DNA from: Haliotis cracherodii
Taxonomy: Eukaryota
NCBI RefSeq assembly: GCF_022045235.1
Contig: NW_027266264.1
Location: forward strand, 45,570,001 to 45,634,000
Direction of reading: 5' to 3'
DNA: 64,000 bases
The notes below the pieces were generated by a model. That model was given only the letters and a program-made list of their open reading frames with translations. It was not told where the DNA came from and did not search any database. Below are positions 1 to 64,000 of the stretch, piece after piece. The position numbers were made by a program, and so were the translations under genes. Numbering within the stretch: the stretch's first letter is position 1; each line of letters opens with the position of its first letter.

Positions 1-434
1 AAGGATGAGTTGCCAACTGCAAAAACACTTGGTTTGACGTGGGTTGCTAAATACACACAATAGTTGGACACTTACAAAGAGAGGTTTTCTTAAAAATAAT
101 GGCTAGGGTATTCGATCCATTGAAAAAATGAAAAATTTATCATGCAGGAAGTCTGGATCAGGGGGTTAGATTGAGATGAAGAGCTTTAAACTGATTTGAA
201 AGAGAAAGTGTTGCTTTGGCTCAATCAAGTGAAAGAGATGGAGACTGTTAGATTCCAGAGATGCTTGCAACTCAAGTTCAACATTGAGGACAGGAGATTG
301 CATGTTTTCGTTGATGCATTAGAAAGTGCATATGGGGCAGTTGTATACAACGTGACTAACTATCAAAAAGGGACAGTGTCTAGTTGCTTGGTGGCATCAA
401 AATGTCGAGTAGCACCTCTGATATCAGTCAGCAT
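1..434 (+). mobile_element. BEL/Pao LTR-retrotransposon pol fragment (RT C-terminus/RNase H, Peptidase_A17-type region), degenerate
   Basis: Translates, with stops and frameshifts, as KTLGLTW..RVFDPL..MQEVWIRGLD..LHVFVDALESAYGAVVY..LVASKCRVAPL. This matches the Pao LHxFxDASxxAYGAxxY / LxxAKSRVAP signature. Confidence 0.85.
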
Positions 435-439
435 TCTCC

Positions 440-1550
440 TACAAACGACCAATGCCAGCCTACCGTTAGGACACCGTACTGCTACACAGACTCCTTGCTG
501 ACCGTCCAGCCACTCGGCTTACCATATGACTTTCATCAACCAACATCTCCCAAGCCAGCCGCACGGACTACACGGGAGTACCTAGCCAGCAGTCCAGTCG
601 ACGGTCCAGCCGATGGTCCAGCCAACCGAGAAGACAGCCACCGCACGACTACCGTTACCCATGGACCACAAGCCACATGGAGGCAGATTATACCAGAATC
701 ATGGTCACCGGAGGATGACAAACCCTTCAGGGTAGACATGGCGTGCTACGATTATCCAACCCCCAGGGGAGATTCCCAAGGCCACTCGGAGGCGGAGTCA
801 GAGGGTGTTGAGGATCAGGCTGAAAACTCACCTCAACGAGACTACACCGAAGGTTATACCTTCGTGGAACTAATTGATGAACTCTACCATCTTATGCCTA
901 TGCTTCAACCGCCCTGGCAGAAAATTCGCCACCCCAGATGCCTGAATACAGGGGATGTCATGCTCCTACATCGTCTCAACACATTCATCAGACATTACCT
1001 CGGCCCAGTTAAGCTGGCAAGGTTGTTGACCAGTTGACCGATAACATTCACAGGCTCAAGTATGATGAATGTTTATCTTTACCACCTATGAAATGGAAGT
1101 TCTATAGGATGCATGAGGCTACACTTCTGGAATTCCCAAGTATAGATGAAGATTTCTACAAGTTGGTGCTCAATCCCGACACTTATGTCACATTATCGGC
1201 ATCGTGGTTCAAGTATTTGACATCTGTCTCCAGAAGGAGTTGCACCAGAAACACCCATGACTTATTAGGACTGATCAAGTCGGACTCATCCATAGCCTCC
1301 TACACTTGATTGTCATGATGCAGGAAGACTTTCTCTCCTCCCAAGTTTGGACTTCTGAGGCTACAACATCAACAACTTTTAGCTCAGATCAGATCCAGAG
1401 CCGTGTCAAACCAAACCAAGAAGTTTATTATGACACAACCTACATCAGCGACCACAACATTTAACGGGAAATTAAAACATGTCATAGATGAAGTTAAATG
1501 AGACACAGCAAAACGTTTCCAAACTTCAATTATCGACTTCCTTACCACCC
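440..1550 (+). mobile_element. Probable degenerate DIRS-type gag remnant
   Basis: Broken ORFs 384-1037 and 1034-1309, plus TTFNGKLKHVIDEVK near 1450-1497. These resemble the neighbouring DIRS gag (TLFNNKIPGVLKEQ; helical L..ARxS...D.L segment). Similarity judged by eye only. Confidence 0.35.
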
Positions 1551-1928
1551 CCTTCAATGTTATAGACCCTTTCTACCTGTGATGTTTGTTTTATCCTTCT
1601 TTATCCATGCAGGGAGCACAGGTAGCCCTGTCATCTAAGGTGCCGCAATTCGCTATCATTGTGGGTTCGGATACCGGTTCGCCTCGATTATGTTTCTATG
1701 TCTGTCAGCACCATATCCATGCTCGTGGGTTTCACCAAAGCTGTAAACGTTTGATAGCTGCATCATTTTGGCTTTTCTCCCAATGATGAATTATTGTCAG
1801 AAAAAAAAAGTAGGTAAAAAAAATGTTTTATTTTGACTTCATCTTTCTCATGTCTCCTGTGACTCAATCTATATATTTCTGTCACTTGACTGGATAATAC
1901 AACAACAAATTATTTTAATTTATTGCAG

Positions 1929-2000
1929 GAATCCAAGCGAGCATATGTAAACCCTGCCAAAGTAGAAAGACTCCACAAACTGTACTGGGATAATGGCAAG
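1929..2000 (+). CDS. NAPRT: Nicotinate phosphoribosyltransferase, internal exon (third from last)
   Basis: ttgcag|GAATCC...GGCAAG|gtagga, 72 nt, phase 0/0. ESKRAYVNPAKVERLHKLYWDNGK matches the invertebrate NAPRT C-terminal region (FxESKRAYVxP..VE.L...YW..GK). Confidence 0.9.
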
Positions 2001-2231
2001 GTAGGATTCTCTCTCTCTGCCTCCCTCTATCAACCCCACGATGCAGAGAGTTTCACTCCTATTATTCATGTTCTAAGCTTTTATGTCACGGAACCATATG
2101 GCCTTTGAATATTTTTGTCATCTTCCAGACGATACCCGGGGCAGAACTTGAAAACCATACAGTGTATTTGATCGAAACTTGGCAAATCTATCAGTCACAT
2201 TTTTTATTTTTTGTGTTTCCATAAATTATTT

Positions 2232-2378
2232 TAAGTAATACGTTACCACTGTTATACCGAGGCTGTTGTCTCCCACAACTGCTGCTATAGCGAAATCTAC
2301 CACAGAGATCTCAATTACCTCATGCAGCACGTGCGTAGCCACCTAGCTGCCATGTGACACCCTTCACTCTTGTCTCCT
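2232..2378. repeat. DIRS left inverted terminal repeat (147 bp)
   Basis: Exact reverse complement of 7676-7822 by direct reading. Confidence 0.95.
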
Positions 2379-2765
2379 TTGTCTGCTAAGCAAGACGTGT
2401 TTTCTCCTGCTGAAGCGTTCCTTGAAGATTTGGTGATATTTATTATAGTTTATTCTCTAATAAACTGTGCTTTTATGGGGCGTTGCGGTAGCTACGCTTG
2501 GTTATAATTTTCCCGCCAAACGGAAAATTTTTCCCGCCCGTTTTTCTATATACTTGCGGGGTTCGCGTATGCACGTTGTGTTTAACGTTTCCCCTGTTCT
2601 TGTATGTTTTTGGGGTTAACATAACTTATTTCTTTAATAAAAGTTATATGTGTATGTTATATGTTCACATTGCTCGTTTATTTTCTTGTGAAAATGCTCG
2701 TTTGTGAATCATTGTGGTGCGTGCGTTGTAACCATGTTTTGTTCTTTGTTTATAGCAAACAATCA

Positions 2766-3880
2766 ATGTCTGACATGGATATGTCCCCAGTATCCACCCC
2801 CTCTACCCCTGCTCCTCGGAGTTGTGGGGTGTGCAGAAAGTTTTTGTCGTCCCGGGATCCCCACGATCGTTGCCCGCGGTGCAGGGTTCCTTGCGGGGAC
2901 ACCCGGTGCACCCTGTGCGAAGGTCTGGGGCCTGCGGAGTTTGAGCGGTACCGGCTGTACATACAGTCCGTCTCCACCCCTGTGGTGGCCGGTTCCGATA
3001 CCGCGGGGAATCCACGGTTCCGTGGATTCCTCCGAGGTATACGACGAGACGTCCGACAAGGCTTTCCCGGCATCAACCTTGCTGCGCGGGATTAAGCCTT
3101 CTTTGGAGAAGGCCTTCACGGCTGCCTCCGGTCGGGGTCTCCCGTTACCTCCCCCGTCGTGGAGAAAAGGGTCTTTCCCAGTACATGACCTTGCCTTTCC
3201 CGAGGCTGGTCCTTCTGCGGAAGCCCATGTGGAGCGTTTGGGGGTCTGTGCCCCACTGGTTGCCACGGTACCACAAGGTACCTTGCAACAGCTGGACACC
3301 CTCGCTCGACACTCCATGCTGGCAATGTCTCACGGAGACACATACCTGGCTGCAGCGGCCAGTCTGGTCGAAGGTTCTCCTACGGACCGAGACCAGCGCA
3401 TTTACAACTGCTTGCTCGGTTTGAATGCTTCCCTGGAGTACGTTGCCGGGGCTTCGGCCTTTGTTTCTGGCACGTGCCATTTTCTTCGGCGCCAGTCGTA
3501 TCTGGCTGCTTCAGGGTTGGACGCTGCCAATCAGGAGGTGCTCCTTTCGTCAGGAGGTGCAGCCTTGGTCTGCTCGGACCCTGTTTAATAACAAGATCCC
3601 TGGGGTTCTGAAGGAACAACAGGCCGCTGTGTCTGCCGAGGCCTCTCGGCACACACTGGATCTTGTGGGGTCCTTGCATAGGCGCCTGGGTGCCGCTCCG
3701 AAGCGGAGCGCGCCCCAGGATGCTGCGTCCGGCAGGCCTAAGGGGTCGGGTCCTTCTTCCTCCGGGAAGAAGCCCCGCTCTGAGGGCTCCGGTAAGGGTT
3801 CTCAGCAGCCCTTTCGCGGGAAGAAGGGGAACTGGGGGAAGCCCAAGTCGTCTAAGGACGGCAAGGGCCCCTCCAGGTGA
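2766..3880 (+). pseudogene. DIRS gag-like ORF1, frameshifted
   Basis: N-terminal Cys cluster CGVC..DPHDRCPRC..C..CTLC, then a helical core in a second frame (2704-3588) and a basic low-complexity tail in a third (3425-3880). Confidence 0.75.
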
Positions 3881-5888
3881 CTCTCATTGGAGGGGTTCGT
3901 ATGCCGACAGCGCCAACTTCGGTTGGCCCGTAGGCGAACCCGAGTCACTTGGCCCTGGACAGTTGCGCCTGCCGCAGCCCGTCCGGCCCCCCTCTCTTTC
4001 CCCAGTGGGAGCCAGACTCCAGACTTATTGGGAGAATTGGGAACAAGTGTTCGACGACCCGTGGGTGGTCAACACGATTCGGTACGGCTATCGGCTCGAT
4101 CTCAAAGCGAATCCGCCGCTCACCGTTGCCCCGTCGGCAGGTTTCTATTCGGAAACCGATCTTCCCTTCCTCGCCGATGCCATCGGCAGGTTGGTGGAGA
4201 AGAGGGCAGTTCGGGAGTTAGCTCTACCGGAAATAACACCGGGGTTTTACTCCAGGATATTTCTCGTTCCCAAGAAGGACAGTGCCGAACTCAGAATGAT
4301 TCACAACTTGAAATCGTTCAACGAGTTCTACCTGCGCAAGCCGCCCAAGTTCAGAATGTTGAGCTTGACGGACCTGAAAGCACTGATCATGCCGGCCGAC
4401 TGGCTAGCTTCGATCAACCTGAAGGATGCTTATCTGCATGTTCCGATTCACTCGGATCATCACAAGTATCTCAGGTTTGTCTTTCAAGGCAGGCACTACG
4501 AGTGGGTTGTACTCCCCTTCGGTCTTACATCCGCTCCCTGGCTGTTCACCCGGTTAACCACCCCCATAGTGGGGTTCCTCCACCGGAGGGGTGTCCGGTA
4601 CTTCGTGTACCTGGACGACTCGCTAGTAGCAAATCGAATGACGGACACCCTGTCACGCCATCTCGTTTTCGCACGTCGGCTCTCGGAGCAATTGGGGTGG
4701 ATTGTCAATCTCCCCAAGAGCGAGTTAACCCCTTCTCAGAACTTGCAGTTCATCGGAGGTTGGTTCAACACGGGGTCCCATCGCCTATTTGTCCCCCCAG
4801 ACCGGTGGCACAAAATTCAGGCGATGATTGCCAAAGTCTTAGCGGTGCAACAGACTGTTCACTTTTGGGAACAGCTGTTAGGGCTACTTGTATCAGCCCA
4901 GGACTGCACCGAACGGGGTCGTCTCTAACTCCGCCCGCTGCAACGGTTTTTAATCCAGTTGTTAGCAACGGAGGTGAACAGTGCGACCGTCGCCCTCCCG
5001 GATCGGCTCCGACCGCATCTGGAGTGGTGGACGCTCCCTTACAATGTCTTATCAGGAGTCTCTATGCGGCCCTACCGGGCCACGTTGAACCTGTAAACAG
5101 ACGTCTCTCTAGTGGGCTGGGGCGCCCATCTAGAGGGGGAGGTGAGTTCGGGGCTGTGGTGCGTAGACGAACTAGGTCTTCACATCAATTGTCTCGAGTT
5201 CAAGGCAGTGATCAACGCAGTCAATCACTGGAAGCATCGTCTCATCGACGCCCGGCTCATGCTGGCGACTGACAACACGACGGTAGTGTCCTATGTGAAC
5301 AAACTTTGGGGAACCCACAGTCACTCGCTACTCGATCTCACGTTCGAGTTTTACGCTCTGGTGGACAGTGTCCCGTGCCAGATACGCGCCCGTCACATCC
5401 CAGGTGTGCGGAACATACTGGCTGATGCTCTATCGAGGCCTCAGGATCCGAACCCCACAGAGTGGATGCTGAACCCAGTAGTGTTTCAGTGGCTGTGCGA
5501 ACGTTTGGGTCGTCCGATGGTCGACCTGTTCGCAACACGGTTCAACAATCAACTCCCGTTGTTTGTATCACCAGTCCCGGACCCGAGGGCCATCGATCAC
5601 GATGCTCTCGCGTTAGACTAGACGGGCTTGGACGCTTATGCTTACCCGCCGACAGCGTTGATACCACACATTCTAAGCCGGCTTCGAGGAGTTCGCTGTC
5701 GAATGTTACTGACCGCGCCCATGTGGCCGAACAGATCGTGGTACCCCGACTTGCTGACCCAGGTCACGCAGTCGCCACTCCCACTGCCTGTGAGACCGGA
5801 TCTCTTGATCCACCCTCACACCCGTCAGCTTCATCCAAACGCAGGGCAGTTCAATCTGCACGCGTGGATGTTGTCACCGAGTGTCTGA
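3881..5888 (+). pseudogene. DIRS pol: reverse transcriptase, RNase H and Dam-like N6-adenine methyltransferase domain, with three in-frame stops
   Basis: RT: FYSRIFLVPKKD, LKDAYLH, LPFGL, YLDD. RNase H: TDVSLVGWGAHL, HINCLEFKAV, TDNTTVVSY, HIPGVRNILADALSR. MTase: VDLFATRFN, YAYPP, APMWPNRSWY. Stops at 4926, 5094 and 5619 lie in one frame. Confidence 0.93.
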
Positions 5889-6928
5889 GGAGTAAAGTTT
5901 TTTCTCGCCGGGCGTCTCGGGCATACGTTAGTATGCATCGTGATTCTACCCAGAAGGTGTATAATGCACGTTGGGTTATTTTCCCGAAGTGGTGTTGTAA
6001 ACATCACATTCATTCGCCAGATAAGGTATCTGTGCAGGATATTGCTCGTTTCATGTCTCACTTGCGAGAGACCCGGAAACTCTCCGGGGGTTCCATTGCC
6101 AACTATGTCTCGTCCGTTGCTACAGTACGGGACGTTGCTATGGGTACCAGTCTCTCCAAAGAGCCGGTGATGCGGGGTATTATCAAGGGTTTCAAACAGC
6201 ACGATCTTAAGAAGGGCCGCCTTCGGGCACCGGCCTGGGATCTTTCCCTAGTGTTGCAATCACTTACGGAAGCTCCGTATGAACCCTTGCATAGTGCTTC
6301 GTTCCGGCATGTGACTTGGAAAACAGCATTTCTCCTCTCCTTTGCCACGGCGGCACGTGTATCCGAAATTCATGCACTCGATGTCGCCAAGGTACGATTC
6401 AATAGGGGTGACGAAGGAGCGGTCCGCCTGGGCCTGCTCATGGGCTTCGTCGCCAAGAATCAGAGAGTCGGGCAAACGGAGAGAGAATTCACTGTAAGAT
6501 CCCTCAAAGAAATCTTACATCCTGCTGATACTGAGGACAGAGCGCTGTGTCCGGTTAGGGCCCTGAAGTATTATCTTAAGGCTTCGAATGAACGTAGACA
6601 AGGGCGTGACCGTCTGTTCATATCGTGTAACCCTAATCGCACGGTTGACATAACTCGCAACTCGATTGCGTTGTGGCTTCGCTCTGTCATCAATCTGGCG
6701 TACCGGTCTTGGGGGTTACCGGTAGCGGGGTCAAACCCGCACGAGATCAGGGCGCTAGCGGCAACATTTGCCCTACACTCGAATATCTCTGTTCACAGAA
6801 TATTACGAGGTTGTTACTGGCGTTCTGACTCGGTTTTTGCCAATCATTACCTCAGAAAGGTTTCTGATGAAGACGTGGAGGGGGTGCACCGTCTTGGGCC
6901 GCTGATCGCGGCACAAGCGGTCATCTAG
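5462..6928 (+). CDS. DIRS tyrosine recombinase (SAM-like core-binding plus catalytic domain); true start uncertain
   Basis: Uninterrupted frame with AARVSEI (Arg), LCPVRALKYY, HEIRALAA (HxxR), YWRS and FANHYLR (Tyr). Confidence 0.9.
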   Translation: MDAEPSSVSVAVRTFGSSDGRPVRNTVQQSTPVVCITSPGPEGHRSRCSRVRLDGLGRLCLPADSVDTTHSKPASRSSLSNVTDRAHVAEQIVVPRLADPGHAVATPTACETGSLDPPSHPSASSKRRAVQSARVDVVTECLRSKVFSRRASRAYVSMHRDSTQKVYNARWVIFPKWCCKHHIHSPDKVSVQDIARFMSHLRETRKLSGGSIANYVSSVATVRDVAMGTSLSKEPVMRGIIKGFKQHDLKKGRLRAPAWDLSLVLQSLTEAPYEPLHSASFRHVTWKTAFLLSFATAARVSEIHALDVAKVRFNRGDEGAVRLGLLMGFVAKNQRVGQTEREFTVRSLKEILHPADTEDRALCPVRALKYYLKASNERRQGRDRLFISCNPNRTVDITRNSIALWLRSVINLAYRSWGLPVAGSNPHEIRALAATFALHSNISVHRILRGCYWRSDSVFANHYLRKVSDEDVEGVHRLGPLIAAQAVI

Positions 6929-7542
6929 GGGGTGTGTCCAGCGCAATTCCAAACTCCGCAGTCGTCAGTCCTTGCACGGTGGTCAATCTGGGTCGTCTCC
7001 GATGTTCCCACGCCGTGGGTACAGGAGTGGGGGTCCTGCAAACCAGCGCACTCACACCACAGGTGAGGCGGCTTTTTGTGTGTTTTGTCCTTATTTGTAT
7101 TTTGACAATTATGCATTTAATTGTCTGTCGTGTATTCCAACCTTGCGATACATGCTTACGAATACTGGAATTAGGTCACGCGCCTAATGCATGCTTTAAG
7201 TAGGCTTGCTCTGGGATATACGGTCTGAAGGAAATTAATTTCCCTCTTTTCGACTGTTTAACCTGATCTAAGATTTAGCTCACGCGGATACAGTGTTCTC
7301 ATCCGCTGCGGCGATGAAATACCTATCCAGTGGGGCCGTTTGGAGTCACCAATCGTTTTGGCAATGACGATTGAGCCTTACGGTATGCGCTTGACAGTGC
7401 TTTGGTATTCCTATAGGCTAACGCCTAGCTAGGTGCATGCGCATCGAGTGCTTCCGCCTTGGTGTTTACTTCCGCTGGTCGGAAGGAACGCTAGCAGTCA
7501 GGATTCGGGTTGTAGGTGCTCCCAACCGCCTACTGTGGTAGT

Positions 7543-7633
7543 CAGCCTCGGTATAACAGTGGTAACGTATTACTTAATGTAATTTGTAGAATTTTCCTAT
7601 TCGGAATATTCTATAAGTAATACGTTACCACTG
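7543..7633. repeat. DIRS internal complementary region (ICR)
   Basis: 7543-7577 is complementary to the start of the left ITR. 7580-7633 is complementary to the right extension plus the end of the right ITR. Confidence 0.92.
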
Positions 7634-7675
7634 GGCTGCTGCCCGCCCGTCCGTCCCCCGAGCACTTGCTCTCGC

Positions 7676-7856
7676 AGGAGACAAGAGTGAAGGGTGTCAC
7701 ATGGCAGCTAGGTGGCTACGCACGTGCTGCATGAGGTAATTGAGATCTCTGTGGTAGATTTCGCTATAGCAGCAGTTGTGGGAGACAACAGCCTCGGTAT
7801 AACAGTGGTAACGTATTACTTATAGAATATTCCGAATAGGAAAATTCTACAAATTA
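7676..7856. repeat. DIRS right ITR (7676-7822) plus right extension (7823-7856)
   Basis: Reverse complement of the left ITR, followed by 34 bp complementary to the right half of the ICR. Confidence 0.93.
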
Positions 7857-8284
7857 GGACTTGGTTCTCTAAGGGTGGACAGACTGAACTGGTGTCATTT
7901 GATATTAAGGAGATTTGGAAATGTTTATTTTATAATTTCCATTGCAGCTATTTTGACACGGGCTAAGAGAAATGTTGGGTCAGTTACCTGGTTTCGGACC
8001 ATAACGTGTTAAAATGGGTGGGGCATATAGATGACTTCGTTGACTATACACTTGTTTAGTTATTGTTTCTTGTAATTTGTCATTTGTTTTCATAAAAACA
8101 CCCCACAGAAACACACTTGTTTTACTTTCCATTTCATATGGATGTGACCATGGTGGATCTTTTGTGGGTAAACAATTTTAGCTTCTTCAAGAACATTCAT
8201 CTCTTTACTCATTACATACAGAAATGCACATTTACTTGTGGTTACTTTACAGACAGCTGACTCTTGTTCCCTTACCTGTAGTTG

Positions 8285-8886
8285 TCCTTATTGATGATGC
8301 ACAGTGTATGACCAGCTTGTAGGTGTGAGTGGAGTGGAAGGTGTCCTAATTGATGATGCACAGTTTATGAGCTGCTTGAAGGTGTGAGTGGAATGGAAGG
8401 TGTCCTAATTGATGATGCACAGTTTATCAGCTGCTTGAAGGTGTGAGTGGAATGGAAGGTGTCCTAATAGATGATGCACAGTGTATGACCAGCTTGTAGG
8501 TGTGATTGGAATGGAAGGTGTCCTAATAGATGATGCACAGTGTATGACCAGCTTATAGGTGTCCTAAATGATGATGCACAGTGTATGACCAGCTTGTAGA
8601 TGTGAGTGGAATGGAAGGTGTCCGAATTGATGATGCACTGTGTATGACTAGGTTGTAGGTGTGATTCGAATGGAAGGTGTCCTAATTGATGATGCACAGT
8701 GTATGACCAGCTTGTAGGTGTCCTAAATGATGATGCACAGTGTATGACCAGCTTGTAGATGTGAGTGGAATGGAAGGTGTCCGAATTGATGATGCACTGT
8801 GTATGACTAGGTTGTAGGTGTGATTGTATTGGAAGGTGTCCTAATTGATGATGCACACTGTATGACCAGCTTGTAGGTGTGAGTGG
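8285..8886. repeat. 59-bp minisatellite with 41-bp deletion variants
   Basis: Unit tgatgatgcacagtgtatgaccagcttgtaggtgtgagtggaatggaaggtgtcctaat. The gtcc anchor recurs at 8343, 8402, 8461, 8520, 8561, 8620, 8679, 8720. Confidence 0.95.
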
Positions 8887-8973
8887 CAACAGCAGAGGAA
8901 ATATATCTGTTCTTGTAAGCCATGAATAGCTTCATTTTACTCTCTTCACCATCACAATTATTTCTGCAAACAG

Positions 8974-9081
8974 GTGGCTCAACCATTGCCATCACTGAAA
9001 GAAATCCGAGATACAGCCAAATCATCCCTCAATTCTATACGACAAGACCACAAGCGAGCCCTCAACCCTACTCCATACAAG
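8974..9081 (+). CDS. NAPRT: Nicotinate phosphoribosyltransferase, penultimate exon
   Basis: aaacag|GTGGCT...TACAAG|gtaagg, 108 nt. Encodes VAQPLPSLKEIRDTAKSSLNSIRQDHKRALNPTPYK (conserved R.DHKR.LNPTPYK). Confidence 0.93.
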
Positions 9082-9437
9082 GTAAGGCACCAACTATTTG
9101 TGCAGCAATATAAGACTGTATATCCTTTAAGGGGTAATGCTGGAGTTGATTCTTGTGACCTCTAGTCTGCCAGCTAGACCATACATGGAAAGATTGCATG
9201 AGTATATACAAGGCAAGCAGACAGCTCATATTCCTGTTATTATCTGTTATTCCACTGATATGTGGGAAATAGTCTGATTTGCCAGCTGAAATAAGTCCCC
9301 TGTTGTGGTTTATGATATGATTATTTGGAGATATTCTTCTAACTACAAAATACCATCTTCAGTTACCATTTGTCACCACTCACCTAGGCCTGTTCCTGTG
9401 AACAAGATAGTTTTTCATGTCAGGCTCAATACAAATA

Positions 9438-9596
9438 GTGGATGGGGAAGCCTAGTGGTTAAAGCGTTTACTCATCATGCCAAAGGCCTGGTTTTGATTA
9501 CCCTCATGGGTACAATGTGTGAAGCCCATTTCAGGTGTAACCAATCATGGTGTTATTGAAACATTGCTAAAAGCGGCATAAAATCATGCTTACTCG
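9438..9596 (+). mobile_element. tRNA-derived SINE, diverged copy in the last NAPRT intron
   Basis: agcctagtggttaaagcg head, tgtgaagcccatttc body and ttgctaaaagcggcataaaa tail. Same family as 39468-39627. Confidence 0.75.
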
Positions 9597-9700
9597 ATAA
9601 AAGAAACAGCTTTCTGACATACTTTTTATGAAATAAGTGAATGTCTGACGCTCATGTAACTGAATAGGGACAGTGATTGTATTCTGATTGGTTGTTTCAG

Positions 9701-9778
9701 GTTTCTGTCTCTGACAACCTGTACACGTTCATCCATGATCTGTGGCTGGAGAGTGCACCAATAGGAGAGCTCTCCTAG
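9701..9778 (+). CDS. NAPRT: Nicotinate phosphoribosyltransferase, last coding exon
   Basis: tttcag|GTTTCT...TCCTAG encodes [25 protein letters not shown], the characteristic NAPRT C-terminus. In frame with the previous exons; not in the ORF track. Confidence 0.93.
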
Positions 9779-11756
9779 ACATCTCCCAGCCACACCTGAT
9801 TAGGACGTCTCTGTTCCAGTGGCGGGAGAGCTCATGATCACTCTGTTGTCAGACACCCATGTTTTTGTCACATCTCTGAGCACTCTTGTACCTTATCTTG
9901 CTTCATTTCTTCTTTCTTTGACATGTGAATTTGTTTGTTGATACAACAGTTATTGTTGAGCTTCCAGGCAGTAGGTTGCCATCCAGTGGAACTCTAAGGT
10001 AGTAATAATTACTAGTTGTAGTTATAGTAATAATGGCCAACCTGGGGCTGTGGGTTGGCCTATTTGTGCCTACTGATGTCTTGCCCACTGTGGATCCTCA
10101 TGTCTTAGCGAGATATGTGTGCATGTTGGTGAGGACTACACAGCATGGTTCCCAGAGCTCAGTATTGCTGTATTTAGAGTGCTAGACACAATATGTAGAG
10201 ATGGGATAAGAATATGTTTTTAGGTTTTTGTTATATACAAATCTCATTAATTTTGAAGCTGTACAGTTTTAAAATGCAATTTTTAGAACCTTCAGTGATA
10301 TATTGTTTTATGATATACAATTTTTATGATGTTATAATCTTTTTTGATGATATATATTTAATTGGATTGTATATTTACTTGTGCCAGGTCATATTTGATG
10401 TTGCTGGTCAGGGTAGAGTGCGTGTGTCATGGCAATAATTGATGCATATGTCTTTACTGGGGTAATGTTATCATACATGCACAGACTATCAGACAAAGAT
10501 AAGTATTATTCAATAGGAATAATGTCCCTTGAACTTACTGGTCATGAATGTACCGTATCAACAGTGGTCTATTTATATACAGGTTTCATGTAATACATGT
10601 ACAATGCAATACATTTTAGGGTTATTTATTTTTAGGGCATAACAACTAAGTGGTAACTACCTCCTGTCAACAGTAAACAATCAGTTTACAGGAGATGAAT
10701 ATTTCTCTATATAGCAGATAAATGGAACTCCACCTATAGCTGTTATAGTCTTAAGAAGACAGAGTCTGATACTGTGTCAGCTGCAGGGGTGATGATGATG
10801 ATGTTCTGTCTGTGACACGGTGGGTTAGAATTAGACTGAAGGTATTGTCTCCTCTAAAGTACCTCAACAACTAGGACAGGTCATATGCTAAGTTCTAACA
10901 GTGCTCTAAATAGTAAAGTGAAATTTAGTATGAAAGAATATGTTCATATGTGATTTATTTAAGTCAATTAATTAAGTAAATTTTGTCAAGTGCATAATAA
11001 AAGCCACTGCCACTGCCAGAATTTCATAATAGTGAAATTACATGACATTACACGATATTGTCGGGGCATGTCCACAAACACTTGAGACAAGAGAACAAAT
11101 TGTGTAGCTGTGTCCAGTCCGTAAATAAGCAGGGGTCTGTGACCTTTGGAAAATGGACAAATTTGAGGAACGTGCTGTGGTCAAGTTTTTGACATCATGT
11201 AATGTCCACATCAAAAGAGTTTACTGTTAAGAAATCCCTTCTGTAACATCACTACATACTCAACATCTATAGTATACAAAACATCTAGATTCTACTAAAC
11301 ATCTATATTGTATTAAACATGTATATTGTACAATGCTCCTTATGTCTATGTACTTGTACATTTATGAGCCTGTCCAGATTTGTGAAGTCATTTTAATTGT
11401 TTAATATGATAGTGTCCTACAGTCACAGAAAGATGTACACCTGTAGAGTGTCTGTAGTCTGTCAGCATGGACGGTGCTGTAGACACCGGGAACTTCACAC
11501 ATGGCTAAGTTTGTGTACTTATCAAGTTCCAGATAATCTACAGCACTCTTCCTGTATACATGATGAAGATCAATATTCCATGTCCGTTGAATGTGCTTAT
11601 AGACATAGGATCTACTTTTCATCAGTCAGTCATGTATTGTGTCATATAGCTGATGAGGAACAAGTAGGCTTGCTTGAAACAGTGAATCATCGCAACAACT
11701 AAGAAGATAATCATTCATACTATCTTGCCACTAGTTATATGTCAACATTTGCACGC

Positions 11757-12989
11757 CACAATAGAGCATAGCAAGGTGGTACACTCACCAGTGTGTGTCC
11801 AGCAGATACTGGACACTGTACAACACGCAGTGACAATAGAGCATTGCAAGGTGGTACACTCACCAGTGTGTGTCCATCAGATAATGGACACTGTACAACA
11901 CGCAGTGACAATAGAGCATTGCAAGGTGGTACACTCACCAGTGTGTGTCCATCAGATAATGGACACTGTACAACATGCAGTGACAATAGAGCATTGCAAG
12001 GTGGTACACTCACCAGTGTGTGTCCAGCAGATACTGGACACTGTACAACATGCTTTGACAATAGAGCATTGCAAGGTGGTACACTCACCAGTGTGTGTCC
12101 ATCAGATAATGGACACTGTACAACATGCAGTGACAATAGAGCATTGCAAGGTGGTACACTCACCAGTGTGTGTCCAGCAGATACTGGACACTGTACAATA
12201 CGCAGTGACAATAGAGCATTGCAAGGTGGTACACTCACCAGTGTGTGTCCATCAGATACTGGACACTGTACAACACGCAGTGACAATAGAGCATTGCAAG
12301 GTGGTACACTCACCAGTGTGTGTCCATCAGATACTGGACACTGTACAACACGCAGTGACAATAGAGCATTGCAAGGTGGTACACTCACCAGTGTGTGTCC
12401 ATCAGATACTGGACACTGTACAACACGCAGTGACAATAGAGCATTGTAAGGTGGTACACTCACCAGTGTGTGTCCATCAGATAATGGACACTGTACAACA
12501 TGCAGTGACAATAGAGCATTGCAAGGTGGTACACTCACCAGTGTGTGTCCATCAGATAATGGACAACACGCAGTGACAATAGAGCATTGCAAGGTGGTAC
12601 ACTCACCAGTGTGTGTCCATCAGATACTGGACACTGTACAACACGCAGTGACAATAGAGCATTGCAAGGTGGTACACTCATCAGTGTGTGTCCATCAGAT
12701 ACTGGACACTGTACAACACGCAGTGACAATAGAGCATTGCAAGGTGGTACACTCACCAGTGTGTGTCCATCAGATAATGGACACTGTACAACATGCAGTG
12801 ACAATAGAGCATTGCAAGGTGGTACACTCACCAGTGTGTGTCCATCAGATAATGGACAACACGCAGTGACAATAGAGCATTGCAAGGTGGTACACTCACC
12901 AGTGTGTGTCCATCAGATACTGGACACTGTACAACACGCAGTGACAATAGAGCATTGCAAGGTGGTACACTCATCAGTGTGTGTCCAGC
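11757..12989. repeat. 75-bp minisatellite, about 16 units
   Basis: Unit acaatagagcattgcaaggtggtacactcaccagtgtgtgtccatcagatactggacactgtacaacacgcagtg. Confidence 0.97.
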
Positions 12990-14118
12990 GGAGGAGGATG
13001 TTTACACGTGTGGTTAACCCTAGCACGGCTCATGTGTTGTGCCAGCAAGTGAATAATCAACATCAAAACATGGGTGAAATAGTTTTTAATGCATAAATGT
13101 GCTTAAGACTTTGTTGTACACCTTATGAAAAAGACTTGACTCTTTGGAAATGCAAACTTTGTATTGAATCTTTTTCTCACTTATAAAGATACATGTGGAG
13201 GACCATAATTTGACCTTCAGTTTGTTATGACATGGAACTGAATATTGTAGTTATTTTTTCAACTGTTTTTTTTAATTTGAAAACATTAAAGAACCCGAAA
13301 GCTTTGAGAGCTGGTATTTTGGTATGAGACATAACGTTACAATGAGGTTGGGATTTAATAATGTCATTTAGATTAAGATTAGATGTAGGTTTATTTCAAA
13401 GAACTAAAAACGGAGAATATTTAAAAATATGGCAGTGGTCAAGCTGCGGTACTTATTATCAGTTACTTTCCTGCCCGACCATCTGCACTCAGTGTGGTCA
13501 TTGTTGATGATGTGACGATTAGGTACCATACATTTCAGAAAATAGATACTTTACAAAAATGTTTGTTAACATATAATAAGAATAGGACACTGAGATTATT
13601 CTGTCTGTTAACATCAACCAGACCACATTGCACACCCGCCACACACAACAAATAACAAATAACACTCACTTTGAATGAATGTCACTGGTGAGGAACACTG
13701 CCTTGGCATTAAGTTTGTTTCTTTGTTACACTGTAAGAATACTAAGGTGAAAGAATATGTGGCCAGATCTGTATTGTCAAATACATTGGACACAAAACCA
13801 GGTTGACTTCTGAGTTAACTCATCAAATGCTGACTGCCAGCACAATCCTGCTGTTCAATCAGATTTGAGTATATGTTCATTGTAATTTCTACAGTTTCAC
13901 AGTTGTGGTACCTGGCACATGACTACCGGGGTAGTTGTAATTAGATGTGTTGTTGCTGAAGGGCATCCAAGTTCACAGAACTAATTGTCTTGCACTTTTT
14001 TGTTATAAGATATATTATCAGATGTGTACCTTCCCATTACAGAGAGTGAAAGTTTCAAAGGTTGATGTATACACAAAATAATTATAAATATTTCTGCTTT
14101 TGCAATCAAAATTAATTA

Positions 14119-14451
14119 CCGTATTCGACATTATAAGAGCCGTGCTCTAATAAGCGCCCACAGCAATATTTGCTAATATATTGAACAATCCCATTTAGCA
14201 CCCCTTCTGATTGATAAATGTACGCAAGACTATTTATTCATGCATAATATGTTTGTTATATGCAACCTTAATTATGGGCAATTAAATTCTGGAAAAATAT
14301 ATCTGTTGTATATGAACATTTCAGGCTGTTAGCATAAACCACGAAATTTACGATCTGTCAACTCTGTTGTTTTTCACCAAAATAATATTCTAATAAGGGC
14401 CCCCTATTTCTAATTTTGAGAGCACCCCGGCGCTTATTATGTCGAATACGG
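14119..14451. mobile_element. MITE with TA target duplication (Tc1/mariner/pogo-type)
   Basis: ta|ccgtattcgacattataag ... cttattatgtcgaatacgg|ta. A partial second copy lies at about 53848-54037. Confidence 0.85.
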
Positions 14452-15594
14452 TATCTGTGTTTGATTATGATGAAATTGGTGCCAGTTAGTGTTACTACAG
14501 TATGTCAAACATAATTAGCGTACACACATGCTAGTTTGCATCATGAACATGCATCTAGCCACTACTAGTATAGGTGTCAGACCTCATGGCAAAGGCAAGG
14601 ACCAAAATTAATACCACTTTTACTGTAAACTATATTCATGAAACAATATTGTATACTTTGGCGTGAGCTGTGAAGCAAACAGGCAGCAGTGTAATTAACA
14701 TGTCTGATGATATTTTAGAGAGGTGTTAAGGATAACATGTTAACCTGATATATCAGGTACCAACAATAACAGAAACACACTCTTACAAAACACTTGATAG
14801 TCTTGACATGGCGATGCATATGTTGCCTGTCTGGCATAGTCATGAAGTGAATTCACTAATGTTGCATCATTATAACCTGTTCAAACCTGGCAATTTCAAA
14901 ATATTCACAGGTGTTTGAACCACTCATGTTGTAATTGACGGGTGATAACCCATTTTGTGTTCTTGTTGTTTTGCACACATATAATGTGATTTGATCTTGA
15001 TTTCTTCAGTGGTATATATTCTGTTTATTAACACAATCAACTAAAGAAATCATTGTAATCACTTTTGTTTTCTTTGAGAAAATGTTTTATTCTCAATGTT
15101 ACTTGCACTTAACTCATTTTTTTAACATAACCAAAATATTTTGTTGAAAGTATGTATTTAATGTGCATTCCTGTGTACCAGATATGATGCCGCCTTAATC
15201 TAGCATTTAGCTGCCAAGTACAGAGAGCAGTGTAATGTTGGCAATATTTATGTGCCTGTACTTGTTAGTATTGAAAGTTATCTGTACTCTTATATAGTTT
15301 GCCTTCCTGATTAGAATTACCAGGCTGATATGTACAACTATCAAGGTTGTCTCCATTTTGTGGTAGATTTAAAAATCTGTTGTTACACGATATAATGCCA
15401 AAAATCACACTATCAACAAAAGTATCACTTTTTTTCTGGAAGAAAGGCATTGTCATCAATTGAGCAGTCCAATCTCTGGGGCTAAAGTTTAGCAGAAGAA
15501 GGTCAGACATCTGTTGGACTGGTTCAACAGCAGATGAGAGAAAAATAATCACTAAACTTTGCAGAATGTGTCAAAACACCTGATATGCTTAGTC

Positions 15595-16158
15595 ACTTAC
15601 AGCCTAACTGGTGACACTATGACACAGTTACAGCCTCACTGGTGGCACTATGACACAGTAACAGCCTCACTGGTGACACTATAACACAGTAACAGCCTCA
15701 CTGGTGACACTATGACACAGTTACAGCCTCACTGGTGACACTATGACACAGTTACAGCCTCACTGGTGGCACTATGACACAGTTACAGCCTCACTGGTGG
15801 GACTATGACACAGTAACAGCCTCACTGGTGGCACTATAACACAGTTACAGCCTCACTGGTGGCACTATGACACAGTAACAGCCTCACTGGTGGCACTATA
15901 ACACAGTTACAGCCTCACTGGTGGCACTATAACACAGTAACAGCCTCACTGGTGGCACTATAACACAGTTACAGCCTCACTGGTGGTACTATGACAGAGT
16001 TACAGCCTCACTGGTGGCACTATAACACAGTAACAGCCTCACTGGTGACACTATGACAGAGTTACAGCCTCACTGGTGGCACTATGACAGAGTTACAGCC
16101 TCACTGGTGGCACTATAACACAGTAACAGCCTCACTGGTGGCACTATAACACAGTAAG
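15595..16158. repeat. 31-bp minisatellite
   Basis: Unit acagcctcactggtg(g/a)cactat(g/a)acacagt(t/a). Confidence 0.97.
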
Positions 16159-17170
16159 AGCATATCTGCCAGCATTACAACAGTTAAAGTCTTTCTGAGA
16201 ACATTATGACAGTTACAGACTCTCTGTGAACATTATGACAGTTACAACCCCTCTGCCAACATTATGACAGTTACAGACTTTCTGCGAAGATTATGACAGT
16301 TACAGACTCTCTGCCAACATTATGAAAGTTACAGCCTCTCTGCCAACATTATGACAGTTACAGACTTTCTGCGAAGATTATGACAGTTACAGCCTCTCTG
16401 CCAACATTATGACAGTTACAGACTTTTCTACCAACATTATGACAGTTACAGACTCTCTTTGAACAATATGACAGTTACAGACTTTCTGCCAACATTATGA
16501 CAGTTACAGCCTCTCTGCCAACATGACAGTTACAGACTTTTCTACCAACATTATGACAGTTACAGACTCTTTGAACATTATGATAGTAACAGCTTCTCTG
16601 CCAACATTATGACAGTTACAGCCCCTCTGCCAACATTATGACAGTTACAGACTTTCTGCCAACATTATGACAGTTACAGTCCCTCTGCCAACATTATGAC
16701 AGTTACAGCCCCTCTGCGAATATTATGATAGTAATAGCCTCTCTGCCAACATTATGACAGTTACAGCCTCTCTGCCAACATTATGACAGTTACAGACTTT
16801 TCTACCAACATTATTAAAGTTACAGACTCTCTTTGAACATTATGACAGTTACAGACATTCTGCGAACATTATGACAGTTACAGACTTTCTGAGAACATTA
16901 TGACAGTTACAGACTCTGTGAACATTATGACAGTTACAGACTTTCTGCGAACATTATGATAGTAACAGCCTCTCTGCCAACATTATGACAGTTACAGCCC
17001 CTCTCTGAATATTATGATAGTAACAGCCTCTCTGCCAACATTATGACAGTTACAGCCCCTCTGCCAACATTATGACAGTCACAGCCCCTCTGCGAATATT
17101 ATGATAGTAACAGCCTCTCTGCCAACATTATGACAGTTACAGCCTCTCTGCCAACATTATGACAGTTACT
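16159..17170. repeat. 29-bp minisatellite related to the adjacent 31-mer
   Basis: Unit acattatgacagttacagcctctctgcca, with variants. Confidence 0.97.
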
Positions 17171-19499
17171 GGCTACATATAGCATGGTCAGTATGTGTTT
17201 GACTGCTCCAAGGTTTACTGTTTACAGCAATATGTTCAGTAGTAGCAGAGGTTGAAATGTGCTCCGGATTTCTCTGTTGTGGCATTATTGACACAAATTC
17301 GTACAACAACTCACTTATAAATCTACCATGAATTGGTCAATCTGAATTTTATGGATATGTGCAAAGGGAGAGGCAGAAGATGTGCATTTACTAACCTTTA
17401 ATCAAAATGTCACAATTCAGACGGTGATGTGAGATGTAACTTGCACACATTGAGCCACTTGTTCTTTCTTTTTGGTATTGCAGGGACAGCTTATGTACAA
17501 TTGTAATTGGTGGAAATAGCAATGTGAGATTGATGTTGTATTGGCAACATATATTAAACAGACACGTTTTCTATCTTATCATCCCTCAAAATGAGATGTT
17601 GAGTATATTGATATATAGTTTTTGAACTACACAAAGAATATGATATTTAGATTATTCCATTGTCTGTGTTTTAGTTGGGAGAAGTATTGGCATGCTTGAG
17701 TATCAATTTGACTATGGGATAGTTGAGTGTGATAGTGGGCTAGCTTTTACTGTGATATTACTTACCTACACAGATGTGGTACTGTAGGTAGATGCCATGT
17801 TTAACATCTTCCTCTGTTAAACATCAGTATGTTATTTTCCGTTTTAAAAACATATATAAAAGATAATAAAAGATTGGTGGAGTTTGATTGTATGTTGAGT
17901 CTTGATGATCCCAACCATCTCATCCTGGGGCTGGTGGATGATGACTTCCAGCGTTTGGTTTTGGCTTGAGTAAGGCAAGTTGTTACTGTACATTGTATAT
18001 AAACATTGTCATTGGACTCCCAGGCTAATCAGCAAGTCTGCAGCTAAGAATTCTTGTGCCTTCAGTCGACCATCTCATCACGGTGACATTTTGTTGGCAT
18101 CACCAGCTGCCTGCAGGGAATGTGGTAAATACGAGATTGCTGGGGCACCCATTCCACCTGCTGGGAGTGCTGAGATCTGTTGTGCTCTGTGGACACTTCA
18201 GCTAGAGAATCACAGCTTCATGCATTAGATTTCTCAGTCCTCTCTCATGCAGAGGATTGGAGCTCTGTTACTATCAGATCTCTCCCAGACTTTGTAGCCA
18301 AGAATCGTTATTCCATACCTGCACTAAAAGAGTGAGTGAGTGATTTGGGCTTTGCACTACTTTGAACAGTATTCCAGTGGCGTGTCAGCATCAGATGTGA
18401 GGAAAGCCCCAAATGATGCAGGTCTCGGTTGTTTACCACCTTAGTGAAACCCACGAACACAGGTCTGGTGATCACAAACATAGAAACATAAGTGTGCCTA
18501 AACAGGATTAGTAGGTTCATAGGTTTCTGGTGTGCCAAAGGAACATATACCCCTGCACAGCTACTTGGACGACTGGCCACCTACGCCCACCTGCGCCAGG
18601 TAGAACTGTGGACCAGCCAGCACTCCAGTCTTTGTTCACAGTAACAAGGCCTCACAGTACAGTACACAGGAAGAGACACTTCATATCCTGAAAAAACTTT
18701 CTCTGGCAAAGACATAACTAAGGCCACAGTTGCTGATGGTTAAAGTAGATTGGTGACTATACTTTGCTCTGTAAAGTATAGTGGATATCAACATGATTGT
18801 TGATTGAGCAAGATTTTATAGTTAAAATAGGACTCGATGATTTGCTTGACACATGTAAAACCTCGAGAGGGGGAAAAGCCAGGAAAATATCTGGATGCTT
18901 TATAGTGAAACAATACAGCAGTCAGGTATAAAACGAACATGCAGCATTCAGATGTCAACTTGTCAAGTACACATCACAAGTATGTGTAGAAATATGAAGA
19001 TGATGCACACTTGCACTGGATATAATGCATATTACAGTTGTCCCTGGAATTCACAGTCTGAAAATAAATTATCACAGCTTACGGACAATATAGATAATGA
19101 TTATGAAAATATCATTAAAATGTCAAAGTATACTTCTAGCCTCGGGGCCCGAGTGGGTTAGATTGCTCACTTTGTGTGCTGGTGATGAAGTAAGTGTGGG
19201 TTCGAATCCGGCATGTGTAGTAGAATGTGTACTTTACTGAGAGAGTGTTATCCCAAATGTAACATGTGTTAAGTTGATGTAGATAAAAAGATAAGATCGT
19301 TCATGGTGATGTTACGCTGTCAATGATATACTCTACCTCAGTCACTGTTAGGGCATCATTTTGTCACCGGTTGTGGCCAACGATGGACTGAAGCCTTTTA
19401 GATGGGAAAATGTGGTTTATTCTATCCAATATAATGTAAGCAGCAGTATAAGTGGATGTCCAGTCGTGGAAGCAAGACGGTCTCTCCTGGTTGTGGTGT

Positions 19500-20350
19500 G
19501 TTTGTTTGTTGTTTAACGCCACACTCGCCAACATTTCACCTATATGACGCTGGTGGTGAATATGACATTGATCCGGTTAGTCGCCTCTTACGACGAGCAT
19601 AGTCGATTTTTACCACAACCATGGATTGCTGAAGACCTTATTTTAACCTGAATCTTCACGGGTAATCTGTGGCTAAAAACGAGTTCTACCGACGAGTTCT
19701 AGTGACGAGTTTAAATAGCGTATACTTTTACTTGCTGATGTGAGGTAACCGATTACTGTGAAAACAGCAAATTTGCATAGATAACAACAAATGAGAAGTA
19801 TCGTCACAATGAAGGGAATTCATTTGCTGTAAATGTTCTGGTATCGACCTGTCACACCGACCTCTTAATATTCTTTTGAGCAACACATGTGTCCACGGGA
19901 GCGTTGTTCATTTCATCGTCATGTTTGTTTGTTGTTTAACGCCACAGCTATATGACGGCGGTCTGTAAATAATCGAGTCTGGACCAGTGATTGACATCAT
20001 GGGCATCGACCTACACAACTGACATACAATGGCATGAATCAATCAAGTCACTGAGCATGACAAGCTGATCCAGGTAGTTGCCTCTTACGACAAACATTCA
20101 CCTTATGTGGTAAGCATGGGTTTCATCGCCATGGCATGCACGTGCACAACATGAGTACACCGTCTCCATGTGGTGGCCGAGAGGGACATTTCTTTCTCAC
20201 GTCAAAGCAATATCCCCTCTTGGCCACTATAGATTAGAATTAAATATATTCGGCGATAATGACAATATCGATAACTGGATACAGACTCGATTATTTACAG
20301 ACCCCCGTCATATTGTTGCAGTATTGCTAAGTGTGGTGTTAAATAACGAA
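19500..20350. mobile_element. Cluster of SINE-like fragments (family of 57312-57562)
   Basis: gtttgttgtttaacgcc tails at about 19500 and 19925, gtcgcctcttacgac and tcttcacggg motifs, and cagactcgattatttacagac at about 20282. Confidence 0.75.
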
Positions 20351-20871
20351 CATAAAAAATGAATGTTCTCATCACCGAACTCACTCTACTCCTTCTCTTG
20401 GGTTGGTCACAGCCATGGTTTGGTTGAGTTTAGGCATCAGGAAAATGCAGTGATATGACTGGCTTCTTGGTTTTTAACATGTAATTGTAAACACCTTGCT
20501 ACTTTCTCAAAATGGTGACAGCAACTTAATTACCTTTTTCATATTTTGAACTGTAATATGACGCTATTTTGGCCATCACCGTTTCTAGTCTAATTGTGGT
20601 ATACTTGTTGGATATTATACACGATTCAAAATAATATCAAGTTAATGTTCTGAGTGAAATTGTTTTTAGTTTACCCGAGGTTGAAAACTTGTGGCATACT
20701 CTGGTACCACGCCATGCGTCTTGCGCACGTCAGTGCAAGGTTTCACAGGAGGTATCCAGATAGAAGTTCAATTTTAGCTCCAGGTTGTTTTTTTCTTTTT
20801 CTAAGTGAGGATAATTAAATAACAGATTTAACTTTACTAGCTTGCCATATATATAGTTCTCGTTTGAGGCC

Positions 20872-21356
20872 AATCTAATTAAAATCAGATCTTAGTTCTC
20901 GCTACCGCTAAAACAAAGATCTGAGGACATCCCATTACGGGTCATGTCCGATGGACCTTGCGGAAGCTTTGCCGACCAGTGGAATGACCAATCAGAAGGC
21001 AGCTTTCTCGTGCTTTCGGCACTATTTTCAAATTGGCGACAACGCTTCGAAACATATTTTGACAAATTCTCGATTAAAATTTGAAACCTGAACAACAGAA
21101 CATTCTGGAATCGCTATTAGATGGTCTACATTGCATGGATTCAGTCGTTAAACCCGTAACTAGCGTTCGGAATACCCCGTGTTAAAGTCTTCGAGGATGC
21201 ATGATTAGAAATCACATTCCGACTGTCACTTTCATGATCTGGTAAGCGAAGCCCTGATTGGTCGGATGAAAGGTCGTTCTGACGTGACCTCTACTGGGAT
21301 GCCCTCAGATCTTTGTTTAGCGGTAGCGAGAACTAAGGTCTTATTTTAATTAGATT
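20872..21356. mobile_element. Non-autonomous DNA transposon/MITE with long imperfect TIRs (about 90 bp); superfamily unassigned
   Basis: aatctaattaaaatcagatcttagttctcgctaccgctaaaacaaagatctgagg... is mirrored by ...cctcagatctttgtttagcggtagcgagaactaaggtcttattttaattagatt. Confidence 0.85.
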
Positions 21357-21767
21357 TATATCAGGTCAGATTGGCAGTTATGTTATATATGGAATAGGGG
21401 ACACGTTTGATAGAAGTGTGTAATGGATTGAGTTGGTTGGCTAATGTAATGGTCGTGTTAGGTTCGAATAGCCTGATATCCAGCTGGCCACTTGGACAAG
21501 TATCGAGATATTTATACAAGCAATCCGTACAGGCGGTGACACGTCAGCCTTTTCAACCTTCATACGACGACTGCAGTACATGATGACACCAGTTGAGCAC
21601 AAGCCCCAAATGACTTCTAGCTTGTTTTTTTATCTTCGCAAGAGGACTTTGTTCACATCGTAAATATATCACAGATAAGTTATACATATATGTATTTGTC
21701 CAGGATAAATCACAGAACAAGTAGCGCACACTTACTGGACGCATTGTCTGGAAACAATAGTGCATGT

Positions 21768-22119
21768 TAGGTGAGGTGAGGTGAAATGGAGTTTAACGTC
21801 GCGTCCAAGATTATTGCACTTATATAGAGACGTGCATGTACGTGTGTGTGTTTTTTGTGTGGCTGCTTGTACTAGTCCGGACTGATGCCGATTTATAGTG
21901 CTAGCTCACTGAGATACCATGCCGCAGTTTAACATGAATACCACACTCAGACACAGTATACTGACTCCGAGCCGACCAGTCCTTGTTTTAGCCCCTTATT
22001 GCCGAGCGCCAGACAGGGTAACAACACGTACCATCTTTTAACGTCTTTTGGTATGACGCGGTCGGGGATCGAACCCCGGACCTTCCGCTCTCCGGGCGGA
22101 CGCTCTACCACTAGACCAC
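21768..22119 (-). mobile_element. tRNA-derived SINE (about 350 bp) with 13-bp TSD
   Basis: Minus-strand head GGTCTAGTGGTAGAGCG (A box) and GGTTCGATCCC (B box), with a (cacct)n tail. caatagtgcatgt is duplicated at 21755-21767 and 22120-22132. Confidence 0.88.
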
Positions 22120-22289
22120 CAATAGTGCATGTGTTTGTTGACGTAAGCGTAGGAGTGTTTCATCTGCTTATTATTTTCTAAATATATACCTTACATAGAA
22201 ACACGTAACTAGATTGTTGGTTAAGGATGTGCAAACTGTTGCAGTGTCTTGGATTCAAGAACGTACGTGTCAAGTATCACGTATACGTA

Positions 22290-24900
22290 CGTATCACAAA
22301 AATATTTTAGCGTATCAATACGTTTCTGAAGACCATATACAGTGTCAGAAAGCAATAACATCATCTGCAAATAAAAACAAAATAGTTGAATAAGTTCAGG
22401 ATGAAGCTGTATGCCTGTTGAACAAGATAATTCTATATCCATTGCCAACTCATTTATAAGCATAGAAAATGATATTGGACTTAAGACGCATCCCTGCCTT
22501 AAGCCAAGAGGACCGTGAAATTCTAAAGAGAAAATATTATTTGACCTTAAACTAGCCTTAACACATTTATATATAGACTTTAAAGAAAGTAAAAACTTGG
22601 TGGATACACCCTGCTGCATTAATATAGACCACAATTTAGACCGATCAACAAGGTCAAAAGCCTTTTTAAAATCTACAAATAATGCATAAATTTTGCCATT
22701 CTTTTTGCTAAATAACGCTGAATGTAAAATATAAATGTTGTCTATTGTACTGTATTCTTTCCGAAAACCTGCTTGGGATTCCACAATTTTATCATATGCA
22801 CTGGACCAAAAGGATAGCCTGTTATTTAAAATTCAAGTATAATGTTTACTAGATACACTCAATGAAGTTATTCCTCTATAATTATTGGGTAGGGAGGTAT
22901 CACCTTTCTTATGTTATGGAATTATTATGCCAGTACACCAAGATTGTGGAAAATTACCTGTGTCAAAAATAATATTTAAGACAAGTTCAATATATGGGAC
23001 TAAAATATCCCGAGCAGCCACAAAGAACTCTGGTATTAAATTTTGAACATTTAAGCTGTGAAATTGCTTTTAATATTTCCTCTCGGGAGATTGGTATATA
23101 TTCTTAGAGACTTCATCAGTTAAGGTATTTACACATGGTTCAACAACGTCATCAAAACACTCATTGTCAACTTCACCATCATCTTCATGTGGCTCTGTCA
23201 AATAAACAGAACTATTAAACAAATCATTAAAATGCTCATACCACATACTTGTAGATATAGGTGATATATTATTACTAGATGATGAACAATCTCTCAATAT
23301 TCTCCAAAAATCTTTAGCATTATTAATGTGTGACAATAATTTAACACTAATCTTCTCAGCATAAAGTCTCTTTTTGTTCCTAAGAATAGTTGTGTACAGA
23401 TTACGGGCTGTAATAAAGTTCTGAAGAGATATATTGTCCCTGAGTTGTCTGAATACTTTCAAAAGTCTATCTCTTTCCATCCTGAAGTAAACACATTACT
23501 TATCATACCAAGGTTGTGACTTCGGTTTTATGAACAGATCCCTTTTCATACAGTCAGCTGCGGAGCATATAGCTGTAAGTTTTTCTATAGATGCATCAAT
23601 ATCAGTCATAGCTACGTCAGAGCATGACATTAACATATTTAAAATACCTGGGAACAGAAGGTTGTCCCTAAAATCAGACAGCTTGTCAGTGTCCCACATA
23701 TATTTATATCTGGCACTTGCACCAGCACGTGCTTCTTGCCTCTCTGCATGTGCTGCCGACTGAACACGTGATTGAAATGAACATGAGACCGGTAAGTGGG
23801 GGGATTCCCCTCTCGAGACAATGTTAAAGCTATCGCACAAAGAAAACAGGTTGCTGGAAGCAATAATATAGTCAATCACACTTGTTCCTGTGGAACTGAT
23901 ATAGGTAAAATCACCTGTACCGGCATCACGACCCACTCTTCCATTCAATATATTCAGATTCAAAGTTGCACAGAGATACAACAATTTTCGGCCATATTTG
24001 TTGATTTTTTTGTCACATGAATGCCTAGTAATATTGAGACTATCACACATAAAATCAAAGAAATTTATATTTAAGTGTTCGGCTATATCATCCTTTACAA
24101 AATCCACATCTGTGCCTGTCCGAGCGTTAAAATCGCCACCAAGAATTATATAAACATCGCCCACTTTCTGCAGGACATCAAATAAATCTTCTTGAAATAA
24201 AGTGATACCACATCTACAGTTCTTACTGTCATACAATGAAGACCCATCTGGGTTAATATAAACTGAACACAACAAGATATCTTTTTCATGAACAAATAAG
24301 GACTTATTAAATGCAATGAATACCGCATTTTCACCAATATGCACATACTATTTAAAAGATTTTAATGATTTTCTAAGTAATAGTGAAATTCCGCCTGATA
24401 AACGTCCAGACTGGGCAGTTTTGATAGCATTTACATTATAAGCAATATAATCTGTGAATACATCCACAAATTCAATGTCTTTTACCCAAGTCTCTGTTAG
24501 TCCAATAATGTCGAATGTATCGACAAAAGAAATGAAGTTATTGTCCACTATCTTTGTCAACAATCCGCTGACATTCCAAAAAGGACTCTCATCACCACTG
24601 TTGACGTTGGTGCAACTAGTATCTCCACCTCCATGAAAATTAGTAGACTCATTTGCAGATCCATCTTTCGTGGTAGACTGACTATCACCTTCTTTGACAA
24701 CCAGCCTTCCATATTTATAGTAGCCCACTTTATTGTTCTCTCTGAGCTTCTTTAACACATTACGCTGCTTCATGGTAAAGTCATTAGAAATTCCAATGAG
24801 ATTCTTTCTAAGATTTTCTCTGAGACCTAAGGCCCATACCTTGTCCTCTACATAAATGAACTTAGCAATCATTGGCCGAGGAGACTTGCTTGCTGATCCA
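22290..24900 (-). mobile_element. Degenerate LINE (RTEX-like): ORF1 remnant, AP endonuclease and RT; 3' end missing
   Basis: ORF1: PRPMIAKF..GISNDFT. EN: WNVSGL, IGLTETW, GRLSGG, GGDFNARTG, SVIDY. RT: QAGFRKEYST, FVDFKKAFD, GLRQGCVLSP. Many frameshifts; clade is inferred. Confidence 0.88.
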
Positions 24901-24904
24901 GAAC

Positions 24905-26535
24905 TCACATATCCATATGTTCACACACTGTTATCTTCCCACCAGGTGCAAGAACTGACCATATGTTCACACACTGTTATCTACCCACCAGGTGCAAGCA
25001 CTGACCATATGTTCACACACTGTTATCTTCCCACCAAGTGCAAGCATGTTGACACAGTTATCTTCCCACCAGGTGCAAGCAATAATGATATGTTAACACA
25101 CTGTTATCTACCCACCAGGTGCAAGCACTGACCATATGTTCACACACTGTTATCTTCCCACCAAGTGCAAGCATGTTGACACAGATATCTACCCACCAGG
25201 TGCAAGAACTGACCATATATTCATACAGTTATATTCCCACCAGGAGCAAGCATGTTGACACGGTTATCTACCCACCAGGTGCAAGCACTGACGATATGTT
25301 AACACTGTTATCTACCCACCAGGTGCAAGCACCATCCATATGTTCACACACTGTTATCTACCCACCAGGTGCAAGCACTGACCATATGTTCACACACTGT
25401 TATCTACCCACCAAGTGCAAGAACTGATCATATGTTCACACACTGTTATCTAGCCACCAGGTGCAAGCATGTTGATATGTATCTACCAACCAGGTGCAAG
25501 AACTGACCATATGTTCACACACTGTTATCTTCCCACTAGGTGCAAGCATGTTGACATTTATCTACCCACCAGGTGCAAGAACTGACCATAGGTTCACACA
25601 CTGTTATCTTCCCACCAATTGCGAGCATGTTGACACAGTTATCTACCCACCAGGTGCAAGAACAGACCATAGGTTCACACACTGTTATCTAGCCACCAGG
25701 TGCAAGCATGTTGATATGTATCTACCAACCAGGTGCAAGAACTGACCATATGTTCACACACTGTTATCTACCCACTAGGTGCAAGCATGTTGAAATTTAT
25801 CTACCCACCAGGTGCAAGCACTGACCATATGTTCACACACTGTTATCTACCCACCAGGTGCAAGCATGTTGACATTTATCTACCCACCAGGTGCAAGCAT
25901 GTTGACATTTATCTACCCACCAGGTGCAAGAACTGACCATATGTTCACACACTGCCATCTACCCACCAGGTGCAAGAAGTGACCATATGTTCACACACTG
26001 TTATCTACCCACCAGGTGCAAGCATGTTGATATGTATCTACCCATCAGGTACAAGAACTGACCATATGTTTACACACTGCCATCTACCCACCAGGTGCAA
26101 GAAGTGACCATATGTTCACACACTGTTATCTACCCACCAGGTGCAAGCATGTTGATATGTATCTACCCATCAGGTGCAAGAACTGACCATATGTTTACAC
26201 ACTGTTATCTTCCCACTAGGTGCAAGCATGTTGAAATTTATCTACCCACCAGGTGCAAGAACTAACCATATGTTCACAGTTAATTACCCACCAGGTGCAA
26301 GCACTGACCATATGTGTTCACACACAGTTAATTACCCACCAGGTGCAAGCACTGACCATATGTTCACACACAGTTAATTACCCACCAGGTGCAAGAACTA
26401 CATGTATTTACAAAGTGATATCTTTCTACCAGACATTAGCACTACCCATACCTTAACACAGTGATATCTCACTGCCAGGTGCAAAAACTGCCGATATATT
26501 ACACAATGATATCCCTCCACCAAGTGCAAGCATTG
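24905..26535. repeat. Compound minisatellite of interleaved ~46-bp and ~35-bp units
   Basis: Shared core ttatctacccaccaggtgcaag, followed by either cactgaccatatgttcacacactg or catgttgacacag. Confidence 0.95.
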
Positions 26536-26903
26536 GTGGTTTTTTACCTTTTTCACTGAACTAAAAAAACCAGGAATCACAAATATTTTTTTGATATTCT
26601 TTTTTACATTGTTCACTTACAACCCAGACAAATTCTATGTTCTAAATTTTATTTCTTGAATATATAAATATAAATATCACAGACAGGAGATCCCCGAGAA
26701 TCATTTACATAAACTCATGGTAACATGCTACTAAAATTATTCAATAAAATTAATGAATTCTGCATGATTGGTGATAAAGAATGATTAATGATTATAATAT
26801 TCATCATTATTCCCTGACTGTGAATCAGTGTGATGGTGGAAAGATTCTCCCACCTCTTGCTCCTACAATCTCCATCTTGCTCCTCCCCCCTTGTGTAGAT
26901 GAG

Positions 26904-27065
26904 TTACAGGTTGCTGGTCTTCCCAACCCATGTCCTGATGAGCTGGTGAGCTATAGCTTGTCTCGGTGGAACGAAGAGGCCACCTGGGTGCTGATGGGTC
27001 AACATCTGGACAATCTCCGGCCTTGAGAACCACTGAGCAGCCTCTAGCTCATCATCATTATCAAG
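26904..27065 (-). CDS. NUDT12: NUDT12 last coding exon
   Basis: gcag|CTTGAT...TAA. Encodes LDNDDELEAAQWFSRPEIVQML..LFVPPRQAIAHQLIRTW..SNL*. The six exons total 1329 nt (442 aa). Confidence 0.94.
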   Translation of the reverse strand, partial: LDNDDELEAAQWFSRPEIVQMLTHQHPGGLFVPPRQAIAHQLIRTWVGKTSNL

Positions 27066-27212
27066 CTGCAGGAAGAGCATCAAAAGTTCATCAAGATGAT
27101 CGAAGGAAGTAACTCCCATTACCATTCCTTATGCAGACCGTGGGAGAATGAAAAAGTGAAAAGGAACATGAACTATAGAAACATATGTTATGACTACTAT
27201 GCTGACAGATCA

Positions 27213-27691
<479 letters not shown>

Positions 27692-28112
27692 TTATTTATC
27701 CAGTATAGTGATTTAAGGAATAATGAAGAAACAAATAAAATGAACGGATGGACCTGCCTTGATTCATGCAAAAACCAAAACCAGGCCAAGTTAAATCAAA
27801 GTTCAATGAACACAATACATTTGACATGCATGATGACAAAACAATGTGAAGTGAATCATTTAAAAGCACATGATAAAACTATGAACATTACTTTTAAAGT
27901 TCATGATTGACATGAGTATCCCTGCAGCAAAACATACCGGGAAGCATATTTTGTTGGAATATTTTCCAAATGATGTCTTTTGGGGTTGATCTATCTTTAA
28001 AATCCAAAGCACAGCTCTGGTTATGTGGGGTGAAAATCTAACACAGGTGATGTCTGAAAACAAACACCCTATCTCCATATCCTGAGAACAGTCTCCTCCA
28101 CAGCTCACTCAC

Positions 28113-28756
28113 CTTTGTGACTGCGGCAGTCAGCGTTGCTGCACACCCGTTTGTAGCCCGCCTCCTGCACCACTGTCGAGCTGCCACATGTAGCACAGAA
28201 GGAGTACCGATCATGCCAGGTTAGAATAGACCGAGCTTCAGCAAATATTCCAGCATGTCGGTCATCCATCTGCATAGTTAATGGAAACGGATTTGCAAAG
28301 AAGCCATCTTTGTGCACATCCTTCAGTTTGCTCTCTTCGACCCCTGTGACATCAACAGCAAACCACACAGCAGACTCAGGGTCCCAAGTTTCAAGCCCTA
28401 GGAATATGAGTAGAGGTTTCTTTGATATATGTTCTGCTAGCTGATTATAACTAAACAGACCTAGGACATATTTACTCTTCTTGGACTTTTGGTTTGTGTC
28501 CTCTATAAGAAAGGGATTCAGATCTGAGAAAAGGATGAACTTTGTGTTGTCCCTTCTGACAGCTTGGTGGATCCATTCTGGGTGTTTCCTCCGGTCAGAG
28601 GCTCTGTTAAGTGGGTTGAGGGAGTAGTAGTTCTGACACTCCTGGGTGGGAACGACAGCTCCGTCAGAGAGGGCGCTAGATGCATCGCTGTGGTTCCAGA
28701 AGTCGGCGATATCCAGAGCTGTCTGGCCAGATGAGTTGAGGACATTCATACTACAC
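28113..28756 (-). CDS. NUDT12: NUDT12 coding exon 3 (ankyrin, NUDIX-like, zinc ribbon)
   Basis: atag|...|gtgagt, phase 2/1. Motifs GQTALDIADFWNH, PLNRASDRRK, ARSILTWHDRYSFCATCGS..YKRVCSNADC. Confidence 0.95.
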
Positions 28757-30197
28757 CTATAGGTGACACAAGGAAACATATCATCCCACAAGCATCACAC
28801 ACTGAAAATAACAGATCCATGGCAGAGACAACTGACTTAGCATTTAGGGCTCCTGATTGATGTCCCTTCAATTCGTGGAAAACATATACCATCACCATGC
28901 AAGCTGGAGGCAGCGTACAGCAAAACACAGATTGTTGGTAAACCTGTTCTGTTTCATACTTTCAGCTCTGAAGTATAGGCAGCCATTCTATGATAAAATA
29001 CATCAATTGAAAAAGATCAACAGTGTGCGATAACAATCAAATACTTACATGTCATTATTTACTCACGAATAACAAAACTTGAAAAATAAAGTTAATATCA
29101 ATGAATAACCCTGACATGACATGCTAATCGTCATGCTATCAGCATTACATAAGTTACTAACTCTACTTATACTTGCTTAATGGATGTGGGGCACAGCTAC
29201 AAAGCACCAGCGAAGGAGCTGTCGAAACAGCAAGAAAGAAGCTTAATCATCAAGCTGCCATTTGTGTGAAAGAGCTCACAAGCCTAGTGGTTAGTTATGA
29301 CCGCGTGGATCCACATACTGATAGTATGTACCTCAGAGACAATGTGCAAGCACACAGACCAGCTTCATAAGAGATATCTCCCATGTTTTTACAAAGTAAT
29401 GCAGTTAGTGTATAATTTTGTTCACAGGGGAAATTTGGATCAAATTTTGATCAAAGTAATTGCAGTTGTGGATGGGGGCACTCTAGTAGTGCAGATGGCA
29501 TGGTATGGGCAAAAAGGTAGTTCTATTATGTTTGTTGCTTGATCACAGCTGGGGCCCATTTATCCAGCCTGCAGATCTTCAGCAGGTGTTAACTCTTGTC
29601 TGCTAAGGGTCCAGCAAAAGAGTGGTAAGTTCATGTGCTTAGGGTACATAAAAGAGCTGGTTTATTTGCAAGCTGCACTATACTAACACCATGGGAGTTA
29701 TCTCCCTTAATGGATGGTGCCTTACTAATGCATCCACAACTTGGCCTTTCATCCAACAAATTTACCTTCTGTTATTATTCAATGTCATTAGTGTATGTTT
29801 ATGTCACAAGCCTGTCAATAATACATCAACACACTGAAAGACATCTCAAAGTGATAACAACACAAATTGAATCTCAAATTTTGTCTTCTTGCTTGTCCTG
29901 AATGATGACAAATGGAGAATTTGTTTTATTCCTTGTGGTATCAGAGACTTTGAGTGTCATTGTCAATGGTATTACTCTTCCATACTGACATGCAAACACA
30001 CAATTTAGATATGCAGCTCAGATCTAACCAAGAAAAGCCGTTGTGTAGTGGGACAACTGTCTCCAGATATTAAGCATACAAAGAACAAAACTAAGACATA
30101 CAATTTGCCATCTGCATCACCCAAATCACACTCAGTGTTAGCAAATGATTAGACAACACACTGCTTTGTAGGTGCCAGATCAGGTGTTTGAACTTAC

Positions 30198-30300
30198 CCT
30201 TGCTCTAACAAGGACTTGATGACAGACACCTGGCCATTCCTGGCAGCAAACATCAGCGCTGTCCACCCACGATCATTCTTGGCATCAACATCCACGGCTG
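30198..30300 (-). CDS. NUDT12: NUDT12 coding exon 2 (ankyrin repeat)
   Basis: tacag|...|gtaagt, phase 1/2. Encodes AVDVDAKNDRGWTALMFAARNGQVSVIKSLLEQG. Confidence 0.92.
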
Positions 30301-30322
30301 CTGTAACGAAATAAGACATGGA

Positions 30323-31215
30323 AAGCAGGCTTCACCACATCTGCTGAAACAAAACAGGATATGTAAACCCGGCTTCACCACATCTGCCATAACAAAACAG
30401 GATATGTAAACCCGGCTTCACCACATCTGCCATAACAAAACAGGATATGTAAACCCGGCTTCACCACATCTGCCATAACAAAACAGGATATGTAAACCCG
30501 GCTTCACCACATCTGCCATAACAAAACAGGATATGTAAAGCAGGCTTCACCACATCTGCCATAACAAAACAGGATATGTAAACCCGGCTTCACCACATAT
30601 GCCATAACAAAACAGGATATGTAAAGCAGGCTTCACCACATCTGCCATAACAAAACAGGATATGTAAAGCAGGCTTCACCACATCTGCCATAACAAAACA
30701 GGATATGTAAAGCAGGCTTTACCACATCTGCCATAACAAAACAGGATATGTAAAGCAGGCTTCACCACATCTGCCATAACAAAACAGGATATGTAAACCC
30801 GGCTTCACCACATCTGCCATAACAATACAGGACATGTAAAGCAGGCTTCACCACATCTGCCATAACAATACAGGACATGTAAAGCAGGCTTCACCACATC
30901 TGCCATAACAAAACAGGATATGTAAAGCAGGCTTCACCACATATGCCATAACAAAACAGGATATGTAAAGCAGGCTTCACCACATCTGCCATAACAATAC
31001 AGGACATGTAAAGCAGGCTTCACCACATATGCCATAACAAAACAGGACATGTAAAGCAGGCTTCACCACATCTGCCATCACAAAACAGGATATGTAAAGC
31101 AGGCTCCACCTCATCTGTCAAACCAAAACAGGATATGTAAAGCAGGCTCCATCTCATCTGCCATAACAATACAGGACATGTAAAGCAGGCTTCACCACAT
31201 CTGCTATAAAAAACA
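30323..31215. repeat. 43-bp minisatellite in a NUDT12 intron, about 20 units
   Basis: Unit ggcttcaccacatctgccataacaaaacaggatatgtaaa(gca/ccc). Confidence 0.97.
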
Positions 31216-31345
31216 GCTGCAAGAATAAAGTGCTTATTACCAAATATGGATGAAATTCAAATTGATTCCCATCTCAAGTAGCTGACTACTAACATTTCAC
31301 TGATTATGAAGTACATCTCATATTTTTGATGATATAAAGATAGAT

Positions 31346-32486
31346 TATTTTCCCTGCAAAACGCAAAATGCAAAAGTAGTAAAATCATAAATATCTGACA
31401 GTTGACATCCATACAAAAATAATACCAGAAATGAATTGGTCATTCCTGCATGGATTGGGATATAAAAACATTTCATTTGCATGCCATCACAATCTTACGG
31501 CAAGTGAACAGCAAAAACATGCCAGGACTGACAGAAGCCCAACACAACAACTCAATCATCCGACCGTTAACAGGAGAATCATCTTTAGCTGTGGCCATAT
31601 TGCACCAAACATCAATACAAGACTGTGGACACATGTAACAACATGTGACCTTCCCAGATCCGGTAGACCACATATCACCACTAGAGCACATTCATATGGC
31701 TATGTTACTTACGGGATAGAACCACCACGGCCACCCATACAACTATGGCAATACTAGGATTGAGTAGGATATCACCCTAGATAGCGAGGAACTGTTTATG
31801 CGCTGAAGGTTCAGGTGTCATTTTGATGGAACTGCATCATTGGCTGCGACATCAGTGGTGTCAAGGTCACAGAGTTTGACCACAACTGTGATGGAGACAA
31901 GATTGGTTTAGTGATGAGTCATGTTTTACGCTTTGTTGTGCGGATGGTAGACAACGTGTTTACAGGCGATGCGGGGAACATTATGCACACAGAAAGTGGA
32001 CAGTGCGGGTAGTGTGATGATGTGGGCAGCCATTTCCAACACTCGTAGAACAGTCTTGGTGCAAGTTCTGGGGAAATTAACAGCTCCATGTTACACAGAT
32101 GGTTCTGGGGAAATTAACAGCTCCATGTTACACAGATGAGACTCTTCGGCCACATATCCTTCCCATTATGCAAACATTATCACTACATCCAGGTCCTGCC
32201 ATGGCCCTCCAGACCTGTGGCAGTTGGCACAAGCACTGCAGACAGAGTGGGTGAACATTCCCCATGTCACAATTCGGGATCTGATTGTTTCCATGGGAGG
32301 ACGATGTTGTGGACTTTGATGGTGGCCACACAAGATATTGAGAACACCTCTAAAATCTACTGTTGAACCTGGTTCGACAATGATGTGTGCCAATTTTGAA
32401 CAATCGATTACCATTTCATTATTTATATGATGCATAAAATATACATCTAAAATCACCTTTGCATTTCTTTTTTTGAAGAGAATATA
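31346..32486 (+). mobile_element. Highly degenerate Tc1 transposon in a NUDT12 intron
   Basis: Remnants MPGLTEAQ, DLPRSGRPHITT, WFSDESCF, DGRQRVYRR, SVMMWAAI. The right end gcatttctttttttgaagagaata is TIR-like. Confidence 0.8.
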
Positions 32487-32655
32487 TGTAAATGTATAAA
32501 CTGAAAATGGTCTGTGTGGCAAGTGAAGAGAGATTCAATCATCCTGATTGTGCATCAAAATAAAGCAACATTTCCATTTTGAGAACCATTTTTGTGTCCT
32601 TATTATGCACTTTCTAAAGTAACTAGTTAAGATACTGACACCATACCAGCATTAC

Positions 32656-32779
32656 CTTTAAGCATAGCGAGGACATGTTCTACATTGCCCTTGGCAGCAC
32701 TGTCAAACAGCTGCTCCTGGTACTGGGTGGCCACATTGCTGGGCCTCACTGCACTACTGGTGGTACGATCTCCGCTCAT
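32656..32779 (-). CDS. NUDT12: NAD(H) pyrophosphatase / NAD-capped RNA hydrolase, coding exon 1
   Basis: ccag|A ATG...AAA G|gtaatg. MSGDRTTSSAVRPSNVATQYQEQLFDSAAKGNVEHVLAMLK includes the start of the first ankyrin repeat. Confidence 0.85.
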
Positions 32780-34947
32780 TCTGGAATTACAAATTACCGA
32801 TACATTTCAAATCTATTTCCAATATTTATAGGACAGCCATTAGGGCTGGACCCTCTGTAATCCGACCCTACCCAGAACCCACTGTAGGTCTCATGTTGGG
32901 TAAAATATGTCTGAATGGGAGTTGTTTTACTGGAGCTCTGCCAAAAACAGTTTCGATACATGTATAAAATGATCCGATCATGCACACACTGAAGCCTTAT
33001 CTTTACTCAAACATATAAAAGTCAGAAGGAATACAAACACGGGTGACTTGAATTGCGTTTGGGCGATTGGTTTTATTGTCATCTGCTTTGTTTTTTTATC
33101 ATCAAATTTCATTTTTCTGGACAAGGTAATGTTAAATTTTAGAAACTTTACAAAAATTACCCAGATATTTAAATGACAACTTTTCATGAAATGTTACTTG
33201 GGTTGATGTTTCTTTTGCAGTTCAGAATACATACTTTAATAGAATGTACTTCACTTTTATAATTTTGATATGTTTCTGTATTCATTCATGCTTATGTAAA
33301 TCTGTAAAGCCATGTGATGATATGATGAAAATAGAATTCCCTTTCAGGAAATTAAGTATTTTCTTATCTTACAGCAAGCAGAGCATACATACTCGGGACT
33401 ATCGTACCCCAAAACCAATGGGCCCAGGTTGAAATGTGCTGGACCAAATAAATTACAACATGTACAAAAGAATGGCATGTTCACAATTTATCAGGTTTAT
33501 ATGTTCATATACCACATACATCCCTAAACCTATGCTCTAGATATAGATAACTAACTAACATATTGTAAACTACCAAAGTATGGTAGAAACTTCACTCAAT
33601 ATTTTTCTAGGTCGAGTGCAAATCATCTGACCAAAGTCCATGGCTACACTGATAATTCTTTGTTAACTCATCAAAGGAATCTATTTTGTAGTCTTGTCTG
33701 CTACTGTGGCCCACCAGAGAAACAAAATGACCCAAAATAGTAATAACCATATCTATAAACAAACCACAAATACTTCACACATTTACCTATTGATCAGCTG
33801 ATCGTTCAGTGTCTGACGGCAGAATGCACTCACGTCACCGGCAACAAATACTATACGTACAACCGCGATTAATTTATGTATGCAGATCCATTACCTGCTG
33901 GCACAGCTGAAGCCAAGTCGAAAGAGAGGACGAAATCGCATTTAAATATTTATCGACTCGATTGGTCAAGATTTGATACAATACAAGATCCTGACTCGGA
34001 TGTCAACTGCAATGCAACAGTTTACAATTATTTCTTCAGAGCTACCTCCCTTTGAAGGGGCAAGCACCAAGCTCCTTCCCAGTGCGTGTCACCTTCGTTA
34101 CGCTCTCGGGAGCACCGCGAACAGGACATCCCTGTGAGGAGCTTATCAAAGCCAACAGTTTTGCACAAGGCACGAAGGCAAGGCAAGGGACAAAAGTCGA
34201 TACTAACTGATCAAAGACGTATACGTCTTTGAACTGATCAATCTGGTTCTGATTTGTATCCACTTAACAAATATTGTGTTTTCATCTGATTCCACAGGTC
34301 TGTTTTGACCAAATGACTCTCCGAGAGACGCGATGGGGTCCTACAGTCAAGACATTACATGATGTAGGGTCATGTCTTGACTGGGACCCCATTTTAATAG
34401 CGGCTCTTGGCTATGTGTGGACTGAAACGGCACCCCATCGAAACGTCGCTTATGTCATCTGGCGAAAACGGCCACTGATTGTCGAGTTTCTTGGAACGGG
34501 ATCGGGAAACATAAGGGAGGATAATGAAAACAAAATAAAGTTTCATTCACCATGCATCCATTTATTCTTCACACAAATTAATCTTGCAAACATATTTACC
34601 AAATGAAGACATTTCATATATCTTACGGAATGCGATGAATTCGTAGACAATGCCAACTCGTAGACACCATTTACGAGGAATTCTGGAACTCTGCACTAGG
34701 ACGTCAAAGAAACAGGTTGCTCTGCTATTCATATTGGTATCTAGCTGTCACAGTGAGCTATAGTGAATAGTTTTACGCCGCTTTTAGCCTATATTCCAGC
34801 AATATCACCGCGGGGGACACCAGAAATGGGCTTCACACATATGATTGTGTTGCAGTAAGTGTTAAACAATTTAAGTCAATTACATAGTAACTGCCATGTA
34901 AATCAAATTAATTACTAATACAACGTCCCCACTTTCGCCTTTTTTCA

Positions 34948-37034
34948 AGACTTCAAGACTTCAAGACTCTTTTATTGTGTAATAAAGGCCTCCAGCCCAG
35001 AGTACATGTGTATATAATCAAGTCACAACAATTTTAAGTTACAAACAACAATTACAATCATTAAGAAGAGATCTACTATAATCATCAAGAGGAGGTGAAG
35101 CATTCGTAAACTGTATATAAAGTTGTCTCCCTTTAACCTATGAGATAAACCTGCCTTGCCTGCGTGCATTTAACAATATAGAGTGCTAAAGATTCTGACA
35201 AAGAATTATCTGTCATAACTCTCTCAAATTTGTCGAGAGTACAAAGATTACTAGTACAAATACTTGGCAAAAGCATATTTCTGAACTTGTTATACAAGTA
35301 ACATGATGTAATAAAATGAACTTCATCCTCAACAATTGATACACTCAGATTATCAAAACAATATTTACATACTCTATCCTCTCTAGCAACACCTCCCCAC
35401 CGCCCAATTTCAACAGCCAGTTTGTGGTTACCACATCTGAATCGACTAAGAACCATTCTTAAATTTTTACTCTTCATATTGTGCAAATACCTTTCAGGCT
35501 CCAACACTGATTTGACAATGGAATAATTATAAAGCTTACTTGTTTCACTAATAGATAGTGCCCATGTTTGTTTCCAACAATCCTGCAACCTTTCCCTACA
35601 AATTCTAAGGAAATGGGTTATGTCACCAACACCCTGTTCAAACCAAACTAGACCAAATCCAAGTCTGTTCAACAGATATTTTATTCTAGTTGCCCATGTG
35701 GCTCTACCAACCCCATCTAACTGATATAACATCAGATAGCAAGCCTTAGGATACCTATTTGTGGATATGTTTAATATTTTCAGCCAATACTTAATTGAAC
35801 TGAACATGGTTGTTACATGTAATGGATACCGCCCTAGCTCCCCATACAAGACTGCTGCTGGAGTGTTTGAATTAACATGGAGAACTTTTCTAAGAAATTT
35901 GCAGTGCACATTTTCTATAACTTGGACACTTTCAAATCCCCAAACACATGATGCATAACATAAGACTGGAGAAACCATCCTATCAAATAGAAACAAGGAC
36001 TCTTTAATGTTAAGCTTAGACTTTTTCAAGAATCCAAACAAAATAAACAGAGCTTTTTCTCCTTGTTGTGCCAGGGTACTTCTTGCCAAACTCCATAAGA
36101 GCTTAGGGGTGAAAAACACGCCAAGATACTTATAAGCGGATACTGCTTCCAGAGGAATACCATCATAATGCCACTTTTCCTTTTTTGTTACTATACCACC
36201 TCTTCGGAATACCATGACTTTCGTTTTCTCCAAATTAACCCTCATCCCATACTGATTGCAAAATCCTGCTAAACAATCTATTTGGTGCTGAAACCTTCTA
36301 ACAGAATCTCCAACATTAGCAATATCATCTGCAAACATTATCAAAGTGATGTCTTCAGCATACTAAAAAATGACAAAAATACCCTTGCAATCATTAAACC
36401 TGTAATTATCTACTAGCTCATTCAAAAACAGGGTGAATAACAGTGGGCTTATCATACACCCTTGCCTGGTTGCTATTGTACACTCAAAGAACTCAGACAG
36501 TGAGGACTTGTTAACTAGAACACATGATTTTAGCTGACTATACAGAGATGAAATAACTGTGAAAAATTTACCTTTAACACATTTTTGTAAAAGTACATAT
36601 TTCAATAAATGGTGCTGGACGCTGTCGAATGCCTTCGAAAAGTCTATGAATAAACAATAGCAGCGCCCTTTTGACTTGGAGAGGTATTTCTGAATAACTG
36701 ATTGTAATACAAATATATTGTCTATGGTGCTATATCCATTTCTGTAGCCAGCTTGTTCCTCATACAGCTTTTCTTTTTCTTCACACCAGCCAACAAGTCT
36801 ATTACTTAGTATTTTGGTAAAGGCCTTTCCAATTACTGATAACAAAGATATACCCCTATAATTATTAGGATCTGTTTTTTCACCTTTTTTATGAATAGGA
36901 AAAATTATTGCCTCTGTCCATTGTGATGGGTAAACTCCAACAGATAATATCTTGTTAAATAACCTGTGGATATATGGTCAAAGTATATGAGATACTCTTT
37001 TTAAATGTTCATTTAAAATTCCATCAGGTCCAGG
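34948..37034 (-). mobile_element. 5'-truncated RTEX-like LINE with (TCTTGAAG)n tail and 13-bp TSD
   Basis: RT motifs PGPDG, NYRGISLLS, QAGYR, IDFSKAFD, RQGCMISP, FADD; C-terminal CKYC..EDEVHF..C. AATAAA precedes the tandem tail. tcgccttttttca is duplicated at 34935-34947 and 37035-37047. Confidence 0.92.
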
Positions 37035-37099
37035 TCGCCTTTTTTCAGCATTCTTTTATCAACGTTGCTAAACTTCTCTCGCTATCGCTTGTGGCATTA

Positions 37100-39240
37100 T
37101 TTATTAACGTCATCCTCACAGGGGCATCCTCACAGTACCAGCAAAGGTACATACCGGTTTAACCAAAACGCCCACCATGTCAATATAATGTCTGAAATGC
37201 TTATTCTACAGGTTAACCAAACACCTATCGACATTCCCCAACACAACTCAACCCAGCAAATGATAAATGCACAACTAATTAGTCAAGGGCACCAAAACCT
37301 GGTCACGATGCCACAGGCTCACCAAACCAACCCAGCTTATCAAAATTCTAATCAGCAAATGATAAATGCAGTGACCAAGCTAGTCATTAACCATCAGTTA
37401 AGTTTCAACGCTGAAAGCATTGGTTTTCATGTCAAACATGCAGTTATACACTGGGGCGACTTTATTGACATGAATACCACTGGATAGCCAACCAACACAG
37501 AAAGGATCCAACTTTACCATGGACTAGGATGTATTGGGCGAGGTTATCATCAAACCCAGACAACAGCCAACCAAGCCTTTCAGTATCGAGTCTTGGACGT
37601 CAGCCTTTTTGACTGACATCAGCATTGTCATAGAGTGAAGCATAGTGTAAGTCAGCAAAATGCAGGAGCTGATCATCTACGTCAAGACAAACAGCGGCGC
37701 TGCTGCAGTTTCTACAAAAAAATGGAGAGGGACCTTTCCCAGTCATGGGTTATGATCGATGGGCAGCTATGGCAACACCTGATGCAACACAACATCCTCA
37801 AGGTTTATCAATCAGACACAGCACACATGAACACCAGCAGAAACTGGCAGGAATGTAAATGTGACAGGGTCAGTCATGCCGGTATGCTCACAAATGCATG
37901 TCATGGAACATCGGCGGTCATGAAGCTTCATCTTGTTTTCGAGGCAAAAAGGTCAAATCTGTGCAAGCACCAACACAAAAGCGACATGCAAAACAAAAAT
38001 AAATAAATGCACTGAAAGTCCCCAACCCCAATTATTCTCCTGCAGTTAGAGCAATGGCTACCAAGTTATCGGTTAATCAACCCAGCAGCGGCGTCATTAA
38101 TAAAACTAGGTTTTTGTCACAGCTTTAGCTTACTTTACAAAGGAATCCCGGGAACCACGTGATGCCAGTAACCTTAACTCCGTTAATGCTCACCCAAAAA
38201 TTGTCAGGGGAAAACTACAGAAAGAAATTCAATTAGGACGCATAGCAGTCCCATTCTCTCACAGACCTTTGGATAACCTTATAGTTTCCCCAGTTGACTA
38301 GGTTGCCAAAGAAATCCGATCCGACACTGCAAGGTGAGGCTGCTTTCCGCTTCATCCATCATCTATGTTATCCAGAGGGTTTCTTCGGTCAATGACTTCA
38401 TACCTCCAGAGGTATGCACAGTGCAGTACACCAGAATACAAAAGCTCCATTGATACAAAAGCTCGGTAAGGGCGTACACATATGCAAATCTGACATCAAA
38501 TGAGCTCCGACATCGACAAGTAGCACCAGCAGATTTTCAACTGTTAGGTATGAATTTCCAGAAAAAAATCGACTTCGACAAATGCCTTTGGTTGTGCATC
38601 TTTATAGAATGGGCACTTATGGATCTGACACAGAGCAAGGCTAACACACACTACCTAAATTATTTAATCCTGGCAGCAGTCAAGGTAAGGCACATATTCG
38701 GGTATCCTCAATACACCGCTGCAACAAAGCTATGTGTACCTGTTGCACACCAGAAAACAGTACCCCCTACAACCTGCCTTACATTTCCTGGCCTTACGAT
38801 AGATACCCTTAAGGGCGAAGCCAGGCTACCAAAGGACAAATGTGGTTCAATTGGTCCAGCAACTGTCACAAATACCAGAAGGAACAAGCAGGAAAGTTAC
38901 ATTGCATACACTGCAATCGATTGTAGGCAAGTTAAATTTTGTTTGCAGTGCAATTCCCATGGGTCGCCCATTCATACATCGCCTCATAGACGCTCAAAAA
39001 GGGTCAGGTTAGCCTCATCATAGAATACAGCAACCTCAACCTCTGGCAAAAATTCCTTATCAATAACACAACGTTATTCCTGGAACAGGAGTGGGTTAGC
39101 GCCCCACACCTTCAATGCGGACAGCCAGGGTTTCGGAGCATACTTTCAGGGTCACTGTACTAACCCCAGTTGGCCAGAACAATGGATACAGCAGGGGCGG
39201 ATCAAAGACATTACATTATTGGAGCGTTTCATCTACTGTC
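37100..39240 (+). mobile_element. Decayed Ngaro-like DIRS-order retroelement (gag, RT and RNase H remnants)
   Basis: Across frameshifts: KLQKEIQLGRIA.PF, FRFIHHLCYPEG, SVNDFIPPEVCTVQY, LGKG..ICKSDIK, DFQLLG..FDKCL, KTVPPTTCLTFPGLTIDT, GFGAYFQG..WPEQW..DITLLE. Confidence 0.8.
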
Positions 39241-39467
39241 GTAACAATCGCTTGATCAAGAGTCAAGAAGAGTCAGAAAAGAAATGCCAACTGTTGTGCG
39301 ATGTCAGTCGAAACACATTTAGACATTAAATACTAGATTACCTGAATATTTCATCACTTTGCTTTGATAAATACAGCAGCAAGCAAGAGTCGAGCAAAGA
39401 TTGTTGAAATGTACAAAGTGAACAGACATGGTTAATGTCTTGCTTGGTGTTGATTTTGTCGTATAGT

Positions 39468-39627
39468 AGTGAGTGAGTGAGTGAGTATGGTTTTACGCCG
39501 CTTTTAGCAATATCACGGCGGGGGACGCCAGAAATGGGCTTCACGCATTGAACCCATGTCGGGAATCGAACCCGGGTCCTCGGCGGGACGAGCGAACGCT
39601 TTAACCACTAGGCTACCCGACCGCCCC
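39468..39627 (-). mobile_element. tRNA-derived SINE with (ACTC)n tail
   Basis: Minus strand GGGGCGGTCGGGTAGCCTAGTGG (A box), GGTTCGATTCC (B box), tail gcggcgtaaaaccatactcactcact. Fragments with similar tails lie near 18330, 34770 and 45765. Confidence 0.88.
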
Positions 39628-40973
39628 TGTCATATTGAAAGCATCCCAGAGGAAGATACACCAAGTACCAAAACTGTTTAAACGGTTTAGAGGGTTAGAG
39701 AGAGGGGTGGGTGGGTCAAAACAGAGATCATATTAGATAACTACAAATTAGCTGAAAGAATTATAAGGATAAGATTTGAACTCACATTCTTGTGCCACTT
39801 AAGGATACACTGCTTTGGACCCAAGCTTCAATTGCGTAATTGCACTGAGCTGAGATAAACAAGACTGGGTATTATCTGGATCTAGAACACTGTGAAATGT
39901 GATATTCTTGTGGCGATGTCTGGTTATAAATTTAAAGAAGACAGCTTTCTCGATGATGATGATGATCCTGAAAGCTTGCGTGACAGTGGCAGTGGTGGCA
40001 GTGACTAAATGTTTCTTACTGTATTGGAGAAAAATAATGGATTTGTTAATAAGTTACTGACAATGTTGAAGCAATTGCAAAAAAGTGCTCCACATTGACA
40101 CTTCAAAGTAAGTCAATATGATCAGCAATTATAGTACATAACATAGGCGATAAGTATCTTATATATGACAATAACAAGATATTTGGACATCTAAATTGTC
40201 ATTTTCCTGTATTGACGGCCATCTTGGAGGCCATTTTGTCCGCCATGTTGGATAAATTAAATTTCTCAAGCTCATATATGTAAGATACTTAAACGATTAA
40301 TGTGTTCAAATAAATCAATTTGGTGTACAAGAATGTTTGTGGAGTCATTGTAGTTTTATAAATATGCTATTATATATTTGTGTTTTTAACAGGATGGGGG
40401 TTGGATCGCATTTATTAAATTTTCATACATTATATCATACCTTTATTAATTTGGAATTTTTCATAATCTCCTAAAGCATTCAGGCAGATTTTGAGATAAC
40501 ACAAGACATGATTGACATTATCTTTAGTTTTGTAATAATTTGAAAATTGAGCGATTTTTTCCTGTTTTTGACACATTTTGGCCCTTTACTCGACTTAAAC
40601 CACCATTTTGCTACTTGTAAATTTGTTCTATTTTGGGTTTCCTAAGTCAGTACACTGATTTTGTTTATGAAATGAGCACTGCAATATGCAAACTGACTAT
40701 TTTAGAGCCAATTATTTGTTTTACTTCATTTTGTCATACAAATGTGCATTTTACCACCAAAACTCATGTCTGCCACCAAAAGAAATCACCACAACCATAA
40801 TTTTCTAATGCATAAATGGCATCATGTGAAGAAAAATGTGGTTGTGCTTTGCTCTACCGTGGCGAATGGTTACTCCTGAAATAGTCCAGCAAGCAGGCGT
40901 AACCTGCTCGCGACTGTACATACAGGTGCTGTCGGAATACCAGGCTAACTAACAGTAAAGATGTAAACATATA

Positions 40974-42459
40974 CTGAACAACAAAAGTTCCTGTGCCATT
41001 GAATAAGACTTAATGCAAAGTTATGTTTTTTACCAAATCTGAAACGGTTTGCAACAGATAAAAGACTCCTGTTAGTGTTCAAATGGTTTAATTTGCCATA
41101 CTGACTTCAGAAAATGCGTGATTTCATGAACATGCCAAAATGTCAATTTACAAATCAATAGCAATGTGTCCACCTCTGGTTGCGATGCAAGCAACACATC
41201 TTCGTCTCATGGAATAGACCGGGCGTCGCATAAAGTCCTGTGGGATATCTGTCCATTTATGCTGGAGCATGTTTCGAAGTTCCTGGAGTGGCTGTGGAAT
41301 ACGTTGTTGACGTCGAAGGCGCTGATCCATCTCATCCCACATGTGCTCGATTGGTGAGAGATCAGGGGAGCGAGCCGGCCAGGGGATGACATTCACGTTG
41401 TTTTGTTGAAGAGAATCCTGAACAAGTCGTCCAATATGAGGCCGGGCGTTGTCATGTTGAAAGGTAATGCCTGGGCCATGACGACGCAAAAACGGTAGAA
41501 CAACAGGGCCGATGATCGCGTCGCGGTAGCGCTGTCCATTGAGATTTCCCTCTACCACTATCAAACGGGTCCTCTGTCTTGCTGTAATCCCACCCCATAC
41601 CATAACGCTGCCGCCGATTATCTTCCATGACACAATGATTGACGTAAAGTTCACCTCGACGTCGGTACACTCGAATCCGTCCACCACTGTGGCTGAGGTG
41701 AAAACGAGACTCGTCAGTGAATAGAACTTGTCCCCACTGCATGGCAGTCCAGCGTAGACGCTGTCTGCACCACTGTAGACGTGCTTGACGGTGGTTTCTT
41801 GTCAAAATGGGACGTCTGGCGGGTCTTCTGGCGACAATCCCTGCACATCTGAGGCGACGACTTGCGGTTTGTGAAGATATTCGTCGAAGGCCAGGGATGC
41901 TTTTTGCAGTCACGGTTGCTGGCTGGAATAGATTTCGTAGGTGTGTTGTTCGAATCCAGTTGTCTTGTCGATTATTGGTTACGCGTGACCTGCCACTCCG
42001 AGGATGGTCTCTGACTGCATTCGTCTGTTGCCAAAGTTGCCATAAACACCAAATGGTGTTTCTGTGGACGTTAAATTGTCTTGCAGCATCACGTTGACTC
42101 GATCCTGTTTCAAGCATACCAATGGCTCGCAGACGCTCATTTTTGGACAGGCGTGATATTTCGTAATGTTGAATAATTGTGTAATGTTGTTGTTTTTCTG
42201 AGTGGTTGTTGTCAGCACGATGCTAAACAATGCATATGGAATCCCGTTACCTCACATGTTTTTATACCCATTCTTGGGTAGTGAAATGCATGGGGCTTGC
42301 ATAGAAGTCAACTTTTGCATGGAATGCATGCTTTTCTGTAGAAGTTGCGTTTTTGTGACTTGATTCCATACATGCATGTACTACAATATTGAAAACCAAA
42401 CTTTACTTGTTTGAAAAATACACTTAACGATTGGTATCACAGGAACTTTTGTTGTTGAG
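40974..42459 (-). mobile_element. Tc1 transposon, full length, transposase frameshifted
   Basis: ta|ctgaacaacaaaagttcctgtg ... cacaggaacttttgttgttgag|ta. Motifs VLFTDESRF, FQHDNARPH and SPDLSPIEHMW are split over two frames. Confidence 0.93.
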
Positions 42460-44129
42460 TATATATATACACTATTGGACAACAATAGACAGACAAAGAG
42501 ACAATGGCGTTACCCTGGACATGGGACTTATTGATGTGATAACAGACACGGCCCAGGGGGGAATAGATTAAGGCTATGAATGTCTTAATGTGAAATGCTG
42601 TGTTAAGACAATGGTACAACTGACTGCTGTTACGCATGGATAACATCATGTTAAATAGACCAGTAGTCCAAATTTCCTAAACGATATGTACTCAACACTG
42701 TACAAAAGGGATGTAGTTCAGAAGCTATAATTCTGTAACATTGCGTTGTCCAGAGTACAGTTAAGTCACTCTGTGATACAATCAATCAGCCCTAGCTTTA
42801 CGATCACTAGGGTTTAGTGGCTAATATAGAATCTATAGCGGCTCTTTATACCCTTCAAACAAAAATGTCGAAAAAGCAGGATGGAATGATTTAGTGTCGA
42901 ATATGTTGGCTACTGGAAACTGTCCTGGAACATTCATACAAGCCACTTTCACCCGCTACGTATATTCAGTATTGATTCAAAAGTGGAATCACTCTTGTGG
43001 CGTCACTATACCCATGCTTATTCCTCCCTCGTTCCATCCTGTGATACACATTATCCTAACAGTGTTCCCTACCACGCTTTTCTGTCACTAAATCACACGA
43101 CAAATTATTTAATACCATGTCATTCATGCGTATCGGCGAGTTCGACGTCTGACGCTTGGAACCGTTTTCAGTTCGCGCCACATCGGCTCATTCCTCACCA
43201 TCGGCATCGGGATCACTCGTAAGCGTCCGTAGACTTAAGTCGCGACATTCCATCGTCACCACTCACCCCTTTCCGTGACCTGCATGAGGACCCATCCTCC
43301 TAGAGATGAATGCGGAAATACGACAAACCAATCAGAATACGCGTATGGCTTCAAATTCTTCGATCAAAGAAAACCTCAGGAATAATTTTATATTTTATAT
43401 ATGTCTTGCATCTAAAAATTTACCTAAGATAAAGTTAAAAGTTATAACTGTATAATACCGCATGTCCCGATGTGAATATTTATTTTCATTCACTCATTTT
43501 AGATTCAAACTGAGTTCAAGCACGTGTAGCGCCGTCATTTCCGGCCACCCTTTTCTTGTTTACCTCGGCGGCGAAGTTTAGGGTTGAGATTTGATGTGGT
43601 TTTTAAAAAAAATAAATACGAGGTAAGATGACCACAGATTAACACGATTGTGTAGCCTATGGTTTGTTTAGCGTGCCAATAGGTTGAAATAAGTGACATT
43701 CATATTCCAAGCTGAGCTGTGATTCGAACCCAGTGCGAAATATTGAATAAGGATCAAGATGGCCGGTGTCACTCCTTGTCTGTATGTATATAGAGGGGTG
43801 TTTTTTTGTTCTATACGAATATATACTAGCCACATTAAGAAACTGTGCACGGAGAAAATATAGATATAAGGGCTTACCGTCCATATATGAAATATAGGTT
43901 TGAACACAGCAATTATTAGAGACATTTAAACGCTCATGCACGTGCCATGCGATATGACGTCATTGATGGGGGCCTTTGGACGTGCAATGTGTTACTGCAC
44001 GTGCATCCTGTGCAGCTGTACACAGCATGTGCAACTCAATATTCGCTGTCACTTTGGAAAGCATGATCTGTGGTCATTCAAAAATTCAAAACTTTTCAGC
44101 CGCAGACACAAGCATATCACAAGCAAATC

Positions 44130-45143
44130 ATGCCAAGATTAACAGCTGCACAGCGCCATGAAGCCATTGGAATGATCCGAGCGGGAATGAGGCAACAACA
44201 GGTGGCAACACATTTCCAATGCCATCGTAACACGATATCGGCATTGGTGAGGCGTTATCAGAACACAAATGACGTTGCCGACCAACCACGTTCAGGACGT
44301 CCCCGAGTAACGACGCCAAGACAGGACAGATGGATTCGAGTTACACATCTCCGACACAGGTTCCAAACGGCAGTAACGACGTCCCGGACAATTTCTGGAC
44401 TGCGCCGTATCCATCCCAACACTGTCAGGAATCGTTTACGTCAGTACGGGATTCGACCACGACGCCCTGCCATACGTCCCATCCTGACACACCGTCATCG
44501 AGTCAACCGTCTAAGATGGTGTCGAAATCATGTTCGCCAACCTCGAATATGGTGGAGAAATGTTGTCTTTACAGATGAATCGAGGTTCAACATTTCCCAC
44601 AGTGACGGACGCCAACGTGTCTACCGGCGTTTGGGAGAACGTTATGCACGCAACTATATTGTGGAGAGGAATCGTTTTGGAGGTGGCTCTGTGATGATTT
44701 GGGGTGGGATAACAGCACGGCACCGAACCCCTTTGGTGGTTGTTCAGGGCAATCTCACCGGTGTTGGCTACAGAGATCAGATTCTGAGGCCTGTGGTCAT
44801 TCCTTTCCTGCAACGTCATGGCTGGGGATTGACATTTCAACAGGACAACGCTCGTCCTCACACGGCTAGGGTCGCAATGGATTTCCTTCACCATAACAAT
44901 GTCATGTTACTTCCATGGCCTGCAATTTCTCCAGATCTCTCCCCAATAGAGCATGTGTGGGATGAAATGGAGCGCCGTCTGCGTCGTCTTCCACATCCTC
45001 CAGATAACGTCCGTGACTTGGCACAGGATTTGAGGAGGATATGGCAGGCCATTCCCCAGGCCTTCCATGCCCATTTGGTGGACTCCATGCGTCGCCGATG
45101 CACTGCTGTGATTCACGCACAGGGTGGTCATACCCGTTATTGA
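44130..45143 (+). CDS. Tc1 DD34E transposase, intact ORF (337 aa)
   Basis: MPRLTAAQRHEAIG paired-like HTH, PRSGRPR, VFTDESRF, FQQDNARPH, SPDLSPIEHVW. There are 34 residues between the second D and the E. Confidence 0.95.
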   Translation: MPRLTAAQRHEAIGMIRAGMRQQQVATHFQCHRNTISALVRRYQNTNDVADQPRSGRPRVTTPRQDRWIRVTHLRHRFQTAVTTSRTISGLRRIHPNTVRNRLRQYGIRPRRPAIRPILTHRHRVNRLRWCRNHVRQPRIWWRNVVFTDESRFNISHSDGRQRVYRRLGERYARNYIVERNRFGGGSVMIWGGITARHRTPLVVVQGNLTGVGYRDQILRPVVIPFLQRHGWGLTFQQDNARPHTARVAMDFLHHNNVMLLPWPAISPDLSPIEHVWDEMERRLRRLPHPPDNVRDLAQDLRRIWQAIPQAFHAHLVDSMRRRCTAVIHAQGGHTRY

Positions 45144-47644
45144 CTTTGTGACTTTATCGTATGACCCCCTACTCCATTTTGATCTTCTGACGTCATCGTA
45201 ACAGATGTTGTTCAGGTCCCGTTGACATTTTCTTACGGTCCGATCATTCAGCTGCTACAGTGTCTGCATCATTTTGTTCTTGCTGTGTTGCATTTCAATC
45301 CAGAAATGTGCTCCCATGCCGGGGCTCAATGCTGAGCAGATACAGCAGCTTGTTCACTTTGGATCCAATGACCTATGTCCCATCACTGGAGTTGTTCGAC
45401 CAAATGAATATGGATGCAGCTCCGATATTTTGTTATAAGAGCTATTGGCGGTAGAGTGGTGAGACACACCATTCAGTATCAACATTTCCTGAAAGACCGG
45501 GTGCACCTCAACAGGCAGGGGCAAGAGGTATTTTGCAGTGCCTTGTGTAGGACCCTTGTGTGAATGTTTGTCGGTTGCCTCCCCGACTAACATTTGTAGA
45601 GTAGTAATTATGCAAGTGACGACAACTCGCCCACAGGGACAATAACATCAATGTTTTTGGCACTGTTCATGGTGTATGAGAGGGGGTCGTACATATTTAA
45701 ATCCCTCTCTATAAAAATCCCGGCGCGATGCTGTTTGGCTCACACACTTAATCAGCAAGTTTAAGTGAGTGAATGAATTGGGTTTACACCGCTTTTAACT
45801 GTATTCGAGTTATATCACGCCATGTCAGCTTGATGTGAGAGGAAAGTCCGAAGTGGTACAGGTCTTAGGCGTTAACCACTTTGGAGAAACTCACAAGTAA
45901 CAGAGATTATTATACGAGCATATGTCTCATACTTATACTACGAAACGAGTGTCAGACTTCTTGTATTTTCAGGGCGAGAGCGAGGGTAATATACGAATTC
46001 TTACACGAGTTGCGTAAAATCAGTTTGACACAGATGCAATGTAATCAATTCGTTATTATCCTTTATTTCTTAATTGTTTTAGCTCCCCGTTAGAAAAATG
46101 CACTGATCACGACCGCCGTATTAGAAAAACATCAACTCACGAATCACGTCAACTATCTTCAGCTATGATGTCGTTGCTTGTGGGACGTCATTCCGACCTT
46201 ACGTCACAATAAGATTCAAATGACGTCAACAAAGCCTTACGGATGACGTCAACAATAGACTGGTGCGCGTGAAGTGATATTTGCTCTAGTGAACATACGG
46301 TTTTTATAAACACGGTTATTTCTAACCCAACTGGTAATAACAGGTATTATTAACCTATTTAAGAATACAGTTTAGTCCAAACAGAAGGGGATTTTTCAAT
46401 TATTTGTTTTGCTGTTCCAAATATTTTTTTTTATACCAGGGAGACTTTAGACTCCGTGATTATACTGATGAGCACCACTAATATATAATCTTTGGCTGGT
46501 GCGACGGACGTTGTAACGATGTCGACAGCTTCAAAGACAAAATGAAAAAGGACAGACAACACGTGCGGGAATAAAAAAGACGGAGCTATATTTCCGTAAA
46601 TCGTAGACTCTGCGATAATTTGTTTTAGGAAACTAGAAATTCGTTATGTATTTTCCCGAGCAAGATGATGTAAAATCAGACGCAAGGACGGGCTACACAC
46701 ACCCTTTATAAATATTTGCCTGGTTATGTAGTACAGGCGGGAGTCGAAAGTAACATTCAAAGTATACAGTATAGACAGCTTGGGAGAAGGCATCAAGATG
46801 TCGGATGGCTGTCACTGCATGAGTTGGCTGGTTCCCGTTCGTTTTTTTCTGAGGTGCACGAAGTTGAAGGGGGCGTGGCGAAAAAGGTCACGTGATGCGA
46901 CTAACTTTAGCTTACAGCGAAGTTTAGCAACTTTGCGTTTGTTACAAGGGGTATCCTAGAAGATATAAAAATTCCACGAAACTACTGATTTGGTCTGAAT
47001 ATTCTACGGACTGTTCTATATGATCATATCTGACGTGCCCACACTGTGCGGTATCAGTGTATAATTCAGTGGACTTACACTCTGTTGGTAACAGACACCA
47101 GAACGGCAGAAGAAATACCGACGTTAGACGGCCCGGTTGAAACGGTAACACGTCAAAATAGACATCGCGTAGAAACAGTCAAAACGGCCGTGAATTAATT
47201 TGATCTGTATACAGTGAAGGCATGATAATTTGAATAAATAAATAAAACAATAGATGCACAAAGGTTTAGCCACTACTAATAGCTTATTCGCTTCTGACAG
47301 TGCAGTATTAATTTCCAAAACTTCCAAAAAGGTGAGGTGAAGCATTGGTTAAGATAGGCATTTCTCAATTTTGACTTTGCATGTTAATTTGATATTAGTA
47401 GTTTCGTATTCCTTTCAACCATCGTGAGCACAGTTAACTCCAGTTATTGTAGATGACTTTGCAACAGTCATGATTGTTTACCAGAAATATGTTAAAATAT
47501 TTAATTAGACCAAAATTCAAATATTTTTTTTCAAGAATGTTCCTCTGAGAATTATTAGAAAACTTCTAGAGGGCTTAAACGTGAAGGAATCGAAGCTTAT
47601 ATTATTGATATTATTTGAAAAGCTATTGTTAGTGTGTCATAATC

Positions 47645-47885
47645 CGGTCCGTGAAAATCCAGGTTAGAATAGATCTTCAGAAACCCATCGCTTGTCGTAA
47701 GAGACATCTCATGGGGTTGGGTGGTCAGGCCCGCTGACATGGTTGATGTATGACATCGCATCCCAAGTGCGTAGATCAATGCTTATGATGTCAATCAATA
47801 GATTGTTTCATTCAGGCTCGATTATTTACAGACCGCCATCATATAGCTGGAATATTGCTGAACAAACAAACAAACAAACAAACAC
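47645..47885 (+). mobile_element. SINE-like element with (AAAC)n tail
   Basis: Same family as 57312-57562 (ccgtgaa..tcttcag..cttgtcgtaagag..ctcgattatttacagaccgcc). Confidence 0.85.
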
Positions 47886-49146
47886 AAGCATCTGTAGGCG
47901 TTGATTACAGTGTATGAATTCTTTTCTTGGTGAACACCTTTTCATAGCACACCTTAACCAAACTGTTCAGAGAATTCATAACAATTTAGGTGGGTACATT
48001 TGGTTCAGTCATGTCATGCAATTTGTTGCATCCCTTACCATTGCCAGGTTCTTCTGTTTCGGGTTTGAAACCTGGATTGGCCCTGATTGTGCACTTCTAA
48101 AGCTTTCACAAATGAGATGATCCAAATGCCAGAGCAAGATAATTGTGTTTAGATTTCCACAAACCTATCTTCCTGTGTCGTACCTTATTAATTTTCTAAA
48201 TTTGTTTCAGAGTGGCATTGTCTCTGTTAGCGGACATACTACAACACGGCCAGAGCTTGGTGGACCAAGTACTCTTTCAACTGTTTTGATTGGACCATCT
48301 CGAGGTAAAGTAACGTTTTTCTTTGTTTATTTGCATCTAACATTTTGCACAATTATTTCTATATTTTTAACTTCTATTACATTAAAAAAAAATTCCCAAA
48401 GTACCTGTAAACAAAAAAAAAACCATTCAGATTTAACATGTCATTAAGTTATAGTGGCCTTAGACTGCTGTTGTATCTTTTAAATTGTAATGACAACTCA
48501 AACTGCTATGGTTGACTAAAAAAATACTCCTGGTTTTCAGTCACAACCGCATCATGATAAAGTCTGCAGAACATTTCGGGGGTTTTTTTTCCATAAAAAA
48601 ACATCAGTTAATATTCTGTGTCTCGAACACAAACCTCAGCAGTGAAATATTGCAATACTAGGATAAACCTGATAAAATAGAGTGCAGAGTTACTTCTCTT
48701 TACATCATGTCACATGAGCACTGATCTATTGCACATCTCCTGTTTGGATCATGGTGGCAGATTCTGAGGAGTTTGTGTGCTTGTTTTGCCATTTGCAAAT
48801 TTTCAGGAAAATCACTGGAGATAATAATTTAATATTTATATATTTACTGTATGCTAGGCATTGTTTTAGATAATGAGATTAATATTACTGTGTGTAATTG
48901 TCTCTTAAAAAAATAAGCCTGAAATAGCAATCAGCTGTACATCCCACATTTTCTTCCTTATCTATCAGTTATTCACTTTAAAAAATACCCAAAATCATAA
49001 CTGAGAATAATTTGTAATGCTGTGATAGAAATACATTGTGTCTCTAACTCCTCATGTTCATTTTAAGGGGTCAGTAGAGTTATTGTAAATAATGGTGAGT
49101 TTAGTGCGATCTGCTGATCAGTTTACACCATCTTTCCTAGGCAAGG

Positions 49147-49397
49147 GAGTTAACTTACTTTAAAAGTCCAGCTTCCACCCTTGCCAAACTAGGCCTTGAA
49201 ATTCTAAGTTATGTTTTGGCTGGACTACGAGTCTATGCATAGTCCAATCAAAATTGCATTACATAATCGACATGTGGTTCGTAAACTGCTGTTAAGATTG
49301 CTGTTTGGGAGGGACATAGAAGGGACATAACTCTTAAAAGCAAATTCCAACCTAGTTTGGCAAGGATGGAAACTGGGCTTTTATAGTCCGTTAACTC
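49147..49397. mobile_element. MITE-like inverted repeat element with GAG...CTC ends
   Basis: gagttaacttacttttaaaagtccagcttccacccttgccaaactagg is mirrored by cctagtttggcaaggatggaaactgggcttttatagtccgttaactc. Confidence 0.75.
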
Positions 49398-52300
49398 AAA
49401 AAGTTGAGTTCAATCACGATTTTGCCGAAATTAATATAAACAATATTTAATGATATCTTCGATTAAGTTAATATAATAGATAACAAACAAACTACTGTCA
49501 CAAGCCTAATTATAAACATAATGCTGAGTGTTGCGTTGAGACAAAAACATGACATGATTCAATTCTATATACATATGATTATTTTTCAATTTGCAGATCC
49601 TGTATTGGAGACTCTAAATAAATGTAACAGAGTCATGCTTTTCTCTGCTATAATGGATTCAGACCTTTTTAACAGCAGCTTTGTCTCCAAAACCCGTAGA
49701 CAACTCCCTGAAATGGAAAGAAAAGTCTTAGACCTAGCTGCGGCTACAGATATTGTACAAGGCATTTTCTACTCCATTGCCTTTACACAGGGAAGTCAGA
49801 TGTTTGTGTCCTATTTTGAAAGTGGATGCTTCTCTGGAATCATGCCATCCATTTCCAATGTTCTTCAGGAATCGGATTCAACAGTCACTCAACTTTTACC
49901 ATATAGGTGGTGATGTTAAGTATTAGTAATGTCTGTCCTTCAATACAGTTATCATAGTATGGATTCATACCAATTTCATGAAGTCAGAAAATTATTATTA
50001 TCTATCTGTATAGCATTTAGCAGTCTGCAACTTTAGCCACTAGTTGGAAGCCCAAGGCTAGTAAAATTCTGTTTGGTCTATTAAACGCAGTTAAGAATAG
50101 TCCATATAACAACACTACATTCTACTGAAAATGATCCTAAGAGCCGACCTCAGACTAGTACCAGTAGTAGTCTTAGCAGTTTTTGGAGACTGATTATGTG
50201 TTACTTTACTAGCCTATATAGCACGAGTGGTGCAGCCCTGAATATAATACATTTATGAATTATGCACATTATATCTTTTTTGTCCTAAGAATACTCGCCC
50301 GCAAAGACTTGAACAAGAAAGTTCTACAGCAGCAAAAGGCAGCACTCTCTCGAAGCAAAAGCCATGTGAAACAGAATGGGCATACTGATGGTAATGTATA
50401 TAGATAAATATATTGTGCTGTAAAAGGTAGCAGTTTAAATGGCATGTTGACAATCTTTGATATATTGGAAGCATTTTATTGAGCATTGTAATTTGGTACA
50501 TATTCTCAATTTGAATTTAATTCTGGTTCCTTTGTCAGCCAGTTTTCCATGTATGAATCAATTTGTATTTTATTGGACATATATGTGCAGTAATGATATA
50601 AGTTGTGTGGAAACCTCTGTTACCTTTGTTGCATTTTCTTGTTCACCGAGTAAAACCTTTTTGATCAGTATATTTTGAGACTACGAGCCCAAACTTGGTT
50701 CTTAGCATCATATTCAGTATATTTTAGTGTTATCATATGGCATTACTAGACCAAAGAGACTTTTTAAAAACCTGGGCTTCCCACTAGTGGCTAAAGCATT
50801 GAATTCTACATACCACTGCTCGAGTCCTGTAGTCCTTTGCAGTACTGCCCATTAGTTAAGGTATTATACGTACCAGTAGAAATTTACCCTTTTTAAGGGT
50901 TCTGCTGTATGTTATCATTATAAGGACAAGTGTACTAAAACTGTTAGTTTCTATTGCTGGTATGGCACTCCAATGTGTCAAGCCCTGAGTAATCTGTGGA
51001 GTAGCTGTATTGAACTCAAAGTATGTTGACATTCATCATGTTCATCTCTTATTATGCACATACCACTACCTTAACAGCAGTTGTTATGATTGCATACTTT
51101 AGATTTTCTTTGTAAGTATGTTTATTTTCATTGTGATCATAGTCATAGTTGCTCACATTTAATGATATACCCAGTAGTTTGCTTTTGTTAGTTACATCTT
51201 ATATTAGTCTAATTTCCATACGTTTCATCACTATGTTATGTTTTATTTCTGTTACTAAAGACCACAGTGGACAATACATTTTCTACGAAATGTTATTCTC
51301 ATTTGGTGCCATCTATGTCAAATAATTTATATGAATTTATACATGAGAGGACAAGTATTGAAAAAGTAATTATTGTATATACCAACTTGGTTTGGAAAAA
51401 TAGCAATAACATTATTGTAATGTTTGATTAGGTTTGTTTAAGGCATCATCAGGTTTTTTCATTGTTTGTAATTTTCATGGGTTTCTTTCAGCCTTGTGTT
51501 TCTTTAAGTATAAACATAATAAAGTATAGTTGGCCATGAATATAATAAGAACAAATTAAACTTTTTAAAAACTTTTGTAGTTAATCAGCATGATCAGAGC
51601 AATGTTGTTGTTTTTCAGGACCCAAGAGACAATGCTACAGCCAGTATTTCAACAGCAGATGGAGTATATGCAAAGTAGTGTTTGATAAGTTGTCCATTCT
51701 TGCACAGTCTGAAGACATATCCAACAAGCGTCAGGTATCATCTGTGATTTTCCACTGTCAAGAAGAATGCAGATGAAATCACATACATGACCGGTGTAAC
51801 TTTATATACAAGTTCCATAGTTACAGTATAAATGTTTTTATCTTGGCAGTGCCACTATCAATCTCATTTCACAAATGCTAAACTTTGAAAGGCCATCATT
51901 ATGCATCCTCCTCCTGTTATGAATGTAACCAAATAGTCAATAAACAAAAGTCAGTGTTTGTTTTTAGCTCACCTGACTGATATTATCAAGTTTCATTTAC
52001 CACAAAGTTTGCTTATTTACAAACCGTCTCAATCTTGCTCACTCACTACTCCCTTCTTGGGGTGAAACCGCACATTGGTGCATCGATGCATCGTCATTTT
52101 TTTGTATCAATACAAGACGATATCGACACTTGATAAAATTAATTACTTACTGCTCGTTTGATGACACCAAGCATTTTTGTCAGTCAAATATAGCGAAATG
52201 TGTTGTAATTAGGGTTTCAAGTTCACTACTAAAAATAGCCGCTGCAAAACATGTCTACAGCTATTTTGACCTTTTTATAGTCAAGAAGTTTCCACATGAT

Positions 52301-53847
52301 TTGAAGCAGTTCTACAATACGTATTGTATCGTGATCTTGCTGTTGTGTTTCACTGTACTCCCTTCACCTATGATAGTAACACATTTATTTGACTATTTTA
52401 ACAGGCCTCTACACATATTTGGGCTTCATGACACTGATACACTTTTGCAAGTTCTAAAGCATCACAGAATCCATGGAAACCACGTTATAGATGACCCTGT
52501 GGACTTCAGCAGCTTGAAAAAAGAAATAAAACCCAAAAGTGTTGAAGAAGAGTTCCACATTTTGTCATCAGTATCAAACTATCACTGGTACAATGACCAA
52601 AAAGCGAGCTACATGCAGTACTTTTCTACATACAATGAAGACACAAGGAAGTACCCTGCCTTTTTTTAAGAAATAAAATCATATTTCACTTCTGAATTGG
52701 ATGTCAAGAAAAGTAAAGTCAAAGTGTGAAGATGCTTTCTGCTCAACATGCTCAGGGAACAGTGAAGACTCCACTCACTCATCACAGACTACATCCATGC
52801 AGCCTCCACAGAAACGAAGATGAATTGCAAACCATGTGACATCAGACAACTTTGCCCATTCTCTCAACCTACACGAAGACATAGTCACTTCTAATGTTGC
52901 TCAACCATCATTGCTGTTTGACAACTTCTCAACTTCTCATTGAAGGTGGCACTATTCTCTGGCAATCTCATTTCTTTACAAAGGATGTGTTGATTATGAG
53001 TGACTATTGTCCTGAAAGTGGAAAGTTCAAGCCCCAGTCATACTGCAAAGTGACAATGCTTCATGAGGAGGAGGATACAACACATCTCCAGTGTTCTTGT
53101 TCTGTTTACAAGATGTCATGTTAACGAAAGTTACATTGAAAATGACAACACAGAAGAAACATATCTAGACACATCAGGTGTTACATGCATGCATGCCCGA
53201 TTTGTGAAAGAGTATTTACTGCAAGATTATCACAATCTCTTCAGTTCAGAATTTCAACCTGAATCTGACAAAGATAAAAAGTTAAGGGATTCAATGTTAG
53301 TGCAAAATCATGAAATAGTGCTGGTTGCAGAATCTCCTTGTGTAACCAAATATACAGTCAAAGGAAGAAATGAAAATGTTGAATTTGTACATGTCAACAA
53401 TGATACCTGGACTATTTCATGTCAATCAGGACTTTGTTCTGTTGGAAAATCTAAAACTGTAAAGAACTTAGAGGCATTCCAAAGGCTCTGTCCACATTTA
53501 TTGTCAATGAAAGAAAACCAACAACTCTGGATTCCTTCAACATCAACTGAGAACACTGAGGAACTAATGATCCCTTCTTCTTCTACCCCGGTACATTCAC
53601 TGAAAAGGTATGTTAAACCATGCAACAAAACCTTCGTTTGTATCTTATAATTAAAAGTACATGTAGGTATTGGGTCATGAGTATTCCGCCTGTCCTGGCT
53701 TTGTTATCAGCAAAATCTGAATCAAAGTTACTTCAAGATGTAATACCTATATATAGGGGTGGCTACTGGGTGTTATTTTCACTATTGTAGTTGTATTGTA
53801 ATAGTAGCCCGCACTATCATGACTATTGCAATAGTATTGTGATATGC

Positions 53848-54037
53848 ACCGTAAACAATGGGGAATTAAATTCTGGAAAAATATATCTGTCATACATAAA
53901 CATTTCCGGCTGTCAGCGTAAACCACGAAATTTATCTTTCAACTCTCCTTTTTTTTCACCAAAATAATATTCTAATAAGAGCCCCCAATTTCTAATTTTG
54001 AGAGCGCCTAGGCCGCTTATTACGTCGAATACGGTAT
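53848..54037. mobile_element. Partial copy of the 14119-14451 MITE
   Basis: aattaaattctggaaaaatatatctgt...gcttattacgtcgaatacggta. Confidence 0.85.
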
Positions 54038-57000
54038 TAATTTTTATGCATACTATTAACATTACCAAGGTGTTTTTAGTTTCCTGTCGATATAGAGCAA
54101 ATAACTGCAATAGTTTTATAGTTTGATATACCAGTACCGGTATTGTAAAATTACTATCGTAATTGGTTCATTATTTACTGATTGATACATTTTTGTGGTT
54201 TGTTGTTAAATTCAGATCTGATGCATCCATTCTTCTTAGTATTAATAAACATAATATGTCAAATACTGATAAATACTGTTCAGGAACATATGGTTGAAAA
54301 AAGGCACATTTCTTTCCATTTAGTCAAAATTGCTGATTTTATCCTTGGAATTGTTTCCTTTTAACATGTTCATAAAACTGTTATTGCTAATGTTTGCACT
54401 TTCATCACAAGTCAAACTTGAATGTCGACACTGGCTTCTGGGACTTTGGATCACTGAGTAAACATATTCCAACTGCTCAGAGTTGCCCAAAATACAGGGA
54501 GTAAGTAGTATCTTTATCTTTAATTGCTCTGCTGTGTGAACTATTTGTGTATAGATTTCATATAGTCTGACAACAAAACACTGCAATGGAACTATCTAAA
54601 TTCAAATGTAAGCTATTGAAGTCAATGCTTATTATTCATGTTTCCTAACATTAAAACATGTCAAGTGCACATTGTTTCCTCCACTGCTCTTTGTTAAAAT
54701 GTTGTGTATCATATTGTATTTTAAGGGATTAATTAGGACATATCTTGTTGTATTTCAGAAATACTGGTTTTGTCAGTATTATCTTGCTTTGTCCTGCACT
54801 ACCAGAAAACTGTTCATGTGGGGTATGTATGAATTTCCAAGCACAGTATGTCCAGTTTGCTTTATCGCTGATAGCCATAGGGACTGGAGGGATTTATCCA
54901 CACCTGCTCAAATTGACTTGAATGCCATATATGTATAATCTTATGATGGATCATAATTTAAGTAATTTTAGAAAAATGCTAATTTTTAACCAAACGATTA
55001 AATAAATCCTAATTTGCCTGCCAGGGGCACATGGTTAAGAATCAGCTTAAAAAACTACCTGACAGTTGCAGGTCATTTTGACTTTTTGTAACCTTATCAA
55101 ACAGAACTTTGTTACCAAAAGGTCACTCTGACAGCCTTTGCTTTCAGTTCATGTCTGATGTTGTCCAATCACAAGATGTTGGCATATATATATATTTTAG
55201 ATCCATTTACAAGATTAAGGATGACTGGAAGAATGTATACTGTAGGGGTCAGATAATGCTCAAAATGTACTGAGGACAATCCATGAATTTACAGGTCCAA
55301 TTCATATGTTACTACTGGTCCTTGTTGCGTTATCAATCATGCACCAAGCTTTAATCTTTTTTCAGTGCACCTTCCATGATGTACAAACACCAGATGGCAT
55401 TAACCTACTACAGCAGCACAGCACGAAAACAACACTTTACACCCGACTAGCCCCTATTATGGCAAATGTTTGCTGTATTATACAGAGGAAGAGGACAGTA
55501 TTCCTTTTTGGAGGAAGAAACCACCACTGTTGATGAACTGTCATGACTTTTTGTATAGAATTACAAGCTTTTCAAGTGACAGTGTCACATTCACTGGTTT
55601 CTGCAAAGAAATGGATCGTATATACAAGTCAAGACACATTGTCTCAGAGTACATTTAACAACTGTTTTTTTCTCCTGGGCAGCTAATATGAAGATTGACT
55701 TCAGGAAGATTGGAGATCCATTCTGTAAATCTTCCGAAGTACTTGCATGTGATGGAACCAGTCAGTTTTAGAGATGTCAAACTTATTCGGCCCGAAAAAC
55801 ATAATCTTTTGCAGAGTTCTTACACCTCACAATTTGCAGCTGAAATACATGTACATTATTTTCATAGTGTACCTTGCAGACTATGCAAAGAAATGCTTAC
55901 ATATTTACCTGCTTACCAGGATGCACATAGCATCCCTAAATCTTACAATCCAGAAAGTGGCGTGGCATATCATTTTACTGAAAGTGGAGAACAGGTTAGA
56001 AAACTCCCTATCTACAACCTAAATAAGATCAGCAAAACTAAAATTTATGATGACCTACCAGCAGCAGATGAAAGATGTAACAAGGACTTCCCTAGAGTCA
56101 GCACAAGTGGACGCAGTAGTTTGTTTTTCTGGTTTTGTTCCATTCATGGTCATTGTCTTGGGTTCCACATAATTCCTGAAAGTGAAGGCAGAAAAGATCC
56201 ATTTGCTTCCATGTTCAGGTACCTGCCTGAACCACCAACACATGTACTTTATGACTTTGCTTGTTCACTTTCTGAATACTGCTTGAATAGACAACCTTCA
56301 TTCTTTAAAGGCACTTGATTCTTCCATGATTATTTCCATGGTTGTACGCATGTATGTGGCGATGCTTTCAAGTCTTCAGTGTTTGAAAATGTGGGTGTCA
56401 ACACCGAAATCTGTGAGCAGTTCAATTCACAGTTCCTTACAAAATATCAAAGCAACTTCAACTCATTTGAGCCAGAGCAAGTTTTGTTTTCTTCTTCTTC
56501 TGGAGCAATCAAAATGGAATTAGAGAAAAACTGAAATGTTTTATCAACGATTGCATGTTGCTTTAGATGGTTCAAAGTAAAATGTGATGAATAGTACTCA
56601 CTAACATCAATGTTGCATGATACCGGTGATGTAGGACTGGCTCTAAGACTGTATATTAAAGTCGTTCAAGCCCAACTAGGTTACTCCGTGCATAAGAGGT
56701 TTTTCTAGGCACTTTGTTCTGTAATACTCTGCTGTAGATGAATGATATTTTTCCAGTTATATCTATGTTGTCATACTGCTTTCCTCAAACTTTTTACATT
56801 TATGGTTTATTTTGTTGTAGTTTGAACAGTGAAATGAGTCATACATAGATTTGTTTATTTGCTTTAATGTTAGTCTTAATAAAAAGATAAAACTTACAAA
56901 ATGTGTTTATTTATTTTGTTGAGAACACATATTACCTATCTGTGTAACAAAAGTATTCATTCAACAATAATACCACCAGTCAAATACTAAAGAATCTTGC

Positions 57001-57159
57001 AACAATACAGCACACAAACAACTTCAAACAAGTAAAAAGTAAATGAGTTATTACATGAAACTCAATGAATATATTAAAAAATGCATCTTAACAAAGCCAA
57101 TAATAGGAACATGCGGGTATGGTGTTGTGTCATACATGATATTAACCCCATTTGAATAC

Positions 57160-59445
57160 TGTAGACGTTATGGTTGGCCAACATACCCGCATCAGGAAGA
57201 GCTAGGGTTAGGTTATATATGTCAAGTCTGATGCCGCCACAGATATGTAACAGCCCTATTTGGATACTTACTGCAGACGTTTGGTTCGCCATCATGCCAA
57301 TCGGCCGCATCGGGTTGGTTGGTTGGTTTGTTGTTTAACGCCGCACTCAGCTATATTCCAGCTATATGACGGCGGTCTGTAAATAATCGAGTCTGGACCA
57401 GACAATCCAGTAATTGACATCATGAGCATCGATCCACACAATTGGGATCGATGACATGTATTAACCAAGTCAGCGAGCCTGACCACCGGATCCCGTTAGT
57501 CGCCTTTTACGGCAAGCATGGGTTGCTGAAGACCTATTCTACCCCGGAATCTTCACGGGTCTGGCCGCATCAGGAAGAGCAAGGGTTAGGTTATATATGT
57601 CAAGTCTGATGCCGCCACAGGTATTTAACAACCCTATTTGGATACTGCAGACGTTATGGTTCGCCATCATACCGTTCGGTCGCATCAGGAAGAGCTAGGG
57701 TTAGGTTATATATGTCAAGTCTGATGCCGCCACAGATATGTAACAGCCCTATTTGGGTTAAGGTTTCTACCCAATATATGCCTGACAGTGATTTACAACT
57801 GGGTTATTCCTAAATACAGACGCTGATGTTCTCGTATCTCAACATAAACATGAATCATGAGGTTCTATGGTTAGGTTTTCTACCCAATATATGTCCGACA
57901 GTGATGTAAAACTGGGTTATTCCCGATACAGACGCTGATATCACGAAATCTCAACAGAAACACGAATGATAAGGCGCTAGGGTTAGGGTTTTTACTCAAT
58001 ATATGCCCGGCACTGATGTAAAATTGGATTATTCTTGAATCAGACGCAGTTTTCGTATCTCAACAGAAACACGAATGATAAGGTGCTAGGGTTAGGGTTT
58101 CTACTCAATATATGTCCGGCACTGATGTAAAACTGGATTATTCTTGAATCAGACGCAGATGTCACGAAATTTCAACAGAAACATGAATGATAAGGTGCTA
58201 GGGTTAGGGTTTCTACTCAATATATGTCCGACAGTGATGTAAAACTGGGTTATTCCCGATACAGACGCTGATATCACGAAATCTCAACAGAAACACGAAT
58301 GATAAGGCGCTAGGGTTAGGGTTTCTACTCAATATATGTCCGACAGCGATGTAAAACTGGATTATTCTTGAATCAGGCGCAGATGTTTTCGTATCTCAAC
58401 AGAAACACGAATGATAAGGTGCTAGGGTTAGGGTTTCTACTCAATATGTGTCCAGCACTGATGTAAAATTTGATTATTCTTGAATCAGACGCAGATATCA
58501 CGAAATCTCAACAGAAACACGAATGATAAGGTGCTAGGGTTAGGGTTTCTACTCAATATATGTCCGACAGTGATGTAAAACTGGATTATCCTTGAATCAG
58601 ACGCAGATGTCACGAAATCTCAACAGAAACACGAATGATAAGGTGCTAGGGTTCGGGTTTCTACTCAATATGTGTCCGGCACTGATGTAAAATTTGATTA
58701 TTCTTGAATCAGACGCAGATATCACGAAATCTCAACAGAAACACGAATGATAAGGTGCTAGGGTTAGGGTTTCTACTCAATATATGTCCGACAGCGATGT
58801 AAAACTGGATTATTCTTGAATCAGGCGCAGATGTTTTCGTATCTCAACAGAAACATGCATTATAAGGTGCTAGGGTTAGGGTTTCTACCCATTATGTGTC
58901 CGACAGTGATGTAAAAGTGGGTTATTCCTAAATACAGACGCTGTTGTTATGAAATCTCAACAGAAACATGAATGGTAAGGTTCTAGGGTTAGGGTTTCTA
59001 CCCAGTATATGCCCGACAGTGATGTAAAACTGGATTATCCTTGAATCAGGCGCAGATGTTTTCGTATCTCAACAGAAACACGAATGATAAGGTGCTAGGG
59101 TTAGGGTTTCTACCCATTATATGTCCGACAGTGATGTAACACTGGATTATCCTTGAATCAGGCGCAGGTGTCACGAAATCTCAACAGAAACATACATGAT
59201 AAGGTGCTAGGGTTAGGGTTTCTACTCAATATGTGTCCGACAGTGATGTAAAAATGGATTTTTCTGGAATCAGACGCAGCTGTTGTGGTATCTCAAAAGA
59301 ACCCTCAGAAGAATCGTAAGGTTCTAAGGCTGGTGTTCCTTCCCAATATATGTCTTATTGTGTAGAAAACTGGGTCATTCCTGATACAGACACAGGTGTT
59401 ACTGTATCTCAACAGAAATATGAATCATGAGGTGCTAGGGTTACC
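57160..59445. repeat. Satellite array with a GCTAGGGTTAGG(G) motif: about 3 type-A units, then about 15 type-B units of ~112 bp
   Basis: gctagggttaggg anchors at 57976, 58085, 58197, 58309 and onward. Type-A units (57160-57760) share gctagggttagg..tatatgtc..tgatg. Confidence 0.95.
57312..57562 (-). mobile_element. SINE-like element with (AACC)n tail inserted in the satellite, 9-bp TSD
   Basis: ggccgcatc is duplicated at 57303-57311 and 57563-57571. Removing the insert restores a type-A unit. Confidence 0.9.
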
Positions 59446-60523
59446 CAACACATGCTGAAAAGTGACAAGAAACTGCTTTCTTAGTCACACAGATCCTACT
59501 TATTAATTTCTGTCTTTATGGTACTGCAATTATGCTTAAGTAGAGTGAGTGAAACTTGGGTGCACAGGTGGCCCAATTGTCATGGTTGATGGACCTTGAT
59601 GTGCAGTTAGTGCCAGGATGTCCTGGTCATGGGTTGAAATCGGGAATACAACCCTTCGTATCAGCACCACAATACCTCATGTGGTTGCATAGATCCGTGT
59701 CTCCCTTACAAATCACACTGCCACATGTCCATCTGTTCAGCTTAAGGTCACTATTCTCCAAACCAGTGATCAGAATGGATCCTCACATAACCAATCGACA
59801 CAACTTTGCAGTGTTGAAGCATTTTAGACCATTAGGCCAACTTTTCTCTCAAACAGCATAAAACATCCACACTATGGTGATGGAGACACAACTAGTATCA
59901 CATGTATTTCAATACTTTATTCTATTACAGAAATCCATTTTTTATACTTTATATAAATCAGTAGTGAAAACAAAAAACTTCTGAATAACATATTTGTGAA
60001 ACTTAAAGATTGTGTCAGTTATCTTCAACTTGCTGAATATGAACATTATTAACATTTGGTCATGACAATATTAGTGCTGGAATCAAGAGTGCAGCGTCCA
60101 GTTCATGACATCGTTAAAGGGGATATCTGAAACCACAAAAAAAAAAAACTGAACGAGTTAAATGGTATAATTTAAACATACTGATTATCATTTTATTCTT
60201 CTTATCTATAAGGCTACAATATTTGCCAAAGAAAGGTGAATGAATTTGGTAATGATAGCCCATAGCCTGGTTAAAAATAGTGCTACAACAGTGTAGCTCA
60301 CCTTCACATGTAGTCAACACTTTATAATGACCAAAAAGACAACCACTATACAGACACTATCATTGCTACCCTGCATATATATATTTTTATATTTTCCATA
60401 TAAATACTGAGGACTAAAAAACACTAAAATATCTGAACAAATCATGCTATCATCTTGAGGAGAAACGCACACGGCACAAATTCAGCTCCCTCAGTCTGGC
60501 AAATTTAGAGAAGTTTACATTGC

Positions 60524-60714
60524 CAAATATGCATTTTGATAGAATTTAAAAGCATGGTCAAAGCAAGGTCAAAATTATGAATTATGAAAAAACAGAAATA
60601 TTTTTTGAATCCCATAACATACACAAATATGCATTTTGATAGAATTTAAAAGCATGGTTAAAGCAAGGTCAAAATTATGAATTATGAAAAATCAGAAATA
60701 TTTTTTTAATCCCA
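60524..60714. repeat. 100-bp tandem duplication
   Basis: caaatatgcattttgatagaatttaaaagcatgg...aatccca occurs at 60524 and 60624. Confidence 0.9.
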
Positions 60715-62299
60715 AATTTCATTAGAACTTGTACAAAACTGACTGAATAATGGCAATAAGAAGTTTCAGCTAACAGTGTAGTTCAAGTGCAAAGATCATA
60801 CTGGAATTTGGATTTGAACGTCTTGAACAAATTCTGATGTGATCAACAAATGCGAAGTTTCAGCTTCAGTGGTCCAGTAGTTTCTGAGGAGGTGCTCACA
60901 ACAGATAACTCATCATTGTAGATTGACATGCAGACGATATCTCGAACCTGGACATTAAAATACTGTAAAATTTGCATTTAATCTCAAACCTCAAATGAAA
61001 TATTTCAAATATTTTACATTCACACATTTCTCTGCCTATTGATACAACAATTAGTGAAAGCACACTTTCAAGATTTATTATCTGGCATTGTGCTTAGCAA
61101 CTGCTACACTTTTGATCATTCCAACCCGATAAGTACATAGAAAGTTGCACGATCAAAAACATAAGTTCAAATATTTGAAGGCAAGTGTTTTAAGAAGCAC
61201 ATAGTATTTCAAATAAAAATATGACTAAACTTAATCAATTGCTTAACTCTTTCATCACTGGCTGCCCCAGAGTTATGTCCCTTGAAACCCTGCAGTCCCT
61301 GACACTGACAAGGCCTGTACACTGGCCTCCCTGGCAGTATTATTGGAAAATCACACCATCATTTTTGATGCACTTTTTCTACCAGAAACTTGCTTTTAAT
61401 ATACATTGATCATATACCATTGTAAAGAGGATTAAGTATACTTTAATATTCTTTGTTGTTATTGTCTCTAACCTTTGTCATTATCTAATTACAGGTGTTT
61501 ACAAGTGAAATAAAACTTGAAAACACTGAAAAAATGAAAACAGACAATGAATTTTGGCTCGAATTGTATTAAAAATCACAAAACTAAATCACAGATACAA
61601 GGTAAACATAACACAGTGGTCTTGTCATCTTGGACGGCACAGGTAATCGCAGGTGTTACAGGTAAATTCTCTTCATGCACATCTGTAAACAAATAAACAA
61701 GTTTACAACTCTTGGTACTGACTTTGTTTTCTATACTGATGTCACATATTACTTATGATACACCTACAGCCTCTTAGGTAAACTCGTTAACACAGGTAAA
61801 CTTGTTAACGCAGGTAAACTCGTTAACACAGGTAAAAACAAATATTTGATTTATTTTGTTCTTTTTCAGGATTTGAAACAAAAATTAAGTATTTAAGTTT
61901 TTAAAAAGTAATTTATCACATTACATGAACATTGAACCACAGCTACTATAAGAATGACATCACAGGGAAGATATCACAGATTGATCTGAAGAGGGAAAGA
62001 TTGTAAAAGGACAGAAAGATCGTAAATTCAAGTTCTGCAAATATAAAAGTTGTGATAACATATTTACAATACACTGCTATTTACAACTGCATAATAAATT
62101 AAATCAGTACTTTATTAAATCAATTGATAAATAAATAATTTATACAGTTACTAAAATTTAAATTAAGATGTAAAAAACAAGAGAACAAACATGATTATAG
62201 AAATAAATTTTATTCAAATTGTGCGAAATATAAGGACATACGACAAACCGGCAAACTACAATTCGGATTGCGATCAGAAAAATAAATTAAAAAAAAAAG

Positions 62300-63030
62300 A
62301 AACAAATACGTCATGCCACTCACCTTTGTTGTTGTTGTGATCGCTCATTCACGTGTAGGCTGCATTCTCATTCGTCGCACTGATAATCTGTTTAAACACA
62401 GAATCATTGTAAAACAGTTGGAAAAAATCAATAGCATGACTCTTCACTCACCGTACGTGTCAATATATATATATTCTTGAGTCCGGTCGCCTCTTCAAAA
62501 TCCCTCATGTCTCCACTGTTGTGGTCCCTCTGCCACTCCCATTCTTGAAAGTTGGCGGGGGGGACACCTCGTCGAAACCGTCAAAATCTTCACCAAAATA
62601 TTCGCGAAATTCCCTCTCCCCTTCGCTTAAATTATTCAATTCAAACACATTATTATTCCCGATAGAGTCGTTGTTAATCATCTGATCGCTATCCGAATCG
62701 TAGTTGGCCGCCATTACGCTTGATTTACGATTCAAGCGAGAAAAATACCTGTCGCGAAAACAGGTGACATCCGCGATTTTCGCGCCAAAAAGACGGGGAA
62801 ATTCCATAGAATGACGTGTCAATCACGTGTAGATCTCGTTTCCATATTTAGAACGAGATTACACACGAGAAAGGAAGTAGAAAGAGCGATTTTGTAAACA
62901 CGCTCGCGCCGCCCGATTTATCGGGCAGCCGGGTGTGGGGCTTGGACAGTTCTCGCCCGATTTTTCGGGCAGCCGGGTTCTGGGACACGGTTTATCCTGC
63001 CCGATAAATCGGGCAGTCGGGGCGAAAGGG
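62300..63030 (-). mobile_element. piggyBac-like 5' end with subterminal palindromic repeats; other end not located
   Basis: Minus strand TTAA|CCCTTTCG, and three gcccga(t/a)4tcgggcag units at 44-bp spacing. A short acidic ORF from ATG 62714 (YDSDSD..FGEDFDGFDE) resembles piggyBac transposase N-termini. Confidence 0.6.
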
Positions 63031-64000
63031 TTAAGTGATCTGACTAAGCCTGTAAAAGGTGCTAGAATCTTTTATGATAAATTAATATCAAATGAAAATA
63101 ATCTTAAAGGGGCACTGATCTAACGCAATTCCCTGGGACTGGTTGTTGCCTTTGTTATTGTTTTTCCCCAGTGAGTACCCGGATGTAGAGCAGAAATCTA
63201 GACTAGCTCGTGACCTCTGTTGCGCCATTCGTAAGCGCATTAGTCACTTTTATGGATACCGGTAGTAATAAGAGCGTATGGTCACATTGATCAACAAAAT
63301 GAAATACAGTTTCCGAGATAATAAGGAAATGTAGGCATCTTTGTGGGTAGCATCGGTAATGGTGACGAAGTTTTGATAAGTCACTTGCTTGTTAATTTTG
63401 CGATTTTCGTTTACACTATTTTGACTTGCAACACAAAGTAAATATTTCACCTGAGCATTGCTTTTTTTTTAGTGTGTATATTTTTTTCAAATGAAGGAAA
63501 ACAAAATGCAAATACCATAATTACAACTTACCAAATTTATCTGTATAAATAGGCAGCTTCCTTATTCGAGGAATGTATCCGTGAATATCCACACAAAGGA
63601 ATAATATCCCACTCGTCTGCAGCTATACAAAATAACTTATTCGATGTCACGTGTCTCTGTAACTATCAAATATTCTAAAAGATATATATCGTTTCGGGTG
63701 TCAAGTCTCAAGGGTCGGCTGAGAAAGGCCACGTGACAACTATTTTCATTACGTCGACGGTTCCTAAAAAATCCATTGAGTTTGATAACAATGAGCAACC
63801 AATCAACGTATTATCAGTTAACCCTTTGAACAAATTGTATGTTGTTTTTACATCGGCACTTCACGCCATGATATGAGTGTATTCCCTTTGTTTTAGTAAA
63901 CCTAGACATGTAAACACTCACTTTTGACATATCCACTGTGCAAGATAACAGTGATTAATCAATCAACGTATTTTCTGTTAATCCTTTGATGACTAGGAAC

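What the first reader, a model, noticed from the sequence alone, without database searches (positions are those of the whole stretch)
48211..56883. Multi-exon KDZ-class transposase gene with two SWIM-like fingers, hidden by introns and frameshifts
Seen: stitching frames gives an RNase H-fold-like acidic set, namely LACDGT (D at 55751, outside the ORF-track frame), LYDFAC, HDYFH..H.C and NTEICEQFNS. It is preceded by CSC-x(n)-CMH and C-x4-C-x(n)-CPH. Four upstream GT-AG exons join in frame, and AATAAA follows at 56878. Known: KDZ transposases of fungi, fish Zisupton and the domesticated gene HMGXB3 carry YD..C.L, D.FH...H.C and N....EQ motifs, and Zisupton proteins include SWIM fingers. Inference: this is a large intron-containing DNA transposon of a poorly catalogued animal lineage. 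From recall, its HxxCxGFH.IP..EGRxD block is closer to fungal KDZ-type proteins than to fish Zisupton. This copy is dead (stops at 56316 and 56521, several frameshifts).
Basis: partly seen in the sequence, partly recalled or inferred. Interest (0 to 1): 0.8.

Follow-up and report, generated by a model that had tools for sequence, protein, structure and literature searches.

The report
Dead Zisupton-type (KDZ) transposon copy
This stretch is the broken, multi-exon transposase gene of a very large cut-and-paste DNA transposon of the known KDZ/Zisupton kind in what other notes of this scan call an abalone genome; it is real but ordinary, one of about ten decayed copies.

Summary
They are far beyond chance. 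The 207-aa piece 55695-56315 has 980 relatives, the best at E 6e-52. The full-length relatives carry Pfam CxC4 plus KDZ.

A profile of ten full-length relatives tiles the window colinearly from 52517 to 56496, through five frame changes and two stops. Probable RNA contigs show GT-AG introns at 53608-54411 and 54823-55365, more upstream exons, and a poly(A) tail at 56901. Their alleles come from sister copies, not from this one.

The gene is only part of the thing. The repeat unit runs from 48092 past the window end, at least 27.6 kb. It contains the 112-bp TTAGGG-bearing satellite and nested repeats. This copy lacks both termini.

Other copies define imperfect terminal inverted repeats with the core GAACATGACAGTTAAAT. 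Two are complete (33 and 44 kb) and one is a 3.3-kb deletion derivative. One copy has a 6-bp flanking duplication.

All copies lack about 150 residues of a helical insert and are broken differently.

The architecture (SWIM-like fingers, CxC4, KDZ) fits Zisupton. I rate it a new member of a known kind, of modest interest.

The parts
48092..61246 (+). First block of the truncated transposon copy. The left breakpoint at 48092 lacks the leftmost ~1.86 kb, including the terminal inverted repeat.
   Evidence: Colinear at 92-98% identity with copies on C8 (two) and C34. Other copies continue 1.86 kb further left to a sharp common end.
50360..50390 (+). End of an upstream exon, with donor G|GTAATG. 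It joins 51619.
   Evidence: The loose-end text of RNA contigs at 51618 maps to 50360-50389.
51619..51792 (+). Upstream exon. Its 3' end is approximate.
   Evidence: Exon-like depth block with acceptor ..TTTTCAG. The joint to ~52404 carries 14 diverged letters.
52405..53607 (+). N-terminal coding region, frameshifted here. It has three coding pieces: 52517-52645 in frame 2 (profile 30-72), 52930-53115 in frame 1 (finger 1, CxC) and 53138-53545 in frame 2 (CxH of finger 1 and the whole of finger 2).
   Evidence: hmmsearch with the profile of ten relatives, alignment and RNA contigs. In copy C56 profile positions 23-225 are one open frame, so 52781-52905 is coding and not an intron.
53608..54411 (+). 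GT-AG intron. It holds a nested high-copy SINE-like repeat at 53838-54040.
   Evidence: Joint 53604>54409 (cut +3) in runs X15 and X17. The SINE has hundreds of genomic matches.
54412..54822 (+). Degenerate middle exon(s). Only 54409-54483 (frame 1, profile 427-451) is still recognisable, plus a small exon at ~54764-54822.
   Evidence: All three frames hold stops.
54823..55365 (+). GT-AG intron.
   Evidence: Joint 54821>55365 (cut +1) in runs X15, X16 and X17.
55366..56901 (+). Last exon. Its pieces in order:
- CxC4 tail, 55464-55646, frame 3.
- First catalytic Asp strand (LACDGT), 55658-55759, frame 2.
- Junction at ~55760-55766, where ~150 residues of the relatives are absent.
- KDZ core, 55767-56315, frame 3.
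- TGA at 56316.
- 56319-56438, frame 3, and 56428-56520, frame 1.
- TAG at 56521.
- AATAAA at 56878 and poly(A) site at 56901.
57314..57562 (-). SINE-like insertion private to this copy. It is the inverted partner of the SINE at 47649-47861, outside the copy.
   Evidence: Absent from the C8 copies. Inverted pair I1. Not a transposon terminus.
57755..59443 (+). 112-bp satellite array (TRF: 13.7 units over 57755-59283), whose unit starts GGGTTAGGGTTT. It is internal to the transposon.
   Evidence: Tandem Repeats Finder. The array is present at the same place in the C8a, C8b, C34 and C36 copies.
59444..61246 (+). Non-coding internal sequence of the element.
   Evidence: 92-98% identical to the other copies.
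61247..64000 (.). Foreign 3.4-kb insertion private to this copy, running to window-equivalent 64662. The element then resumes outside the window, at L023:663-8564 and beyond.
   Evidence: C8b is contiguous across this point. The element resumes for 7.9 kb at 97.7% identity and then to C1:45645680.

Best explanation
The interval holds the pseudogenised, multi-exon transposase gene of a Zisupton-type member of the KDZ (Kyakuja-Dileera-Zisupton) superfamily of cut-and-paste DNA transposons.

In intact relatives the roughly 1000-aa protein has four parts:
- an N-terminal region with two SWIM-like CxC/CxxxxC...CxH zinc fingers, presumed to bind DNA;
- a CxC4 cysteine cluster;
- an RNase H-like DDE catalytic domain, whose acidic residues sit in ACDGT (strand 1), FYDFAC (after strand 4) and ICEQ (a C-terminal helix);
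- a long helical insert between strands 1 and 2.

Such an enzyme would bind the element's roughly 23-29-bp imperfect terminal inverted repeats, cut the element out and paste it elsewhere, leaving a short target duplication.

The window copy cannot do this. It lacks both termini. Its reading frame is broken by five frame changes and two premature stops. Its middle exon is degenerate. Like every copy in this genome, it lacks about 150 residues of the helical insert.

Shown here: homology, colinearity, breaks, copy family, termini, splicing and polyadenylation of sister-copy transcripts. Inferred: catalytic roles of D/D/E, DNA binding by the fingers, and past mobilisation in trans.
For: Homology:
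- The piece 55695-56315 finds 43 proteins (best E 2.5e-49), many carrying PF18758.
- The exhaustive search finds 980 relatives.
- Full-length relatives carry CxC4 PF18717 plus KDZ PF18758.
- Their profile tiles 52517-56496 colinearly, with the KDZ core at E 8e-68.

Catalytic set:
- D112 and D431 are invariant and E485 is at least 90% conserved in 53 relatives.
- The AF2 model of relative P0044 has pLDDT 92.
- Its best structural matches are ISCth4 transposase (Z 9.4, 214 residues aligned), then about 30 integrase, Tn5, TnsB, Mu, piggyBac and Hermes cores at Z 6-7.7.

Fingers:
- C86, C88, C109, H111 and C187, C192, C210, H212 are at least 90% conserved.
- The model topology is strand-CxC then CxH at a helix start.
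- The best structural match is Shu2, a SWIM protein, and ZSWIM8 is also listed (weak).

Mobile element:
- About ten loci.
- A sharp left end with three different flanks.
- Inverted-repeat partners on C8, C34 and C78.
- A 3.3-kb derivative that keeps only the two arms.
- GGTATC on both sides of the C34 copy.

Decay:
- Each copy is broken differently.
- pN/pS between copies is about 0.6-1.6 on small counts.

Transcription:
- Exon-like depth, GT-AG joints and a poly(A) tail.

Literature:
- SWIM + CxC4 + KDZ is the canonical Zisupton layout (PMC11343200).
- Zisupton elements are multi-exonic and have mussel relatives (PMC9297572).
Against: - No window piece reaches a Pfam KDZ, CxC4 or SWIM hit on its own. 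Family membership is transitive through relatives.
- The structural Z scores (9.4 and 5.2) lie in the range the tool calls middling.
- The only flanking duplication seen is 6 bp, not the 8 bp reported for Zisupton, and a second complete copy shows none.
- All copies share nested repeats and the same ~150-residue gap. They therefore descend from one already altered master, and no intact source of transposase was found in this assembly.
- No tree with labelled Zisupton, Kyakuja and Dileera references was made.
Confidence: 0.88

Rival explanations
1. The copy family arose mainly by segmental duplication of one genomic region that contained an old KDZ relic, not by transposition.
For: - Copy number is low.
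- All large copies share the same nested SINE (53838-54040), the same 7.2-kb nested repeat, a second SINE and the same ~150-residue gap.
- Two copies lie 750 kb apart on one contig.
- No intact transposase was found in the assembly.
- One complete copy has no detectable target duplication.
Against: - Copies end at the same nucleotide with unrelated flanks.
- The two ends are inverted repeats of each other.
- A 3.3-kb derivative keeps exactly the two arms.
- The C34 copy is flanked by GGTATC on both sides, about 0.3% likely by chance.
- The copies lie on at least seven contigs.
Confidence: 0.07
2. It is a pseudogene copy of a domesticated, host-kept KDZ-derived gene. The spliced, polyadenylated transcripts seen in several species would come from that functional host gene.
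For: - Probable RNA contigs from four runs, labelled as four organisms, show the same exon structure at high depth.
- The ~150-residue gap is shared by every copy and transcript, as a fixed short form might be.
Against: - Every genomic copy found is broken.
- Transcript alleles in organism A match the broken C8a and C34 types.
- The transcripts of the other species carry a 125-nt deletion within coding sequence, between short direct repeats.
- The loci have inverted-repeat termini.
- pN/pS is near 1.
Confidence: 0.04
3. It is a KDZ element of the Kyakuja, Dileera or 'fungal-like' type rather than Zisupton.
For: - The left end starts CA.
- The duplication seen is not 8 bp.
- No labelled tree was made.
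Against: - Relatives carry CxC4, and a SWIM-like CxC..CxH finger lies upstream, which is the layout assigned to Zisupton (PMC11343200).
- Kyakuja is described with 7-bp duplications, CA..TG ends and no inverted repeats (PMC12730594). This family has inverted repeats, and its right end reads ..ACCCTC.
- The one named fungal hit is only 37% identical.
Confidence: 0.08

Closest known systems
Zisupton DNA transposons (first described in fish by Bohne et al. 2012; cited through PMC9297572 and PMC12730594)
   Same: - KDZ-type DDE transposase.
- Multi-exon gene.
- Protein of about 1000-1400 aa.
- SWIM-type finger plus CxC4 cluster.
- Terminal inverted repeats.
- Large element.
   Different: - The one flanking duplication seen here is 6 bp, not 8.
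- Complete copies are 33-44 kb with nested repeats and an internal 112-bp satellite.
- This lineage lacks about 150 residues of the helical insert between catalytic strands 1 and 2.
- No sequence comparison with a fish reference was possible here.
KDZx1 of Cryptococcus deneoformans (PMC11343200)
   Same: One protein with SWIM, CxC4 and KDZ domains, named there as the canonical Zisupton layout. Shown experimentally to move.
   Different: Fungal, 6.4 kb, with 8-bp duplications and no inverted repeats detected. The abalone family has clear inverted repeats, introns, is far larger, and is dead in all copies seen.
Uncharacterised CxC4+KDZ proteins of Mytilus spp., Argopecten irradians, Mactra antiquata and Lineus longissimus
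   Same: These are the named relatives; closer, unnamed ones exist. Identity to the window's KDZ core is 44-55% where measured (Mytilus-cluster P0067, Argopecten P0121, Mactra P0126); the Lineus protein was compared only with relative P0074. Same motif set, same order of domains, same two fingers.
   Different: They keep the full helical insert. Many unnamed members of the family are single open frames of about 1000 aa.
Zisupton-like genes of Pristionchus pacificus (PMC9297572)
   Same: Multi-exonic KDZ-domain genes that look like host genes, with inverted repeats.
   Different: The nematode families are recently active with dozens of intact copies. Here there are about ten decayed copies.

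Membership tests
KDZ transposase superfamily (Pfam PF18758) | Sequence homology to the KDZ transposase domain | tested here: met
   The window piece has no direct Pfam hit. Its relatives at E down to 6e-52 carry PF18758. The profile of ten full-length relatives matches 55767-56315 at E 8e-68.
KDZ transposase superfamily (Pfam PF18758) | Conserved acidic D, D, E set on an RNase H-like fold | tested here: met
   The residues are present in the window (D at 55751, the D of LYDFAC, the E of ICEQ). They are invariant or at least 90% conserved in relatives. A relative's model matches DDE transposase and integrase cores, best Z 9.4. Catalytic roles are inferred.
KDZ transposase superfamily (Pfam PF18758) | N-terminal CxC-type zinc-chelating cluster next to the transposase domain | tested here: inconclusive
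   CxC4 (PF18717) is found in 8 of 11 full-length relatives scanned. In the window only its tail (55464-55646, profile 539-598) and a short start (54409-54483) survive, and there is no direct Pfam hit.
KDZ transposase superfamily (Pfam PF18758) | Discrete element ends with terminal inverted repeats | tested here: met
   The left end reads CAGAAG-GAACATGACAGTTAAATGGAGC. The right end, reverse-complemented, reads GAGGGT-GAACATGACAGTTAAATAGAGC. Paired ends occur on C8, C34 and C78. The window copy itself has neither end.
Zisupton clade | SWIM finger upstream of CxC4 and KDZ | tested here: inconclusive
   The CxC-x(n)-CxH signature and a second C-x4-C-x(n)-CxH are at least 90% conserved in 60 relatives. 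The model topology fits. The best structural hit is the SWIM protein Shu2 at Z 5.2, and ZSWIM8 scores Z 3.9, both within noise. Neither the window pieces nor the eleven relatives scanned give a Pfam SWIM hit.
Zisupton clade | 8-bp target site duplication | tested here: inconclusive
   The C34 copy has GGTATC (6 bp) abutting both termini. The C8a copy has no exact 6- or 7-nt repeat of its left flank within about 12-14 nt of the right-end repeat core. No other copy had both flanks available.
Zisupton clade | Multi-exon transposase gene | tested here: met
   GT-AG joints, exon-like depth and a poly(A) tail in probable RNA contigs. The literature describes Zisupton as multi-exonic (PMC9297572).
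Zisupton clade | Phylogenetic placement with reference Zisupton rather than Kyakuja or Dileera transposases | not tested
   No labelled reference sequences could be obtained through the tools.
Kyakuja clade | 7-bp duplication, 5'-CA..TG-3' ends, no inverted repeats (PMC12730594) | tested here: not met
   Inverted repeats are present, the right end reads ..ACCCTC, and the duplication seen is 6 bp.
Domesticated KDZ-derived host gene (HMGXB3-like) | Single-copy, intact, syntenic gene without transposon termini | tested here: not met
   About ten loci, all broken, with inverted-repeat termini. Relation to HMGXB3 itself was not tested.

The most novel reading that the evidence does not exclude
The abalone lineage may keep a short form of the KDZ transposase gene that lacks most of the helical insert between catalytic strands 1 and 2, and that is still transcribed, spliced and polyadenylated in several species. 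If an intact copy exists outside this assembly, it would be either a still-active minimal KDZ enzyme or a domesticated one. Its 25-44-kb elements would also be vehicles that spread a TTAGGG-bearing 112-bp satellite array around the genome.
Probability: 0.1. Interest if true: 0.55.

Novelty: new member of a known kind. Interest (0 to 1): 0.3.

Why it matters
The result is mainly useful for annotation. A stretch that looks like a multi-exon host gene is a dead transposase gene. The neighbouring TTAGGG-bearing 112-bp satellite is cargo of the same transposon, not an independent telomere-like locus. The true unit is several times larger than the flagged interval.

It also adds a gastropod family with defined termini to the thinly characterised animal branch of KDZ/Zisupton elements. 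It records a possible 6-bp target duplication and a lineage-wide loss of part of the catalytic-domain insert. Both are worth checking if someone studies KDZ mechanisms, for which no solved structure was found by sequence or profile search.

Tried and rejected
- **Direct Pfam scan** of eight window ORF pieces: no KDZ, CxC or SWIM hit.
- **Sequence search against solved structures**, with the piece and with a 53-sequence profile: only designed helical proteins.
- **Foldseek against PDB**: nothing at E <= 0.001. VIA-align was needed.
- **The inverted repeat pair 47760-47861 / 57347-57448** brackets the flagged interval and could be mistaken for transposon termini. It is two copies of a high-copy SINE, one of them private to this copy.
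- **Boundaries at 48092 and 61246** first looked like element ends. They proved to be a truncation and a private 3.4-kb insertion.
- **The 7.2-kb multi-copy family as a non-autonomous derivative**: rejected. That family sits in the right part of the unit. It shares neither the left arm nor the left terminus, and it ends before the KDZ right arm resumes. It is a nested repeat.
- **Search for the right-hand repeat partner in the DNA I held at first**: failed, because two young insertions separated it.
- **Target duplication in the C8a copy**: not found.
- **Tool limits**: Flanks of most termini and the loci of intact relatives could therefore not be read.
- All searches were piece by piece, by reference.
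Full report
**1. Observation**

- LACDGT at 55742-55759 in frame 2, with the Asp codon at 55751.
- LYDFAC at 56247-56264, HDYFH..H.C from 56325 and NTEICEQFNS at 56400-56429, all in frame 3.
- The HGHCLGFHIIPESEGRKDP block.
- CSCS at 53092 in frame 1 and CMH at 53186 in frame 2.
- C-x4-C followed by CPH at 53489.
- TGA at 56316, TAG at 56521, and AATAAA at 56878.

None of the eight ORF pieces hits a Pfam family directly. The 207-aa piece 55695-56315 nevertheless finds 43 proteins in the word-indexed search (best E 2.5e-49, 61% identity), many carrying PF18758 KDZ. The exhaustive search finds 980 cluster representatives (358 at E <= 1e-10; best 6.4e-52 at 63% identity). This is far beyond chance.

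**2. The protein**

The long relatives (about 950-1340 aa) carry CxC4 (PF18717) and/or KDZ (PF18758). Named members come from Mytilus species, Mactra, Argopecten and the nemertean Lineus.

A profile of ten full-length relatives tiles the window in order:

| Window coordinates | Frame | Profile positions |
|---|---|---|
| 52517-52645 | 2 | 30-72 |
| 52930-53115 | 1 | 179-240 |
| 53138-53545 | 2 | 252-392 |
| 54409-54483 | 1 | 427-451 |
| 55464-55646 | 3 | 539-598 |
| 55658-55759 | 2 | 608-641 |
| 55767-56315 | 3 | 797-977 (E 8e-68) |
| 56319-56438 | 3 | 979-1018 |
| 56428-56496 | 1 | 1015-1037 |

So most of the frame changes between coding pieces are frameshifts of a decayed copy, not introns. 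Profile positions 641-797 are missing at about 55760-55766.

In 53 relatives the Asp of ACDGT and the Asp of FYDFAC are invariant, and the Glu of ICEQ is at least 90% conserved.

An AlphaFold model of relative P0044 (pLDDT 92) places these residues on strand 1, after strand 4 and on a C-terminal helix of an RNase H-like core. About 200 residues of helices are inserted between strands 1 and 2.

Foldseek found nothing significant. VIA-align ranks ISCth4 transposase first (Z 9.4, 214 residues), followed by about thirty integrase, Tn5, TnsB, Mu, IstA, piggyBac and Hermes cores at Z 6-7.7. The scores are middling, but the list is uniform. No solved structure is related by sequence.

**3. The fingers**

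C-x-C...C-x-H and C-x4-C...C-x-H are at least 90% conserved in 60 relatives.

The C34 copy keeps this region in one open frame of 227 aa. Its model (pLDDT 84) puts CxC at a strand end and CxH at a helix start, twice.

The best structural match is Shu2, a SWIM protein (Z 5.2), and ZSWIM8 also appears (Z 3.9). Both are within noise. No Pfam SWIM hit exists. 'SWIM-like' is therefore supported by pattern and topology only.

**4. Gene structure and transcription**

Four small runs that behave as RNA were laid on 51500-57100. They showed exon blocks at depth of tens (X19) to a few thousand against about 0-20 in most intron bins, and a poly(A) tail. They are labelled organisms A, C, D and E.

Exon blocks lie at 51618-51778, 52403-52759, 52906-53604, 54409-c.54480, c.54764-54821 and 55365-56901. 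There are clean GT..AG joints at 53604>54409 and 54821>55365. An upstream exon ends at 50390 and joins 51619. A run of A follows 56901, 18 nt after the end of AATAAA.

I could not test the in-frame joining of four upstream exons. I left the joined model out, and in this copy the exons hold stops.

The apparent skip 52759>52906 in organisms C, D and E is a 125-nt deletion between short direct repeats inside coding sequence, not an intron. Copy C56 reads profile positions 23-225 in one frame there.

Transcript alleles of organism A match the C8a and C34 copy types, not the window copy, which has many private changes. There is no evidence that the window copy itself is expressed.

**5. The element is much larger than the finding**

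The genome is 1.18 Gb in 80 contigs. Other notes of this scan call it black abalone, which I did not test.

It holds coding matches at seven loci and DNA matches at about ten.

Against the best copy (C8b, 96-98% identity) the window copy has the following layout, given in window-equivalent coordinates:
- It runs from 48092 to 61246.
- A private 3.4-kb insertion interrupts it at 61247-64662.
- It resumes for 7.9 kb to 72564.
- A young 1334-bp MULE-related element with an 8-bp duplication interrupts it at 72565-73898.
- It continues to about 75680.

The copy is therefore at least 27.6 kb.

The 112-bp satellite (57755-59443, unit starting GGGTTAGGGTTT) lies inside the unit in all large copies. 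The unit also contains a nested 7.2-kb non-coding repeat that has at least 15 separate copies at 87-92% identity, and two SINE-like repeats.

**6. Termini**

Copies C8a, C34 and C1b share a sharp left end, CAGAAGGAACATGACAGT.., with three unrelated flanks. The window copy lacks this leftmost 1.86 kb.

The right end of C8b reads ..ATTTAACTGTCATGTTCACCCTC. This is an inverted repeat of the left end over a 17-nt exact core, and over about 23 nt with two mismatches.

A pattern search finds paired ends at three places:
- C8:1144620/1177971, a 33-kb copy.
- C34:49174513/49218797, a 44-kb copy.
- C78:40830720/40834011, a 3.3-kb derivative made of the two arms only.

No right terminus was found for the window copy.

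The C34 copy has GGTATC directly outside both ends (about 0.3% by chance). C8a shows no such repeat. The duplication length is therefore tentatively 6 bp, on one case.

**7. State of the family**

Every copy is broken at different places. All lack profile positions of about 641-797/845, and so do the transcripts: contig X15-6 spans 55365-56837 with only +25 nt.

pN/pS between copies is about 0.6-1.6 on small counts.

The shared nested repeats and the shared gap imply that all copies descend from one altered master. How they were mobilised is open, because no intact transposase gene is in this assembly.

**8. Comparison with what is known**

- Zisupton is described as multi-exonic and has mussel relatives (PMC9297572).
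- SWIM + CxC4 + KDZ is called the canonical Zisupton layout (PMC11343200).
- Zisupton makes 8-bp duplications. Kyakuja makes 7-bp duplications, with CA..TG ends and no inverted repeats (PMC12730594).
- The KDZ domain is noted as expanded in an oyster (PMC10546077).

The family fits Zisupton by architecture. Kyakuja's defining features are not met. The 8-bp duplication is not confirmed. The HMGXB3 link was not tested.

**9. Limits**

- Own-genome searches ended.

**10. Verdict**

This is a real, well-supported dead copy of a known kind of transposon. It is useful for annotation and of modest novelty.

Noticed in passing
window 57755-59443 (also in the C8, C34 and C36 copies): The 112-bp satellite whose unit starts GGGTTAGGGTTT is an internal component of the KDZ transposon in every large copy. 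It is carried around with the element rather than being a local telomere-like array.
   Followed up: partly
L023:1406-8573 (window-equivalent about 65406-72573): A 7.2-kb non-coding repeat is nested in all large KDZ copies. It also exists as at least 15 separate copies at 87-92% identity on many contigs. It has no ORF over 111 aa and its type is unknown.
   Followed up: partly
L023:8565-9898 (C1:45642565-45643898): A young 1334-bp element with an 8-bp target duplication and a MULE-transposase ORF fragment (PF10551, E 9e-6). At least 40 copies of the 300 nt of it searched are 96-100% identical, which suggests recent activity.
   Followed up: partly
C8:405505-406368 (locus L024, inside copy C8b): A young 864-bp foldback-type element with about 170-bp inverted ends. 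About 40 copies at 96-99% identity were listed (the table is capped).
   Followed up: no
window 47649-47861, 53838-54040, 57314-57562: SINE-like repeats of about 200-250 bp with very many genomic copies. The one at 53838-54040 reaches contig depth of 10^4-10^5 in the probable RNA runs. The pair 47760-47861 / 57347-57448 is inverted and brackets the flagged interval.
   Followed up: partly
window 50031-50796: A MITE-like structure with 54-nt inverted arms (81% complementary). It contains the 3' end of the upstream exon that ends at 50390.
   Followed up: no
window 2660-6930 (+): A GC-rich (53-55%) DIRS-like retroelement. ORFs carry reverse transcriptase (PF00078, E 5e-19) and a tyrosine recombinase (phage-integrase families, E about 1e-4).
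   Followed up: partly
window 44070-45143 (+) and 41148-42117 (-): Two Tc1/mariner-type transposase genes. The first is an uninterrupted 357-aa ORF with HTH and DDE_3 domains. The second is split.
   Followed up: partly
window 22221-24908 (-) and 35133-36845 (-): LINE-type endonuclease and reverse-transcriptase ORF remnants.
   Followed up: partly
window 28105-28791 (-): The only clear host exon seen. It is NUDT12-like, with an ankyrin end, a NADH pyrophosphatase NUDIX-like domain and a zinc ribbon.
   Followed up: partly
window 11725-13100: A minisatellite that reads open in several frames on both strands (repeated 'TIEHCKVVHSPVCVHQI..' units). It is probably non-coding.
   Followed up: no
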